Shown here: in pieces, positions 1 to 64,000 of the stretch
How the letters are laid out: each line of letters opens with the position of its first letter
How positions within the stretch are numbered: the first letter of the stretch is position 1
From: Octopus sinensis
Taxonomy: Eukaryota
Reading direction: 5' to 3'
Assembly (NCBI RefSeq): GCF_006345805.1
Contig: NC_043009.1
Coordinates: 71,424,001 to 71,488,000 of the forward strand
Length of the DNA stretch: 64,000 bases
Translations under genes and position numbers: made by a program
Notes under the pieces: generated by a model
What the model was told of the DNA's origin: nothing
The model's input: the letters and a program-made list of their open reading frames with translations, nothing else
Databases searched by the model: none

Positions 1-366
1 CTCTCTCGAGTCCTGGTTCGGAAGATATGCTTCTCATCAGACTTAATTTCCATAACAGCAGTTCGAGAGTCGGTGCATACTAAAGAAATGAAAGATGTCC
101 CATCTGACGGACTGGGCAGGTCGTATGTTCCGACTGTAAGCTGTTCATACTGACACCTGAGAAAATGGCACCATGTTGAAATAAGCCTCCCAATCGAAAG
201 CTTTAAATTGATCAGTATGAGTGAATTCACTTGGCCTTTCAATCTTTTGAAGGCGATAAAGAAAAACGAGATTCGGTGCAATCGACTACACCGTGGGACG
301 CAATGCATTTGAATGACTGTAATCTGATAACTAGAAACAGAAAAAAATGTAAGTTACACACTCACA

Positions 367-443
367 CACAAATACATACATACATACATACATACATACA
401 TACATACATACATACATACATACATACATACATACATACATAA
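367..443. repeat. (TACA)n microsatellite
   Basis: Direct reading. Confidence 0.98.
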
Positions 444-1116
444 ACACATATATCCCAAGAGAAGGTGTCCGAACAAGTCTGAGATGTGGCCTTAAAGCTG
501 GAAGAGAAGACGGCCTAAGTCGGCGGATGATTAACGCCTCGTCTGCAGCCGCTCAACGCCACCCACATCTGAGCCCTTATCATCGGCTTTTTGCAGCGCT
601 TCGTGCCTTCTGCTGTGAATAGCAGTAGCCCGACCAAGCAAGCTCTGAAGTTCACTATCGCCTCCAACTTTCTCTCATCCTTAGAAAGCCACAAACATTT
701 GGTCGAAACCGAACATCAAGCACCCGTTCTCATTCATTAAAGACAGAATTGTAGATTTGTTTTGTCGTTGCATCTCCGCCACTCAGGTCCGTATCCAGCA
801 GTTTTTATTGATTCGTTTCTTTGAGTCGATTTTGAATTTCGTGTTGATGAAACGGTTGAATGCCTTTCTCGCCACTTGCACATCGGTTGTAATACCTTTT
901 CCTAATCACCTCTACTAAGTTCCTCACTACACCACCACCCCATTCTCATCAATTTTCCTCCGTTCTACTTTAAATGTTTTCTTCAGGACGCTCCATCATC
1001 GATTGCTGATGGAATGGGTGACTTGGGCGTAGCTGATTTGGCGCCAGCCATTTGGCACAACCGCTTCGGCACTAAATCTATTTAGACGATGGATGTTTTG
1101 GCGACGGTATTGAAAG

Positions 1117-1335
1117 ATGGTGAGCTGGCAGAAATGTTAGCATGCCAGGCGAAATGCTTAGCGGCATTTCGTTCTGAGTTCAATTCCGCCGAGGTCGACT
1201 TTGCCTTTCATCCTTTCGGGGTCGATAAATTAAGTACCAGTTATGCACTGGGGTCGATGTAATTGACTTAATACCTATGTCTGTCCTTGTTTGTCCCCTC
1301 TATGTTTAGCCCCTTGTGGGTAATAAAGAAATGGA
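1117..1335 (+). mobile_element. tRNA-derived SINE, family A (Meta-domain-like core)
   Basis: gagctggcag..gagttcaattccgccgaggtcgactttgcctttcatcctttcggggtcgataaa; flanked by tattgaaag repeat (1108-1116, 1336-1344). Confidence 0.9.
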
Positions 1336-1759
1336 TATTGAAAGTAGACGCGCACAGCAAGAGAGAGATAGAAAGCGAGGTAGGGTATTATTATGCAATG
1401 CTTAAGTATGTATATATATAAAGAGAGTGAGAGGAAAAAGAGAAGGGAGAGAGAGAAAAATTAAACTGCGACACATAAAACTATAAAACTTGAACGACTC
1501 GTCAGTGTAGCAAGAATCTATGTGCAAAGTCTCTAGAATTTGAGAATGTTATGCGAGTGGTTGTCTCAGCCATCAGTTTTATAAAATCTCGAGCACTTAA
1601 TCATCGCCAGTTTAAAGAATTCTTATTGGGTCTTTGTGTCTAATAAAGAATTAAGTTTAAAGAGTTCTTAGAAGGACTTGAATCAGTGTATGGTGAACTT
1701 GTTTACTATTGTACAGTTCATTGGCTGAGTAAAGGGAAGACGCTTCAACGGTTTTATAG

Positions 1760-3275
1760 CCCGAGAGAAGAGGTACCTTCTTAGAAAGGAAGAGTAAATT
1801 TGTTCCTGAAAAAGGATGACTGGATTTGTAATCGTGCATTCCTCGTGCATATAACTACTCATTTAAATGATTTAAATTTAAAATTGCAGAAGCAAAATCA
1901 GTTAATTCATGAGATGTATTCTCATGTCAAAACTTTCCAAACAAAAACCTCAAATTTGGGAGAATCAAGGGAGGACTGGCGATACTTTCCATTTCCCCAC
2001 ACACACACACACATACACACACACACACTAGCCATTCGCAGGTCAACGTCTAGAAATGATGGTTTTGCTGTGGAGGTAACTGACCTGAAAAACGAACTGA
2101 ACATCAGATTTAATGACTTCAGAGCTAGAGAAGCTGATTTTCATCTTTTCGGAAACCCTTTTAACGCTGATGTTGAAAAAGTTCGAAAGGAATTGCAAAG
2201 GGATGTAATTGAGCCTCACAGTGATGGAATTTCTTCGGCAAAAATTTAAAGAGGAATCTTTGGTGCATTGTTATGGAACTCTATCCGAAGAAAACTACCC
2301 GAAATAAGTGTGCTTTGCTCGAAGATATGCCAACATGTTTGGTAGTACGAATAAATACGAACAACTCTTTTCTAGAATGAAAATAATAAAGTCGAAAACC
2401 AGGTCACGGTTGATATTTATCTGGAAGACAGTTTACGAGTTGTAACATCGCAAATTCCTGTAAATGTTGAGAAACTCATCGAAAATGTACAATACCAGGT
2501 TTCTCATCAAAATTCCTAAATTAGTCCTAATAACATCAATAACAAATGGATGAGAAATACGGTCTTACTTGTCTGTATTTTGTGAAGCAGTGTTTTGGCC
2601 ATTTGCGTGTGGCTGAGTCGAACTATTTTCTTCGCTGCACCTTTTTTCTTTTGATTTCAGGTCAAATTAATTTGTTTTTCAATTTCGTTTTCTTTTTTAT
2701 ATATTTTAGTTTCTTTCTTTTAATCATAGATAGATAATGCGTAATGTTAAACGCACATATAATTTTCATTTTGTTAAATTGTTTAATTACGTTTTCTAAG
2801 CCTTTTCCTCAAGTACCATAGCTTGAAACGGTTCGACTAAACCACATCCATAACAATGATTAAATACGATATTTCTTGAATTTTGCAACTTTTCGTTGAA
2901 AGGTTTTCCGTATTTTAAAATATTGGCCGATATTCACTTATTTTTGTTTCAAAACAAACGTTTATAATAATTCTTTTCTCCGGGCAAAGATTTTTGGCGC
3001 TAATTTACAAATGAAAATAATAAAATCTACGATTAAAAGCAAGTGAAATTTTTCTGGTTCTTTTACTCCAAACTTTTCAGCCGAAATTTATTTTTTTATT
3101 TTTTTTATTTTTACGGTCCAGAAAAACGTGTGAATTCTGAAGAAACAAATCAAAACAACCTGAGTTACCGCCCTTCTTTTAGTGTGGACGCGAATGTAAA
3201 TTAGCACTTGCGGCCCGCCTGATGATGAACCATATCTCATGCGGCTCGCTTATCGAAAAAGGTTGCCCGTGCCTG
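1760..3275 (+). mobile_element. hAT (Charlie/SPIN/GTF2IRD2-like) DNA transposon, 3' half, defective
   Basis: DWICNRAFLVHITTHLNDLNLKLQKQNQLIHEMYSHVKTFQTK, LFGNPFNADVE, dimerisation-domain MFGSTNKYEQLFSRMK; right TIR ggttgcccgtgcctg ending at 3275, followed by ctttagta (nTnTAgan-like target). No left TIR found. Confidence 0.88.
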
Positions 3276-3308
3276 CTTTAGTAGAAAGAATTATAATTAT
3301 TATTATTT

Positions 3309-3650
3309 CTTTTTATCTCAGGTTTTGTTGTAACTTGTGGAGTCTTGCATGCGCAGCGGGCCTGTTACCTGCAGCCTACGGTACCATGCTACCTGCCCTT
3401 ATACTTTCCTGATTATCCTGAACGTGCCAAGGAGGCAAAACTCTTGTAACAGTTCCTCTGGGCACTCTATTCCAATTTCGTTTATATTCCTCTTGATGCC
3501 TTCTGCCACTGTTCCCAAGGACCCAACAATTATTGGCACTATCTTCGTCTTCATTTTCCATAGCCGGGCTATTTTGTACTTAAGAGTGTTGTCTCTAACT
3601 ATCTTTTCTATGTTCGATGTGCAGGGGTATATATATGGGGGTATGTTTGT
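3309..3650 (-). mobile_element. Dong/R4-clade (restriction-like endonuclease) non-LTR retrotransposon 3' relic
   Basis: KYKIARLWKMKTKIVPIIVGSLGTV..LQEFCLLGTFRIIRKV is the typical R4/Dong C-terminus; its 3' end abuts a (TAA)n tract, the known Dong target. Confidence 0.75.
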
Positions 3651-4541
3651 AAATGGTATATACAGGGATGTGCGTATCACGTACCTTGCTTGGTGTTCTT
3701 AATATTAAAATACCTTGGTTCGAAGAATGAAATGTGGTCCTTTCCGTGCCATAGGCTCAAAAGTTCGGTTTCCCAGATTCTGTGGCGTATATATTTTCCC
3801 CGTCCGACCCGAAGCCGTTCGTCACAAGGTTATACATTTTTGTCAGCTGAGTGGGGCAAAGTGAAATGAAATGCTTTGCTCAAAAGCACAATCCATCGGT
3901 CTGGCTAGGAATCGAAACCAGAAGCTTACTCATGAATGCAACACCTTAACCACTTAGCCACACGCATCTGTGGTCGTAGATATTCCTGTATAGTTTTCAA
4001 TGCTGAATACTAATGCGAATGCCTATTTATCAAGGGAACCAGCGACAACTGGTCAGACAATTTGATTGATTAAAAATCGATAAAAGAAAAAAAGACAAAG
4101 AATGTGAGTTTTGTCGTCGACGTGTTTTTTCTTTTCTTTTCTTTTTTTTCTGCCTTCTTTTATATTTTTGGTCAGTGCCGCCGCCGCCGATTCTGACGGC
4201 AGAACCGTTTTTCTACTCTTTATAAATTGATAACCCCCCCCCCCCCACCGACATCTGTTTCTCCATATCTATGGCAGCACGGCTTTGCTTTGTATAATTA
4301 GAATTATTACTCAGTGTGTGTGGTGTGTGTTGACTGAGGTCATCGCTAATCGAGTCCAGAGCAAAGGCAATACAATCATGACCACCCCGTCTTTTCCCTC
4401 GACACCACATTATGCCTAAATGCCTTTCTTTAATCAAATAATAGGGTGCGAATTCAGAGATCTTGCTAGTATTTCTGGCAGGCCGAGAACCATATGAAAG
4501 CTACATCGCTGTGTTTCTAGGTACAAGTATGTTTACGCATT

Positions 4542-4573
<32 letters not shown>

Positions 4574-7500
4574 CGTGTGCGTGTGTGTGTGTGCGCGCGC
4601 GAGTGTGTGCGTGCGTGCGCTGAATTCGTGATTGAGTCCTTTTCAGTTTTGAATGAATTCTGAAGAGGTGGTCATCATCACTGATTAGTTCTCGGCAAAT
4701 AAGTTTGTTTCTACTTCCAATGTTGATTTGTAACAGTGATACAGGGTTACAAACGATTGAATGGACCCTGGAATGATGAAAAACAAAGCTGGCCTCAGCC
4801 TGGTTTGAAATCAGAACTGCAAATCTCTAGGGTTTTACCTTTGTTGCATTGTCTTTTCAATCATTCAAACCAAACATTAAAAGCAGCAATCTACAAAACT
4901 GAGGAGACCCCTGGAAATAATAAGGACTGGCCTTCCACCAACTAAATTGAAACAAAATTTTCATTTTAGTTTTGCTAAAATACCTGTCATATACTGAGGT
5001 TGAGTCAACTAATTTCTTAGGGAATCAGTATTCATCTAAATCTGATCCAATGGAATAACTCGGTTTCTCGAGACGTCTCCGTGTCAGAGTGTTCCAAGCT
5101 GATCAGGACGAGTCAGTCGGTAGAGACCATTTGTGGCATAACTATACATGGATTCCCAGGGAATAAATCTGAAATGAGGAGGGCCACAATGTCACCTCCT
5201 GCGACCGTCGATCCTCTTTTCGACACTGTCCGTATTCTCCATCCATGAGGAGACGCAACATCCCTTAGTGAACTCTCCAGAGTTGGACACTACTTTCTTC
5301 CATTTCTTCTCCATTCCAAAAAAACTCCCATTTTCCTATTTTAGCTTTTTTTTTAATGTTAAAATTAGGCAAAAGATTAGCAACTTCGAACATTAGATGA
5401 TATGTTTTGTTAATTAATTTTAGCAGAACCGTTTAAGATACCTTGTGGTATTTGTTCCCGCCCTCTGCACTGTAACTTCAAATCCCTCTCAGATCAGTTT
5501 TGTCTTTCGTCTTTTCAGGGTCAATAAATAATGCCACAATCAAACTCTGGGATCCAGTCTCCCTTTGGATTCTACTCGCAATTTAAAGGTTTCACTTTGT
5601 CGCGACGATCTCTTGATCTCAGAATCGCGTTAAAGACGCAGATGACTATGGAATACTCAGCCGCAAGCGTTAATTTCACGAGTAAGAATTTAGCTGGTTA
5701 AACAACAGGTCATTGTACAGACCAACGAAGAATATACCAATTCTGTTTAGGTTCGCAATTAAAATCTTTATTTTCATCCTTTTATGGATTAAAACAAATC
5801 ATCGTCCAAGAGTTCGAATTGCCTTCACCGACAATTGCCAAACCTCGGGCTGTGATCTTGCTTCTGCACATTAAACCAATATTGTTACCAGCAAAGAAGC
5901 TTCTACTTGCTAGAAACTGTAGCCAAATCTCCACCAAACCACACCTTTCCGTCTTTAAAAAAGAGGGCGGGGATACATTGGATAATGTGCTTCTTAATGC
6001 AGAAAGAAACGAGTTGGTCATGGCTAGAATGTCATTTGATCATAGGTCTGGTTATCATTGTTTTGTATCAACAAGATACGCCCCCCCCCTCGAGAGCGCA
6101 TGCGACTGTATTAAAATGTAAATTTTATTTTCTTTTGGTGCTAAGGAGACCAGGATCCAAGGAAACTGGTCGATCTCTTTGGGGTTAAATTTGTCGAATC
6201 TTTTTTCCTTGAATGTAAATATTTTTTTAAATACCAAGACTCAGAGCGTCACGAATAGAGAACAACTACAAAAAAGGATTTTCCGTTTTCCTCTCACTAC
6301 TCCCATTGTGAAGCGCACATGTAGCCAAAATACAGCAACAATGTTCCACATAAAAAACAAGAAGCAGCCGGCTAAGTACCACCACAGCAACCCGTGACAA
6401 TAACAGCAACAACGAAATCCTGTCTCACCAAAACAACCTTTACCATAGTAACGTATTCCCGTAAGCGTGACAACGCCGTTGCTGCCAGCAACCGCCAACT
6501 CGAAAACGGTCTAACAATAACCAACAGCACCACAACTGCCAAAGAGACATCACCACCGATGGCATTAACAGGAACAACACCACAAACCATAAAAAGGTAT
6601 CGTTAGAGAGTTAAGCCAACAGAATTTTTCGCGAACACAGCTCAGAATCACAGAAAGACTTGAGCCGCAGAATTTACGAACAAAAATCAATCCTCAAAAA
6701 AACAGAAAAAAACTGAAAGAAGCAATGTTCTCAGAGGTACCAAGTTAACGTTGGTGAATAAAAGATTTACTGTAGCTTTGGCGTTTTGAATCAGAGTATT
6801 GAAACGTTAACCCAAGGATAGGCACAAAGGAGTCTGGAGTCCGTGGGGAAAGAATAAACAATTTCGTTACAAAACACAATCGATTTGGTTTAATTACTGT
6901 CAGATTCGGATCTGAATTCAAAGCGAGAAAACATTTGATGAGTTTGTCCTTGTCTCATCAGATATGAGCAAGTGAATTTGAAGGAAAAGGTGGTGGGTGT
7001 GCTACCAGAATTCAATATCTGGTGGCAGTTGTCTTCTATGATGAAGATGAGACATCCCAGAGGTTCACAGGGGTACCAAGAAAACTGGTCAAGTATGGGT
7101 ATGCAGCTTATCAATCCAGATTGACCAAGAGCTCAAAGCCATTCCTGATGTAATCAATGAGACAGGTGGAAATAGCACCAGTCTCACAGTGTCAGTACAC
7201 AAAGGTATCGCGTTTGAGGCTCAACCAAACATCGAAGATTTTCTGCCCACAGAAGAGGGCATTTGAAAGAAGACCCACAATATTATCAACACCACAGTCT
7301 AATTAAAAAGATGACACCTAGAAAAATTATCTCCATAAGAAGGGTGAGAAAGAGAGAAAATGGCAAAACCAATCTGTCCTCACAAAAGTCTGGGAAGTTT
7401 GATGGCCGTGAGCTCTGCCATTCCTTCTCTGAGGTTCTTCCAATAATAGGGGAACCTCTGCATGGTTGCACGTTCTGCAAGAAACAGTTAACAAGAAGCC

Positions 7501-8699
7501 TAGAGCTTGCCCACATAGTACCAACTTCCATGGATCCTACCAAAGAGCTAGTCAGGATTTTGATACATAAATAAGCAAGAATGGTATCAATCCTTTGCCA
7601 TCTCACAATCGTTTTAGAGAGAGAGGAACTACCCCAGTACTAGACGACAGGTATTTCATTTATTGACTTCAAAATGAAAAAGAAGGCCAAGTAGACCTTG
7701 ACAGATTTGAAGTCAGAGTGCAAAGAACCAGAACTGATCCTTAAAAATATTTTTCTCCCCAATGCTCTGAGAACCCTGAAAAATTTTCCTCAACTTTACA
7801 TCTTACAATCTTTGGAATAAAAAAGGAAAGTAAGTGGTACAATGAATGGTGTTGTCTTGGATACACTATACCTGAAAACATGAAAGAGAAAGCATGGCTA
7901 ACAAAGGTTGAACAAACTCGAGTTAAACAACAACAAACAAACAACTCTGAATTCAGGATGAAATTATCAGAGCAAGTCCAAGCAGAAAATACAAGACGAA
8001 AGATTCAAAGAGAAAGTTTGTAAAGCTCATTAGTGAGTGAGGGCAATGTCTTTGCTGACTGGCCTAGATTTTAAGGACAGATCAGCTGGCAACCTGTTAC
8101 ATGAAAACTGGTTAATATTTTACAGCTGGTTTTTTACTACTGAAATAGCAAATAATTAACTAGTCAGCTGAAGCAAACAAGATAAAGCTGTAGTAGTAGT
8201 AGTAGCAGCAGCAGCAGCAGCATTGATTTCTGAGAAAGAGACGTGGCTTCATAACGGTGGGGGGAAAGTATGTTCACTTGTTATTTCATCAACCCTCAAA
8301 ATGAGAAGCAAAGCTGATCCAGGCGAGATTTGAACTCAGAATGTAAAGAGGTGTGATTAAAATTACATACAGCATTTTTCCCACCACCATTAATGTGGTT
8401 ACAATAATGATTTATTTTGTTATGTCATGATAATAATACTTTCTAATTCTGGCACAGAGCCAGCAATTTTGGGAGAGTGAGGTACATTGATCACCCCCAG
8501 TGCACAACTGGTACTTATTTTATCACCCACCTTCATCCCTCACCAAAAAACAGGATGAAGGACAAAAGCATTGGGGCATGATAGTCTTGTGATCTGAGAT
8601 GATTAGGAGGTCCCTGCAAAGCCCTGCTGTTGCAGATCCCTTAAAGGCTCACCACAGGTATTATGTACCAGTGATTCACATTCAGCACCAATATTCTTT

Positions 8700-9020
8700 T
8701 TGTTCTCTGATCCTTTTGGCCACATAGGATAGCATTAACCTACAAACAGGCACTTGGGAACCAGCCCCACCTACCTTCTCATTTATCACTAAACATGTCT
8801 ATTACCCATCAAGGAAGTACAGAGCAGTCGTAGTCACTCTAACTGCATTTTTCCAAGAATACATATGAAAACCTTTCATCTTTTTGATAATGGACAAAAA
8901 TCCATGACTTTGCTCAGCCCTTCCCACATTAAATCCTCACCTAAAAACACAGTCTTCCTTGATATATCCCTTTCCCCTTCACCAGAAGCTGGTTTATCTT
9001 CAATAACTTGCCACAATCGG
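8700..9020 (+). mobile_element. Possible Penelope-like RT relic
   Basis: SPSHIKSSPKNTVFLDISLS resembles PLE RT (HPSIKFT..PFLDIS); degenerate GT..GT..PTY upstream. Very decayed. Confidence 0.45.
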
Positions 9021-9805
9021 AAGCGACAAAAGCCAAACAGCTGTTGCTAGCTTTATTCCTGTTTAGACTCAGGCTTTCATCAGGGATTCTTGTTTATTTG
9101 TTTTTCTTGATTTTTTTCAATGTGTAACTATAAATATTTCTGCCCTAAACTGTCTCTCAGTGTCTGGTTTTGTACTTAAAACTTGCAATGGAAGAAGGCA
9201 TTAATATGTTTTTGCCATTGTAATTGTTACCACTGTCAACAGGTGCCACCACCCTCTGGCACCACACACGTGGCCAGTTTGAAACACAAATGGTTGGCAT
9301 TAAACTAATCTTGAACATTCTTCCACCTCAAAAAATAAGATGGACCTTTACATAATGCAAAAGATTTTCTTAAACTTTTCTCAATGAAAATGAGGAGCTT
9401 TAAAAGAAAAAAAATCTTATCCTAAATGAATCTGGGCTAAAATATGTTTTGTTTTCTCAGAAACTTCAAATCCCTTCCACCATCTTGCCCCTCTTCTGTT
9501 TAACCAGCATTTCTCTATGCTTGCATAAATCAGACGGAATCCTTGAGGCAGATTTTCTAAGGACATATGCCCTTACTGTTGCCAACGTTCACATCTTCCC
9601 TCATGGCCAGACTTTTGTTGACCGAGACCTGGAGACAAGGAACATTACTCGTGCAACACTGATGCAAGCCAAAAGCATTATAACAATGTTATGCAAACCC
9701 AGTCGCAGCATGGCACTCACAGAGCTGTGCCAGTCAATAACAAAGATTATTGAACTCAGGACATAAAGGACAAAATGCTGCTAACCATTCTGCCAGCGTA
9801 CCACC

Positions 9806-9844
9806 TTAATAGTAGTAGTAGTAGCAGCAGCAGCAATAACAATA

Positions 9845-9878
<34 letters not shown>

Positions 9879-9916
9879 TAATAATAATAATAATAATGAT
9901 GATGATGATGATAATG

Positions 9917-9948
<32 letters not shown>
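9806..9948. repeat. (TAG/CAG/AAT/GAT)n compound trinucleotide microsatellite
   Basis: Direct reading; source of the poly-I and poly-Y ORFs. Confidence 0.98.
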
Positions 9949-9955
9949 TGTTTCT

Positions 9956-10531
9956 TTTATTGCCATCAGGATGACAGATGTTCAAATTTGGAAAAAAAAA
10001 CAAAAGCAAAAAAAAACTAATTCTGCTTTAGAAAAATAAAACTGGATTGATTTTTGTTAGAAAATATAGAAAGTAGAATTATCACCTGTTGGAATTAATT
10101 GGCAAAGGTAGTGATGGTCATCATAACAGTTGTGGTGGGAGACAGGAATCAGGGGACAAAGACAGACAGGTGAGGGTCAAACAAGGAAAAAAGAAATAAG
10201 GAAAACATTATCAACAAATATGATAGTGGCTATTAATTTTTTTGGTTTTCTTTTTTACAATTAAATTTTTTAATAGACCACTATTTTTTATTTTTATTTT
10301 TTTTTTATATTTTGGAAATGATATTTTTTATGAATTCAAACAGGAGACAACAAAATGTAGACGAAAAAAAAAAAACTGTTTTCAATGTGCAAATCCTGTA
10401 AAAGCTTCATTAGAAAAATACAGAATGCGTGCTTGATTTGTTTTTCCCCCACTTTTCACAGCAGCCTGATTTGAAAGAAGTAGCCAACACTAGCATACCT
10501 AGCAAACCCTGTTTCGGAGGTTTTCTTCTGC
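9956..10531 (-). other. Probable 3' UTR of the TUSC3/MAGT1 gene with candidate AATAAA signals at about 10287-10298 and 9956-9961
   Basis: Follows the TAA stop; AATAAA hexamers on the minus strand. The true end cannot be determined from sequence alone. Confidence 0.4.
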
Positions 10532-10547
10532 TTACTTGAACAGGAAA
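10532..10547 (-). CDS. TUSC3: TUSC3/MAGT1 terminal coding exon: (S)FLFK-stop
   Basis: Acceptor tttttccgctgtctttttcAG followed by T TTC CTG TTC AAG TAA; gives YPYSFLFK*, like the YPYSFLIK/YPYSFLMS endings of the family. Short, so less certain. Confidence 0.8.
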
Positions 10548-10612
10548 CTGAAAAAGACAGCGGAAAAACAGATAATGCTTTGTACATCATTATTATTATT
10601 ATCCTCGTTACT

Positions 10613-11225
10613 AGAGCAGAGAGCTGGCAGAATCGTTAGCAGGTTGGGCGAAACGCTTAGCAGTCTTTTGTCTGCAGCTACATTCTGAATTCAAATTCCG
10701 CCAAGGTTGACGTTGCAGTTCATTCTTTCAGGCTCGATAAATTAAGTACCAGTTGAACACTGGGGTCAATACAGTTCTTTATTTAAGAGATGAGGAATTA
10801 TTTACATTATTTACAATTCACAGATATTTGTCCTCATCTTGTTTGTTGTTAACACAACGTTTTGGCTGATAGACCCTCCAGCCTTCATCAGAATATGCCA
10901 CAGGCATATGGCGTAGTGGTTAAGAGTGTGGGATACTAACCCCAAGATTCTGAGTTCGATTCCAGGCAGTGACCTGAATAATAATAATAATAATAATAAT
11001 AACATTGAAAAATACCTTAGGAATGAGAACCCAGGTTTGAAATTTCCCCAAGACACCTGATGAAGGCTGGAGGGTATATCAGCCGAAACATGTTAACAAC
11101 AAACAGGATGAGGACAAATATCCGTCAAACGTAAGTAATGTACTGGGGTCAATGTAATTAATTTATCCCCTCCCCCAAAATTGCTGCCCTTGAGGCAAAA
11201 TTTGAAACCATTATTATTATTATTA
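10613..11225 (+). mobile_element. Family-A SINE split by the hammerhead-bearing insert
   Basis: Head and core at 10613-10770; tail resumes at 11142 (actggggtcaatgtaatt..gaaacc attatt). Confidence 0.85.
10771..11141. mobile_element. Penelope-like/retrozyme-like non-autonomous insert: inverted arms with minimal hammerhead motifs, central tRNA-like Pol III head and (AAT)n
   Basis: 12-bp direct repeat actggggtcaat at 10759-10770 and 11142-11153; inverted arms about 10803-10891 and 11057-11142; gacac-CTGATGA-a-ggctg..cagcc-GAAAC at 11052-11089; A box tggcgtagtgg and B box gagttcgattcc at about 10909-10963. Confidence 0.75.
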
Positions 11226-11559
11226 CTGGTGATACTTCTTTATAATCTAACCTTCCACCTGGCACACAGCCACTTCCCTTGGCGTCACCCCTTCTCTCAG
11301 CTGAGAGGTCTTTGTCTTGCAAGCTACTTGGTGACCCCACTGGGGCTGGTGCCAAATGAAAGGCACCCAGTACCCTCTGTAAAGTGGTTGGTGTTAGGAA
11401 GGGCATCCAGTCTCATAGAGAGTATACCAAAACAGACAACTGGATCATGGCATGGTTCTCCGGCTGGCCAGCTCCTGTCTAACCATCCAATGCCAGCTGG
11501 CATGGAAAATGGACATCACATGATGATTACTCATAACCCTCAGTCAATCAGACACTGCA

Positions 11560-12440
11560 ATAGGTGAAACATTCACTTTAGCTTTTTATAGAAGATTAGT
11601 GGAGGAAAAGTGTGATGACATTCTTGGAGAGACCTTAGGAATGGAAGAAGATCAACAGGCTGCTGCTTTCCCGAGACCAATGGATAATTTCCAAAACCCT
11701 CTGGCCTGGCAGTGCAACCATGGAGCTTTGTCTGTTTGAGGTAAACTTTACATGCATGGAAGTGCTGTCGACTGAGCATGTCTGAGACGCACGCAGGATG
11801 ATGAGACAGTCTTGTATGCACTCGTCCAGTGCCCGAGCATTGCTGACCAACGGGTTTATGTCGAACAACTGCTGTCACGTGTGGGATGGATCCAGCTCTC
11901 AACTGAATCCATCGTGAAGATCATTTCCACCACCTTACTTTAACCGGGAAGGAAAGCCTGTTTTTATATGCCTGGTGGTCATGGCGAAAGAGGTTGTATT
12001 GAGGACGAGATTGAAGGGGTTGAAGACAAAAGCTTTTCTCTTTGGCCAATCCCTGATGAACTTGAAAAGGAAAATAAGGGTCAAGAGGGAAGTGTTGTGT
12101 TCTGGCCAGTTTGCTGAAAGGTGGATGAAAGTGGCGAGAATGGGCCTTGCCCTGAGCATACGCCTGTAGTTGGAAAAAAAGGAAAGGAAAAGAGGCACTT
12201 GCTCCAAAAGTCAGGGTATCCATGGTTTTTTTATGGGGTTTTTCCAAGAGCAGCCCTCAAACGTCTCCTCCTTATTGAGGAATACACATTATTGATTTTC
12301 TTTGTTTTTGATTAATTTTGCTGGTCTTGTTTACATGCAAAACCTTCACAACAACACACACATCTTTTGTTTTGTCCTGTTCTGTCCATGTTTTTCTTAA
12401 GGTAAACCCTTGAGGTTAATAAAGAAATCATTATTATTAT
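11560..12440 (+). mobile_element. Tx1/L1-clade LINE 3' end
   Basis: ETVLYALVQCP zinc-knuckle remnant, YVEQLLSRVG, MAKEVVLRTRLKGLKT..SGQFAERWMKVARM; 3' UTR ending aataaagaaat(catt)attatt. Confidence 0.8.
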
Positions 12441-13767
12441 TATTTTACAAGTGGTACTTATTGTATTGAGCCCAGGAGGATGAAAGGCAAAGCTGATCTC
12501 AGCAGAATTTGAACTATGAATGTGAAGCCAGAAAAAATTCTACAAAGCATCTTGTGTGGTGTGCTAACAATTTTGCCAGCTCGTGATCTTTAATAAAATT
12601 CCTAATAAGAATAATCCTGTTTTGTAAACACCATCTGCCACAGTTTGGCTGCTAAATCAATATCTTCATAATAAACTGGAGGCTTTTTATAAGAAGCAAC
12701 AATCAATAATTTTGGTGAGGGAGAAAAGAAATGCAATGTAATGACGTTCCATTTCTTCATTAATTATATTAAATACCACTTATTATATTACCTTGTCTTT
12801 TATTATGGACCCTCAACTCATGAAATGATTATAGGGGCAGCATTGTAACGTGTGGCATGTAAACCTATCAGAGCCTATCCTACTCTATGTCTAGTTGGGA
12901 TGGAATTCTCCAACAGAGAAAGAATGCAAGGATCAACCCTTAAACAGCTTTTATTTAGTGACCAGCCAAAAGGATGAAAGGCAAAGTGACCTCTGAGCAG
13001 GGAACCAGAACAAATACTGCCAGGCATTCTACCCTAGACAAGAGTGACAAGAGCTGCCAGCCTGTCGTCTGGAACGTAAGGAGATTCCACCAAACATAAA
13101 CTATCATTCCAGATTGCCAGGAACTTGATCCTACAGTAACCCCTACACCTTAATTATATACTGAATCACAAACTAAAAAGGGGACTCATTGCATGGGCAC
13201 TCAATCTGCTGAAAGTAGCAGCCAAATCTCCCTTAAATTACAACTGAAAAGAAAGGACATATTTGAAGAAAAATATTGCCTGGGTTACTGAAAATAAAAG
13301 ATGAGATGGCCATGGATGGAACACCTTTCAATACAGGCCTACTCAATCAGAGTTGAGCAACAACATATTGTAATATATTTAATGGTTATAAAACAAACAA
13401 TGCCGTAATTGTACTGCAGGAAATATTAGTGGCCTTTGAGATTATCTACATTTTATTTAGCAGATAATATCTAAGGATTTATTTCCGACACCTGCATTTT
13501 TTTTTTTATTATTGTCTGAAAAGTCATTGTGAGACAAAAGCAGTTTCTTCAATTTATCAACAAAGAAAACTGTAAGGTTCCATACGAGCTGCACGTCCTG
13601 TTTGCAGCATTGGTCATGTAGCAGACAAAGACATCTTGAACCAGTTCAAGGTAATAACCATAAATCAAGGTTTTATAGCAGTTTCACAGCTGTTTTAAAA
13701 GCCAAGATGCACGAGTGTCAGGTGTGCAACTAATTAAAAGCACAGGTGATTTATCTGTTTTTGCATA

Positions 13768-15497
13768 TCAAGGTAAAGGTGATGCATTAGATAGAAATAT
13801 TTACAGAGGTATCAAATGGTTGGATCAGGTGATGAAAGTTACAGAGAGGGTCATAGCCCAACTAATTAAGGAGAGAGTTAGCCTAGATGAGATGCAGTTT
13901 GGTTTTGTGCCAGGGAGAAGCACCACTGATGCTATATTTCTGGTAAGGTAGTGGCAGGAGAAATACATAGCGAAAGATAAACCTTTGTACTTGGCTTTTG
14001 TTGACTTGGAGAAAGTTTTTGACAGGGTGCCCCAATCCCTTATCTGATGGTCAATGTTGAAACTAGGGATTGATGAGTGGTTGGTGAGAGCCATACAAGC
14101 CTTGTACAGGGACACTACCAGTAAGGTGAGTGTGGGCAAAAAGTACAGTGAAGAATTCAGGGTACAAGTAGGGGTTCACCAAGGATTGGTCCTAAGCCCC
14201 CTCTTGTTCATTGAAGTCATCCAGGCAATAATGGAGGAATTCAAGACTGGGAGCTCCTTTATGCTGATAATCTTGTTCTTATAGCTGAATCACTACCTGG
14301 ACTAGAGAAGACATTTCAAGTATGGAAGCAAGATTTAGAATCAAAGGGCCTCAGAGTTAATCTAGCAAAAACCAAAGTCTTAGTATGTAGAAAGGTAGAC
14401 AAATCACAAATGCCTTCAGGTAAGAGGACCTTGTTCAATATGTAGAAAAGGCAGAGGTAGAAAGTGCATAAGATGCACCCAGTGTAAGCTTTGGACACAT
14501 AAAAGGTGCAGCAACATTAGAGGAAGGCTAACAGGGAAACCAGCTTTTATATGTGGAAGATGCACAGGTACAATAAATGCTGAAAAGGTGAAGAAAATAG
14601 ACTATCAACTGCTGGGGTGGCCGAGTTAGTAGTGGAGGTGGATGCTCCAAGAGCATGTCTGTGAGAATAAGATTAGGCTGGGAAAAGTTCAGACATCCCT
14701 GCTGGCAACAAAGAGCCTCTCTCTCAGAGTGAAAGGCAGATTGTATGATGCCTGTTACGCTACATGGACGTGAAACATGAGCTGTGACAGCCAAGGACAT
14801 GTGTAGGCTTGAAAGAAATGAAGCCAATATGCTTCACTGGATGTGTAATGTCAGTGCGCATGTTTGACTGAGTGTCAGCATCTTGAGAGAAAAGTTGGGC
14901 ATAAGAAGCATCAGATGTGGTGTGCAAGAGAGACGAATGCACTGGTATTGTCATGTGATGCCTATGGACAGCTGTGTAAAGAAGTGATGATCCCTAACTG
15001 TTGAGAGAACTTGTGGTAGAGGTAGACCCAGGAAAACATGGAATAAGGTGGTGAAGCATCATCTATGAATTTTGGGCCTCACAGAGGCAATGACTAGTGA
15101 CCAAGACCTTTGGCAATATGCTGTGCTTGAGAAAAACACCTGCCAAGCCAAGTGAAATGGCAGTTGTGGCTGATGCAGGGGTCATGTAACCGGCACTTTT
15201 TGAAAGTGGTTGAGCTCCTTTCAAATGTTGGGCTTCACAGAGGGAATCACTGAGACTTTTGGCAATATGTTGTGCTTGAGAAGAAGCCAAGTAAAATTGC
15301 AGTCGTGGCAGATACTGGTGTCACGCAAATGGCACCTGTGCCAGTGGAATTTAAAAGCACCCATTACACTCTTAGAGTGCTTGGTGTTAGGAAAGGCATC
15401 CATGCCAAAACAGAGTGGAGTCTGGTGCAGCCTTCCAGCTTGCCAGCCCTTGTCAAACTGTCCAACCCATGGACAATGGACATATGATGATGATGAA
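13768..15497 (+). mobile_element. Degenerate 5'-truncated RTE LINE of the same family, with 3' UTR and (TGA)n tail
   Basis: GKGDALDRNIYRGIKWLDQVMKVTERV..LDEMQFGFVPG, LGIDEWLVRA, VGVHQG; many frameshifts; ends ..catatgatgatgatga. Confidence 0.92.
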
Positions 15498-16762
15498 AGC
15501 TGTCCAGTTTTACTCAATTTAATGAACCCAATATGCAGATAAGCTGGTCTTTGTATGGCAGTGTTTTGGTATTTGACTCTCTACCTCGCTGCCACAGAAT
15601 TCACAATCTTGTCTTCATGTGAGGGAATTCGATTTTGGTATTCTAAAGCACAAAATTGAACAGCAATTCATAACTTGATTCAATTCAACAATGAACCCCA
15701 GCCTTCTCTCATTCACCCAATTCTTATCTGTTCTACAAGACAAGGACGGTGCAGAAGCCTAGTACTTTACTTGTTGCACAGTGTATTGACAAGGTGAAAA
15801 AAACCAGAGGCCCTTACCCACCTAAGCTCAAGCTAATCTCCAAGAGATCTTGTGAAGGTTATCAGATCATATCGTTCCTCTTAACCCAACCATTCAAAAG
15901 ATGTTGAAGCATCAACATTCTATGTAGCCATGTCAACGGTGACCAAACCAAGACATGGTTTAGCTCAGCTCACCAGTACACATGTACTAAGTTAAAGTCA
16001 AGGGGTCACTTGTTACGAGGCCATGCTTGCTGATGAGTGACACCTGTCCTGTACAGTGCTGTTACTAGATGGGAATTTCATCTAACAAAACGAACTTTTA
16101 ACTGCCATATCTCCCTTCTACAACTTGTTTTATTTTCTCTTCTTCTTCTTCAAAGATTGTCTCATCCTCATTCTGTGCTCAGCAATATGGTCCTAACAGT
16201 CATCAACCTGCTCCATTTTGTGCTAAATACAAAACTACTTTGGCCCTGCACTTTACCTCAGACTTTCAGAAGTTTCTGCTTCAAACAATAAGGACATTTT
16301 CCCTGCAGACTTCACAACATAGAACTTGTTTCCAAACCTTAAATGCAGGGTGAGGTGAGAACAGATCACAGCTGTCATCATTCTGTATATCACAAGATTG
16401 TGTTTAATTACTTCCTCTTGACTACCTTAATTCTATTCAATTTACTGATAATATACATACACCATCATACCAAATCTGTTGGCCTCCCATTAGATTTTGC
16501 TCTCCTCTCAGGTGTCTGGCTGAAGTAACTCACTCTTTACATCCATTTGCTTCTGGTCGAATATGTCAACTACCTCAGCAGACCCACTTTTCATTGTGCC
16601 AACACTGAGGAAGGCAAACCAGAAATTTAAAAGCTCTTCAGATGACTTGGTTTCACAATAAAAAAATTAAAAAAACTCAAAGACATAAAACAATTGCCAA
16701 TAGAGAGATACACCTGACCATATTTACCTTTAGCTTAAGTAAAAACATGAAGTGCTACGTAC

Positions 16763-16853
16763 CTATAAGGATAACCATGATACTTGGAACGGAAAATGGA
16801 TAGCAATAAACTGAAAAAGAAGGCCACACAGCCTACTCCTACCAATGCCATAA
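16763..16853 (-). CDS. TUSC3: TUSC3/MAGT1 exon 9: (I)[29 protein letters not shown](S)
   Basis: 91 nt, phase 1 to 2; acceptor ctcttctatttttcAG, donor GTACGT; conserved [12 protein letters not shown] motif. Confidence 0.97.
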
Positions 16854-17236
16854 CTGAAAAATAGAAGAGATACAGTTCTTAGAAATGGTAAGAGCAAAAT
16901 ATATTTAGAGAACCAATATTTACATAGAATTACTTTGATATTACATTCAAATAAATATCTTTGCCATTAGAGTAAGTTCATGTTTCTTTCATATTCAGCA
17001 GAAAATAGTTCACTCTTTCTGTTTATTCATAGAAACGGATAAATTTAAGATGTTAGATTATTCCTACAATGGGAGATCTCTCTCTCACACACACACTCTT
17101 CCTTTGTTTCTGGTACGAGAAGTTAGTTCTTTCTGTTTCACAGCACAGACTTAACATCATAGTCTTGTAATAATTCACAGCTCATATTGAGCACTTTGGG
17201 AGAAATATACCATGCTAAGATTATAATGCACCCTAG

Positions 17237-17270
<34 letters not shown>

Positions 17271-17901
17271 ACGCGTGTGCGCATGTGTGTGCGCACACGT
17301 GTGTGGGCATGCACATACTTCTGGACAAATGAAAAAGGATATTTTTTTTACAGATTTCAGTCAATCGACTGTAGCATAGCTGAAGCCATACCATCTGGGT
17401 ACAATCCATTGTACCCTTCTGGGGTACAATCAATTAGATCAGCCTCAAAAGATTGAAAGACAGGGTGAACTTGGATCGGATTTGACATAATAGACATTAT
17501 AACTGATAAGCCACAGTTTCAAATTGAACCCTATTAAACACCAGGTATTAAATAAACAATAATTTCCCAGTAGAAAATAACAACGATGCTACAAAGAGCA
17601 ATCAGTGGGACACATGTCTATGTTTCCATGGTAGCACCATATTTTCCCATTGAGCAAGACTTGGCTGCAGTTTCAGCGATTTCTGTTGCTTTGTTGTTTT
17701 TCATGAAATACGATCCACATTAAAACAAATGTTTTGTTTTGTTTTTGTTTTTTTTGTTCAGATATAAATGGGAGATAACTTTGGACAGGTTCCTACAAGA
17801 CTGACTGTCAACGTCACCATCAGCAGATGCTGTGTTGCCATACTTTCTGATTTGGCAGCAAACAGTCTGCCATGTAAAATATACAAAAAATGTGTGAGAG
17901 C

Positions 17902-17932
<31 letters not shown>

Positions 17933-18762
17933 CTGGCTTTAAAGATGAAAGAACAATTCTGAACTGTCATCTGCAGAATAAATAATATATGGAACTTAAG
18001 ACTAATTAATGTGTGTGTGCACGCATCTACAGAAAATTAAGTGCCTTGCTCAAGAACACAACACCTAGACTGAGCAATAGGTTGCATCCTCTAGCAAGGG
18101 GCTGCAAGTCCAGTCTGCTCAGCTAGAAATGAGTCCCAGTCCAAGAGATCTCTCTCTCTCTCTCTTCTTCTTCTTCTTCCAGTTGTTACATCCTCCTCCA
18201 CGTTAAAGCTCAGTGGGCAAAAGCATGGTCCATGCCACGGGCCATATTTGCTATAGAGTGACAGCTATGGCTTTTGGTCATACACACACAACTCATTGAT
18301 TGATTGATTGAATGTCATATGATGAAACACCAGTGTTCTGGATGCCCTGCCCCACCATCCATGCCTTTAAAAACCCACAATTTTCTTTGAGATGTTTCCC
18401 TGAGACAAACTATTATAGTTTATACTATTCCATGTTTGTATACAAAGCATGTTACAGACTCCAACAATTTAATCAGAACCGGTTGAATAAACAAAAAACA
18501 TTTTAATGTTTGTCTAAATAAATATTTCTAACATTAATACAAGACCATAAATGATAAACTTAGGTGAGCTTTGTGGCCAGAGTTGGTACTGAGCTGGACT
18601 CAATACTCTGCTGGTAATGTTTCCTTAACTCCAGAGAAGATTAAAGAGGTAAAGACAACCTTGGAAGGATTTGAACATCAAAGAATGTCATCACACAATT
18701 CACCACCTGTTGATTGATCTGAAGAAATATTTAAAAGAAAAAAAAACTAAGATTTTACTTAC

Positions 18763-18837
18763 TTTTTTTCTTGCCTGGATCACCTTTTAAATTATTAGCT
18801 TCATTAAGTAGAATGAAACCTATCACAACAGCAGCAT
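18763..18837 (-). CDS. TUSC3: TUSC3/MAGT1 exon 8: (N/Y)AAVVIGFILLNEANNLKGDPGKKK(I)
   Basis: 75 nt, phase 1 to 1; acceptor CCCTTAAC-ttcgtctcAG (U12 branch site, no long pyrimidine tract), donor GTAAGT; matches [24 protein letters not shown]. Confidence 0.95.
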
Positions 18838-18847
18838 CTGAGACGAA

Positions 18848-18855
18848 GTTAAGGG
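18848..18855 (-). promoter_or_regulatory. U12-type branch site CCCTTAAC upstream of exon 8
   Basis: CCTTAAC core, 10 nt (ttcgtctcAG) from the 3' splice site, the spacing typical of U12 introns. Confidence 0.9.
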
Positions 18856-20384
18856 TTTCAACACGAAGGAAATGTTACACAAATTGCAAAGTTTTGAACC
18901 AAGTAATGGAATTGTGATAAAGAAACACACACACACACACACAGAGGTTTAGTAGAACAATGAGGGGAAGAGAAGTCAATACACGAGTATATTTTTAATT
19001 TTTCTGACAATTAAGATATATTACATATATACACACACATATACACCTGTATGCATGCAGGTGTACATGTATTCATTTATTCTGATCTAAGGCTTCCTTC
19101 TCTCACTACTCTGAGTTTCACATTTACATTTCGCAATTCGAAATTTTCAGCTCACACACACACACACACACAGCATCTCAACCGAAAGTTCAAATGCCTG
19201 CTTTTGTAGAGTCTAAAAGTATAGCAAACTGCTTCTAGGCAGAAAAGTGATGTATCCGACAAAGACGAGTGATACAGGTTGACCAGATGATAATTGGTTA
19301 ATGAGAGAGAGACGTTAAGTAAATGTTATAAGCAAAAAGAAAACCACAAATATTTCATTGAAATATGGACACAACCTTTCTTCAATTCACATTGACCCTT
19401 GATTTGCCTTTCAATATTTCCCCCATGATCCTTGATGTTTTATTCTACAATTAGAATTAACAATAAAGTCACTAAGCAGCTTTATTGATGGGAGCTAATG
19501 ACTAAATGCCTATAAAGACCACAAGAATAGAGAGCAGAGGTGGGTAAACCACATCAAACCAGAAACACTATAAGAACTGTTAACTTGTACCAAACTGGAT
19601 TGTTTGTAGGTGAGAAAACAACCGAAGAACCAAGAAGCAATGAGTTGGGTGTCATCTTTGGAATGACTGTGTTGTGCGTGTGAGAGCAGAGTTCACCTGG
19701 CATCCCTTTTAGGCCACAAACACAGCCATGAACTAACCAACGACACAAACACTTCTCAGTTCTAAATAGACTCCGGCCTCAATCAAAGACAATAAAGTTC
19801 TAAAGCAATAAAATAAACAACAATTTTCTCAAGAAACATTAAAAACCCATTTGCTAGGTTTTTCTTAGCTGTATGTTGTTATTGTTTTTTCTTATAGTTT
19901 TTATTGCTTTTGTCATCACTACAACAACAACAATTTGTTTTATTTACTGCAAGGACAAGAACAACAATAACAAATTACAAAAAGTCTTCCTTTTTGTTTC
20001 CCTCAGTCCTGAATGAAATAAACAACACAACAATAATAAAAAAAAACTCTGCTGCTGCTCTCAGGCATTGGACAGTGGCAATGCTGGAGCATTTGGTTGT
20101 CTGGGTTCCAGGCCTATCTTCTGCACGAATTAACTCACTGGTCTACAAAGAAAGCTGCAGCTAAATTTTCTGTCTTTTGTCTATTTAAGTAATAAGAAAA
20201 CTAATCTATATTCTTTTATCTTCTTGCTTTCAGTTGTTTTATTTCTTTCCTTGGCTCATGTTTTTATTTTTGAAATTGTCTCCATATCAAAGAAAGCAAC
20301 ATAACTAAACACTGCACTCTATTTCATCTGGTTGCTCTACCAATTCCGTAATTTAACTTTGATATAACTTTGGAGATAAAAGAA

Positions 20385-20810
20385 GTTATACATGACATAG
20401 TCAACCCCAGGGTTTGATTTTATGAGGGGATTTTTTGAGAAGGGGGGGTAGTGAATGGAAGATAAAGTTGTCCCCAGTGACATTTGAACTTTGAATGTAA
20501 AACAAATGAACAGCTCAAAGCAATTTTACTGGTGCTCTACCGATCCTGTTTCCAAACCATTCCCAACCCCATGACCTGAAAATAAAACCTGATGGGTGAA
20601 ACGCACATTGGTTTCATATTCTGGCACAAGACCAGCAATTTGGGGGTGAGCTAAGCTGATTACATTGACCCCCAGCACTCACCTGGTACTAATTTTATTG
20701 ACCCCCCGCCACAAAAGATGAAAGGCAAAGTCAACCTCGTCAGAATTTGAACCCAGAACGTAAAAACAGAGGAAATGGTGCCAAGTATTTTGCCCAGTTC
20801 ACTGCCTTAG
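20385..20810 (-). mobile_element. Two older family-A SINE copies (further degenerate copies near 8290-8570, 12430-12600, 12940-13060, 18540-18700, 31480-31690, 37835-38015)
   Basis: Recurrent ..accccca..ggtactaattttattgaccc..gatgaaaggcaaagtcaacctc..gaatttgaac. Confidence 0.75.
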
Positions 20811-21769
20811 ATAAAAAAAAAAAATTTCTTCAAACAGAAATAATAATTAGAACAAATACCTGCTAATTGATGTTAATGTGGATTGTTGAAAAATTAAGTG
20901 AAGTTGATAATTTGCTTGACAAATAAAGAAAAAGGAATGATTTAGTGTAAGTTGGAGTATGTGTGTGGGGTGGAGGGGAGGAGCAATTATTTGGAGAGGA
21001 AACAAGAAAAAAAATAGCATGTGCACACCCACCCACGCACACACTGCTGCTGTCCAAATTGAAAAATGACAGCATTATTACAAAGTTTATTACTCCTAGC
21101 AGTATTACAAAGTGGCCATGACCCAAATGATTCACAAACGACCCATAGAGTCAGATGAGCAGCACACCACTCTAAGTAGTACAAAACTGGGTGCTCTGAT
21201 GGCAGTGGAGCGTTTGTCCTAGGAACAATACTTTTACAACATCATGCAAGCCTACACATACACAAATATGAAAATTAGCTCTATATTTGGTCACTTGATT
21301 GGCAAGAAAGAACAACCAAATCTACATCAAATCACACCCCATCATCTTAGGAAAGGACACACTCATTCATATGGTTCTAAGTTCCCTGCTCAAAGGAAAA
21401 TGATAGGATGGTCACAATTGGAATGCCGTTGATCTTAAATGTGTTTGATCAAAGCTGGCCTGGGGCTAAACAATAATAGATATGCATTCAAACCTACTTG
21501 TAATGCTAAGATTCAAAATAAGATCAGATATTACACAATAACCCTAGCCCTACCAAGCACTAAGTGACCAACCAATTATCTTAAGAATACTAAACAAGCC
21601 AATAACGGTAACTAAGAGCTATAGAGGAATTCTAGTCCCCCAATGAACCTGCTTCTCTTTTCTGGCACAAAGTCCTGCTTTCGTGTCTAATTTCGTGTAA
21701 TTCAACTTTAAAGTGAAATGCTTTGCTGCACACAAAGGCTGTCAGAGCTGATCCCAGGTTTGACAAACT

Positions 21770-22075
21770 CTTCTTCTTCTTCTTCTTCTAAATCCATTGC
21801 AAGGTTGGAAACCCTTCCACATTGTCAACAGCCCTCTCAGGGTCACAAGCATTTTCCCCCCTTAGCCTGTACACTTCACCTGAAGTGAAGGGCAGTGAGA
21901 ACTGAGCTAGTCTTCACCTAGAGAGATTCCACTTGTGGTCTCCTTTCAATCATTGCCATCTTGAGCTAGTTTCAGCTGCTGTGCCTATTTCCTTGGTGGC
22001 TTTCTTCAGTTGTCTGTGTTCCAGGCCTATCTTCTGCACGAAATAACTCACTGGTCTACAAAGAAAGCTGCAGCT
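21770..22075 (-). mobile_element. Hero/NeSL-like RLE non-LTR retrotransposon 3' relic with (AGA)n tail
   Basis: SFLCRPVSYFVQKIGLEHRQLKKATKEIGTAAETSSRWQ*LK resembles the Hero-type AAEKASRWLWLKR terminus. Confidence 0.55.
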
Positions 22076-22877
22076 AAATTTCCTGTCTTTTGTCTATTTA
22101 AGTAATAAGAAAACTAATCTATATTCTTTTATCTTCTTGCTTTCAGTTGTTTTATTTCTTTCCTTTGCTCATGTTTTTATCTTTGAAATTGTCTCCATAT
22201 CAAAGACTTACATGACATTATCACAAATCCATCTTCAAAATGCTGCTCCATGCAAACATTCTCAGATAAGAAAACATTAGAAAACAATATTTGCCATACA
22301 ACTGAATACTGAATGTGAAGAAACAAGAGGAACCATGTTGGTATAATTGCTGAGAGACAAACAATGGCACAAATGTGCAAACTCTGAACTGATATTGTAC
22401 AACATCAAAGAGAGAAAATGGCCAGCATTCATTTAGAAAATAAATAAAAGCAGTGCATGATAAGAAATGAAGAAGTTTTGCAAAATAATTTCTTGAAAAG
22501 GAGCAAAGCACATATGAAACATAGAGGCACAACAATGTAGAATTTGCAGAAAGTTTAAGATTTTACAAGAGAAATGCAATGAAGAGAGAATTTAAGAGGA
22601 AATTATTGACAGTCGCAATTTTAATATAGCACACACATACACAAAAGTATATACACATGCACACACACATATGTAAATACATATATCACCATCATCATTA
22701 TTATCATTTTAATGACCACTTTTCTATGGCTGCATGAGGAGGACAGACTCTTTTGGAGACAGATTCTCCACAACTGGATACCTTTCCTGTTGCTAACCCT
22801 CATCATTGGTTTCCAAGAAAAATAATATTTCGCCATGACCAAACAGGTTTCCACACACAATTAGAAACAAATGATAC

Positions 22878-23242
22878 TCTTTTTACTCCTTTCCTTGTCT
22901 CAGTCATTCGACTGCGGTCATGCTGGAGCACCACCTTTACTCAAACAAATCAAACCCAGGAATTATTCTTTGTAAGCCTAGTACTTATTCTATCGGTCTC
23001 TTTTGCTGAACTGCTAGGTTACAGGGACATAAACACACCAGCATCGGTTGTTAAGTGATGTTGAGGGGGACAACCACAGACACACATACATATAATATAC
23101 CAGAGGCTTCTTTCAGTTTCCATCTACCAAGTCTGTGCACAAGGCTATAGTAGAAGACACTTACCCAAGGTGCCATGCAGTGAGACTGAACCCGGAACCA
23201 TGTGGTTGGGAAGCAAGCTACTTATCACACAGCCACTCCTGC
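22878..23242 (-). mobile_element. Family-B SINE
   Basis: Reverse complement of the 54893-55295 consensus; a partial second copy follows at about 23290-23460. Confidence 0.88.
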
Positions 23243-23503
23243 TTGCAATGACAGAGACATTCCTTTACAACTCTCAATGTCAAGGAAACAGTAACACACA
23301 CACACACACACACATCCAATGGGTTTCTTCCGATTTCTCTCTACCAAATCCACTTGCAAGGTTTGGCCAGCCCAAGGTTATAGAAGAAGGCGCTTTTCCA
23401 AGGTGTCCAGCTGTGGGATTGAACCCAGAACAATGTGGTCAGGAAACAAGAGGCAAGAGTTTCATGCACTGACACTTCGTAAGTGACTTCTGCTGATTAC
23501 TAA

Positions 23504-23509
23504 TGTGTG

Positions 23510-23590
<81 letters not shown>
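23504..23590. repeat. (TG)(AT)n(AG)n compound microsatellite
   Basis: Direct reading. Confidence 0.98.
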
Positions 23591-23595
<5 letters not shown>

Positions 23596-23914
23596 AGCCA
23601 ATGTATCCAGATGTGTTTCCAAAGCAAACAATACTCTTAAACTGAATAAAACTTGCTAACAATCAATAAACAACAATTCCGTTTGTGTGAGATTTCGGTG
23701 AGACAGACCAATCCTTCAGATTTATAAACTAAGTTCAAAGAAGCGGGAAAATATATAAAAAGTAAAGTAGACACGTGGATCTTTTTCTTTTTACCCGTTC
23801 CTGTCATTAGTGTGTGGCCAGGTTGGGTTAACAGCTTTACGTGTTTTACTCAAAGATCATATCAAGCCCAGCATTTCACTCTGGTGTTTACTTCATCAAT
23901 CACATAGAGTGTAC

Positions 23915-24333
23915 CAGGCATGGCTGTGTGGTAAGAGGCTTGCTTCCCAACCACCTGGTTCTGGGTTCAGTCTAATGGTGTGGCATGTTGGGAAAGTGTC
24001 TTCTACCACAGGCTGACCAAAGCTTTGTGAGCAGATTCAATAGAAGGAAACCAAAAGAAACCCATCGTATACGTGTGTGTGTGTGTGTGTGTGTGTGTGC
24101 AAAATTATGTGTGTTTTGATGTTTGTGTTTGTCCCCCACCACTGCTTGACAACCAGTATTAGTGCGTTTATGTGCCCGAAACTTAGCAGTTTGACAAAAG
24201 AGACTGATAGAACAAGTAGCATTCTAAAACAGATAACGAGTTCTGGAGTCAAGTGATTCAACTAAAAATCCTTTCCAGGCAGTGCCCCAGCATGAGCACA
24301 GTCTAATGAGACTGAAACAAGTAAAAAACAAAG
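23915..24333 (+). mobile_element. Family-B SINE
   Basis: caggcatggctgtgtggtaagaggcttgcttcccaacc..gactgaaacaagtaaaa. Confidence 0.88.
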
Positions 24334-24549
24334 AAGACAGCCTGGCAACAGCTGAATGTCAGATGAAACAAACAAACAAGCTTTAAAACGTAATGAGTTT
24401 TGCCACTGGAGAAATGCGAGGTTAAAACTGAAATTTAACAAAGAGACAAGTCTAACCAGGGAAAGGAAGAGTTGAGGTTCAATCCATTCTGCAAATTATA
24501 GTCACCAAGTAGAAGAAGGATCAGTAAATATAGAATTATTGTCAGGAAG

Positions 24550-24915
24550 TAGAAGTGGCTGGGTGGTAAATAGCTTGCTCACTAACCACATGGTCCTGGA
24601 TTCAGTCCCACTGAATGGCACCTTGGGCCAGTATCTTCCACTATAGCCTCAGGCTGACCAAAGCCTTGTAAGTGGATTTGGTAGATGGAAACTGAAAGAA
24701 GCCCCTTGTATATATGTGTGTGTGTGTTTGTTCCCCCACCCCACATTAACTTGACAACTGATGTCGGTGTATTTATGCCCCTGTAACTTAGCAGTTCAGC
24801 AAAAGAGACTGATAACATAAGTACTAGGCTTACAAAGTCCTGGGGTCAATTTGCTCGACTAAAGGCGGTGCTCTAGCATGGCTGCAGTCAAATGACTGAA
24901 AAAGTAAAACGGTAA
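24550..24915 (+). mobile_element. Family-B SINE
   Basis: gtggctgggtggtaaatagcttgc..ggcaccttgggc..aaatgactgaaaaagtaaaa. Confidence 0.88.
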
Positions 24916-25529
24916 GATAGAAATTATTGAAATAATTCTTCACACACAGTAATTCTTCAGATTGACAGGGAACATAAACAGGGACCTTAAAACTAGGCCA
25001 TTCTCCAAATAATGATTATGCAACCAATTTCCCAGCAGTCGATCAGCAGCTACCATTTTTAATTATGTGAGGACACTTAAATTTCCAGTGATCATCATCA
25101 ATGACTTTTTTGCTATCAAACCATCACAACACACAAGCACCTGTTGAGTATCGGGGTCAATGGGATCAAATAGACCCTTCCTGAACCAAAAAAGCCTTGT
25201 GCCTATAATAGAAAGGGTTTTAATGATTATTATTTCTAGTAATGGTTAAGGAGGCAAAAATTCAATTTATTAACATGTAAAAGAATCAGTAAAAAGTATT
25301 TGTTCTAACCAATGAAGAATTTCTTGAATGAAATATTTCAGCAATTTTAAAATCTTGAACAATTTTGAAATTGGGTAAAAATTTTTAGCAGCTGGACACA
25401 GGAATACAGCGGAAACCGTTAGTTTTCACATAATAAAGAAATTCATTTTACTATTGCAACAGATGTAGAATCTTTTAGGTGGTGCCATAATTAGGCTTAC
25501 TCCTGTTTCAACATTTATAGCCATTATTG

Positions 25530-26050
25530 TCATCATCATCATCATTATTATGATTATTGAGTGAGAGAGCAGCGTATGCCATCAAAGTGATGCTGGGGTA
25601 CAAATATACGAAGCCCAATATACCCATCATGACTACCTGTCTGATAAGGATACACCATATATATGCAGCATGGTGATCCCATATCAAGATAAACAGCACA
25701 TAACCTTTTTTTTTAAGGTTGAATAGCCTATCTCACTCAAAAGGTCCCTGAATAAGGTTTGTTTAAGGATGAACTCGTGTTTCCAAAGGTGAATAAGTCA
25801 AACCCCAAGCAATCCCTCTCAACGCATGGCCATGATGCTCTCCACTACTTCTGCTCGTGATCAGAGGTGCACATATTGTCAGCCACCAAGGGACATGCTC
25901 AACTGGTGGAAGTCAAGCAAATCTGTGACATTGAGCAGAATATTTGCTGTAGTCCATCTTTTATACCAAAACAAAACAATGAACATGATAACACTTCCAA
26001 TGAATTAAGATCAGAAGCCATGAGAGCCACTGCCTGGTACTGCATCAGGG
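25530..26050 (-). mobile_element. SINE-like element with RTE-style (TGA)n tail (related tails near 11255-11530, 30530-30810, 55310-55625, 61340-61580)
   Basis: Ends in ..aataatgatgatgatg; shares RTE 3'-UTR-like motifs (gggcatccagc, catgccagcatggaaaa) with the other copies. Confidence 0.6.
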
Positions 26051-26769
26051 CATTTATTATTATCATCATCATTATCCTCATCACCATCATTATCATTGTT
26101 AGTATTATTATCTTTACAATAATTACCATTATTATCAACTAAAGAGTAATTTCCAAGGGGTTTCAGGCCGCACAGCTGCAGAAGTACTGGACCCTAATTC
26201 AGAGAGAAAAATATTGTTTAAATTTCAAAACATTTTCCCTATTTGACAAAAGGTCTTTCTCCTCCCAAAAAATTCTTCACAGTTCTTGAGTTATAATGAA
26301 TTTTACCAACAGAGATGACCCCTAACTTTCCCTCTTTTCGTTATCCTGACAGGTGAGGAAGGTGAGCTTCTCTTACAGGTGAGGAAGGTGTTCTTTGAAC
26401 AGGCCATGCTATCTTTAAAGTGTTATGTTACCCTCTCTATTAGTAAATCATCATCAACATTTAACATCTGTTTTCCATGCTGGCATGGATCGGAGAGTTT
26501 GACAGGCGCTGACAAACTGAAGAGCTGCAACAGGCACCAACTGTCTGTTTTTGCCTTGTTTCTCAACTGGACGAGGCCCTTCCTAATGTCGTCTCTACTT
26601 TACAGACTGTATTCAGTACTTATTATATTGACTCATAAAACGATGACCTCAGCAGATTTTCAACATAAATACACATCATAACACATTTGGTCAGACATGC
26701 TCCCATTTCTCCTCAATAATTTCCAGCAGAGACACAAAGCCAAACATTTGGAGCAATGGCTAGAGACAA

Positions 26770-27335
26770 TTACATCAAGCCAGAACTTTGTGCGTATTTT
26801 ATTTTACCAATCCCAGAAGGGTGAAAAGCAAAGTTCAAATCTTTGACAAGATTTGAACTCAGAATATTGAAACTAATACCTCAAGACACTTTGTAATACT
26901 TCCGCCAATCCACTGTCCTAAGCCAATAATAATCTTCTCTCCTAAGCCTGACACTTTGGAGGAGAGGGCTAAGTCAATTACATCAACCCCACACCTCAAA
27001 TGGTATTGGTTTTATATCGACCCTGAAAGGCTGAAAGGGCAGTCAACCTTGGCAGAATTTGAACTCAGAACAGAAGAGGCAGAAGAAATGCCACTGAGTG
27101 TCTGACGTGCTAACATTTCTGCCACCTTCAATAAAATGTTTCTAAAATAGGAACAAGGCCTAAAATAGGGGGGGGGTGATTACATCAACCACATCACTTA
27201 ATTAAGTTCTTTATTTTATCAACCCCAGACAGGTGAAAGGTGAAAGATGACTTCAGTATCATTTGAACTCACAATGTAAAGAGTCACAACAAATGCCATG
27301 TGGTATTTTTTCCAGCACTTTAATGATTCTGCTAA
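26770..27335 (-). mobile_element. Three tandem older family-A SINE copies
   Basis: Three recurrences of gaaaggc(t)gaaagg..gatttgaactcag about 200 bp apart. Confidence 0.75.
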
Positions 27336-27546
27336 TCCAAATTAATAATTACAACAACAACAACAATAATGAGAAAAAATGAAGGAAAGAGTTGAAGATG
27401 TGAAGAAGAATGAACCTTGTTGGAAAGATTTAAACATAAAAGAGAATGGAAACTCGAAAGGAAGAAATGAAATTTTGATAATGAAACAAAATGGGGGGAC
27501 AGGGGGGATGGAAACAAACAAACAAACAAAAATGTAAGAGCAACCG

Positions 27547-27555
27547 AAAAGATAC
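27547..27555 (-). promoter_or_regulatory. U12-type 5' splice site GTATCTTTT of exon 7B
   Basis: GTATC core with C-to-T at +6, a tolerated U12 variant; homologous position to the 7A donor. Confidence 0.8.
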
Positions 27556-27619
27556 AGTTAAAAAATATAATATAGGACTCTGCAACAAACTGCAGTTCAA
27601 ATGATGGAACGATGAACTG
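27556..27619 (-). CDS. TUSC3: TUSC3/MAGT1 exon 7B, putative mutually exclusive paralog of 7A: QFIVPSFELQFVAESYIIFFN(Y)
   Basis: Exactly 64 nt, same phases, open frame; acceptor atttcttttatttttcAG, donor GTATCTTTT. Aligns without gaps to 7A (7/21 identical: I,S,Q,F,V,E,Y; QFVAESY core); T+AT gives Tyr with exon 8. Not in the ORF track; transcript support is unknown. Confidence 0.85.
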
Positions 27620-30600
27620 CTGAAAAATAAAAGAAATTCAACAGAAGGTTCAAAATATACAAAAAAATATCAAGATATGACAAAGCAATAACTAACATGT
27701 GCCAAACAGAAGGTTAAGAGACATGCGAGGGGGGGGGTTCTTTGTCTCTCTCTTCTCCACACCATTTTTTTGTATATGGGAATAACAATCATTAGCAGAA
27801 AGCCAGATGCAAATAAAATATGAGAAAGAATATAAAGTGAAACCAAGCAAAAATGGGGTGAAAAAGATTGCAATATATGTCAATGCTGAGATGAAAAAAA
27901 AGGAAAAAGAAGAGCAGCATAACCAGTGAGAAGAAGAAGAAGAAGAAGAAGGAGAGAAAAAGAGCAAACGAGCTAAACTGGAATCAATTATGAAAACAAT
28001 CAAGCAAAGAAGAAATTTTTTTTTGTCTCTTTCCTAATAATCTATTGTTGATAGAGAATGGACAAAGGATTCCTAAATCAAAGCAGATTTCAGGAACATA
28101 GAATTATAAAAACAGAAAGAAAAATATTGTTTTTCTTCCCTTTTTTCTTTTTTTTTTTTTTAAAGAAATATTTCCACAAAATGTCTCTGACTGTAGATAA
28201 TTTCTTAAATTAGACAATAAAGATTTTAGCTGAAACGGTAGAAAGAACAATAAAAAGAATGGGGAAAATTATGAAAGAAAAAAAACAAAAAAAAAACGAA
28301 GGAAATCAGTCAAGTGTGGAAATGAGTGAGTTGGAAGAAAGACTAACAGATTTCATACTCTATGAACAAATTAGAATTAAGTTAACGAAGATATAAAAAT
28401 AAGAAAAGGAAAACAATCAAAAATCCAGGTGAGTCAATATGTTGGTCAGGACAAAAAAAAAGTCTTTGCAGGAAGTAAAAACAGTTTTCAGTGTAAATAA
28501 GAGCAGATAGCAAACTAGTTTTCAATTAAATACATTCAGCTATTTAATTAGGAGTTAAGAACCATTCCACATGATCAAAAGATAATGCATGCTAATTCTA
28601 CAGAAGTAAAACATGCAGCTCTACCCAATAAATTCAGTTTATAAAAGAAAATGTAGAAAGACTGGTGCTATGGATACCAATGCTATGTGATGCCTGAGTT
28701 TTTTCAATTATTTGAACATTTAATAACTTATCTTCAATTTTCATGCCAAACAAGGGAGAAAATTTCAAAGCTCTGGAGCAGATAACAAAAGCTGTTATAA
28801 TCTCTCAAAAAATTAACTCTCAGACTAACCTGAAAAATTGAATGCTGTTGGAATATAATTTGCTTGCAACAATAAGCCACATTTTTTTAAATGTCATTTG
28901 ATTCAAAATTCATGAGAGATGAGATAATGAAGGAGACGACGACGTTAACAGGCAAATGACCATCAAATCCATTTCGTGGTAAAAGATGATAAAATTCTGC
29001 TACACAGGAAGGGCTTTTGCTTACAGCTTATGTCAACTAAAAGAAGGAACAATCAAAAGAAACAAAGGGGCTGCTGCTGAGAGCAAGAATCGTCATCATC
29101 ATCAATGGCTGCTTAGGAGAGAATTGCTACTGCAAGTGGTGGAGATATCTATTTATATAATCAGACCGTCCGTCCGTCAGATAAGCAGACATATGTCTTT
29201 AGACAAACAAAATCACACAAGAATGGCTTCAACCAGGGTCGACTCTGGAAATTACTGGAAAAAATAACAGGCCTCATAAGTGGTAAAAACTAGGCATTGG
29301 TGAGAGGAAGCAGAAACACACACACACACACACACACACACCCACAGCAGCTGACTTTATGGGTAGTGATGGCCATGATGCTAATAATACTCAGTCTTTC
29401 CTGTTCCAGAAACACAAAAGAAACAAAAAATCAATACTAGTAGGCAAAACAAAATAATCAATCAATTCTTTTTCACCAGAATTCTTTGTATTATTTTTTT
29501 AGAAGAAAAAAGGCAATTTAGCAAAATAGCTTTGAAACGAAGTTGGGGTGGGGGTGGAAGTGGGTAAAACATAAAAGGTTTAATTAACTCAAACAGTTAT
29601 GTTGAAAATTAAATTTAAGAAAGAAACTTTAGCAATTACATTTGAATATTCTTTTTACTACATCAAAAATAATTTCATGTTTTTAAAACCTTACAAATAT
29701 AATGTTATTAATACAATTAAACTCTTTTTATTTTAACATTAGCAACAAACAAACGAAAACAAGCATTTTTTTTCTCTCTCCTAAGCTTGGAACTTTTACT
29801 TTGGTTAAGTAGAGACGTTATGTCCATTCACAAAGAACATAAGCATTTTGAATGAAACGTGGAACAACTTAGAAACCAAAACTGGTTCACTGACTCATCT
29901 CAGAATCTTACAGATTCTGAGATGTTATATTGATAGGGTTTTCTTTCAGAGGTGTACACTACATTTACATTTAATTAAATATAGAAACAACAACAAAAAT
30001 GTTCTTGTTTGTTTTTTTTTTAATCAAAATTAGGATTTCCTTCAAAATTAAAATTAAAACCAAAGTAAAATTAAAGAAAATTTGTTGAATAATCTACAAG
30101 ACAATTTTTAAGAACCAAATCTCTAACTCAGTGAGATTTTACTTAAAATCTTTTGAGTACTAAACTAGACATAGCGAAACAGCTAATCCAGTGCTCAAGC
30201 ATGAGGGGCCCCTTTGGCTGATGCTGAGATAGAAATACTTAACAAAAAATAATATTCATGAGAGTCTCGTCTAGCATTGGCTAAAAGTTCGTTAATTTCA
30301 AGAGAACAGTTGATTATATAAACCTCAGTATTTGTCTGTGTACTACAAACCCAAGGAAAATTCATCTGAGCAGGACTTGAACTCAAAACTTTGGGGAACC
30401 ATAACTTTGTAGTCCAGAAGTTCATTTTGTAAGCATGCAGTGTTGGGTTCAGTCCCACAGTGCAGAACCTAAGGCGAGTGTCTTGGGAAACAAAAAGCTG
30501 CATTCAGCTCATCGTGAGTGCATGCGTGCATGCAAATGTGCATGTATGTTGATACTGCACTTGTCACCATTTCAGTGAAACAGCGATAATGTTGACATTC

Positions 30601-32024
30601 TTTGTTGCCCTTCTGATTGGTTGCTCTACACTCTCAAAGACCTTTGAAATATAAAAATCGTTTCTCTGAAAAACAGGTGAGGGCTGGCAGCAGGAAGGTC
30701 AGCCAGTCACATTTTCTGACCTCAAATCAATTCTCATCCAACCCATACAAGCATGGGAAACAGAGGTTAAGTGAACGAACAAAGAAAGAATGAACACAAA
30801 TGGATCTCTGAGACATTGGCAGACTGAAAATTGTGGATGTGTTGAGTGATGTAAAGAAGGAAAGGAATTCTGAAGAGAGTTTCATCCTTCCAGCAATGAA
30901 AAAAATCAAATGATTAAAAGAATACACAATACAAAGTGAAACCAGAACAAGAGAATGAAAGAACCTGAAGACATTCTAGGTTGGATGCCAACAATGGATT
31001 GTCCTGACAATAAATTGTCTTTGGACAAACGAATGGCTAATGAATTGTCTCACCACCATGGACAAAGGGTTTTACTGATGTAAAGTAGTTCAGTTGGATG
31101 CAGAATTCTTTTGTTTTCTTCTTCTTCTTCTTCTTCTTTGATTACTCAGATTTATGTGACTACCTGACAGCCAACAGGTTTCACTCCCTGCTTCATAGCT
31201 GAGTTGTTAGAGATAAGAAGATCCCCCCCCCCCGCCACTGCCCTCTGTCCCAGCAGCTGTAAAAGTAAAGTGCTACAACAAAATCGTTCAACTCAATGAA
31301 AAGAAAATAATTAATTACAGCTCAGGTGAGTGTATTCACCTGATAAAAGATATCATTGATTGTATTCGATAACACAATAACAGTCGTATAACATTTTTTC
31401 TGCTTTTGTTGCCGATAATGAACAAGTATTAAAAAATAAACATTTCTTATTCAAGATAAATAACAACAATGAAAATGGTTTCTGATTAAGGTACAAGACA
31501 TGTAATTTTGAGTGGAAGGGCTTTAGCCAACACCTTTAGCCAACACCCTCAACTCCAGGACTCAACTGGTACTTTATTTTATTGAGAGATGAAAGGTAAA
31601 GTCAACAAGCTGACAACAGAATTTGAACTCAGAACATAAAGAGCTGGAATCAAATACTGCTTGGATGATTCTGCCAGCTGACTGCCAGGAGGAGGAGGAG
31701 GAGTAGGAAGTAAATCTGTTTGTTTGTTTGTGTGTGTGTGGGGGGGGGTATGTATGTATGTATGTATGTATGTGGGTATGTATGTATGTGGGTATGTATG
31801 GATATATTGCAATGGCATAGAAAATATTTCAACTGGAGAGAACAAACTGATGCAGTAAATTCCAGCCAAAAGCCTTGTGAAGGATGAAAGAAATGTCAGA
31901 GAGTGGAGGGAAGAAAAAAAGAAATGCACAAATATTATAATAAAAAAAAAGAACAAAATAATAGAGCAATTAGGAGGAGAAAGAGAGAGTGTGACAATGT
32001 GAGCAGCAATGAGTGAGTTGGTTA

Positions 32025-32033
32025 AAAGGATAC
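32025..32033 (-). promoter_or_regulatory. U12-type (minor spliceosome) 5' splice site GTATCCTTT of exon 7A
   Basis: Exact match to the established U12 GT-AG donor consensus RTATCCTTT at the exon boundary. Confidence 0.9.
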
Positions 32034-32097
32034 TCAGGCACATAACTAAGTAAGTTTCCACTACAAACTGGCCCTGACTGCTACCATGGATATAATG
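32034..32097 (-). CDS. TUSC3: TUSC3/MAGT1 exon 7A (canonical-type): HYIHGSSQGQFVVETYLVMCL(N)
   Basis: 64 nt, phase 0 to 1; acceptor gtttttgcattgcAG, donor GTATCCTTT (U12 consensus). Matches SYIHGSSQAQFVAE of human TUSC3/MAGT1; A+AT gives Asn with exon 8. Confidence 0.95.
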
Positions 32098-33286
32098 CTG
32101 CAATGCAAAAACATTTAGGGCTCAGTTACAGAATGCAGTTGAAAGCTAGAATGAATTTAAGGGCAAAAGTACATAAATAAAAAAAAAACCTTTGAATTTA
32201 AATGATTTCAGCTGGAACAAAAACAGGGTAAACAGAGATGACATTTGCTGGATCCTGATTCCATTCAAGCACCACCACCCTTTTTTGTTCTTCCTTTCTT
32301 TCTTTTGGGACTGCATACATCATTAAGAGAGAGAAAAGAAAAGACTACTAGTGACGAACAGGCAACTAATTATCTAATAATGCAGTGACCACTACACATG
32401 TAACATTGCGTTTTCTTTCTTTCCCATTCACTAAAGTTGTAACAGTCACTGGAAAAAGCCTACTTTACTCTGGACAGGAAATGTAATCTCTGTTTACTCA
32501 GCGTATGTATAAACACATTTCAGACACTAGCTTCTAATACTTGTTTGCAATGGACTCTTGTATATTTTCAGATCACAAAGTAAACAAAAAGAAAACTTTG
32601 TATGCAGTCAAGCCTTTCTGAAAACTCAAGTTGCCAATGTTTTGCTACAAGAGTGAAACCTCATCCAGATTCCAGAATTGTTACCCTAATTGTTGCTGTT
32701 TGGTTCAAAGCCAACCTTCAAGCAGAATATGATCAAAGACTTTCTTCCCATCGTTCACATATCCCAAGCTACCGTGTGTCAATGTGACCTTCTTTGTTTA
32801 AAGCAGTTGGCGGTGATTTGGAAGGGATTTTGACAAGCGGTTCAAGTAGAATGAATTTATCATTCACAATAACCCCATTCACCCTACACAGGACAAACAT
32901 TACATAACAAGAGTTCATATGCTTCTAATAGAAAGCCCTACCAAGCATTTTTCTGTTTCTTATACCATAATATAAAATTTAAAAAAAACAATATATAATA
33001 TTAGTATAATGATGCATGCATGAGACAACGGTGTATATGTTGTGATGTGAACCAAAAACTTCAACAAGATTTAAAAAGGTCAAATACAGAACTCATTAAA
33101 CAGATTATAATCAATACAAACTCAATTATTGATTCGAAAGTCAAAAATGATCCACAAACAACAGACATGAATATAATTGGCAAAATACAAAAAAAACATT
33201 CAGAAAAACAACAAAATTCTTTTGTACAAATTACATTTGAAGCAAATGTATGTAATTATCTCTAAAAACAACTGACATACAAAACA

Positions 33287-33323
<37 letters not shown>

Positions 33324-33369
33324 ACATCCATGGAACTTTCTCAAGTGGAACATAGTTCTTTAGTACTAC

Positions 33370-34570
33370 ACAATGACATCCAGTTTAGTGGTTGGTGTAA
33401 CTTTCAATTCCAAAGTTGGGTGCCAGACCTTCCAGGATCTTCCATATAAAATATCACTGCATATCTTTTACATCTTCTCTCTCAGGAGTCTCAGAGTCTC
33501 AGTCCTTCCGACCTCTCCCACCAGTTCATCTGTTGCACCAAGTCAATCTTCTTTTTGCAGAGGCACTAAATTGCCTCAAGTTCTGCTGTTAGTTTAACAC
33601 TTTGTAATGATCACAGCTGGAAGCAGTAAACGCAGGCAACTGAAAACAAATGCTCTACTCCGGAGTAGCTTCATGTCCTTTTCATGTTGTTTTATTCCAG
33701 TTGCTTTCATCAGCCAACTTGCATACTGCCTTCAGATCTTTCTCCAGTTTTCAGATGTCATCAGCACCCTTTAAACCCTAGCAACACATTTGTATCATCA
33801 GCACAACAGGTGACAGTGGCTGACTGTACAACTGACGGTATGCCCGAGAGAACCACCACAAAGTGAGGGACTCCACTGAGAACTGATGTCTCCTCACAGA
33901 CAATACCATTGGCTGCAACTGTAGCACTTCTACAACGTTTACTTTTTGAAAAGGAATGCAGCCACTCTTGTAGCTTTTTGGCTGATGCCAAAGTCACACA
34001 GTTTGTGACATCATCCCATGATCAATTCTATGGGAAGGCCTCGGCAATATCAGGAAAATATCACATCTACATTTGAGTGGTTGGGCTGTGGTTTCAGTGC
34101 TCAGTCATAACACTGTAGTTGTTGTGTGAGGTCGCTCGATCCTGCTCAGAAGACTTCCTGCATTTTGGGGAGCAAGATATTTATTTTCCAGGAACAGGAT
34201 CAACCTCCCCCTCCTCCTCCTTCTGATAATGGATTCCATATTCTTGCTAAGATGTGAGATCAGAAATGTTTAGCATCTGCTCTGCTCCCTCCTTTACGGA
34301 CAGGGCATCTTATACCTTCTTTTAACATTTTAGGAAGTTTGCCACATGCAAGGAAACTCTGGAAAAGTATCCGTAGTGGGTTTGTGAAAACTTTCTCGCA
34401 TGTCTATAAAAGAATAACTAAAAACCCACCTGGGCCCACTGCTGAATTTGATTCCATCTCAACTTTTACATCCAATGTAATTGATAATTGCCTTTTTTCT
34501 GTGGACTTCTGCCACCAAGCTTGTTTTGCTCCTGTTTATTGTCTTTCGGCCAAGTGAGAACACTTTTGCT
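33370..34570 (-). mobile_element. Old CR1-like LINE RT relic
   Basis: WLHSFSKSKRCRSATVAANG..ETSVLSGVP..TCCADDTNV resembles CR1 RT motifs (SGVPQG, YADD); heavily disrupted; boundaries approximate. Confidence 0.75.
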
Positions 34571-34845
34571 TCTGTTCATAATATTGTCTGTCTTTTGTTT
34601 GCTTCACTCATCGGACTCTGGTTATGTTGTGGTACCACCTTGAAGGGTTTGGTAAACAAATCAACCCCAGCACTGATTTTTTTAACCCTGACACTTACTC
34701 TATCAGTCTCTCTGCCAAACTTCTAAGTTATGGGCAAACCAAAACTACTTGACAAGCAGGACGGGGAGGAATGGGGTGACGACAAACAGAAAAAACACAA
34801 ATCATCATAATCCTTAAATGTCTGTTTTCCATGCTGGCATGGGTT

Positions 34846-34897
34846 ACATACACACACATACATAAATACATACACACACATACATAAATAAATACAT

Positions 34898-34928
<31 letters not shown>

Positions 34929-34985
34929 TACATACATACACACACACACACACATACACACACACACATACATACATACACACAC

Positions 34986-35016
<31 letters not shown>

Positions 35017-35127
35017 TACATACACACACAAACATACATAAATACATACTTACATACACACACACATACATAAATACATACTTACATACACACACACATA
35101 CATAAATACATACTTACATACACACAC

Positions 35128-35157
<30 letters not shown>
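34846..35157. repeat. (ACAT)/(AC) compound microsatellite, about 310 bp
   Basis: Direct reading; source of the CVCV ORFs. Confidence 0.98.
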
Positions 35158-35158
<1 letters not shown>

Positions 35159-35495
35159 GACACCCACCCATACATATAATAGGTAGTCCATTGGTGTCCA
35201 ATGATGACAAACTCTTATATTCTCAGCAGCGAAAGTGCATGTGACCGCACAGTCCAAAGCTGGAAGAAGCACACAGGCAGCCACAGACGTCACAGCAGCA
35301 GTCTCTGTTGCCTGGACTGAAGCAGATGCTGTCCTCTGACATCTTTCTCTTGCAGCATCATGACACTCTCAACCGGCCATCTTTGAAAGCAGCTGCTGCT
35401 TGTGAGGTGAAGGACCTCCACCTTGATCTGTCTGCAGCAGAGGCTCCGAGTCTGCAGCAGCTAATGCCACACATACATACAATGTGTGTGTGTAC

Positions 35496-35560
<65 letters not shown>

Positions 35561-36959
35561 TACGTACGTATATATATATATATGCCAGGCTTCTCTCAGT
35601 TCCCATCCACCAAATCCATTCGCATGGCCTTGTTCAGCCCAAGGCTAAAGTAGGAGACATATTCCCAAGGCTGCAAACCCAGGACAATATGATGGTGGGG
35701 GGGGGAAAGGCTTGTTGCTACACAGGCACACCTATAATATATACACACAAATAAATAATCATTTTGTTTTTTTCGCCTCTGGTTCTCCCTTCGTGCCACA
35801 GCCATGAGTCGGCCAACTCCATTACGACAGCATGGTCTTACTGCCAGAGGCCAACACGTTGCTGTTCTCCAAGTAAGCCATCTCTTATTCTGCACGTCTT
35901 GCAAGGCACAAAGCTATCAAATGATTTATTGACAAGGGAAATGGAATGCAGTGTCACTGCCTGCAGGGGAAGGGGCTATGCTGAGACCCCAAATATAAAC
36001 TATAAACAAATATACACACACACACACATTTATGCACAAATATTGTATAGGACAGGCTTTTTTTTCAATTTCTCACTAGAAAATATTATTCACAAGACTT
36101 TGTTTGGCCAGAAGCCATTGTAGAAGACACTTACTGTGCAGTAAAACCACAGGTGACACACACACACGCGCGCACACTAACACACACACAGGTGCATGTC
36201 TTTTCTCTCTCCCTCTGCATATATATATATATATATATATATACATACAACACACACACATGCCCACACTCATTTGATAGAATATTGGCTAATTAGTAAA
36301 ACAGAGTTGAATACACTCCCAAAGAAAATCTTTATAACATCTAAGTGTTAAATATGGCGACCATAATGTAAGGGTGACAGCAATTGTGGTGGTGAGGTGG
36401 TGGCGGTGGTGGTGGTGGTGTTAGAGTCTGTGTAGTATGATATCATAGTCATGTGACAACCTTTAATGAATCTGCAAGTCATCTTTCCATGATTCATTGT
36501 GTTAAATACACATAACCACCAAACACACACACACACACCAGCAGAGTGGAGCTGTCTATGCCAAAAGGTCCATATCCTGACATAATTTCTTTAACATAAA
36601 TGATAAGAATTATTTAAGAGCCAAAATGGCTGAAACAGCGAATTTTTTTTAAGCATGCATAAAGCAAACAGAAATCCTTGTCACTTGCAAAATCTGACAC
36701 CCATCTTCACTTCTTTCCTTTCTTCATATATATACATATATATACATATATATATACATAAAGAATGGAAGACAAGATGGACTGTGTATGTATATATTAT
36801 ATATAACGGTTCCACAACTCCCATCTCAGCTAAGAGCTTGGAGCCCTGCTAATCTGTTACACCACTTACCCAGCAAAAGGGAAGGTCATTTTTGGACACT
36901 GTGGGCCACAGGTGGCCAACAACTGGTTTCAATGAGGAATGCCTGCCTTGTTTGAGCCA

Positions 36960-37145
36960 ACAAGGAAGCCACTATATACTCGCTCAAGAAATTAGTAATA
37001 GCAGCCAAATATGCCTCATATCACACCCTACAAGTTGGAAAATGCAGTCTTACATTCCTTGCACAGGAGAAAATTGGATGGTCACTACTGGGATGGTTTT
37101 GATCATAAGGCTGCTCGATCAAGACTGACCATGGGCTAAACAACT
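36960..37145 (+). repeat. Dispersed repeat family 'tagcagccaaat..ggatggtcac..gatcataagg..gggctaaacaac' (also near 5900-6050, 13190-13370, 21280-21480, 58340-58530 and minus-strand 59270-59470)
   Basis: Recurs at least six times in the window with an (AAC)n-like tail; probably a SINE 3' part. Confidence 0.65.
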
Positions 37146-38329
37146 CTTCTTTTTCTTTTCTTTAAACTGATGATCAACAATTTCTATTTATATTACATCT
37201 ATATATATATATATATATATATATGCACCAAACTCCAGTCTGATTTACATATATATATAGTCTGTCATTTACAAAACATAAATTCTAGAACTGGAAATTA
37301 CATTTTGTAAACGACAGACTATGCTGACAATCTTGCAGATATTTGCGTGTTCATGTATGTAGATATTAACAAGTGAAATCAATGGTTTGTAGGTAATCGT
37401 TTTATATATAGAGCAAAAACAATTAGGATCCAAGTGAATTCCAATGAATTCAAATGAATATGGTACTTAACTTAGATGCACCAGAATTCATTTATGGTAT
37501 TAACCATAAAATAATGTGGGGTGATATATATATATATATCAGAATGGAGTTTGGTGCAGCCTTCCAGCCTTAGATAAACTATCCAACCCATGAACAACAG
37601 ATATTAAATGAGGATGATAATGATGATGATGATGATGATGATAGTGATATGAGGACGATGATGGAGGATGATGATGATATAAATGAAGAAATTCCCTTTC
37701 TAAAATAATTCTTCCTTCTCTTATTGTCTTACGAAAATTAAGATGGCAAAAGTTATCTATAAAATATGTGTTCTGTACTTCGGGGATTATTCTTCCTCAA
37801 GGAATTCCACTGGGGTACGACCATAATAAAGTATTGTATCTGACAATATATAATATTAGGTGTAAATTGGTGACAAGGCCAGCAATTTGGTCCTGGTATC
37901 ACTTGGTTGGTAGTTTATTTTCTCAAGAGATGAAAAGCAGAGTTGACCTCGGCGGGATTTGAACACAGACTGTAGAAATCCAAATACCGTAAAGGATTAT
38001 CATTGACACTAACGATTTTAAGAATTGAGACCAAATCAAGCGCAGCTTCATTAGAACTTATGTAAAGGGACATAACTGCATACACAACTGGTAGTGGTGT
38101 GTAAAGGGACGTAACTTCAGGCTATACCCTCCCTCTCTACTTGGTGTAATTAGTTTAGCCCAAGGCTACACATATCAGGGAGGGATAATTATTTGACCCC
38201 AGTATTTCAGTGGTGCTTATTTCATTGAACTTCAAAGAGTTGAAGATCGAAGTTAACCTCACCAGGATGGACAGGCTAAACAGAAGGTATTTACGAGCCT
38301 GAAGAGTTTATTGCAAACCAGCACTGCTT

Positions 38330-40390
38330 TCCATGGTCACAGTCAAACCAGAGATTTCTGGAAACTTCCCATGGGCACCAGCCAGAATGTCTTCTGGAAC
38401 AGACCAGCTGGTTGGTCTTCTTTGACAACAAGGGTCTCTCCAAGAATATCACTGCTCTTGCTCACCACTAACTCTTTATAGAATGCCATGGTGGAACTTC
38501 AACCAACCACACAGCTCGACTGGTAGAAGGTTGTGAATGGTTGGCAATATTCCTGATGCTGAGAGCCCCATCTTGGTCTTTGCTTGACTCAGAACAGCAA
38601 CTCTGTAAAAGAGACGAGCTATGGGAATAGCAGTTCGACAAACGGCATCCACACTTGTTCACGGTCGAGGAATTGCAACAAGTGTCATGGCTTCAGTGCA
38701 TGTCTGCACAAGATGCCCAGTCTCCCACTTTGCATCTGTTGACAGCAAATCGAGCTCTTGACCAGAGGGATGTCTCCTCCACAGAAGGCAGAAGAGCAAT
38801 CAGATGTGAAGTGAGGCCAGTCATGATGATCAGACAATAACATGTGATGGAGGTGTTCACCAGTTCTACCCGACCATTTAAGGGTAGCTTTCTTTCAGTG
38901 AGTTTCTAAGTGACACTGGCCATCTAGTTATCTACCTGGTCCTCACCCCGGGAATTGAACAAAACCATACCCCCAAATAATTTAAAGAATCTGTCCAGTG
39001 CCCTACGACCTGGTTGGATGGCATCGACTTGCCTCTACAAATACTGGACGACTGGTCCACTGACTTTTCTTGGTCATTTTCTCTTCTGACTGCCTCATAG
39101 TTCCTTTGAGCATTACTGATTACCATCATGTAGTTGGTGTCCAAACACTATGATGGATACATCATCTACATATACCAACATGGTCTTTCTGTATGAAGGA
39201 TGCACCACAATTTTTCTAGTATCAATGGAGGTGACTTCAGAATTGGTAACATACGGAAGAGACAAGAGGAGACAACCATGGCAGAATGAGCAAAAAGATG
39301 CTGAATGGTTCTGACAGGTGACAATTCCCACCCACCCACTGATCAGGTGTCACAGTACATTTTAGCAATCCAACTGCAGAAGACAGGACCAAAACCGATG
39401 CCTTGAGGAGAGCCACCAAATATTGGTAGTTAACCCAATTGAAAGCTTTTTAAGTGATCTAAATTGATTGTGACCCCACCTAAGCCAGGTTCCTTGCCAA
39501 CCCTCTTGGTGATGTACTGCACAAAGTAAAGGTTGCTGTGGTGAGACCTGTCTGGGAAGAGAGACAACATCAATGACAAGGGCCAACCTCTTGCTAATTA
39601 GTCAAAGTTTGAAACAGCAGAGTTATGAATTGAAAATTATCAATAACCCCTTCTTGCTAGGATCCTTTCTCAGCAATGCCACAACTTCTTGACAAACACA
39701 ACTGGGAATTCACTCATTCATTCTGCTGCCAATTGTGGTGAATGTCTGCTTCAAGGGTTCCACACACGTCTGGCATGTAAAGATAAAGTTTGTAGAGCAG
39801 ACCATTCAAATTAGGTGATTTGCCCCTGCCATGAAGCCAGCCACCACTTTCTGTATATTTTTAGCAGATATCAGATTTTCACAACAGACTGCCTCTCCCA
39901 TCCAAGTCCATTCTGCGATCAAGCCTGACTTTTGTCCCAAACAGTTGAACATACAGCTGTTTGAGTTTGAGTAACACGTGCCCACCATAATCAGTCAAAG
40001 ACCAAATCATAGCTTTGTCACTTGGGTTCATCAGACAGCTTTTGTTTCCTTGTATGTTAGAGCCTTAGCTCTGACAATGAAGCCTTCATGCTCTGCACTG
40101 AAGAATTGGTCAAACACCAATTTCATTGCAAGTATGCTAGTTGCAATGCATTTCCGAAGCATCTCCAACTTTCTCTCTCTTGCTAATCTAATTTCTTCTA
40201 TCACAGCATCCTGACTAAATCACTCCTTTTATTGACAGCACACCACTACTTGTTGTTAATGAGTGCCCTGTCAATGCCTGCGCCACTTGTTTGCTAATCT
40301 GGCCTCTGTAAGCTTGGTACACCAGGAGCAAGTCATTCAGAGTCCAGGTCCCTGCCTACAGAACCTATCTAAGTCAACCATAAAGATCAT
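38330..40390 (-). mobile_element. Degenerate Tx1/L1-clade LINE ORF2 relic (post-endonuclease linker, RT, post-RT region)
   Basis: FCHGCLLLSLPYV..MLVYVDDVSIIV (RT QGCPLSPLLY/YADD equivalents) and IPLVKSSICCQQMQSGRLG; many stops. Confidence 0.8.
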
Positions 40391-41029
40391 AAATTTATGG
40401 TCTGAATAGCTGATGATTTTCAATTGCAGACATCCTATGCTGTCTATATCTACTGGTTGACAGAATACTCTAGATACGATCACGATACGACTCAAAGCAA
40501 TTGTCCCTATCGACAGAGACGCATTCAGGAAATCCAGTTGGTATCTTCAAGACATAGATATTGTAGTGTCTTCATTTTTGTGTTGAGGTTAGATGGTGGT
40601 GGGGAAAGTAGAACTGAGGTGTGGAGATGCGTTGGCCAAACAATTTTGGTTTTCTCATCTTCATTCTCAGTTGCTGCTGCCTTTGTTTTCATTGTTATTG
40701 CTTTAATTTATTTTGTTTAATTGTTATTGTTGTTGATATTGTTTTACAACACTGGGGGTGCCTTGTTTTAAAGGTGGGGAGGCAAGAAAATTCAATGCAA
40801 TACTTTCTTGATATTTTTAAAGAAATGGGCAAATGTTACAACATAAATCACAAATTCTTCCATAAAGGATGAAAATATATTGGAACCAAGCAGCAACAAT
40901 TGTGTCATAGCTGCTGATGTGACAGACACACATCAAGGCATCAAGCACTTTGAATACAAATGTTTGGAAAATGGTTAAAATAAAACAAAACTTATGAGCA
41001 AAAATGTTGCAGACACCACAAAAAAAAAA

Positions 41030-41037
41030 ATAATAAC

Positions 41038-41111
<74 letters not shown>

Positions 41112-41140
41112 TAATAATAATAATAACAACAACAACAGCA
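41030..41140. repeat. (AAT)n microsatellite grading into (AAC)/(AGC)
   Basis: Direct reading. Confidence 0.98.
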
Positions 41141-41630
41141 GCAACAAGGGAAAACAAAATGAATGTGAATGAACTGATAAAAGGTATTAGGTATGAAAAA
41201 TGGATGCAATGCAAAGAGGATTCTCTACACATGCGATTAATAATTCAAATTCATTTGAAAATAAAAACAGAAAACAAACAATACAAATACAGAATGAAAA
41301 AAAAGTCTCAAAAATAACATCATCATCATCATCATCAGGATCATTACATTAAAGTTGATCCATTGTAGGTTTGTTAATAAATGAAACAAATGAGATTTGT
41401 AATTTTGTTCCAGCTTTAAATGTTACTTAATTGGTTATCTCTGATTAAAAACAAGAAGAAGAAAAAAAAAAGGCACCATCAACGGTTGAGATGCGCATTT
41501 TGACATTTTCTGCAATTAATCATTGTCATTGAAATTAATATTGAGAATGTGATTAACTCTTTCCTAAGAGTACAGATGGCACCACCAGACAACCAGACAA
41601 TACTTCCTATCAACGTCACTTGCCATTTCT

Positions 41631-41970
41631 TCACGTCTTCCCACTTGTTTCAGTCACTGGACTGCAGATCATGCTGCAGCATGGCCTTGAGGAACTTTTA
41701 GGCGAACCAATCAACTTCAGCACTTGCTTTTTGTCTTTTTTTAAGACGGGTACTTACTCTATTGGTCACTTTTGCAGAACCACTAAGTTGTAGGGACGTA
41801 AGCACAGCCAACACCAGTTGTCAAGCAGTGGTGAGGGACAAACACACACACACACGATGGGATTTTTCAGTTTCCATTTACCAAATCCACTCACAAGGCT
41901 TTGACAGCCCAAGGTGCCATGCAGTGGGACTGAACCGGGAACCATATGGTTTTATCACACAGCCATACCT
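41631..41970 (-). mobile_element. Family-B SINE (further partial copies near 35580-35730, 36050-36150, 42090-42220, 61270-61340)
   Basis: cttgtttcagtcactggactgc..ccaaatccactcacaaggc..ggactgaaccgggaacc..cacacagcca. Confidence 0.8.
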
Positions 41971-44702
41971 AGACAATTTACGCAACAAATACATCTCTTA
42001 ACAATTTGTTTCTGGAAACCATTTTTGTGGATCCATACACCTGGGTATGACTGAATATTTTCAAATGAACATACACTTTACATACGTAACAGGCTTCTTT
42101 CAGTTTCCATCTCCCAAAGCCATGGGCTACAGAAGAACACATTTGGCCAAAGCAGACTGCAGCAGGACTGAACCCCAAAGCCAAACAGTTGGAATGCAAG
42201 TCACTTGACCACATGTCCAACGGCCAGAGTGCAACGAGGCTGGAACAAGGAAAGGAAGTCATACAAAAACACAAACACACATTCATATGCCCATTTGTGT
42301 GTGTGTATAGAGCTGTAGCTATGAATGGACAGGTGGAGAGGGAGAGGTAGATATGGAAAGACAGAGTGAGAGAGAGAGAGAGAGAGAGAGAGTGATAAAG
42401 AGACAGAGTGATAGAGAGACAGAGTGATAGAGAGACGAATAGAGATATATAAAAAGACAGACAGAGTGATAAGGAGACAGAGGGACAGACACATATCTGT
42501 ATTAGAGTCCTTTGTTCTAGTTTATAACTAAATGCAAAAAGGTGAAGGTCAGTCATAACTAGGGCAGACAAAGTTGGGAGGAAATGGGAGAGCAATATTG
42601 TTGTTATTATTATTATTATTATTATTATCATTAAAACTAGAAGCAAGAGTTATTAAAAAAACGTTACTATAGTAACTCCCAAGTCACAAAACTAATGTCA
42701 TTTTGTAAACTCGTTGGCTGGAAAATTAAATATCCCATTTAATGTCTTTTATTTACAGACCACCCCCTCTCTCTCAATCTATATATATAGATATATATAG
42801 ATATATATATATATATATAGATATTATAAAGAGAGTTTGTGTTTGTGCGTGTGTGTATGTTCCTTAAGCATTCAAAATGTGAGTTGCTGATTTTGACGTA
42901 TGGAGGAGTATCAAGAGATTCAGTAATCTTTCGGCAACCAAATAAACTGTTTTTGGCACAACAACTCTTGTTTATTACTAAAATAACCTCTGAAACAAAG
43001 TCAGGTCACACAATTTTGAGATCATTTTCAGGCAATATTTCGATTTGCTTCTATGTTTCACTTTCGTCCGATGCTTAATGCATGAATAGAATTCTACTCA
43101 GACAAACATTTATGAAAATGTATCCATAAATATGGTATCAAAATAAGCCACAACCAAAAAAGTTTCATTAAAAGACATCCATTATTCTATATGTCATAAA
43201 GAAATACACTCTCTCTCTCACTCACATGCACACAAAAAAAATGTATGCACATGTATTTTTGTACGTGTATATGAAAGATAATGTGTTAGAGAGAGAGAGA
43301 GAGAGTGAGTGAGTGCCATTTACATGCAAAAAAATACACAACAACACACATCTTCACTCACTTACTCTCTCTCTCTCTCACATACACACATCCATACATC
43401 CTTCACTTTCTGCTCTCACTTCAAAGCAAATGTTGTCTTTTCATTTTCTCTTCTCTTTCAATTTCTGCTTTCTTCAAAGGATAAAGAAATAAAATTTTTT
43501 TCTGGAAATTAACGAACAATCATGATCCCATATGATTGAGTTTACAACGTTGCTGCTTCAAATGAAAGAATGCCATAAAATAACTTCCTTTCTCACACAC
43601 ACACACACACACTAGATAAAACTTCTGTGCAAATTATGATATTTCTTGTCGTGTGCATGTGCAAAATTACAGCTCAAATCCAATTGAAATGACATTTTTC
43701 TATTCCGTAATTTGTTTGTGATGAGCATATTTGAAAACCTGATCTTCAGTATAAACTTAAAAGGAAATTTCCCAGAAATCCTGTCCTTTACCTGCTGTTT
43801 CTAGCATGTTCAAGGTGACATTTGCACTCCACCCCTTAGGTTTTTCCTTAATTTCTTTCAATTCCTATGTTTTCAATACAGGAGATTAGGATTTCACCCA
43901 AAAACCACGTTCTCAATTTTTTAATTTTCTCCCTCCCCACCCCAATTTTTTCATTTGTTTTACTTTTTTCCAAATATTTTTCTTGGTAATCCACAGAGAA
44001 AACAACAGAGAGTAGAAACTTTATGAATTTTCTTTTTTTCTTAAAGAAACACTAAAATTTCCTTCCCAACCATCCACCCATCACCTCCCAATGTTTCACT
44101 TTTAGCTTTCTGGAAAGCATGGAGGTTTCATCAGAAATAATATCATTTACCTGTTGTTTCTAGCATGTTGGGTTTTCTGATAGTGGTCTGGTATTTTTTA
44201 CGTCTGCTATTTCAGTAAAATTCTATGCATGAAAGATCAAATGAAAGTGAAACATTGGGATGTTTTAGCTTTTTGAAAGTGGGTAGGTGATGGGTGAGCA
44301 AGGTGAGGGAGGGGGCATTGAGGTTTCCTCAAGAAAAATTAAACAAAAATACAATATATATTTCCCAGATTCGTAATCTCTATTTTTCTACGTGGACAAA
44401 ACAAAAACAAAATTCGTAAAAATGTTACAAATTAAGAATATTTGTGGTTGGGTCAGGGGCAAATTAAAATTTTAAAAATGTGATTTCTGGGTAAAATCAT
44501 ATTAACGCCTTTTATACGATGAAACAAAATATAATTTGTGATCCTTCTTAAGAACAGAGAGCATTTTCATGCAAATTGTAACCCTCCCCACTGCCCCACT
44601 TCACTTCCATTCTGCCAGTAGGCCAGTTCCCTCTATATCAGCTGTGCCGATTCTGCCCAAAAGAAAGGAACAAATAATACAATGTGGCTGGAGGTCATGA
44701 CA

Positions 44703-45603
44703 CCCAGCCTTGCATAAACCTCCAATTCACATAGAGCCTGACATATTCTTTTATTTTCTTCTGTAACTTCTATGTCTCTTCCTCCAGGTTTCAGTTCATA
44801 TTCTCGTACTTGCCCAAAGGAATTGTGCTGCACACAGAAAGCCTGCTTCAGAACACTGTCAATATTATTCTCTAGGATCCAAACAAGGCTTCTGTGTAGT
44901 TCTGGGTCAACACTTTCTAAATCATCTAATGTGACAGGTTTGCCCAGAAGCTGTTTATAAAACGGCATGGTGAATCCTCCATCGATGTTGTGACCATGAA
45001 ATATTGCCATACCAATGATTCTTCCAACAAAATGGAAGGAGGATAAATGTTCAGGGTTGACAGCAGAATCTGGATTTATTTGTAAAGTATATATATCATC
45101 TCTTGAATACTGAAACAATCCATAATATGGATTAAGCATCTCATGAGATAATAGATATAACCATTCTCTAGCAACACCCCCATAATCTAAGCCTTCCTCA
45201 CTTCGAAACTTTACCATTAATCGTTTTCGTAAATCTTTAGACCTCATTTTTATGACTTGTCGATAAGATTCTTCAAATATTTCTCCTCTTGATACTTCCA
45301 ATTGACAATGACCAGCCTGAGGCTGAAGATCATTAAGTTGACGTCGTAACTCTTTCAGCTTTTGGACAAGGTCTCGCTTATATTTTGGTAAAGGCCCAGG
45401 CGCACTGTTCTCTTTATCAGCAATTTGCATTTTCTGTTGTATCAATCCAATATTGGCTGAGAGGCGAGGATCAGTGAACTGTGTCGTTCTATTGATATGG
45501 TTCACAAAATACATGTGTCCTGCTCCTGTGTATCTAATCTCCCAGCCTTGTGGCAACGGACCGAGTTCTTCTTCAGACACATTTGTAAGATCTCTTGGAA
45601 TGC
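44703..45603 (-). pseudogene. SMURF2: Processed, 5'- and 3'-truncated retrocopy of a SMURF1/2 HECT E3 ligase (last WW domain + HECT N-lobe)
   Basis: [92 protein letters not shown], uninterrupted over about 900 nt. A frameshift at EENK precedes [14 protein letters not shown]. No C2 domain and no catalytic C-lobe found. Confidence 0.9.
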
Positions 45604-45621
45604 ATTGCTAGTGTGTGTATG

Positions 45622-47805
45622 TCATCATCATCATCATCATCATTTAGCGTCCGTTTTCCATGCTAGCATGGGTTGGACGGTTCTACTGGGGTCTGTGAAG
45701 CCAGAAGGCTTCATCAGGCCCAGTCAAATCTGGCAGTGTTTCTACGGCTGGATGCCCTTCCTAACACCAACCACTCCGTGAGTGTAGTGGGTGCTTTTTA
45801 CGTGCCACCCGCACTGGTGCCAGACAGAGCTGGCAAACGGCCACGAACGGATGGTGCTTTTTATGTGCCACCGGCACGAGGGCCAGGCGAGGCTGGCAAC
45901 GGACACGAAACGGGGCGGTGCTGGCAACGGTCGCGAAACGGAAAGTTCTCTTACATGCCACCGGCACTGGTAACACATCTGCAATTTCCATTGATCGATT
46001 TCCATTGATCGATTTCGATTCTGATCCTCACTTGCCTCAATGGGTCTTCACAAGCAGAGTTTCGACATGCCACCGGCACTGGTAGCACATCCGCAATTTC
46101 CATTGATCGATTTCGATTCTGATCCTCACTTGCCTCAACACGTCTTCACAAGTAGAGTTTTGTGTCCCAAGAAGGGAAGGTATGCATACGTAGGCTGGCT
46201 CCATCCCATGTAGAAGGCCACGGGTTGTGGACTCACTTGTCCTGCCGGGTCTTCTCGCGCACAGCACACTTCCAGAGGTCTCGGTCTCTAGTCATTTCCT
46301 CAGTGAGACCTAAAGTTCGAAGGTCGTGCTTCACCACCTCGTCCCAGGTTTTCCTGGGTCTGCCTCTTCCACAGGTTCCCTCAACCGCTAGGGTGTGGCA
46401 CTTTTTCACACAACTATCTTCATCCATTCTCGCCACATGACCATACCAGCGCAAACGTCTCTCTTGCACACCACAACTGATGCTTCTTAGGTCCAGCTTT
46501 TCTCTCAAGGTACTTACACTCTGCCGAGTGTGAGTACCGGCATTACACATCCATCGGAGCATACTGGCTTCATTTCTAGCGAGCTTACGCATATCCTCAG
46601 CAGTCACGGCCCATGTTTCACTGCCATGTAGCATGGCTGTTCGTACACACGCATCATACAGTCTGCCTTTCACTCTGTGCGAGAGGCCTTTTGTCACCAG
46701 CAGAGGTAAGAGCTCTCTGAACTTTGCCCAAGCTATTCTTACTCTAGCAGTTACACTTTCAGCACACCCACCCCCGCTGCTGACTTGGTCACCTAGGTAA
46801 CGGAAACTATCAACTATTTCTAGTTTTTCTCCCTGGAAAGTGACGGAAGTTGGTCTCAGAGCATTTTCAGTGTTTATTGTTCCTGAGCATCTGCCACATA
46901 CAAAAACCATCTTCCTAGTTAGCCTTCCTTTGACATTGCTGCATCTCTTATGTGTCCATAGCTTACACTTGGTGCATCTTATAGAGTTTCTACCTACACC
47001 TTTTCTACAGATCGAGCAGGGCCATCTACCTGAAGGTGTTTGTGATTTGTCTACCTTCCTACTGATTACGACTTTGGTTTTAGCTAGATTGACTCTGAGG
47101 CCCTTCGATTCTAATCCTTGTTTCCACACCTGAAACTTCTCCTCCAGTTCTGATAGCGACTCAGCAATTAGAGCAAGGTCATCAGCATAGAGGAGCTCCC
47201 AAGGGCATCCTGTCTTGAATTCCTCCGTTATTGCCTGGAGGACTATGATAAATAGGAGGGGGCTGAGTACTGAGCCTTGGTGGACCCCTACCTCTACCCG
47301 GAATTCTTCACTGTACTCATTTCCAACCCTCACCCTACTAGCGGCGTCCCTATACATGGCCCGCACAGCTCTCACTAACCATTCATCTATCCCTAGTTTT
47401 CTCATTGCCCACCAGATAAGGGATCGGGGGACCCTGTCGAAGGCTTTCTCCATGTCAACAAAAGCCAGGTACAGGGGCTTATCTTTGGCTAGGTATTTCT
47501 CCTGCAGCTGCCTTACCAGGAATATAGCATCAGTAGTACTTTTCCCTGGCACAAACCCAAACTGCATCTCATCTAAACTAACTCTCTCTCTAATTAGTTG
47601 GGCTATGACCCTCTCCGTAACCTTCATCACCTGGTCCAACAGCTTGATACCGCTGTAGTTATTTGTATCTAGGGCATCACCTTTACCTTTGTAGCAGTTG
47701 ACTATTATACTGCTACACCAGTCATTGGGTATGACCCCTTTGTGTATCACCTGATTAACTATATGGGTGACTAGGCTATAGCCGACACTACCAGACATTT
47801 TGAGC
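45622..47805 (-). mobile_element. Young 5'-truncated RTE-clade LINE: open 521-aa RT ORF (46233-47798), 3' UTR and (TGA)n tail
   Basis: RT motifs LAFVDMEKAFDRVP, GVHQGSVLSPLLF, LLYADDL, FRYLG, and RTE-type RRLRWYGHVARM..GRGRPRKTW; no endonuclease domain; tail ..ggacgctaaatgatgatgatg. Confidence 0.95.
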
Positions 47806-47830
47806 GTGTGTGCGTGTATTTATATGTATA

Positions 47831-48344
47831 TCTATATATATAAAACTCTAGTTGTGTGAGTGTCTGTCTCCTACGATTTAGATTCCTAACTCCTCCCACA
47901 TTTTGCGGTGCAGTTTAACCAAATTCGGGTATCTTATAGTCGTAATTAATATCGAGCCCGTCTGGCTATTAGCGCGCGTCTACGATGAGTCTACGATTTT
48001 AAAAATAATTTAACATTTTTTATTCCATTTTAATGCATAATTTTTCGTGTGTCGATGGCGGCGGAGTTGGCGTCCACGCTCAAACACCTGCACCTGTGTT
48101 TGCTTCTCCCCCTTCTTCCCTCCCTCGTGAAGCTGTGGGGAAGGGAGTGTAAGGAAATCAACGTCGTAAAGCGTTGTCAAGGAGACCAACGTTCTTTTAG
48201 AACAACGACTTCATGGCTTGAAGACACCAAAACAGAAATGGCTAAGAAGGCCCGAATTGGCATCTATGAGGGAAGTAACTCTCTAAAAATGCTTATATAG
48301 TTATTTCCCTTACAAACCCGAGCAACGCCGGGCGATACTGCTAG
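47831..48344 (+). mobile_element. Non-autonomous Helitron (514 bp)
   Basis: 5' TCTATATATATAAAA, 3' GC-rich hairpin cccgagcaacgccggg 8 nt before terminal CTAG; sits in a (TA)n tract with no TSD. Confidence 0.85.
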
Positions 48345-48389
48345 CATATATATATAAACATATATACGTATATATATATATATATATAT

Positions 48390-48880
48390 GGCAAACCACA
48401 AATCCCTTCAGGTAGATGGCCCTGCTCGATCTGTAGTAGAAGTGAAGGTAGAAACTCTATAAGATGTACCCAGTGTAAGGTATGGACACATAAGAGGTGC
48501 AGCAATATCAAAGGAAGGCTAACTGGGAAGATAGCTTTTGTATGTGGCAGATGCTCGGGTGCAATAAACACTGACAATGCGCAGAGAACAACTTCCGCCA
48601 CATTCAAGGGAGAAAACCTAGAAGTTGTTGATAGCTTCCGTTACCTAGGTGGCCAAGTCAGTAGCGGGGGAGGGTGCTCTGAAAGTGTAGCTGCTAAAGT
48701 TCAGAGAGCTCTTACCCCTGCTAGTGACAAAGGGCCCCTTGCTCAGAGTAAAAGGTAGACTGTATGACGCATGTGTACGAACAGCCATGCTACATGGTAG
48801 TGAAACATAGGCTGTGACTGCTGAGGACATGCGTAAGCTCACAAGGAATGAAGCCAGTATGATCCGATGGATGTGTAATG
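48390..48880 (+). mobile_element. Degenerate internal RTE fragment (PHD finger to post-RT region), inverted relative to 45622-47805
   Basis: Nucleotide similarity to the reverse complement of about 46541-47055, with stops and a deletion. Confidence 0.9.
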
Positions 48881-49937
48881 TTTTACTAAGTCCTTTTACT
48901 AAGTCCACACAACAAGATTACTAACATTCTGCTATCTATTCCACATAAATATTTATAGTAACTATTTTCCTAGTGGTTATGTCACTCATTTGCTCCACTT
49001 AACCCTTTCAATGCCAACCCACCTGAGACCACCCCTACTTTTATGGTGCAAACGTTTTATTTTAAAAAGTGATCCAAATAGAATTCCCTGTTTAAATTTA
49101 ATGTTAGTTTATTTTCCAATTAACAACTTAATAAGGCGAAAGTTATTACAATATAATACCATTATTCTTTAAATTAACTGAAGGGATTATTTCACCAGTA
49201 ATATGGTAACAGACAGGTTAAACCAGACAGAACCAAGGTTGCACTCATGCCCATCAGGTAAATTTTAACACCTACACAAAATAATACAAGAGGCACCTGA
49301 AGAAGGGCAGAGAGTATAAGAACCTAAACACTGTGACTAACAATGAAGATAAGGTCACCATATTAAATTAGTGTATTATGATTCTATCAAATATCTCAGT
49401 TTTTCATCAATGATTTGATCCCTCACGGAATTTCCCACTTAACCACAATACAAAGACATGGTTTTGAAAATAACAAATTTAAAATGTAAAAAAGTTATCT
49501 TCTACAATTTGATATCAAGCATTTCTAAAATTACTTTTTACAATTTTTCTTTCTTTTTCCTAATTTTGATTTTAATCTTTGATCAGCTGAAAGGGAAGTG
49601 AATTATTTTGATAATTAAATTTCTAACACAGAACTTTTCCAAATTACACCCTTACAAAGCAGCAAACAGCCAAAGTCAGTTTAAGCAGTTCATAGTTGAT
49701 AGTCTGAATGAGAGGAGTTCAATCTTTGGCAAGTGGAGGCACATTGAAGAGGGTTTGAGGTGTAGTCAACATTGCACAAAGAAATACAAATATATAAAGA
49801 AAAGCAATTTCTAAAAACATTTCTTAAGAAAAGAAAAAGCAAGGAAAGTATTACCAACAAAAGTTGGGAAATTAAGCAACTCTTTAGAACTGAAGAGAAA
49901 CAAACCAAGTTTTGGCTTGTAAAGAAAACACTCTTAC

Positions 49938-50027
49938 CATTTGGCCTGTGTGTGGATTTCTATGCATGAATGGAGGTCCTCGGATATGATTCCACATCTG
50001 ACCTGATGTCATTGCAAATATAATGAT
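49938..50027 (-). CDS. TUSC3: TUSC3/MAGT1 exon 6: [30 protein letters not shown]
   Basis: 90 nt; acceptor ttcttctcctcAG, donor GTAAGA; invariant [12 protein letters not shown] motif of OST3/OST6 proteins. Confidence 0.97.
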
Positions 50028-50282
50028 CTGAGGAGAAGAAGAAGAGGAGCAAAAATATCAAAACAAATGGAGCAGTTTTCAGTCAACAACATTAACATCT
50101 GTGTCAGAACAATGATATAAACATGGGTTAAATAACCTGGCAATTTGGATATGGAGCCCAATAAGGTTCGAAATTCGATTAAGGCTGTTCATCATTTTTT
50201 TCAATCTGCGGAGAAATGGCTAACATTTGCCCTGTTTATAATTATACCATATGTGTAAGATATATATATATACATAAATATA

Positions 50283-51493
50283 CAGGGTGTGTAATATATG
50301 TGAGGACAGATTTATGTTTATACAAAAACAGATATTTAATAACAGATAATAACTTTATTTATCAAAAAATTCTATGAGGATGAAATTAAACCTTCTTTTT
50401 TATGTTATTCAATAAAGCCACCTTCAGCTTCAATAACTGCTTCTATGCAAGATCTAAATCATCTACATGCTTGAATCAAATGGTCCTGGTTCATTTTGGA
50501 CATTACTCTGACTATGGCAGCTTTCAAAGAATCTTTGGTGTTATGGGCATGATCATTGACCTCTCTCTCAACAACACTCCACATGTAATTGTCCAATGGA
50601 AAATTTTCAGCCAGCCATTCCTGTGTTACTAGAGCCATGTGTGATAGTGCAGAGTCTTACTGAAATACATATGGCCTTCCATTGCATACACTGTCTATTC
50701 AGGGCTTAACAATTGTTTCCAAAACCTCAATGTAGGCAGCAGAGTTAACTCTAAGGCCTTTTGGGAAGAAGTAAGGAGGAATCACATGTCCTTCATTGCT
50801 GACAACCCCTAAAACTATGACAGTTGCAAGAAATTTTGTATGCATAACACTTGGAATGTCAGAAGGGTCTGCACATAACCATCTGTCATTTCTTCTGTTA
50901 ACTTTTTGATCTTGGTCAAAGTTTGTCTCATTTAAAAAAAAACAAGTCAAGCCTTCTTCTGCTGGGTTGTTCAGTTTGTTTAAGAACCTTTTGAATCTGA
51001 TGTAGTGATTTTCTTTTGCTTTTTCTGACAAATTGACCTTTCCAAATCATATAAGACTTATATCAGATGCCTTCATGGACAACATTTCTGACTGTTCCTT
51101 CCAACACATGGAGATCTTTTGCAATTGATCTCATGGACTTTCTGGGATTGTAATCAATGGTCTGTGGAACTTGCTGTATAAATTCAGGTGTTCTGATGAT
51201 TTCAGAGTGTTTAGAATGTTTTTTTATGTTTTGATACAGGTGACACGTTTCCCTCTTCAGTCCCTAACTCCTTACAAACTTTGTACACAAAAGATGTAGC
51301 AACTTTTAAAAATCAAGATATTTCTAAATCGCTCTGCTCAGCCTTTATAACCACAATAACAGCCTCTTCATACCCTCTCGAATAAGCTGAGGGTCTGTTA
51401 TTATTATTTTCTGAAACAAAGATTATACAGAGTTAGCAAAAAATTCAGAAACGACCCCAAAAAGGTCAGTCCTCAAATACCTTACACACCCTG
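50283..51493 (-). mobile_element. Tc1/mariner DNA transposon, maT/DD37D-like, defective
   Basis: TIRs cagggtgtgtaatatatgtgaggac / gtcctcaaataccttacacaccctg flanked by TA. Transposase relic NFDQDQKVNRRNDRWLC..VLGVVSNEG..YVFQ*DSA..IEAEGGFIE* with stops and loss of the WPPNSPDLN segment. Confidence 0.92.
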
Positions 51494-52112
51494 TATATAT
51501 AAAACATAGGATAAATAACAGGATGGTACATGATATACAGTAAAAGAAGATGATAGCATGACGATGTTTAATAGACGAAACCAATCAGGCAAACAACAGG
51601 TGAATGAAGGTAACATGTCAGGAAAGTTATCTACTGCAAATAGATGAAAGGTGAGTGTTGACAGTGCCAGAAATGCAACAACTGATCTGCTGTGGAACTG
51701 GATTACAAGTCCTTCAGGTTTTAGGTTAATCTACGGATTATGTTTCATTGCTTTTTTTCTTCTTCTTGGCAGGCAGTATACTTCATTTTAATCAATATCT
51801 GAGAAGACATTATCTGGGAATGCTCTGCTGGCATCCTATCCAAGGGGAGAGTCATCTCACGGTCTTTTTTAAATGCCAAGCAAAATCAGAGCTAAGTAAC
51901 AACTTCTCAAGGGTGGCTTGGAGGCTACCCCAGAAACTGTCAATGGCAAAATACAAAGACAAGCTATGACATGAGATGGACACACTAAGCGTGAAAAGGG
52001 AAGAAATGTTGTGTAATATGAGAGATAAGAGACAACATGATACAAAGAAGTGGGAAGTAATTTTATGAATATTATAAAGTGGAAAAGAATAGAAGAGGGA
52101 TTTGTAATGGGG

Positions 52113-52151
<39 letters not shown>

Positions 52152-52613
52152 AGTGGTATCTGTATGACAGAGCAAACAATATCTGATGTGAAATAACATA
52201 GCAAAAAACATGGTGTGATAACACAAGTATAACGATATCAGATAACATCTTATATCAATAACATCTTAGATATGAACTGCTGAATTCAAATCCCAAAAGA
52301 CAATTATAGCATTTTTAAATCTATAAAATAATAGCAAAAGAAAGTCATGAACAGGTTTAGAAAGAGAATATATTTTAAAAAAAACAAAAGGAAAAAGAGA
52401 GAGAAGAGAGGAAAAAAAGGAAAACATTAGAGAGAAAAAGAGAAACAGTAAAAACAATGTAAAGGATGAGTGGGTCCTCTCTCTCTCTCTCGTATGCAGG
52501 AAGAAATTTAATCAAGGAAATAAAAATCCAACTGAAGACCATTGTTTCAGGAACAATTTGCAGCTGTGCATTGAGGATGTTTATAAGATGAGAAACACAA
52601 CTGGACCACTTAC

Positions 52614-52754
52614 CATAGCTCCAAATCCCCATGATGTTTTGTTGTACAAAAAGTCTAAGTTATTTCTTTTTAAATATAGCAGACCACCAACCAGAGAGAA
52701 AAGTAATGCAACAGCCAAGGTTCCAGAGTAATTGGGTGGACGGAATACTCGAAT
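52614..52754 (-). CDS. TUSC3: TUSC3/MAGT1 exon 5: [47 protein letters not shown]
   Basis: 141 nt; long polypyrimidine tract + AG, donor GTAAGT; phase 0 to 0. Hallmark IRVFRPPNY and first TM helix; visible inside ORF-track 52581..52823. Confidence 0.97.
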
Positions 52755-52971
52755 CTTTAAAAGGAGAAAAAAGAAGAAGAAAAAAACAAATTCAATTGTC
52801 ATCTTTATACAAAAATGATACAAATTTGTTTAGAAGAATTAAAATTCATCAAATTTTTAACATCTAATATTCCATACTAGCATGTGTTGGATAAGTTTAC
52901 CTTACAACATATTGCCATTCATCTCAAGCTTTCGTAATCTTTTCTGCAATGCCCAACATCCTGAGATCACT

Positions 52972-54085
52972 TAAGGTGGCAAGCTGGCAGAATCATCAGC
53001 ACATTGGGCAGAATGTTTTTTTTTTCAATTCAATTCAATTTTTATTGGCTCAAAAAGCAAAAGCAAGACCATGTAGGGGGACAGGGAGTTATGTACAGGG
53101 AGGGTGGTCATACAAAGAGTTCAGGCCATTTCTGGTCAATAGAGACTTTGAACCGAGCGGTCATCAGCTTATTCCACGGATCCGCAACCCGGACGGAGAA
53201 AGCCCCTCTCCTTCGATTGAGATGAAATCGTCGCAGATAGAGCTTTTCGGAGTGACCCCGCAGCCGACGCTCTGGAGCAGGAGTGAAGAACAGCTCTTTT
53301 GAGAGGTTACACTTTCCGCATATTATGTTATGAGCTAGAATGAGATCACCACGGTGGCGGCGTTTTTCTAGAGAATAAAGGTCGAGCGTCTTCAGCCTTT
53401 CTTCATAAGACAAATGCTTGAGACCAAGAACCATGCGGGTAGCCAGCTTCTGGACTCTTTCAAGATGATATATGTCTTTGAGGAGATAAGGAGAAGAGGC
53501 TTGAATCCCGTACTCCAATATGGGTCTCACCAGCATGACAGAGCGGTAGGAATATGGCTGCTGTGAGTATTCCGAATGACCGTCGAATCAAGAACAGAAC
53601 TCCGCGTGCTTTGTTGGCTGCATGGACGCATTGGGCTGAAGGTGAAAAGGAAGAATCCACCAAGATACCCAAGTCCTTTACTTGGTCAGTCTTCTCCAGC
53701 AGTAGACGACCCAGCTCAAAATCAAGTTGAGTTGCAGGAGAAGAGCCAACAGGCAGATGACAGCACTTTGACAGCGAACCATTAACTTGGACTTGGAAGG
53801 AGCGATCTGAGAGGAAGGCACCAACCCATCATACAATGTCCGGATGGAAACGATATGCTTGAAGCTTGACAAGTAAAAGGCGGTGGTTAACCGAGTCAAA
53901 AGCTTAGCAGCATTTCATCCAGCTTTATGTTTTGAGTTCAAATTTTGCCGAAGGTGAATTTGCCTTTTGTTCTTTCAGGGTCAATAGAATAGGTACCAGT
54001 TGGACACTGTGGTCAATGTAATCAAGTTAACACCCCCCACCCCCGAAAACTGCTGGCCTTGTGCCAAAATTTGAAACCAATATTT
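52972..54085 (+). mobile_element. Family-A SINE split by the CR1 fragment
   Basis: aaggtggcaagctggcagaatc at 52972; gcttagcagcatttc..gagttcaaa..gaaaccaatatt at 53899-54085. Confidence 0.8.
53026..53895 (-). mobile_element. CR1-clade LINE 3' fragment with (ATTGA)3 tail, nested in a SINE
   Basis: VRPILEYGIQASSPYLLKDIYHLERVQKLATRMV..LEKRRHRGDLI..AFSVRVADPWNKL; the host SINE head is at 52972-53015 and its body resumes at about 53899. Confidence 0.92.
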
Positions 54086-54289
54086 CGTTTGCTTCTCTTG
54101 TTCTGTTCAATATCTTCCATTGTCTGCACGCAGCCCTTTTCAATCAGCTCCTAGAATTCCTAACCATTCCAGTATTTTCTCGTCTTCCCTGCTCACCCAG
54201 TCACTGCCTAAGGTCACTTCTGCTCTTCCTTGCTTTCAGGATAACATTATACACCCAACAAAACATGGTCAGAAGCATGCAAAATACCT

Positions 54290-54521
54290 ATTTCTTTATT
54301 ACCCACAAGGGGCTAAACATAGAGGGGACAAACACGGACAGACATAGGTATTAAGTCGATTACATCGACCCCAGTGCGTAACTGGTGCTTAATTTATCGA
54401 CCCCGAAAGGATGAAAGGCAAAGTCGACCTCGGCGGAATTTGAACTCAGAACGTAACGGCAGACGAAATACCGCAATGCATTTCGCCCGGCGTGCTAACG
54501 CTTCTCCCAGCTCGCCGCCTC
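54290..54521 (-). mobile_element. Young family-A SINE with 15-bp TSD
   Basis: Closely similar to 1117-1335; TSD gcatgcaaaatacct at 54275-54289 and 54522-54536. Confidence 0.95.
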
Positions 54522-54892
54522 GCATGCAAAATACCTTTTAGTCCCATCACGTGACCGACCAGGCTATCAGATGTTGTTACACACTGTTGGTCACAATGCA
54601 CTTTGCATCATTTTAGCCCCTTCAAATGACACCACCCTGATGGGTAGGCAAGTAGATCAACGCGAAATGAAGTGTTTTGCTCAAAACACAATGCACTGCC
54701 AAGTCTGGGAATTGAACCTATGATCTAACAGTCATGAATGCAACAGCTTAGCTTCTAGACTGTGTGCCTTGACTTTTAGTCATCCCCAAGAAAAACATGG
54801 AACCAGCTTTACACTTCTTGGCTTTTAAAAAAAATATGTTGTGTTCTACAACACAAAACTCTTTTCTTTTTTTTTTTGAGTTACAGAACACA

Positions 54893-55295
54893 GGAGTGGC
54901 TGTGTGGTAATTGCTTGCTAACCAACCACATGGTTCCGGGTTCAGTCCCGCTGCGTGACATCTTGGGCAAGTGTCTTCTGCTGTGGCCCCGGGCCAACCA
55001 ATGCCTCGTGACTGGATTTGGTAGACGGAAACTGAAAGAAGCCTGTCGTATATATGTATGTATATATGTATGCATGTGTGTGTTTGTGTGTCTGTGTTTG
55101 TCCCCCTAGCATTGCTTGACAACCGATGCTGGTGTGTTTACGTCCCCGTCACTTAGCGGTTCGGCAAAAGAGACCGATAGAATAAGTACTGGGCTTACAA
55201 AGAATAAGTCCCGGGGTCGATTTGCTCGACTAAAGGCGGTGCTCCAGCATGGCCGCAGTCAAATGACTGAAACAAGTAAAAGAGTAAAAGAGTAT
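54893..55295 (+). mobile_element. tRNA-derived CORE-like SINE, family B, full length
   Basis: ggagtggctgtgtggtaa (A box), ggttcagtccc (B box), gacatcttgggcaagtgtcttc core, (TG) insert, tail gaaacaagtaaaagag; agaacacagga repeat at 54885-54895 and 55296-55306. Confidence 0.92.
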
Positions 55296-56240
55296 AGAAC
55301 ACAGGAATGGTGACCCTTGGTTGTAACACGGACATAAAATATTCCAATGTCACATAACCAGCCTATTTAAAAGTCCTTCTTTGAATCGTTGGGTGACATG
55401 CCATGCTTGAGGAGACCTACTGAGTCAAGTAAAATCAAAATAAATCACAATCAAATAGAAATTGTAGTTGTGGCCAATGCCAGTGCCACCTGACTGGCTC
55501 CCCATGCCGGTGACATGTAAAAAACACCATTGGAGCCTGGTGTGGCCTCCTGGCTTGCCAGTCCCCAGTCAAACCGTCCAACACATGCCAGCATGGAAAA
55601 TGGACGTTGAACGATGATGAAGTTCCAGGATTTAAATTTTGAAAAAAACATTACCTGTCAGGTCTACTTATGCTAATTAACACATTCAAATCTTATTGCA
55701 TCTATCATGCCATGGCTCACAGGTGAAGTGCATTAATTCTGCTGGTTGCAGTTTGCTTTGGTAAGAGATATCCAATCGTAAAAAGTTCTTTGGGAATTCC
55801 TTCCTTTATTTGGAAATATTCTAAGAAAATCTCAAACAAACAGTCAATAGATTGCAGAAACTAGTTTTCAAATAAAAAGAAGGAAGAAAAGTTGCTTCTC
55901 AGACAATTATAGGAATAAATTTAAATGCTTTCAAAGATCCCGAGTAAGGGAAATTCAAAAAGTTTTTTCCAAATTAGTAATGAATGAAAACATGACTTTG
56001 TACATTTTCTTTCATTCCTGATATTTGTAAAGAAATCTTTTCAAAACTGTTCACTGAAATTAACCACACAAATACATCAATTAATTTTCTAGAATGTGAC
56101 AAATAAGATGTCCTGATATATTATTTTATAAGAAAAATATATTTTGCATTTTTCTATAAATCTTATCAACTAAACAGGAGAATGAATAATTAAAATAAAT
56201 TAACAGATAAATAAAAATTATTTAATACAATAAAAGTTAC

Positions 56241-56298
56241 CTGAATATCCGTTCTCTCACCAACCCATCTTGCAATTAATTCTGCAGCAAATCCAACT
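56241..56298 (-). CDS. TUSC3: TUSC3/MAGT1 exon 4b: (R)VGFAAELIARWVGERTDIQ
   Basis: 58 nt; acceptor tttcctttattccAG, donor GTAACT. CG+A joins to Arg in frame with exon 4a; matches GFAAEQLAKWIADRTDV. Confidence 0.95.
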
Positions 56299-59135
56299 CT
56301 GGAATAAAGGAAATTTCAGTTTCGAATTGAATCCTTTTAATATACAAACAGCATAAGAACACACAGTGGTGGTGGTGGTGGTGGCAGCGGAAATTTAAAC
56401 GATTCCAACAAACCATTAATCGACAGGTATTTTAATGATCCCCAAAGGATGAAAAAGCAAGGTGTAACGTTGCACGAAATCAACTCAAAGTATAAAAGCA
56501 ACATGGCAAAATGCCATTCGTCTGCCATTCTGTCACAATTATGAATTTCATAAACTGATTAACCGAGTACACTTCCTCTTCTGCCTCAAATTCTGAAGTT
56601 TCTTTTCTTCTCTACTTTTCTCCTTGCTGAACCTCGTCAGGAATATTTGCAAGAGAAGCCGAAGGTGTAAGGGAGGTAACTACGTGCATCGAATGCAAAC
56701 AGACGGAAATGAAATTTCCTTCCACGGCTTCCTCAGAAACCAAACAAACGATTCTATTTTCACAAGACTCCCCGCCACTTTACAGGGTGTGTTGGGTGGT
56801 TTTTACGTGGCACCTGCACAGCGTCGCCAAATAGCTTGCAAGACAAAGACCTCCCGGCTGAGAAAGGAAGTGGAAGCCAGGGAAGTGGTTGTGTGCCAGA
56901 GGAAGAGAGTATAATCGAGGGACAGAGATATGTGTGTGACTATAGAGGAGATACTTGGCTACCACCCCAGGGGAGGAAGGTGGGGAGAGAGAGAGTGAAA
57001 GAGAGAAAAACAGAGGAATTTGGAGATGTAATGGGGCCTATCTACAGGGAACAGTGGTGGAGTAGAAAGGGGACAGAGGGGGGATGTTCTGTAAGAGTGT
57101 GAGGGGAGATGTTTAGAGATAGGGATGACATGGCTGTCAAGAGTCATGGCGATTTTATTAATAATAAAACGCCAAGACCTGCAGGAATTCCATGGCTTTT
57201 AGAGTATATTTCCATTCTGATGCATAAATTTACAAATCCTTATAATATTGTTTCATTATGTCAAGGATTAATTATGTGTTCAATGTCATTCCATCGTTAA
57301 GACTGTTTAAAAAGTAACACTCAAACCTGATTCAATATTCCAAAAGACTGCCACTTCATTAAGGACGTTAGAAATGAAAGACTTAAACCCATGTCATAAC
57401 AAGCAAAATATTAACCCTAACCTTAATGACAGTCTATCAATCTTTAGGCTAGATATCAACCCCATCAGTATCATTAATTTGGAAGGGCCCGCAAAGGTGA
57501 TGGGAACTGCCCCTCCCCTCCCTTAATTTACTTTTGAAAAAATGTGATGTCTGAATGAAAGGTAAGTTCATTGCTGCACCAATGGAATGGTCACCCATCA
57601 GCATTACTGAGAGTTAAAATCTTCGAATTAAGGAAGGATCATATTAATCAGATACCAGAGGGTTGCCATTTCAATTCCAGCAACCATCTCAAGTAAAATG
57701 AAGCACCGAGTCAGCATAATAGAGAACTCTAGTAGGAGCACGGTGACAGTGGTGTGAATATACCAGTGAATAGAATTTTGGAATGCAAAAGAATGAAATG
57801 AGGCAGATGTGAAGACTTGACCTTCATGTCCTGTAAAGTAAGGCGAAACAGCCTGGCAAAGCCTGTCCCTCACCAAACTATTAACACCTATCAAATGTGT
57901 TGAATTCAGCACAACAAACTATAACACAGAGCCCACCAACACCTTTGCTGCTTACAACATTGTTAAGTGGTTTTCTCCAATGGAATCTATTTACAGCTGG
58001 ACATACATGACTGTTCAACAGCTTCTTTTGTCATTGGTTCAGGGTGAGACACAAAGCATTGACCCTTCAAAAGTGGCAGCCAGGCATTCTCATCTCAATG
58101 TTTTAGATTACACAATGTAGAAGCATAAGTAAATCCATAATTCTGATTCCAGTTAGGCTCTTCCTTGAGTTAGAGGCAGCTTAAACTAAGCACAAATATC
58201 TTCGGAGAGTGAACCTAAGTCCTGACTCACAGACAAGAAACAATGAAAATAACACAATGTATGTATTTTATGATTTCAGTAAATGTAGACAGACAGATAC
58301 TAGAATACTGGAAATGATGAGCCAACAAAGGAACCTCTCTGTGTGTCACCTGATTCACTGGAAATAGCAGAGAGATCTTCCTCAAATCCACATTGCCATC
58401 TTGAAAATAGGGAGACTACATTTGATATTGCAGTGCTTTATATGCAATGCCAAAGAAAAAGGTTGGAGAGTTGAAGCTTGAAACATCTTTGATATAAAAG
58501 TTGTCTGAGCCAAAGTTAAACAGGGACAAAGCAACTTCAACAACTGATAAAGGTTATCAAGAGAAACAAATTTACAATATTTCGCTTGTTGACCCCAAGT
58601 TCCCTCTTTAACCTTTTTTAATTACAAAATTACTACAATACACAGTTATTTTCAGTTTATGAATTGTGGTGGTGGTGCGAGTGGGTAGACACTAGTGCAG
58701 TTGAGTGACTCCTCGGTTTGTCGTGAGGATTATAAGGTGATAAAAAGTATGGATGACAATAAGTGTAACCACCAGAAATTGGTAGGGTAATGATTTTCAT
58801 TTGTAGGAATTACACAGTAAATATAAACAGACATGTATTGTTGTTGTTAACTTCATGTTAGCTCTGATCAAGCAGATATTCCAGCTGTGACCATCCCAAA
58901 TAGAATGTATCCTTCCTGTTTTTAAGATTGTAGGATTTGATACAAATAAAATTTAGCATCAATACTGCAACAGCTTGGGGCCTCTACACCACCACCACCA
59001 CCACCAACAACAACAACTTCCACTTTTTCCTTTCAATTATCTCTCACACTCTCTATCTCACTTTTCTCACTCTTCCTCTTTTCCCATTCTATGAACACTT
59101 TGACACTTTATGATGATAAAAAGTAGCAGTAATAC

Positions 59136-59218
59136 CGATGTATATCCATTGTATCTCCTTTCCTTGGCTTCCCTTTTGGTGGAAAATGCATGAAGACAGG
59201 AGCTGTGTTGATTTTTAA
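59136..59218 (-). CDS. TUSC3: TUSC3/MAGT1 (OST3/OST6 family) coding exon 4a, thioredoxin-like domain end: [27 protein letters not shown](R)
   Basis: 83 nt; acceptor tttttttgtAG, donor GTATTA; phase 0 to 2. Translation matches human TUSC3 [28 protein letters not shown] as recalled. Upstream exons were not found in the window. Confidence 0.95.
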
Positions 59219-62200
59219 CTACAAAAAAAAGGTTGAAAATTTATTTTAAAATCATATAAATCGTTATTGCTATTGTTAATTGAGCCCAGGTGAGCCCTGA
59301 TGAAAAAAAATCTATGATGAAAGGTATTCCAGCTGCAACAAATCCATTTTTTTTTTCTCTTAACGCACATTGTATCTGGAGCTACATTATCCAGTACATC
59401 CTTCTCTCTTTAAGAGTTTTATGTCATTTGGCTACTATTTCTTGCAGGCCAAACAGCTACATAGAACCTCCTTCGTTGGCTCAAGTATGAATTACAAGTG
59501 ACGACTGTTGATGGAAAATGCTTAAAGACTGGAGAAGGGTTGAGTTTTGACTAAAAGAAAAATAAGGTTGAAAAATGATTTCAGGACTTTATAAATTACT
59601 ATTTACTTTTGCATTAATTAATTTACCTTATTCAGTTTGCTGAGTTTTTAAATAAAACATTTTTCAGTATTTCATACAAATTCTAAAATGTTAAAAAGAA
59701 TAAAAGCCAACAAAAATATCCAACTACATAAAAAGAAATTATTCTCATTTCCATTTGAATCAATAATTTAACCCTTTTAACACAAAACCACCAAAGCTTA
59801 ACCACACCAGAATGTTGCTGTTGATATGAGATTCTCATTAGAATATGAATGAGAGCGAAACCTTTCAGCAGGTCAACACCAACAGATAAAGTAATAAATA
59901 TATGGAAGATGAAGGGAGAAACAATTGACTAACTGGAAATAAAGTCACAAAAATTTAACAGATTTATTAACAGAGAGGCAGGCAGAGAAAGAGAGAAGAA
60001 GAGCGAAAGAAGAAGAGAGAGGGAGAGTATGTATAAAGGTCTTTCTATAGTTTTGAGTAAACATCAGGGGCTTTGATGTATCCTATCTAAACTTCTCTGG
60101 TAACTTTGACCTCAGATGGAGTTGAAGCCAGTATTGCAAACTAACAAACTCTTCCTCGACTCAACCGTTCCTGTGAAGTGTCACGACTCTGTGGTACCTA
60201 TTTGCAGCCAGATGGACTGGATTCATTGAGAAGTGTGTGACCTGATCAAGAACCAAGGACAGCATATGAGCCACCAACCTTGTGGCTGGTTGCCCAGAAC
60301 TTAACCCACTCAAACACTCTGCACTCTTTCTGCAAGTTTTGAAAGAAGAGAACAGTTCAAAAGACATCAATGTATAACAGGGACCCAGAGTGCACAAACA
60401 TTAGGGAGATGCCACAGAATTTTATAGGAAAGATGCAATCAGTTAAATCAGGCCAATATTATAATGATCAACCCTGGACTGAATCGAGGGATGTCAATGA
60501 ATATCATTAGGCATTGGTATTCTAATTAGTGAATCAGCCATCCTAAGAATTATTTGATACACAAAAGACCACAGATATTGTTATTTTATTGCATGGAAGA
60601 GGTTATGGTCAATACAACTGACCTCAGTGTCTGATTGCTACTTATTTAACCAACCCTGGAAGGAGAAGATTGGGATTTGAACTCAGAATATCTAGAGATA
60701 TAACAAAACTTTTCTAACTTTGCCATCCACTGTGCTTAATAATAAGTCATCATCATCATCAGCATCATCCAGTGTTTTAAATCCGGGTTTTGTCCCCATT
60801 AACGGGGGTGGCCAGATCTACTTCAATGCCATAACAACTGCCCTCACACCATCTCACCAGGTTTTGGGGGTCCTCCTTTTTCAAACCAACCCCCCCAATC
60901 TCCTCCTCCTCTACCTTTTCTTCAGTCTGCCTCACTTTCTTACCCCATTTACCTCAAACACAATCACCCACTTTGTGGGTTAAGAAAGCTACCAATGGTT
61001 TTCTGTAAAGAGAAATCTCAACAATTGTCAAGTATTTGTGTGTATAAATACGTCTGTGTATGTTTGTATATAACAATACCAATCCTAATGTTGAGGCAGA
61101 TATTACCTGTAACATCCGGTTAACCTCAGTTAATTATAACCCCACAAACTCCACCATAGCACCCTCTAGAAATCTAAGCACCTGTAGACACCCTGCCTGC
61201 TGACCCTTAGAAAATAAATGCCCCCACTAAAAATACTGTATATAAAAGTGAGGTTTCTACAAAGGACAAGTTCTATTATAGAACTGGGCCAACCACAAAG
61301 CCTTGGGAGTGGATTTGGTAGACAGAAAGAAGTCTGTTGTGTGTGTGTTTGTTACTGTCTCTTTGCCTTGACTTGATGCAGTAATTGTAAATGAGTGTCA
61401 CTGTCTTACAAGTGGTGTCCTTCATTTTCAATCATTCATGGAAACATGTCAGGTCATTGGGAAATATTAGTTTCCTTGGAAACAGGTGAGGCTTGACAAC
61501 AGGAAGGGCATCCAGCTGAAGAAAACTGCCTCAAAATTCCACCTGACCCATACAGCAAGGCAAGGTGGACCCAAAACAGTTGATGATTGTTTCAGTGCAG
61601 AGAAAGCCCTATCATATCTCATGTTATGATAACAAGTCAGAAATCAATGATCAAATTATTTATTTATTAATGATTTTCATAAGGATCTTGTTGTTGTTTT
61701 TTGGTATTTCACCATATTAACATAGGTCAGGATGGTGTGATGCAGAAAAACGTCACTGACATTTACAGGAGTTGCCTGTGAGGTGAAGGAGACTAGAATT
61801 GTTAGTTTGCGTTATCTTGAAATAGTTGACACCAGCACAGCCAGTCAACCAGTTAATATGGTGTAGTGAAGCAGGGAGAGTTGATAATTCCATGGCATCT
61901 TCCCATGGGACATAATGGAATGTCTATTGAGGGGTTTCAAATCAAACTCTTCTAGTCAAAAGTCATCATCACAATTTAAACATCTTGCTTTTTATCGTTA
62001 AGATAACAGTTAAACACACAGACTGCATACGTCTGTGTGAATGGATGCGAGTTCAAGTTGGGTGCAAGTGTTTCAACTGGGAACATGAGTGGATGTGAAT
62101 ATGGTGTGTGTGTGTGTGAGTGACTCAACTTTGACAGTGAGCATGCTTGAATGCTAGTGGGTGAGTGCACAAGTATGAAATGTCTAAGAGGCAAAGGATG

Positions 62201-64000
62201 GCACAGAATGGGAGTTCAGGAGTGTCAGCACGCGTGACAGTGTGCAAGTATGTATGAGTGAGAGAGGTTGTGAGTAACAGTGAATGAGAGAGAGAGAGTG
62301 TGAGTGAGCATAGATGAGCAAGCATGTGTGAATGTGAGAGTAAAGTCTTGATGAGTTAAGCATGAGTGTAGGTGGTAAGCCTGCACACGGATGCATGAGT
62401 GAAAGAATAGAGTATGGGTCTGTGAGAATGAGAAAGTGTGTAGAAAGTATTTTATGATGCTAGCATGGGTTGGCTAGGTCTATAATATTATAGTAATATC
62501 ACCACTCTTGTCACTTACGTATCATGTTGTATGACAGACTCGGCATCCTTAAAATTAATTTCACCACTCTCTCCAAGGTTTGGATCACTCTTAGTTTTGT
62601 TTTCCCCACCTTCCTTCAGCTGGTTCGGCATGATTGGATTTTAGCTAACTTAACCTTTAAGATCGACATTAAGGAAGTGCAGAGAGAGCAATATGGAGGC
62701 GGGTCCTTCCAGAAGTGGGAGACTTGGTTGGGGGCTCAAGTAAACCACTGCCCAGTTTCTTTCATCTAACTGGAACTTGTGCAGTTTGAGGCCAGGCCAA
62801 AGCACAAGAGCATCTGACCTGCTCATCTGAGCATATTGTGGATTGCCCATATCCCTAGCTTGCCTTGTGTTCCCTCAACACACAGACCACCTCATGTTGT
62901 ACTGTCCAGTGACTTGATAGAACAATCCATAAAGCAGACATCAGCCAATATCCAGAAGTCTTTGTCTTCCTCTGTCTTTGCCACTCCGGTGTAGCAACCT
63001 CCCCCAGGAAATATCAGTCCAACCCTTTAAAGTCCAACAAGAGGATAAAGAGAATAAGGAAAGGAATAAATATTTTATATATGTGAATATTGACATTCTG
63101 TGATATTTCACAAAACTGCAGAGAAAATGGAGCTGGGAATTAAATAATCAAAGTAAGTGATATAAAAACCATCCCAGATTTGAAACAAACTTTCAAAATT
63201 TAAGCATCATTCAGACAACACAAACACCACATCTTTTTCTTATTTCTTCTTTAATTTATTTATTTTTAATACATAAAAGCAATTTGAAAATTACTTTTTT
63301 TCCTTCTTTCCTAATTAATCAAAATTTTTAACATAATGAGTTTAAATTCAATAAAACAAAAGCCATTTCATTTTTTTGTTCACCCCCAACCTTTCCAAAT
63401 CACATATCTTAATTGATAATTCATAAAGTTCTGTAAAAATATTGAAAACAAAGAAAGAATTCTTTTTCTTTAAATACCTAAAAACAAAAGGTTGATTCCT
63501 TTGGTTGCTAAGATGCTATAACTAAATGATATCTTATTTCCAGTGCAATGCAGTATCCATGGACACCAGTTGCCTCACCATTCTACTCTTCAGTCACACC
63601 CAGCAGTAAATAGGCCATCGTCCATTGTAGGAGCATAGCATAATTGATGAGTGTTTTACTAGTTTGTGGTGACTCACTCTCCTCAATTCCTACATATATC
63701 AGTACAACTCAAAGAGTTACGTACCTGATAACAATTGTTAACCCATTACAAACACAAGGGAACTGAACAGAACTAGAAAAACCCAGCCCAAACTCTTCCA
63801 GCCACACACACACACACATATACACACCTCTATATATAAACCAAATAAGTGACTTGATGCATCACAGCTAAACCACTGGAATTCAAGAAGACTGTTCGAT
63901 GCAGGAAGTGGTGGAGAGTAATGAGGGAAAATCATTGTTGCGTCTAAGGTTACATACAACATTCTGTCTTGCAACATTGGAATTCACTTCTCACACCACA

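What the first reader, a model, noticed from the sequence alone, without database searches (positions are those of the whole stretch)
18838..32033. U12/U2 hybrid-intron mechanism that would hard-wire the exon 7A/7B exclusivity
Seen: the 7A donor is GTATCCTTT and the 7B donor GTATCTTTT (U12-type). A single U12 branch site, CCCTTAAC, lies 10 nt before the exon 8 AG. Both 7A and 7B have U2-type pyrimidine-tract acceptors, and there is no CCTTAAC close to the 7B AG (only a distant tcttaac about 90 nt upstream). Established: U12 donors do not normally splice to U2 acceptors, and this spliceosome incompatibility explains the mutually exclusive exons of vertebrate JNK/MAPK8-10. Inference: the 7A-7B intron is an unspliceable hybrid, so exon choice is set by the upstream U2 acceptor, an independent invertebrate example. 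The resulting minor introns are long (13,196 nt from 7A; 8,718 nt from 7B).
Basis: partly seen in the sequence, partly recalled or inferred. Interest (0 to 1): 0.9.

Follow-up and report, generated by a model that had tools for sequence, protein, structure and literature searches.

The report
U12/U2 interlocked alternative exons in octopus TUSC3
An octopus gene for an oligosaccharyltransferase subunit (TUSC3/MAGT1) has two alternative copies of one exon, wired between a major-type and an ancient minor-type intron just as in vertebrate JNK genes, so the two copies probably cannot be spliced to each other; this is a new example of a known mechanism.

Summary
The gene lies on the minus strand and is the Octopus sinensis/vulgaris TUSC3/MAGT1 (OST3/OST6) orthologue.

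- **Exons:** 7A (32097-32034) and 7B (27619-27556) are homologous 64-nt exons with AG/pyrimidine acceptors.
- **Donors:** GTATCCTTT (7A) and GTATCTTTT (7B).
- **Exon 8:** preceded by CCCTTAAC 10 nt before its AG.
- **Intron lengths:** 13,196, 8,718 and 4,414 (hybrid) nt.

The intron after exon 7 is an ancient U12-type intron. The same donor and branch site sit at the same position in twelve species from ten other taxa, from a sea anemone to a fish, and human TUSC3 and MAGT1 are listed minor-intron genes.

Exon 7B is real. The exact 7B isoform is annotated in three Octopus species and is conserved under purifying selection in Argonauta.

The layout (U2 donor; two U2 acceptors; two U12 donors; one U12 acceptor) is identical to published MAPK8/9 (JNK) and TMEM87A/B. 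It is therefore a new member of a known kind.

Caveats:
- Double inclusion or double skipping also shifts the frame, so NMD is a redundant safeguard.
- No read-level data were available here.

New here: scallop and mussel carry a variant exon at the same place, also with a GTATCT donor, and Lingula has an unannotated extra copy.

The parts
49938..50027 (-). Exon 6 (90 nt, [30 protein letters not shown]), constitutive. It ends in phase 0 and is followed by the U2-type donor GTAAGAGT (49937-49930).
32098..32122 (-). 7A acceptor: agccctaaatgtttttgcattgcag. U2-type with a moderate pyrimidine tract (0.59) and no U12 branch motif.
32034..32097 (-). Exon 7A (64 nt, HYIHGSSQGQFVVETYLVMCL), the canonical copy found in all animals examined.
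32025..32033 (-). 7A donor GTATCCTTT, a perfect U12-type GT-AG 5' splice site. Octopus-Argonauta intron conservation stops exactly after this 9-mer.
27620..32033 (-). Hybrid interval 7A-7B (4,414 nt) with a U12-type 5' end and a U2-type 3' end. Predicted to be unspliceable as an intron.
   Evidence: literature
27620..27644 (-). 7B acceptor: ctgttgaatttcttttatttttcag. U2-type with a strong pyrimidine tract (0.77).
27556..27619 (-). Exon 7B (64 nt, QFIVPSFELQFVAESYIIFFN), a divergent duplicate of exon 7. It is annotated as isoform X2 in O. sinensis, O. vulgaris and O. bimaculoides, and is conserved in Argonauta.
27547..27555 (-). 7B donor GTATCTTTT, U12-type with C-to-T at +6. It is identical in Argonauta, and the same GTATCT occurs on the variant exon of scallop and mussel.
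   Evidence: rule, UFD1 precedent
27713..27719 (-). TCTTAAC about 92 nt upstream of the 7B AG. It is too far away to act as a U12 branch site for 7B.
18848..18855 (-). U12 branch-site motif CCCTTAAC. The AG ends 10 nt downstream. It is an isolated conserved island (TCCTTAAC in Argonauta, 13 nt from the AG).
18838..18839 (-). AG 3' splice site shared by the 7A-8 intron (13,196 nt) and the 7B-8 intron (8,718 nt).
18763..18837 (-). Exon 8 (75 nt, (N/Y)AAVVIGFILLNEANNLKGDPGKKK), followed by the U2-type donor GTAAGT.
25245..25252 (-). Decoy-like perfect TCCTTAAC with an AG 9 nt later, inside the 7B-8 intron. It is not next to any recognised exon and does not lie in a block conserved with Argonauta.

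Best explanation
**What it is.** This is the TUSC3/MAGT1 (OST3/OST6-family oligosaccharyltransferase subunit) gene of Octopus sinensis/vulgaris, on the minus strand.

**Origin.** Its exon 7 lies immediately upstream of an ancient GT-AG U12-type intron. The exon was duplicated in tandem together with its U2-type acceptor and its U12-type donor.

**Resulting layout:**
- exon 6 (U2 donor)
- 7A (U2 acceptor, U12 donor)
- 7B (U2 acceptor, U12 donor with T at +6)
- exon 8 (U12 branch site and acceptor)

**Permitted and forbidden joins.** Only four joins are chemically permitted: 6-7A and 6-7B by the major spliceosome, and 7A-8 and 7B-8 by the minor spliceosome. 7A cannot be joined to 7B because of a U12 5' end and a U2 3' end. 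Exon 6 cannot be joined to exon 8 because of a U2 5' end and a U12 3' end. Mature in-frame mRNA therefore carries exactly one of the two exons.

**Commitment step.** Commitment is a race between 6-7B, which deletes the 7A donor, and 7A-8, which deletes the 7B acceptor. The mixed choice 6-7A plus 7B-8 would leave the 4.4-kb hybrid interval retained as a dead-end product.

**Second safeguard.** The 64-nt exon length shifts the frame on double inclusion or double skipping, exposing such products to NMD.

**Shown versus inferred.**
- Shown: the sequence layout, its conservation, and annotated exclusive isoforms.
- Inferred: actual use of the minor spliceosome, the order of the reactions, and any role of the weaker 7B donor.

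**Protein consequence.** By hydrophobicity and family alignment, exon 7 appears to encode the end of the loop after the second membrane helix and the first half of the third. Exon 7B replaces the almost invariant HGSSQ motif.
For: - **Gene identity.** P0001 (O. vulgaris/sinensis) contains the window's translation at 100%. It matches Pfam OST3_OST6 at E=1e-97. The closest solved structure is human MAGT1 in 6S7T.
- **Sites.** Documented.
- **7B is real.**
  - The exact 7B-swap protein is in the collection as XP_029643993.1 / CAI9732340.1, and O. bimaculoides has X1 and X2.
  - Argonauta has 7B with 4 synonymous and 2 conservative changes and an identical donor.
  - 7A shows 5 synonymous and 0 non-synonymous changes.
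- **Ancient U12 intron.** GTATCC donors and a branch motif 8-13 nt from the AG occur in 12 canonical exons from cnidarian to teleost. Human MAGT1 and TUSC3 are listed as minor-intron genes. Octopus sinensis was used in a minor-intron survey.
- **T at +6 is acceptable.** See the published rule and human UFD1.
- **Same layout published.** Described for MAPK8/9 and TMEM87A/B.
- **Conservation pattern.** Between the two octopods, only the exons and their splice motifs are conserved.
- **Frame.** Double inclusion or double skipping gives stop codons.
Against: - No RNA-level data were available. There are no junction or lariat reads and no minor-spliceosome perturbation.
- Frameshift plus NMD alone could explain why only exclusive isoforms are annotated.
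- The 7B donor departs from the consensus at +6.
- Exon 8's last 18 intron bases are fairly pyrimidine-rich, so some U2 use cannot be ruled out.
- Two other branch-site-like motifs with nearby AGs lie in the long intron.
- The motif count in the window is at chance level.
Confidence: 0.72

Rival explanations
1. Reading frame and NMD do the real work. The U2/U12 layout is just the unavoidable by-product of duplicating an exon that happens to precede an old U12 intron, and it adds nothing to exclusivity in vivo.
For: - Both exons are 64 nt, and double inclusion or skipping gives premature stops.
- About 60% of human mutually exclusive clusters are frame-incompatible, against 0.79% with U2/U12 incompatibility.
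- Any tandem duplication here must create this layout.
Against: The two safeguards are not exclusive. Spliceosome incompatibility would act before any aberrant mRNA is made, and this is the accepted reading for the identical JNK layout. U12 donors are kept on both copies in octopods, scallop, mussel and Lingula, although conversion of a donor to U2-type is a known evolutionary path.
Confidence: 0.15
2. The 7B donor GTATCT has converted to a U2-type site, and 7B-8 is removed by the major spliceosome using exon 8's acceptor. Only 7A-8 would then be a minor intron.
For: - C-to-T at +6 weakens the U12 consensus and adds one match to the U1 consensus GTAAGT.
- The bases before exon 8's AG (cttaacttcgtctcag) are mostly pyrimidines.
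- 3' splice sites shared by both spliceosomes are known.
Against: - The 7B donor lacks G at -1 and G at +5.
- The motif is conserved through +8 in octopods, scallop and mussel.
- The published rule admits T at +6, and human UFD1 has the same donor and is classed U12.
- No separate U2 branch or pyrimidine tract is conserved before exon 8.
Confidence: 0.08
3. Exclusivity is directed by competing long-range RNA structures (docking and selector sites), as in insect Dscam or mammalian ATE1.
For: The introns are long. A conserved stretch of about 20-40 nt follows the 7B donor.
Against: A blastn comparison of the Octopus region with Argonauta finds no conserved intronic block other than the immediate splice-site flanks and dispersed repeats. 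No docking or selector candidates were seen. No dedicated complementarity scan was run.
Confidence: 0.05

Closest known systems
Vertebrate JNK genes MAPK8/MAPK9 (/MAPK10), exons 6a/6b (7a/7b in later assemblies)
   Same: - The layout is identical: an upstream U2 intron; two tandem homologous exons, each with a U2 3'ss and a U12 5'ss; a hybrid U12/U2 interval between them; and one downstream U12 3'ss.
- The outcome is the same: exactly one exon is included.
   Different: - Different gene family (an OST subunit rather than a kinase) and different phylum.
- Here the introns are much longer (8.7-13.2 kb minor introns).
- Here the downstream copy has a weakened donor (T at +6).
- No regulator such as Nova is known, and there is no experimental minigene evidence.
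Human TMEM87A/TMEM87B exons 11/11a, and the five human MXE clusters with U2/U12 incompatibility (Hatje et al. 2017)
   Same: Competition between a U2 3'ss and a U12 5'ss yields mutually exclusive exons. The class is recognised but rare, at 0.79% of human clusters.
   Different: Those cases are human or vertebrate. I could not check whether their alternative exons are homologous duplicates or whether both carry U12 donors.
The conserved U12-type intron of human TUSC3 and MAGT1 (minor-intron-containing genes)
   Same: Orthologous intron position and phase. A teleost TUSC3 has GTATCCTTTC ... TTCCTTGAC, with the AG 13 nt after the motif, at the same exon boundary. Both human genes are listed as MIGs.
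   Different: The vertebrate, cnidarian, gastropod, chiton and protobranch loci examined have a single exon 7 and no detectable second copy.

Membership tests
U12-type (minor-spliceosome) GT-AG intron | 5' splice site matching RTATCCTT (one C at +5/+6 may be T), with no requirement for G at -1 or +5 | tested here: met
   7A has GTATCCTTT (9/9). 7B has GTATCTTTT, with T at +6. The rule is quoted and a human UFD1 precedent.
U12-type (minor-spliceosome) GT-AG intron | Branch-site motif TCCTTRAY close to the 3' splice site (roughly 10-20 nt) and no long pyrimidine tract | tested here: met
   CCCTTAAC is followed by an AG ending 10 nt after it. The motif is a conserved island in Argonauta, where the distance is 13 nt. 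The intervening 10 nt are pyrimidine-rich but short.
U12-type (minor-spliceosome) GT-AG intron | Positional conservation with U12-type introns in orthologous genes | tested here: met
   Same position, phase and motifs in 12 canonical exons from Exaiptasia to Perca TUSC3. Human TUSC3 and MAGT1 are listed as minor-intron genes.
U12-type (minor-spliceosome) GT-AG intron | Removal depends on U11/U12/U4atac/U6atac snRNPs, and the host has them | not testable with these tools
   Only literature is available: Octopus sinensis was included in a minor-intron conservation survey, and molluscs are relatively rich in minor introns. No snRNA gene lies in the window.
JNK-type interlocked U2/U12 mutually exclusive exon pair | Two adjacent homologous exons of compatible length and phase | tested here: met
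   Both are 64 nt and phase 0 to 1. They share 7/21 amino acids, including the QFV.E.Y core.
JNK-type interlocked U2/U12 mutually exclusive exon pair | Both exons have a U2-type 3'ss and a U12-type 5'ss. The upstream exon has a U2 5'ss and the downstream exon a U12 3'ss. | tested here: met
   Exon 6 donor is GTAAGAGT. The acceptors have a pyrimidine tract plus CAG and no nearby branch motif. Donors and branch site are as above.
JNK-type interlocked U2/U12 mutually exclusive exon pair | Transcripts contain exactly one of the two exons, with no joined or doubly skipped products | tested here: inconclusive
   Annotated isoforms X1-X4 in O. sinensis and X1/X2 in O. bimaculoides each contain exactly one. 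No read-level data were available.
JNK-type interlocked U2/U12 mutually exclusive exon pair | Converting the hybrid interval to a uniform type abolishes exclusivity | not testable with these tools
   This requires a minigene experiment.

The most novel reading that the evidence does not exclude
The TUSC3 exon-7/U12-intron junction is a recurrent, or very ancient, lophotrochozoan hotspot for JNK-type mutually exclusive exons.

- Octopods, pteriomorph bivalves (scallop, mussel) and probably the brachiopod Lingula each carry a second exon-7 copy that keeps a U12 donor.
- In every case the variant copy has the weaker donor: GTATCT in octopods and bivalves, GTATCCTAAA in Lingula.
- The variant copy also loses the near-invariant HGSSQ motif.

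If these duplications are independent, this would be convergent tuning of U12 donor strength to set the default exon. It would also point to a conserved need for a second form of the OST subunit.
Probability: 0.3. Interest if true: 0.6.

Novelty: new member of a known kind. Interest (0 to 1): 0.45.

Why it matters
Spliceosome incompatibility is the textbook but rarely documented way of hard-wiring mutually exclusive exons. The published cases are essentially vertebrate (JNK genes, TMEM87A/B, five human clusters).

A second gene family shows the identical layout in molluscs and probably a brachiopod, built on an intron that has been U12-type since before the cnidarian-bilaterian split. This shows that the arrangement arises readily whenever an exon upstream of a minor intron is duplicated, and that it can persist across octopod and across bivalve orders.

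It offers natural replicates for testing how U12 donor strength and U2 acceptor strength set exon choice.

It also flags a so far undescribed alternative form of a conserved oligosaccharyltransferase subunit, which differs in a nearly invariant loop motif and half a membrane helix.

Tried and rejected
- **Short 7B peptide search.** A 42-aa 7B-centred query to the protein collection found nothing, because only cluster representatives are indexed by words. The 7B isoform was instead found by exact look-up of a 7B-swapped full-length protein.
- **Failed locus look-ups.** The O. bimaculoides X2 locus and the Ostrea edulis locus were not on record. Oysters and a third octopus genome therefore could not be examined at DNA level. 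No squid, cuttlefish or Nautilus orthologue appeared among the best 120 hits, so the age of 7B within cephalopods is bounded only by Octopus plus Argonauta.
- **Orthology of octopod 7B with the bivalve variant exon.** End-anchored nucleotide identity and BLOSUM scores show no special affinity: 12 and 4, against 27-41 to canonical exons. Common origin is neither supported nor excluded.
- **7B as a pseudo-exon or annotation artefact.** Rejected.
- **ATATCCTTT at 17342 as an AT-AC donor in intron 8-9.** It follows an A-run with no exon-like frame, and about one chance match is expected, so it was treated as chance.
- **Rfam scan of the window.** No hits.
- **Supplement of the paper listing human minor-intron genes.** Not held, so the human intron number was not read directly. 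A teleost TUSC3 locus was used instead.
- **Not done.** No PWM or intronIC scoring was possible offline. No dedicated scan for docking or selector RNA structures was run beyond the conservation comparison.


Full report
**1. Gene and anatomy**

The finding lies on the minus strand. A TUSC3 probe and then the octopus protein itself map eight coding exons of a TUSC3/MAGT1 orthologue in the window.

| Exon | Window coordinates (minus strand) |
|---|---|
| (unnumbered) | 59218-59136 |
| (unnumbered) | 56298-56241 |
| (unnumbered) | 52754-52614 |
| exon 6 | 50027-49938 |
| 7A | 32097-32034 |
| 7B | 27619-27556 |
| exon 8 | 18837-18763 |
| exon 9 | 16853-16763 |
| last coding exon | near 10547 |

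The exons for residues 1-134 lie beyond the window's end.

The window's 7A translation is 100% contained in the 339-aa protein P0001 of Octopus vulgaris/sinensis. P0001 matches Pfam OST3_OST6 at E=1e-97. It aligns end to end with human MAGT1 of the OST-B complex, PDB 6S7T chain H, at E=1e-140.

**2. The observation**

- 7A ends ...TGCCTGA|GTATCCTTTTAAC.
- 7B ends ...TTTAACT|GTATCTTTTCGG.
- Exon 8 is preceded by ...gaaaCCCTTAACttcgtctcAG|ATGCTG. The AG ends 10 nt after the motif.
- The introns are 13,196 nt (7A-8) and 8,718 nt (7B-8), and the 7A-7B interval is 4,414 nt.
- Exon 6 has an ordinary GTAAGAGT donor.
- Both 7A and 7B have CAG acceptors behind pyrimidine-rich sequence (pyrimidine fractions 0.59 and 0.77). 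Neither has a branch-site motif nearby; the TCTTAAC at 27719 is about 92 nt from the 7B AG.

The bare number of motifs in 64 kb is what chance gives: 2 GTATCYTTT against 1.67 expected, and 3 YCCTTAAC against 3.97 expected. What is not chance is position. The only two donor motifs in the window, on either strand, sit exactly at the 3' edges of two homologous 64-nt exons. A branch motif sits 10 nt from the next exon's AG.

The long intron also contains TCCTTAAC at 25252 (AG 9 nt later) and TTCCTTGAC at 23285. These are decoy-like sites next to no known exon.

**3. Exon 7B is a real exon**

- I replaced the 7A peptide in P0001 by the 7B peptide and looked up that exact 339-aa sequence. It is in the collection as XP_029643993.1 (O. 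sinensis isoform X2) and CAI9732340.1 (O. vulgaris). O. bimaculoides has the corresponding X1 and X2.
- All six annotated Octopus proteins contain exactly one of the two exons.
- In Argonauta hians (locus L001) both exons are present in the same order. 7A is at 34354-34417 and 7B at 41963-42026.
- Between the two octopods, 7A shows 5 synonymous and no replacement changes. 7B shows 4 synonymous and 2 conservative changes. Both are under purifying selection.
- Including both exons, or neither, shifts the frame and gives early stops.

**4. The downstream intron is an ancient U12-type intron**

I fetched the orthologous loci of Lottia, Haliotis, a chiton (Liolophura), Solemya, Mizuhopecten, Mytilus, Lingula, a teleost TUSC3 (Perca) and a sea anemone (Exaiptasia).

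- In all of them a 64-nt exon 7 ends in the same phase and is followed by GTATCC(T).
- Exon 8 is preceded, 8-13 nt before its AG, by a TCCTTAAC- or TCCTTGAC-like motif. Chiton, Solemya and Exaiptasia carry weaker variants.
- Human MAGT1 and TUSC3 are both listed among minor-intron-containing genes (PMC7507305).
- Octopus sinensis was one of the species used in a pan-eukaryotic minor-intron survey, which notes that molluscs are relatively rich in minor introns (PMC10639083).
- Between Octopus and Argonauta the introns are unalignable except for short flanks:
  - After 7A, conservation stops exactly at the end of GTATCCTTT.
  - Before exon 8, the conserved island is AAA(C/T)CCTTAAC.
  - After 7B, it is GTATCTTTTC plus about 20-40 nt.

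The 7B donor has T instead of C at +6. [quoted passage not shown] It is also the donor of the human UFD1 intron, GTATCTTTTT, classed U12-type by intronIC (PMC7367187). From my own knowledge, and not tested here, a U at +6 would still wobble-pair with the G residues of U11 and U6atac. It would therefore give a weaker but usable site.

**5. Mechanism**

The layout is:

- a U2 donor on exon 6
- two U2 acceptors
- two U12 donors
- one U12 branch site and acceptor

The permitted joins are 6-7A and 6-7B (major spliceosome), and 7A-8 and 7B-8 (minor spliceosome). 7A-7B and 6-8 are hybrid and should not be spliced.

This is exactly the arrangement described for JNK2. [quoted passage not shown] A later review summarises it as 'two U2-type 3'ss and two U12-type 5'ss' in an interlocked configuration, with TMEM87A/B as further examples (PMC8329584). 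A human genome-wide survey found five such clusters, 0.79% of the total (PMC5740500).

Following that model, the committing event is a race between 6-7B, which removes the 7A donor, and 7A-8, which removes the 7B acceptor.

By inference, the mixed choice 6-7A plus 7B-8 would leave the 4.4-kb hybrid interval in the RNA as a dead end. The system prevents wrong joins, but it does not by itself guarantee a productive mRNA. The 64-nt length adds NMD as a second safeguard.

**6. Beyond octopus (new in this stage)**

| Taxon | Variant exon | Position relative to canonical exon 7 | Variant donor | Canonical donor |
|---|---|---|---|---|
| Pecten maximus (X2), Mytilus | Isoform with a 19-aa variant segment (FHPDLLKQTILESLILLGI; VDSDPLKQTILESGIVCLL) replacing the canonical 21 aa | protein-level only | not examined | not examined |
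| Mizuhopecten (L006) | 58 nt, 26437-26494 | downstream, upstream of exon 8 | GTATCTTTG | GTATCCTTA |
| Mytilus edulis (L010) | 58 nt, 10216-10273 | downstream, upstream of exon 8 | GTATCTTTA | GTATCCTG |
| Lingula (L005) | 64 nt, 3586-3649 (GYIVTRSDGQFIAETYIVLCL), intact but unannotated | upstream | GTATCCTAAA | GTATCCTTA |

- In both bivalve loci the variant exon has a U2-type acceptor.
- All four downstream variant exons (two octopods, two bivalves) carry GTATCT. All twelve canonical exons carry GTATCC.
- No second copy was detected in Lottia, Haliotis, the chiton, Solemya, Perca or Exaiptasia.
- Sequence comparison gives no special affinity between octopod 7B and the bivalve variants. I cannot tell whether there was one ancient molluscan duplication with losses or several independent ones.
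- Oyster 'isoform X2' proteins end ...FFLSILTN, which is the translation of the retained GTATCCTTAC... donor. They are annotated retention of this U12 intron.

**7. Rivals**

- *Frame/NMD only.* It certainly contributes, but it does not exclude incompatibility.
- *Conversion of the 7B donor to U2-type.* Unlikely. The donor lacks G at -1 and +5, is conserved through +8 across classes, and is paired with an acceptor that has the minor-type anatomy.
- *Competing RNA structures.* No conserved intronic blocks were seen beyond the splice-site flanks, although I ran no dedicated complementarity scan.
- *Artefact.* Excluded.

**8. Novelty and score**

The mechanism is established. Applying it to TUSC3/MAGT1 in invertebrates appears undescribed: a full-text search for TUSC3 with 'mutually exclusive exon' returned only unrelated papers. 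The isoforms themselves already sit unremarked in NCBI annotation.

I class it as a new member of a known kind. It is well supported at the sequence and comparative level and untested at the RNA level. Interest is moderate. It generalises the JNK model to another gene and phylum and offers natural replicates, but it does not overturn anything.

Noticed in passing
L006 26437-26494 (Mizuhopecten); L010 10216-10273 (Mytilus edulis); proteins P0148, P0158, P0160: Scallops and mussels have a 58-nt variant exon 7 (..LKQTILES..) between the canonical exon 7 and exon 8. It has a U2-type acceptor and a GTATCT donor, the same layout and the same +6 T as octopod 7B. It is annotated as isoforms in Pecten maximus and Mytilus.
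   Followed up: yes
L005 3586-3649 (Lingula anatina): An intact, unannotated 64-nt second copy of exon 7 (GYIVTRSDGQFIAETYIVLCL) lies upstream of the canonical exon, with an AG acceptor and donor GTATCCTAAA. The swapped protein is not in the protein collection.
   Followed up: partly
proteins P0130, P0132, P0133 (Saccostrea, Crassostrea 'isoform X2'): These oyster isoforms end ...FFLSILTN.., which is read-through translation of the GTATCCTTAC donor. They represent annotated retention of this U12 intron.
   Followed up: partly
window 18755-18762 (minus strand), just after exon 8: A tandem donor AAAAAAA|GTAA|GTAAAATC. Use of the second GT, 4 nt downstream, explains O. sinensis isoforms X3 and X4, whose C-terminus is frameshifted (..[15 protein letters not shown]..) and lacks the last membrane helix. 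Argonauta has GTGAGTAC here, with no tandem site.
   Followed up: partly
window 25245-25252 and about 23277-23285 (minus strand): A perfect TCCTTAAC (AG 9 nt later) and a TTCCTTGAC (AGs 6-16 nt later) lie inside the 7B-8 minor intron. They are potential cryptic U12 3' splice sites and do not lie in blocks conserved with Argonauta.
   Followed up: partly
window 27512-27555 (minus strand), downstream of the 7B donor: About 20-40 nt after the 7B donor are conserved between Octopus and Argonauta (GTATCTTTTC(G/A)GTTGCT.CTT.., then T/G-rich repeats). After 7A, conservation stops at +9. This may be an intronic element helping a weak donor.
   Followed up: no
window 17334-17342 (minus strand): ATATCCTTT, an AT-AC-type U12 donor consensus, lies in the intron between exons 8 and 9. 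It directly follows an A-run with no exon-like frame upstream, and is probably chance.
   Followed up: partly
window 23100-23240, 23330-23450 and 45622-45780; microsatellites at 34852-35156 (ACAT)n, 35494-35560 (AC)n and 41029-41126 (AAT)n: Dispersed SINE-like repeats occur with multiple copies also in the Argonauta locus. Long microsatellites fill the introns. Rfam finds no RNA family in the window.
   Followed up: no
proteins P0114 (Astyanax) and P0080 (Ficedula): Two vertebrate TUSC3 predictions carry an unrelated 21-aa segment, or an insertion, at exactly the exon 7 position. These are probably gene-model errors around the minor intron rather than true alternative exons.
   Followed up: no

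What the first reader, a model, noticed from the sequence alone, without database searches (positions are those of the whole stretch)
27556..32097. Hidden duplicated exon 7 (7A/7B) in TUSC3/MAGT1: a candidate mutually exclusive exon pair
Seen: two 64-nt, phase 0-to-1 exons 4.4 kb apart align without gaps, 7A HYIHGSSQGQFVVETYLVMCL and 7B QFIVPSFELQFVAESYIIFFN. Both join exons 6 and 8 in frame. Four of the seven identical residues use different codons (AGC/TCA, GTA/GTT, GAA/GAG, TAC/TAT), while length, frame and splice signals are intact; this suggests an old duplicate under selection rather than a decayed copy. Using both or neither shifts the frame. I know of no described MXE at this exon in OST3/OST6-family genes, but could not search the literature.
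Basis: partly seen in the sequence, partly recalled or inferred. Interest (0 to 1): 0.95.

Follow-up and report, generated by a model that had tools for sequence, protein, structure and literature searches.

The report
Octopus TUSC3 alternative exon pair
The octopus gene for an N-glycosylation helper protein (TUSC3/MAGT1, OST3/6 family) has two real, conserved alternative copies of one 64-base exon; both copies end in a minor-spliceosome (U12-type) splice site, the same wiring that forces a one-or-the-other choice in vertebrate JNK genes.

Summary
Exons 7A (32097-32034) and 7B (27619-27556, minus strand) are both 64 nt, run from phase 0 to phase 1, have AG/GT flanks, and join the neighbouring exons in frame. 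Using both or neither gives early stop codons.

The pair is not hidden. The window is Octopus sinensis, and RefSeq already lists isoform X1 (7A) and X2 (7B). O. bimaculoides, O. vulgaris and the cuttlefish Acanthosepion pharaonis have the same kind of annotation. No paper in the searched library describes it.

7B is conserved in Argonauta, where the flanking introns cannot be aligned. A B-type exon is spliced into cuttlefish mRNA contigs.

Both exons end in /GTATCCTTTT or /GTATCTTTTC, a U12-type 5' splice site. Exon 8 is preceded by a CCTTAAC branch site 11-14 nt upstream. Exon 6 has a U2-type donor, and 7A and 7B have U2-type acceptors. The intron between 7A and 7B is therefore a U12/U2 hybrid that neither spliceosome should remove, as in JNK exons 6a/6b.

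Chiton and tubeworm have a single exon 7 followed by the same U12 intron.

Shared derived bases suggest one duplication before octopods and cuttlefish split, yet exon order is A-B in octopods and B-A in cuttlefish.

Verdict: a new member of a known kind, of moderate interest.

The parts
49938..50027 (-). Its donor /GTAAGAGT is U2-type.
32098..32137 (-). 3' end of the exon 6-to-7A intron. U2-type acceptor (...aaatgtttttgcattgcag), no CCTTAAC branch motif. The last 17 nt are conserved in cuttlefish.
32034..32097 (-). Exon 7A, 64 nt, phase 0 to 1, HYIHGSSQGQFVVETYLVMCL. It carries the canonical YIHGSSQ motif found across animals.
32024..32033 (-). U12-type 5' splice site of 7A, /GTATCCTTTT.
27620..32033 (-). 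[quoted passage not shown] Predicted not to be spliceable by either spliceosome.
   Evidence: JNK2 precedent in PMC1874599
27556..27619 (-). Exon 7B, 64 nt, phase 0 to 1, QFIVPSFELQFVAESYIIFFN. It follows a strong polypyrimidine acceptor (tttcttttatttttcag).
27546..27555 (-). U12-type 5' splice site of 7B, /GTATCTTTTC. It has T instead of C at +6 and is identical in O. bimaculoides and Argonauta.
18848..18855 (-). U12-type branch-site motif CCCTTAAC, with the branch A 11 nt before the 3' splice site of exon 8. CCTTAAC sits in the same place in all four cephalopods.
18763..18837 (-). Constitutive exon 8 (AAVVIGFILLNEANNLKGDPGKKK). The split codon reads N after 7A and Y after 7B.
16763..16853 (-). 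Next constitutive exon ([29 protein letters not shown]).
10532..10547 (-). Coding start of the last exon (completes S, then FLFK and the stop codon).
52614..52754 (-). Constitutive exon ([11 protein letters not shown]...GFGAM), first transmembrane helix.
56241..56298 (-). Constitutive exon (VGFAAELIARWVGERTDIQ).
59136..59218 (-). Constitutive exon ([27 protein letters not shown]). Earlier exons lie beyond the window end, in L006.

Best explanation
The gene is the Octopus sinensis TUSC3/MAGT1 orthologue, the OST3/OST6-type thioredoxin subunit of oligosaccharyltransferase. One 64-nt exon was duplicated in tandem together with its U12-type 5' splice site. This exon encodes the end of the loop between transmembrane helices 2 and 3 and the first half of helix 3.

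The inferred splicing logic is as follows. The U2-type donor of exon 6 can pair only with the U2-type acceptors of 7A or 7B, and not with the U12-type 3' end before exon 8. The U12-type donor of whichever exon is chosen can pair only with the U12-type branch site and 3' splice site of exon 8, and not with the U2-type acceptor of 7B. So double inclusion and double skipping are both disfavoured at the splicing step. Any leak is frame-shifted into early stops and is probably removed by nonsense-mediated decay. The choice is therefore made at the two competing U2-type acceptors.

The result is two subunit isoforms with the same thioredoxin domain but different membrane-proximal segments. Isoform A keeps the universal YIHGSSQ motif and isoform B lacks it. 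This is a single-gene counterpart of the Ost3/Ost6 (yeast) and TUSC3/MAGT1 (vertebrate) paralogue pairs. The duplication most likely predates the split of octopods and cuttlefish.

Shown directly: the exon anatomy, the splice motifs, conservation, the annotated isoforms, cuttlefish B-type mRNA, and the ancestral single-exon state. Inferred: that the minor spliceosome removes the downstream intron, that the incompatibility enforces exclusivity, and what the two isoforms do differently.
For: Identity of the gene:
- PF04756 matches the locus, and the best solved structure is human MAGT1 in OST-B (6S7T chain H, E = 1e-140).

Isoforms:
- 7A and 7B proteins are annotated in O. sinensis, O. vulgaris and O. 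bimaculoides. A-type and B-type proteins are annotated in the cuttlefish.
- Cuttlefish RNA contigs L007 and L008 align to the genome as 11 exons, joining exon 6 to B to exon 8 and skipping A. A third contig, L015, also encodes a B-type protein.

Selection:
- Between Octopus and Argonauta, the only syntenic alignable blocks in the interval are exon 6, 7A, 7B with its flanks (132 nt, 84%) and exon 8.
- 7B differs at 4 synonymous and 2 conservative replacement codons. 7A differs at 5 synonymous codons only.

U12 features:
- The donors are /GTATCCTTTT (A exons and cuttlefish B) and /GTATCTTTTC (octopod B) in all four cephalopods.
- CCTTAAC lies with its branch A 11-14 nt before exon 8 in all four.
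- These motifs occur only 2-3 times in each 20-31 kb interval.
- The exon 6 donors are GTAAGA, GTGAGT and GTAGGA.
- The A and B acceptors have polypyrimidine tracts and no CCTTAAC near the splice site.
- U12 snRNA (126.6 bits) and U6atac snRNA (96.9 bits) genes are present in this genome.

Ancestral state:
- Chiton and tubeworm have one 64-nt exon with an A|GTATCCTT donor and a CTTAAC or CCTTGAC branch site.
- Read-through fragments from many animals end in ...SIL, which is the translation of A|GTATCCTT.
- Human TUSC3 and MAGT1 are listed as minor-intron genes (PMC7507305).

Precedent: the JNK2 exon 6a/6b hybrid intron, proposed to have arisen by duplication of an exon lying between a U2 and a U12 intron (PMC1874599).

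Single origin of the B exons: at 21 sites where both B types differ from invariant A sites, 13 share the same base (P = 0.007). These include Gly to Pro, the serine codon switch AGC to TCA, and retention of the outgroup codon ATT where cephalopod A exons have TTA.
Against: - No read-level RNA evidence for 7B in an octopus could be reached. Two searches for octopus fragments carrying 7B found none. The RefSeq X2 models are computational.
- The octopod 7B donor departs from the U12 consensus at +6 (T for C).
- U12 dependence is read from motifs only. No scoring matrix trained on known U12 introns was applied.
- The frame shift alone could account for observing only single-exon coding mRNAs.
- Exon order is A-B in octopods but B-A in cuttlefish (no assembly gaps in the cuttlefish interval). 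A single ancient duplication does not explain this without a further rearrangement, and no relic third copy was found.
- One cuttlefish model (P0019) contains both exons, joined through a cryptic GT 11 nt after the B donor.
- The AlphaFold model of isoform B is unreliable (pLDDT 43.5), so the structural placement rests on alignment to MAGT1 and on a review.
Confidence: 0.72

Rival explanations
1. 7B is a real alternative exon, but exclusivity comes only from the reading frame. Transcripts with both or neither exon are made and then destroyed by nonsense-mediated decay. The GTATC donors would be weak U2-type sites, not U12 sites.
For: 64 nt is not a multiple of 3, and both aberrant combinations give early stops. 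In human MXE clusters, frame incompatibility is far more common than U2/U12 incompatibility (60% against 0.79% of clusters; PMC5740500). The octopod 7B donor has T at +6.
Against: The ten-base donor motif is conserved at both exons in four cephalopods, and also in chiton and tubeworm. It is paired with a CCTTAAC branch site at the distance typical of U12 introns. As U2 donors these sites lack both -1G and +5G. Human orthologues are catalogued as minor-intron genes.
Confidence: 0.12
2. The octopod 7B and the cuttlefish B-type exon arose by two independent duplications of exon 7, one in each lineage. Their resemblance would be convergence or retained ancestral states.
For: The exon order is opposite: A-B in three octopods and B-A in cuttlefish. 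The two B peptides share only 10 of 21 residues and 34/64 nt. No flanking intron similarity between them was detected.
Against: At 13 of the 21 sites where both B types differ from invariant A sites, they carry the same base (P = 0.007). This includes a two-base Gly to Pro change and a three-base serine codon switch. Both B types keep the outgroup codon ATT where all cephalopod A exons have TTA, which puts the duplication before the A-lineage change shared by both orders.
Confidence: 0.15
3. 7B is a decaying or unused pseudo-exon that annotation pipelines picked up by homology. It would have no biological role in octopus.
For: No octopus transcript contig with 7B was found in the searchable collections. 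7B lacks the otherwise universal YIHGSSQ motif.
Against: The frame, length, acceptor and ten-base donor are intact in three octopod genomes. Substitutions are mostly synonymous or conservative, while the neighbouring intron is saturated. The orthologous B-type exon is the form found in three cuttlefish RNA assemblies.
Confidence: 0.04
4. Exclusivity is directed by competing intronic RNA pairings (a docking site and selector sequences), as in insect Dscam or mammalian ATE1.
For: Argonauta has complementary microsatellite blocks of about 120 nt upstream of 7A and just upstream of 7B. O. sinensis has (CTT)n/(AAG)n arms inside the hybrid intron.
Against: These pairings are simple repeats and differ in each species. 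No conserved non-coding block exists in the interval apart from the exon flanks.
Confidence: 0.04

Closest known systems
JNK/MAPK8-10 exons 6a/6b (U2-U12 hybrid intron)
   Same: Two homologous tandem exons. The upstream intron is U2-type, both alternative exons carry a U12-type 5' splice site, the downstream intron is U12-type, and the intron between them has a U12 5' end and a U2 3' end. Relatives with a single exon have a U2 intron before it and a U12 intron after it, which fits an origin by duplication of the exon plus its flanks (PMC1874599).
   Different: A different gene family and phylum, so an independent origin. The exons here are 64 nt and also break the frame. The hybrid intron is 4.4-8.7 kb. 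Exon order differs between octopods and cuttlefish. Nothing has been tested experimentally here.
Tandem-exon-duplication MXEs in general (e.g. CACNA1C 8/8a, SNAP25, ATE1 7a/7b)
   Same: Equal length and phase, homologous peptides that replace the same structural segment (here a loop plus half a transmembrane helix), and ancient conservation (PMC8373072, PMC5740500).
   Different: Most such pairs rely on steric hindrance, RNA structure or frame. U2/U12 incompatibility was found in only 5 of 629 human clusters. TUSC3 and MAGT1 are not named in the main text of either human survey.
Ost3/Ost6 (yeast) and TUSC3/MAGT1 (vertebrates) paralogue pairs
   Same: Alternative, mutually exclusive OST3/6-type subunits of one oligosaccharyltransferase complex (PMC7226087). 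The octopus protein aligns to MAGT1 end to end.
   Different: Here the alternatives come from one gene and differ in only 21-22 residues of the membrane part. The thioredoxin domain is the same in both. Functional divergence is untested.

Membership tests
Mutually exclusive exon pair from tandem exon duplication | Two neighbouring exons of the same length and phase lie between the same constitutive exons. | tested here: met
   Both are 64 nt, phase 0 to 1, and lie between exon 6 (49938) and exon 8 (18837). The same holds in three other cephalopods.
Mutually exclusive exon pair from tandem exon duplication | The encoded peptides are homologous beyond chance. | tested here: met
   7B is the only splice-flanked candidate that scores well against 7A (30, next best 5) and against non-cephalopod exon 7 peptides (31.7). 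About 0.008 such candidates are expected by chance.
Mutually exclusive exon pair from tandem exon duplication | Mature mRNAs contain exactly one of the two exons. | tested here: inconclusive
   Annotated octopus proteins carry either 7A or 7B. Cuttlefish mRNA contigs carry B only. No octopus read-level data could be reached. One cuttlefish model joins both exons through a cryptic donor.
Mutually exclusive exon pair from tandem exon duplication | Both copies are under purifying selection. | tested here: met
   Octopus against Argonauta: 7A has 5 synonymous and 0 replacement codon changes, and 7B has 4 synonymous and 2 conservative replacements. The introns cannot be aligned. 63 nt is too short for a formal dN/dS estimate.
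U12-type (minor spliceosome) intron, GT-AG subtype | The 5' splice site matches /RTATCCTT. | tested here: met
   7A and both cuttlefish exons match 8/8. Octopod 7B matches 7/8 (GTATCTTT) and is invariant over ten bases in three octopods.
U12-type (minor spliceosome) intron, GT-AG subtype | A branch site TCCTTAAC lies about 10-15 nt from the 3' splice site. | tested here: met
   The motifs are CCCTTAAC, TCCTTAAC and TTCCTTAAC, with the branch A 11-14 nt before exon 8 in all four cephalopods.
U12-type (minor spliceosome) intron, GT-AG subtype | The organism has minor-spliceosome snRNAs. | tested here: met
   U12 at 126.6 bits and U6atac at 96.9 bits, both above the Rfam gathering scores, in G000.
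U12-type (minor spliceosome) intron, GT-AG subtype | Removal of the intron depends on U11/U12/U4atac/U6atac. | not testable with these tools
   This needs knock-down or in vitro splicing experiments.
JNK-type U2-U12 hybrid-intron switch | The upstream intron is U2-type at both ends. The intron between the alternatives has a U12 5' splice site and a U2 3' end. | tested here: met
   The exon 6 donor is GTAAGA. The 7A and 7B acceptors have polypyrimidine tracts and no CCTTAAC within 25 nt. The cuttlefish B acceptor has a TACTAAC U2 branch site. This is a reading of sequence motifs only.
JNK-type U2-U12 hybrid-intron switch | Changing the splice-site type abolishes exclusivity. | not testable with these tools
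   This needs a minigene experiment.
OST3/OST6 family (PF04756) | A profile match over the thioredoxin domain and four transmembrane helices, with a CxxC motif. | tested here: met
   PF04756 hits the exons. The protein aligns with MAGT1 (6S7T_H) over residues 10-338 at E = 1e-140, and with the TUSC3 luminal domain (4M8G) at 5e-72. The motif CTVC is present.

The most novel reading that the evidence does not exclude
Coleoid cephalopods independently evolved the same splicing switch as vertebrate JNK genes. They duplicated an exon that sits immediately upstream of an ancient U12 intron. The resulting U12/U2 hybrid intron blocks joining of 7A to 7B, and the U2 donor of exon 6 cannot use the U12-type 3' end of exon 8, so one of two OST3/6 subunit variants must be chosen. 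The cassette has been kept for the whole of coleoid history while its exon order was turned over. This would make exon duplication next to a U12 intron a recurrent, ready-made route to strict mutual exclusivity. It would also give cephalopods two oligosaccharyltransferase flavours from one gene.
Probability: 0.6. Interest if true: 0.6.

Novelty: new member of a known kind. Interest (0 to 1): 0.5.

Why it matters
Spliceosome incompatibility is the textbook but very rare way to enforce mutually exclusive splicing. JNK is the standard example, and only 5 of 629 human clusters show it (PMC5740500). An independent invertebrate case with the ancestral single-exon state still visible in chiton and annelid would show the mechanism is a predictable outcome of duplicating an exon next to a U12 intron. 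It also offers a natural system for studying it.

For glycobiology, it suggests that cephalopods diversify the OST3/6 subunit by splicing in the membrane segment. A review (PMC7226087) reports that in yeast Ost3 this part contacts Stt3 and, in docking, the translocon. Yeast and vertebrates diversify the same subunit by gene duplication instead.

The existence of the two isoforms is not new, because they are already in RefSeq.

Tried and rejected
1. A 70-nt block shared by octopus (window 42792-42860) and cuttlefish looked like a conserved intronic element. It is a (CA)n(TA)n microsatellite.
2. I searched for a third or relic copy that could explain the opposite exon order. tblastn, enumeration of splice-flanked candidates and an nhmmer profile found nothing. 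The one exception was a weak hit (E = 0.016) just upstream of 7A in O. sinensis that is absent from O. bimaculoides, so I treat it as chance.
3. I asked whether two other PF04756 hits in the genome (C1794, C9) were retrocopies that would record which exon the mRNA used. They are only about 27% identical or do not align at all, so they are not retrocopies of this gene.
4. I looked for octopus transcript fragments carrying 7B with 124-aa and 60-aa queries. None was found.
5. An inverted-repeat search for docking and selector RNA pairings returned only species-specific simple repeats.
6. An AlphaFold2 model of isoform B from a 13-sequence alignment had mean pLDDT 43.5. It is too poor to use, so no fold search was run.
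7. The Priapulus orthologue is intronless and therefore uninformative.
8. Supplementary tables that might name the U12 intron of human TUSC3 and MAGT1 are not held in the library.
9. An Rfam scan of the window found nothing.


Full report
**What is at the coordinates.** On the minus strand, 32097-32034 and 27619-27556 are two 64-nt segments. Each is preceded by AG and followed by GT. They translate in the frame set by the upstream exon as HYIHGSSQGQFVVETYLVMCL (7A) and QFIVPSFELQFVAESYIIFFN (7B).

A probe-based exon map gives the following minus-strand exons in the window: 59218-59136, 56298-56241, 52754-52614, 50027-49938, then 7A and 7B, then 18837-18763, 16853-16763, and a last exon starting at 10547. 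Earlier exons lie just beyond the window. With either exon the reading frame is continuous. With both or neither, stops appear within a few codons.

Nucleotide identity is only 27/64.

**Is it more than chance?** The 31-kb interval between the flanking exons holds 47 open 64-nt segments with AG and GT flanks. Scored against 7A, 7B gets 30 and the next best gets 5. Against non-cephalopod exon 7 peptides, 7B gets 31.7 and the rest score about zero or below. About 0.008 such candidates are expected by chance. O. bimaculoides, Argonauta hians and a cuttlefish each show exactly one such runner-up.

**Identity of the gene and genome.** The locus matches Pfam OST3_OST6. The assembled protein aligns over its whole length to human MAGT1 in the OST-B cryo-EM structure (6S7T chain H, E = 1e-140) and to the TUSC3 luminal domain. 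The window's contig length (72,296,471 bp) equals that recorded for the Octopus sinensis RefSeq proteins. The only other PF04756 matches in the genome are weak and interrupted by stops.

**The exon is not hidden.** A region-restricted protein search and a cluster look-up show that both forms are already annotated:

| Species | 7A / A-type | 7B / B-type |
|---|---|---|
| O. sinensis | XP_029643992.1 (X1) | XP_029643993.1 (X2) |
| O. sinensis, with a 4-nt alternative donor at exon 8 | X3 | X4 |
| O. vulgaris | CAI9732339.1 | CAI9732340.1 |
| O. bimaculoides | XP_014768237.1 | XP_014768238.1 |
| Acanthosepion pharaonis (cuttlefish) | CAE1157579.1 | CAE1157581.1 (ALIYPSNSSQFVFETWIIIFL) |

Two Logan RNA assemblies (SRR30931883 and SRR30931880) hold contigs that align to the cuttlefish genome as 11 exons. 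They join exon 6 to B to exon 8 and skip the A exon. A third run (SRR8281693) also yields a B-type protein. I found no octopus transcript fragments carrying 7B in the searchable collections. For octopus, the RNA-level evidence is therefore the computational RefSeq and GenBank models only.

**Conservation.** I fetched the loci of O. bimaculoides, Argonauta and the cuttlefish. All eight exons are 64 nt with intact flanks.

- Between Octopus and Argonauta, the only syntenic alignable blocks in the interval are exon 6, 7A, 7B with about 24 nt upstream and 45 nt downstream (84% over 132 nt), and exon 8. All other hits are dispersed repeats.
- 7A differs at five synonymous codons.
- 7B differs at four synonymous and two conservative replacement codons (I to L, I to V).
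- 7B is thus constrained about as much as the constitutive exons.

Every A and B exon ends in /GTATCCTTTT (the A exons and cuttlefish B) or /GTATCTTTTC (octopod B). This is the extended consensus of U12-type 5' splice sites and a very poor U2 donor.

Exon 8 is preceded in all four species by CCTTAAC, with the branch A 11-14 nt from the 3' splice site. This is the U12 branch-site consensus at its characteristic distance. These motifs occur only two or three times in each 20-31 kb interval.

In contrast, exon 6 has ordinary U2 donors (GTAAGA, GTGAGT, GTAGGA). The acceptors of A and B have polypyrimidine tracts and no CCTTAAC near the splice site. The cuttlefish B acceptor even has a TACTAAC U2 branch site. 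The genome encodes U12 and U6atac snRNAs.

**Ancestral state.** Chiton (Liolophura) and tubeworm (Lamellibrachia) have a single 64-nt exon 7 with an A|GTATCCTT donor and a CTTAAC or CCTTGAC branch site before exon 8. Neither has a second candidate exon. Many read-through fragments from other animals end in ...SIL, which is the translation of A|GTATCCTT. Human TUSC3 and MAGT1 are catalogued as minor-intron genes (PMC7507305). I could not confirm that it is the same intron. Among about 140 family members inspected, only cephalopods have a B-type segment that lacks YIHGSSQ.

**Mechanism (inferred).** This is the architecture described for JNK2 exons 6a/6b. There, the intron between the alternatives has a U12 5' splice site and a U2 3' end and cannot be properly spliced. 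It was proposed to have arisen by duplication of an exon lying between a U2 and a U12 intron (PMC1874599).

- The U2 donor of exon 6 can use only the acceptor of 7A or of 7B.
- The chosen exon's U12 donor can use only the U12 3' end of exon 8.
- Joining 7A to 7B, and joining exon 6 directly to exon 8, are both disfavoured.
- The frame shift provides a backstop.
- The regulated decision should therefore lie at the two U2 acceptors. In octopus, 7B has the stronger polypyrimidine tract (27 of 37 pyrimidines against 22 of 37).

Such incompatibility was found in only 5 of 629 human MXE clusters (PMC5740500).

**Protein consequence (inferred).** The exon corresponds to MAGT1 residues around 260-280. 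This is the end of the loop between helices 2 and 3 plus the first half of helix 3. A review reports that three Ost3 helices contact Stt3 helices 10, 11 and 13, that helix 2 lines the proposed lipid-linked-oligosaccharide pocket, and that helices 3 and 4 pack against Sec61 in docking (PMC7226087). Isoform B replaces the universal HGSSQ with VPSFE but keeps QFV-E and the hydrophobic pattern. My AlphaFold model was too poor to add anything.

**Age and an open puzzle.** The two B types share the same base at 13 of the 21 sites where both differ from invariant A sites (P = 0.007). These include the Gly to Pro change, the AGC to TCA serine switch, and retention of the outgroup codon ATT where all cephalopod A exons have TTA. 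This favours a single duplication before the octopod-decapod split.

Yet the order is A-B in three octopods and B-A in the cuttlefish, with no assembly gaps in the cuttlefish interval. No relic copies were found. A second cassette duplication followed by losses, or independent origins, remain possible.

**Literature.** Searches combining mutually exclusive exons with TUSC3, MAGT1 or octopus, and two human surveys, returned no description of this pair.

**Verdict.** The isoforms are already annotated, and the U12/U2 wiring is the new point. This is a new member of a known kind, of moderate interest.

Noticed in passing
window 46233-47798 (-) and 44633-45580 (-): The intron between exon 6 and 7A holds a reverse-transcriptase ORF (RVT_1, 1.5e-30). 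Next to it is an uninterrupted ORF with a WW domain and the first half of a HECT domain (1.5e-32), which looks like a retro-copied NEDD4-like fragment. The HECT/WW ORF has no match in the O. bimaculoides, Argonauta or cuttlefish loci, which may help explain why this intron is 17.8 kb here and 8.5 kb in O. bimaculoides.
   Followed up: partly
L009 63796-72616 compared with window 32097-27556: The order of the two exon types is reversed between lineages. The cuttlefish has B then A, and the three octopods have A then B. There are no assembly gaps in the cuttlefish interval and no relic third copy.
   Followed up: partly
L010 35012-35160 and 42814-42942: In Argonauta, (CAC/CAT)n repeats of about 120 nt upstream of 7A are complementary to (GTG/ATG)n repeats ending about 20 nt before 7B (74-82% complementarity). 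Pairing would loop out 7A. The repeats are species-specific, so this may be coincidence.
   Followed up: no
window 27931-27960 and 31109-31138: Complementary (CTT)n and (AAG)n arms, 30 nt at 90% complementarity, lie inside the O. sinensis hybrid intron. They are low-complexity sequence and were not checked in other species.
   Followed up: no
window 18763-18755 (-): Exon 8 ends in a tandem donor, A|GTAA|GTAAAA. RefSeq isoforms X3 and X4 use the site 4 nt downstream, which shifts the frame and replaces the last transmembrane helix with [31 protein letters not shown].
   Followed up: partly
L009 63859-63870: The cuttlefish model CAE1157580.1 (507 aa) contains both exons in frame. It extends B by 11 nt (GTATCCTTTTA, read as SILL) to a cryptic GT and joins that to A. 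This is either a U2-type escape route around the hybrid intron or an annotation artefact.
   Followed up: no
G000:C1794:672314-672850 and G000:C9:30373940-30374359 (L001, L005): There are two further weak OST3_OST6 profile matches in the genome, both with in-frame stops. L001 is about 27% identical to the thioredoxin domain, and L005 does not align by tblastn. They are not retrocopies of this gene, and their nature is unknown.
   Followed up: partly
L014 1001-2005: The Priapulus caudatus TUSC3-like gene is a single uninterrupted ORF, so it is intronless. The chiton and tubeworm genes keep the multi-exon structure and the U12 intron.
   Followed up: no
proteins P0117, P0131, P0144: Read-through fragments from some other animals, including the fly Megaselia, continue after this exon as ...SE... 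(A|GTGAG) instead of ...SIL... (A|GTATCC). This suggests the U12 intron was converted to U2-type in some lineages.
   Followed up: no
G000, many contigs: More than 40 U6atac-like matches score above the Rfam gathering score in this genome, against only 3 for U12. This suggests many U6atac copies or pseudogenes.
   Followed up: no

What the first reader, a model, noticed from the sequence alone, without database searches (positions are those of the whole stretch)
27556..27619. Exon 7B rewrites the conserved HGSSQ loop and the start of the next TM helix of an OST subunit
Seen: the family-conserved IHGSSQGQF becomes IVPSFELQF, and the helix LVMCLNAAVV becomes IIFFNYAAVV. Established: MAGT1/TUSC3 (yeast Ost3/Ost6) dock on the catalytic STT3(B) subunit through their C-terminal TM helices, and vertebrates and yeast diversify this subunit by gene duplication. 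Inference: this animal may make two OST oxidoreductase variants by splicing from one gene, altering STT3 binding or glycosylation-site selectivity in a tissue-specific way.
Basis: inference. Interest (0 to 1): 0.7.

Follow-up and report, generated by a model that had tools for sequence, protein, structure and literature searches.

The report
Alternative exon in octopus OST subunit
Octopuses make two versions of one subunit (TUSC3/MAGT1) of the enzyme that attaches sugars to proteins by choosing between two copies of exon 7. The second copy is real, conserved and already in public gene annotations, and the either/or choice is probably enforced by a rare "minor spliceosome" splice site, as in a few other genes.

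Summary
Window 27619..27556 (minus strand) is a 64-nt exon with an AG acceptor and a GT donor, the same length and phase as canonical exon 7 (32097..32034). It replaces HYIHGSSQGQFVVETYLVMCL-N with QFIVPSFELQFVAESYIIFFN-Y in an octopus TUSC3/MAGT1 (OST3/6) gene.

It is not new as a sequence. The 7B isoform is annotated as XP_029643993.1 (O. sinensis X2), CAI9732340.1 (O. vulgaris) and XP_014768238.1 (O. bimaculoides X2).

It is functional by conservation. In Argonauta hians the only unique conserved blocks between exons 6 and 9 are exons, 7B among them: 4 synonymous codon changes and 2 conservative replacements.

Mechanism, inferred from sequence: both copies carry a U2-type acceptor and a U12-type donor (GTATCCTTT, GTATCTTTT). 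Exon 8 has a U12 branch site (CCCTTAAC, 10 nt before the acceptor AG). So 7A cannot be spliced to 7B, and including both or neither shifts the frame. This is the JNK (MAPK8-10) and TMEM87B arrangement.

Similar extra exon-7 copies, sharing proline at position 5 and Asp/Glu at position 8, occur in Owenia (annelid), Lingula (brachiopod) and several unidentified spiralian contigs. They are absent from five other spiralian genomes. What the swap does to the OST complex is untested.

The parts
59136..59218 (-). Exon 3 of the TUSC3/MAGT1-like gene ([13 protein letters not shown]). It is the first exon inside the window; exons 1-2 lie beyond position 64000.
   Evidence: no N-terminal exons found in the window
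56241..56298 (-). Exon 4 (VGFAAELIARWVGERTDIQ)
52614..52754 (-). Exon 5 ([15 protein letters not shown]; TM1 and the start of TM2)
49938..50027 (-). Exon 6 ([30 protein letters not shown]), single copy in the window, followed by a U2-type donor GTAAGA
32034..32097 (-). Exon 7A, canonical, 64 nt (HYIHGSSQGQFVVETYLVMCL + 1 nt); acceptor ttgcattgcag
   Evidence: 92.5% identical block in Argonauta with 5 synonymous and 0 replacement changes
32025..32033 (-). U12-type 5' splice site of exon 7A, GTATCCTTT (perfect match to the consensus)
   Evidence: GTATCC donors at this exon in all ten other genomic loci examined
27556..27619 (-). Exon 7B, the finding: alternative 64-nt copy (QFIVPSFELQFVAESYIIFFN + 1 nt); U2-type acceptor with pyrimidine tract ttcttttatttttcag
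   Evidence: annotated isoforms; Argonauta orthologue
27547..27555 (-). 5' splice site of exon 7B, GTATCTTTT (U12-type with C>T at +6). The 10-nt string GTATCTTTTC is identical in Argonauta and in the alternative exons of L003 and L031.
27512..27643 (-). Block conserved between Octopus and Argonauta around 7B (83.7% over 135 aligned columns). It extends 24 nt upstream and 44 nt downstream of the exon. The downstream U/G-rich stretch is a candidate intronic splicing regulator.
18848..18855 (-). U12-type branch-site motif CCCTTAAC, ending 10 nt before the AG of the exon 8 acceptor
   Evidence: TCCTTAAC or CCTTRAC at the same place in the other loci
18763..18837 (-). Exon 8 (AAVVIGFILLNEANNLKGDPGKKK), the common acceptor for 7A and 7B
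16763..16853 (-). Exon 9 ([29 protein letters not shown]; TM4)
10532..10547 (-). Coding part of the last exon (..S FLFK stop)

Best explanation
Exon 7B is a genuine, selectively maintained, mutually exclusive alternative to exon 7A of the single octopus TUSC3/MAGT1 (OST3/6) gene. The window comes from Octopus vulgaris or O. sinensis.

**Origin (inferred).** It arose by tandem duplication of exon 7.

**Splice signals (shown).** Each copy keeps a U2-type 3' splice site and a U12-type 5' splice site. Exon 6 has a U2-type donor. Exon 8 has a U12-type branch site and acceptor.

**Splicing logic (inferred from those signals).**
- The major spliceosome joins exon 6 to either 7A or 7B.
- The minor spliceosome joins whichever copy was chosen to exon 8.
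- The 4.4-kb 7A-7B interval has a U12 donor and a U2 acceptor, so neither spliceosome can remove it.
- Transcripts with both copies or neither are frameshifted and presumably degraded.
- The weaker donor of 7B (GTATCT) and its conserved flanks probably make 7B the regulated, minor choice.

**Protein effect (shown).** The swap rewrites residues 259-280: the end of the luminal TM2-TM3 loop and the first half of TM3. It keeps S264, Q268, F269 and E272. It replaces the otherwise (nearly) invariant Y260, H262 and S265.

**Function (inferred).** The swap yields a second flavour of the OST3/6 subunit with altered contacts in the STT3-OST4-OST3/6 subcomplex or at its luminal face.
For: **Exon anatomy and reading frame:**

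**Annotated isoforms carrying exactly this exon:** XP_029643993.1, CAI9732340.1, XP_014768238.1 and XP_036364429.1. In the O. vulgaris annotation, alternative forms were added by PASA from Iso-Seq and RNA-seq assemblies.

**Conservation against Argonauta hians.**
- Over about 33 kb, the only unique collinear conserved blocks are exon 6, 7A, 7B, exon 8 and exon 9.
- 7B has 4 synonymous codon changes and 2 conservative replacements (I>L, I>V). 7A has 5 synonymous changes and none replacing.
- The donor string GTATCTTTTC is conserved.

**U12 signals.**
- GTATCYTTT occurs only at the two exon-7 ends in the whole window.
- The CCCTTAAC motif ends 10 nt before the AG of the exon 8 acceptor.
- The same donor and branch-site signals are present in ten other spiralian loci.
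- Human MAGT1 and TUSC3 are listed as minor-intron genes (PMC7507305).

**Frame.** Including both exons or neither gives premature stops.

**Published precedent.** The spliceosome-incompatibility model and examples with the same layout: PMC4165533, PMC6071210, PMC6865273, and Mapk9 and Tmem87b in PMC6717393.

**Residue conservation.** Among 45 metazoan homologues, S131, Q134 and E138 of the fragment are invariant, and Y126, H128, S130, F135 and T139 are nearly so.

**Family assignment.** Match to human MAGT1 in OST-B, PDB 6S7T chain H, E = 1e-140.
Against: - No RNA-seq junction counts or tissue data could be reached. Expression rests on annotation pipelines and on conservation.
- Dependence on the minor spliceosome is read from sequence motifs only.
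- The 7B donor has a mismatch at +6, and the octopus branch site is CCCTTAAC rather than TCCTTAAC.
- Frameshift plus NMD could enforce exclusivity without any spliceosome incompatibility.
- The AlphaFold models of both isoforms are low confidence (pLDDT 58-60). They show only that both keep the same helix pattern.
- Nothing here measures OST assembly or activity.
Confidence: 0.75

Rival explanations
1. 7B is real and mutually exclusive, but the exclusivity is enforced mainly by the reading frame plus NMD, or by trans-acting regulators or RNA structure, and not by U2/U12 spliceosome incompatibility.
For: - Each copy is 64 nt (not a multiple of 3), and including both or neither creates early stop codons.
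- 24 nt upstream and 44 nt downstream of 7B are conserved in Argonauta, as expected for regulator binding sites.
- The 7B donor departs from the U12 consensus at +6.
Against: - The 7A donor is a perfect U12 site, and the 7B acceptor has a long pyrimidine tract and no close U12 branch motif. The hybrid intron therefore exists whatever else acts on it.
- No conserved intronic blocks that could serve as docking or selector sites exist between exons 6 and 8.
- The 7B flanks show no above-background pairing with the other conserved blocks (|z| < 1.6).
- These mechanisms are not exclusive of the main explanation.
Confidence: 0.2
2. 7B arose by a cephalopod-specific duplication. Its resemblance to the alternative exon-7 copies of annelids and brachiopods is convergent, meaning recurrent duplication of the same exon.
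For: - Patchy distribution. A single exon 7 is found in Haliotis, Mizuhopecten, Liolophura, Tubulanus and Lamellibrachia. All other molluscs sampled therefore lack it.
- In Lingula the extra copy lies upstream of the canonical exon, not downstream.
- Copy number varies from 2 to 3.
- Twenty-one residues are too few for a reliable tree.
Against: - Octopus 7B is closer to the alternative exon of L003 (12/21) than to its own 7A (7/21).
- All nine alternative copies have Asp or Glu at position 8, and eight of nine have Pro at position 5. Canonical copies have Q and G there.
- Octopus, L003 and Owenia share AESYI.
- Octopus, Argonauta, L003 and L031 share the 10-nt donor GTATCTTTTC. Owenia and L002_b also have GTATCT, against GTATCC at nearly all canonical copies.
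Confidence: 0.45
3. 7B is a decaying or non-functional duplicate whose annotated isoform is splicing noise.
For: - No direct expression data were seen here.
- It replaces residues that are invariant or nearly so in 45 homologues.
- It has a weaker donor.
Against: - The open frame, splice sites and amino-acid sequence are preserved between Octopus and Argonauta, while the surrounding intron is unalignable.
- It is annotated independently by NCBI Gnomon in two species and by a PASA/Iso-Seq pipeline in a third.
- Analogous exons are kept in other phyla.
Confidence: 0.04

Closest known systems
JNK genes MAPK8/9/10, mutually exclusive exon pair next to a U12-type intron (Mapk9 exons 7/7a in PMC6717393; model of Letunic 2002 and Chang 2007 as cited in PMC6865273)
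   Same: - Tandem duplicated exons of equal length.
- A major-type intron upstream and a minor (U12) intron downstream, with the second copy embedded in the annotated minor intron.
- A hybrid U12-donor/U2-acceptor interval between the copies, so they cannot be joined to each other.
   Different: - A different gene family (an ER membrane OST subunit, not a kinase).
- The exon length is not a multiple of 3, so the frame adds a second safeguard.
- Relatives in other spiralians carry three such copies. One review describes the model as limited to pairs (PMC6071210).
- No regulator comparable to Nova2 is known here.
TMEM87B exons 11/11a (PMC6717393)
   Same: A mutually exclusive equal-length exon pair around a minor intron, with one isoform tissue-enriched.
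   Different: Unrelated protein. Tissue usage of the octopus exon is unknown.
Vertebrate MAGT1/TUSC3 and yeast Ost3/Ost6 paralogue pairs
   Same: Two alternative, mutually exclusive versions of the same OST subunit (the oxidoreductase subunit of subcomplex II, with STT3 and OST4).
   Different: - Diversity there comes from gene duplication and affects the whole protein.
- Both vertebrate paralogues keep YIHGSSQAQF.
- In octopus only 14 of 22 residues change, and the conserved loop itself is replaced.
Conserved U12-type intron of human MAGT1 and TUSC3 (minor-intron-containing genes, PMC7507305)
   Same: The intron after exon 7 carries minor-class signals in every animal locus examined. Oyster X2 isoforms look like retention of this intron.
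   Different: No alternative exon inside the minor intron was found for the cnidarian-type or deuterostome-type loci sampled.

Membership tests
OST3/OST6 family (Pfam PF04756; MAGT1/TUSC3) | Significant match to the family profile and to solved members | tested here: met
   - PF04756 is precomputed for the octopus protein P0110 and for all hits.
- Human MAGT1 in OST-B (6S7T chain H), E = 1.1e-140 over residues 10-338.
- TUSC3 thioredoxin domain (4M8G), E = 5e-72.
- Yeast Ost3 and Ost6 are also matched.
OST3/OST6 family (Pfam PF04756; MAGT1/TUSC3) | N-terminal luminal thioredoxin-like domain with a CXXC motif, followed by four TM helices | tested here: met
   - CTVC is present in the full-length annotated protein, encoded outside the window.
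- The fragment encoded in the window is predicted with four long helices in both isoforms, although the models are low confidence.
Mutually exclusive exons from tandem exon duplication | Adjacent exons of the same length and phase, with sequence homology, used one at a time | tested here: met
   - Both are 64 nt, starting in phase 0 and ending in phase 1, and lie 4.4 kb apart in the same intron interval.
- They share 7/21 identical residues plus conservative changes, with a shared QFV.E.Y core.
- Annotated isoforms contain one or the other, never both.
- Including both or neither gives premature stops.
U12-type (minor) intron | 5' splice site /RTATCCTT | tested here: met
   - 7A has GTATCCTTT, a perfect match.
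- 7B has GTATCTTTT, with one mismatch at +6. By my own reasoning a G-U wobble with U11 is possible there.
- These are the only two GTATCYTTT sites in the window.
- The consensus itself is taken from established knowledge, not from a tool.
U12-type (minor) intron | Branch-site motif TCCTTAAC about 10-15 nt upstream of the 3' splice site, without a strong pyrimidine tract | tested here: met
   - Octopus: CCCTTAAC, ending 10 nt before the AG of the exon 8 acceptor.
- TCCTTAAC in Argonauta, Lingula, L001 and L002.
- CCTTRAC or ACTTAAC variants in the others.
U12-type (minor) intron | Removal depends on U11/U12/U4atac/U6atac snRNPs | not testable with these tools
   This needs knock-down or minigene experiments.
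MXE by U2/U12 spliceosome incompatibility (JNK type) | The interval between the two exons has a U12-type donor and a U2-type acceptor. The upstream intron is U2-type and the downstream intron is U12-type. | tested here: met
   - Exon 6 donor is GTAAGA.
- The 7B acceptor is ttcttttatttttcag with no close match to TCCTTAAC.
- The 7A donor is GTATCCTTT.
- Exon 8 has the U12 branch site.
MXE by U2/U12 spliceosome incompatibility (JNK type) | Absence of 7A-7B spliced transcripts, and loss of exclusivity when splice-site class is changed | not testable with these tools

The most novel reading that the evidence does not exclude
Octopus 7B may be the cephalopod survivor of an ancient spiralian alternative exon class.

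**The class.** The consensus is x-[FY]-I-[YVH]-P-x-x-[DE]-x-Q-[FL]. The donor is usually the weakened U12 site GTATCT.

**Age and fate.** It would have existed already before molluscs, annelids and brachiopods split, and was then lost repeatedly.

**Meaning if true.** The ancestral spiralian made two (in some lineages three) OST3/6 variants from one gene, differing in the conserved luminal HGSSQ loop and the start of TM3. This would be a splicing counterpart of the Ost3/Ost6 and MAGT1/TUSC3 duplications. Exclusivity in the arrays would come for free from the U12 donor that each duplicate inherits.
Probability: 0.4. Interest if true: 0.6.

Novelty: new member of a known kind. Interest (0 to 1): 0.4.

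Why it matters
**For OST biology.** Nature has run a mutagenesis experiment here. A 21-residue cassette removes the Y-x-H-x-S-S part of the most conserved luminal loop of MAGT1/TUSC3, keeps the Q-F-x-x-E core and the TM3 register, and has been maintained by selection. Comparing the two isoforms in assembly with STT3B/OST4 and in site-specific glycosylation would show what that loop does.

**For splicing.** It adds a clean, deeply conserved example of mutually exclusive exons built on a U2/U12 hybrid arrangement. Related loci with three copies show that the arrangement is not limited to exon pairs.

**For annotation.** The alternative exons seen in Owenia and Lingula do not appear in the single protein found for each species here.

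Tried and rejected
1. **Chance ORF.** Rejected by the structural scan, the annotation and Argonauta conservation.
2. **Further exon-7 or exon-6 copies in the octopus window.** None found with tblastn using all variant types, or with the structural scan.
3. **Docking/selector RNA structures.**
   - No conserved intronic blocks other than the 7B flanks.
   - Duplex energies of those flanks against the other conserved blocks are no better than shuffles.
4. **Independent transcript evidence in the protein collection.**
   - The first search, with a 107-aa query, returned only proteins of 188 aa or less, and none had a 7B-like segment.
   - The second search returned only canonical representatives, because isoforms are merged in 90% clusters.
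   - The isoforms appeared only on listing cluster members. No Logan-derived octopus transcripts were present.
5. **Taxa of L001-L003.** The run accessions are not in the paper library. Protein identity does not discriminate between spiralian phyla. L003 is too divergent to be a cephalopod.
6. **Squid, cuttlefish or Nautilus loci.** No such proteins were among the hits, so the age of 7B within cephalopods is open.
7. **AlphaFold2 of both partial isoforms.** Low confidence (pLDDT 60 and 58). Used only for helix boundaries and not taken to a fold search.
8. **A second CCTTAAC...YAG site at 25236-25251.** No exon follows it and it is not conserved in Argonauta, so it is chance.
9. **Literature on mutually exclusive exons in TUSC3/MAGT1 or in octopus.** Nothing relevant found.

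Full report
**What is at the coordinates.**
- The gene lies on the minus strand. Window 27619..27556 is a 64-nt open segment. It is preceded by ttcttttatttttcag and followed by gtatcttttc, and encodes QFIVPSFELQFVAESYIIFFN plus one base.
- About 4.4 kb upstream in the transcript, 32097..32034 is a second 64-nt segment. It is preceded by ttgcattgcag and followed by gtatcctttt, and encodes HYIHGSSQGQFVVETYLVMCL plus one base.
- Either segment joins exon 8 (18837..18763, AT GCT GCT GTT GTG...) in frame, giving ..CLNAAVV.. or ..FFNYAAVV...

**The gene.**
The exons are:

| Exon | Window coordinates (minus strand) |
|---|---|
| 3 | 59218-59136 |
| 4 | 56298-56241 |
| 5 | 52754-52614 |
| 6 | 50027-49938 |
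| 7A / 7B | 32097-32034 / 27619-27556 |
| 8 | 18837-18763 |
| 9 | 16853-16763 |
| 10 (coding part) | 10547-10532 |

- Exons 1-2 lie outside the window.
- The best database matches are Octopus vulgaris/O. sinensis and Argonauta hians "tumor suppressor candidate 3".
- The full octopus protein matches human MAGT1 of the OST-B cryo-EM structure (6S7T chain H) at E = 1e-140.
- CDSs assembled from the window coordinates reproduce residues 135-339 of XP_029643992.1 (7A) and XP_029643993.1 (7B) exactly. Exon 7 encodes residues 259-279.

**Already annotated.**
- Representatives clustered at 90% identity hid the isoforms. Listing cluster members revealed them.
- O. sinensis isoform X2 (XP_029643993.1), which is identical to O. 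vulgaris CAI9732340.1, carries exactly QFIVPSFELQFVAESYIIFFNY.
- O. bimaculoides X2 (XP_014768238.1) carries QLIVPSFELQF..., one residue different.
- O. sinensis X4 combines 7B with an alternative C-terminus.
- In the O. vulgaris annotation, alternative forms were added by PASA from Iso-Seq and RNA-seq assemblies. The 7B model therefore probably rests on transcripts. This is an inference; I could not see reads.
- No paper on mutually exclusive exons in TUSC3/MAGT1 or on this octopus gene turned up.

**More than chance, and under selection.**
- Sequence similarity between 7A and 7B is modest (7/21 identical), and the window-wide tblastn E-values are unimpressive.
- The structural pattern AG + 64-nt open frame + G[TC]ATC[CT] occurs only four times on both strands of the 64-kb window. 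Two of those hits are 7A and 7B.
- I fetched the Argonauta hians locus (L004). It has 7A at 34354-34417 and a 7B orthologue at 41963-42026 (QFIVPSFELQFVAESYLVFFN, same donor).
- A blastn of the 33-kb octopus interval from exon 6 to exon 9 against Argonauta finds only five unique collinear blocks: exon 6, 7A, 7B, exon 8 and exon 9. Everything else is repeats or unalignable.
- Codon by codon, 7A has 5 synonymous and no replacement changes. 7B has 4 synonymous codon changes and two conservative replacements, I>L and I>V.
- The 7B block (window 27643-27512) extends 24 nt upstream and 44 nt downstream of the exon, as is usual for regulated alternative exons.

**Splice-site classes and the likely mechanism.**
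- The 7A donor GTATCCTTT is a perfect U12-type 5' splice site. The 7B donor GTATCTTTT differs at +6 only. These are the only two GTATCYTTT sites in the window.
- Exon 8 is preceded by CCCTTAAC, ending 10 nt before the AG of its acceptor. That is a U12 branch-site motif at the canonical distance.
- Exon 6 has an ordinary GTAAGA donor, and both exon-7 copies have pyrimidine-rich U2-type acceptors.
- The consensus motifs themselves are established knowledge, not a tool result.
- The same signals (GTATCC donor; TCCTTAAC or CCTTRAC about 10-14 nt before exon 8) are present in every other locus examined.
- Many genome-derived ORFs from arthropods read through this donor as "..SIL..", which is A|GTATCCT.
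- Human MAGT1 and TUSC3 are listed among minor-intron genes (PMC7507305). Oyster "X2" isoforms look like retention of this intron.
- It follows (inference) that exon 6 is joined to 7A or 7B by the major spliceosome, and 7A or 7B to exon 8 by the minor one. The 7A-7B interval is a U12-donor/U2-acceptor hybrid that neither spliceosome can remove.
- This is the published "spliceosome incompatibility" model (PMC4165533; PMC6071210; PMC6865273). The layout is that of Mapk9 exons 7/7a and Tmem87b 11/11a (PMC6717393).
- A second safeguard is shown directly: including both copies or neither gives stop codons within a few codons.
- I found no sign of docking/selector RNA structures.

**What changes in the protein.**
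- By alignment to human MAGT1 and by the low-confidence AlphaFold2 models (pLDDT about 60), exon 7 covers the last residues of the luminal loop between TM2 and TM3 and roughly the first 13-14 residues of TM3. Both isoforms are predicted with the same helix pattern.
- Across 45 metazoan homologues, fragment positions Y126, H128, S130, S131, Q134, F135, E138 and T139 are invariant or nearly so.
- 7B keeps S130, Q134, F135 and E138. It changes Y>F, H>V, S131>F and T>S, introduces Pro and Glu in the loop, and moves the conserved Asn one position earlier.
- In yeast OST, three TM helices of Ost3 contact Stt3 TMH10/11/13, TMH2 lines the lipid-linked-oligosaccharide groove, and TMH3-4 face the translocon in docking models. 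MAGT1 binds STT3B specifically (PMC7226087).
- An effect on these contacts or on the luminal face is plausible but untested.
- Both vertebrate paralogues keep YIHGSSQAQF. The octopus swap is therefore more radical at this site than the MAGT1/TUSC3 divergence.

**Beyond octopus.** Extra 64-nt exon-7 copies with AG acceptors and GTATC-type donors occur elsewhere.

| Locus | Source | Extra exon-7 copies |
|---|---|---|
| L001 | unidentified spiralian contig | HPWSDNQF and YPDADGQF (three exon-7 copies in all; also two exon-6 copies) |
| L002 | unidentified spiralian contig | HGSRQGQF and HPWPDTQL (three copies in all) |
| L003 | unidentified spiralian contig | VFIYPSSDTQFVAESYIVILL, donor GTATCTTTTC |
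| L006 | Lingula anatina | GYIVTRSDGQF.., upstream of the canonical exon |
| L011 | Owenia fusiformis | HYIYPKGDMQLCAESYIIVGI |
| L017, L031, L067, L085 | metagenome contigs | one or two extra copies each |

- A single exon 7 is found in Lamellibrachia, Liolophura, Haliotis, Mizuhopecten and Tubulanus.
- A single exon 7 is also found in all nine cnidarian- or deuterostome-type metagenome loci that span exons 7-8.
- All nine alternative copies have Asp or Glu at position 8, where canonical copies have Q. Eight of nine have Pro at position 5, where canonical copies have G.
- Octopus 7B is closer to the L003 copy (12/21) than to its own 7A (7/21). It shares AESYI with L003 and Owenia.
- The donor GTATCT is shared with L003, L031, Owenia and L002_b. 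Nearly all canonical copies have GTATCC.
- These shared features point either to one ancient alternative exon lost many times, or to recurrent duplication under the same constraint. With 21 residues I cannot decide, and I rate the ancient-origin reading at about 0.4.

**Verdict.**
The proposed functional consequences and tissue specificity remain untested.
- The exon is already in public annotation, and the splicing architecture belongs to a known, rare kind. It is therefore a new member of a known kind, of moderate interest.
- The added value lies in the U12-based mechanism and in the cross-phylum exon class.

Noticed in passing
window 18754-18763 (minus strand), 3' end of exon 8: The exon 8 donor is a tandem GTAA|GTAA. 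Using the second GT, 4 nt downstream, shifts the frame of exon 9. This exactly explains the aberrant C-terminus (..[34 protein letters not shown]) of the annotated O. sinensis isoforms X3 and X4, which would lack TM4.
   Followed up: partly
L001 1498-1587 and 1650-1739: In this unidentified spiralian contig exon 6 is also tandemly duplicated: [30 protein letters not shown] and [30 protein letters not shown]. Both copies are 90 nt with AG and GT sites. This is a second candidate mutually exclusive cluster in the same gene. Octopus has one copy.
   Followed up: partly
L001 3210-3273 (same in L085 3337-3400): The third exon-7 copy (IFFYPDADGQFVVETYLVMMF) is followed by GCATCTTTCC instead of GTATC. 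It is either a GC variant of a U12-type donor or a copy that is losing its splice site.
   Followed up: no
L007 (Liolophura sinensis) 10266-10624: About five tandem, partly degenerate copies of the end of exon 9 (SVFRSKYQGYPYR) follow the real exon in the chiton locus.
   Followed up: no
P0247, P0249, P0250 (oyster TUSC3-like 'isoform X2' proteins): These annotated isoforms read through the exon-7 donor (..FFLSILTN..) and stop early. They correspond to retention of the U12-type intron.
   Followed up: partly
window 25236-25251 (minus strand): A perfect U12-like branch site plus acceptor (cTCCTTAACCATTACTAG) sits inside the 7B-exon 8 intron. No open exon follows and it is not conserved in Argonauta, so it is probably chance.
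   Followed up: yes
window 45622-45780, also 23321-23405 and 41879-41915: Interspersed repeat families shared with Argonauta. The first matches at least five places in the Argonauta TUSC3 locus. SINE-like units with a '..gaaaggc/gtgaaag..tttgaactcagaa..' core also recur around 26800-27300.
   Followed up: no
L006 (Lingula anatina) 3586-3649 and L011 (Owenia fusiformis) 5393-5456: These candidate alternative exon-7 copies are absent from the only protein found for each species, whose 90% cluster has a single member (sequences). They are possibly unannotated isoforms.
   Followed up: partly
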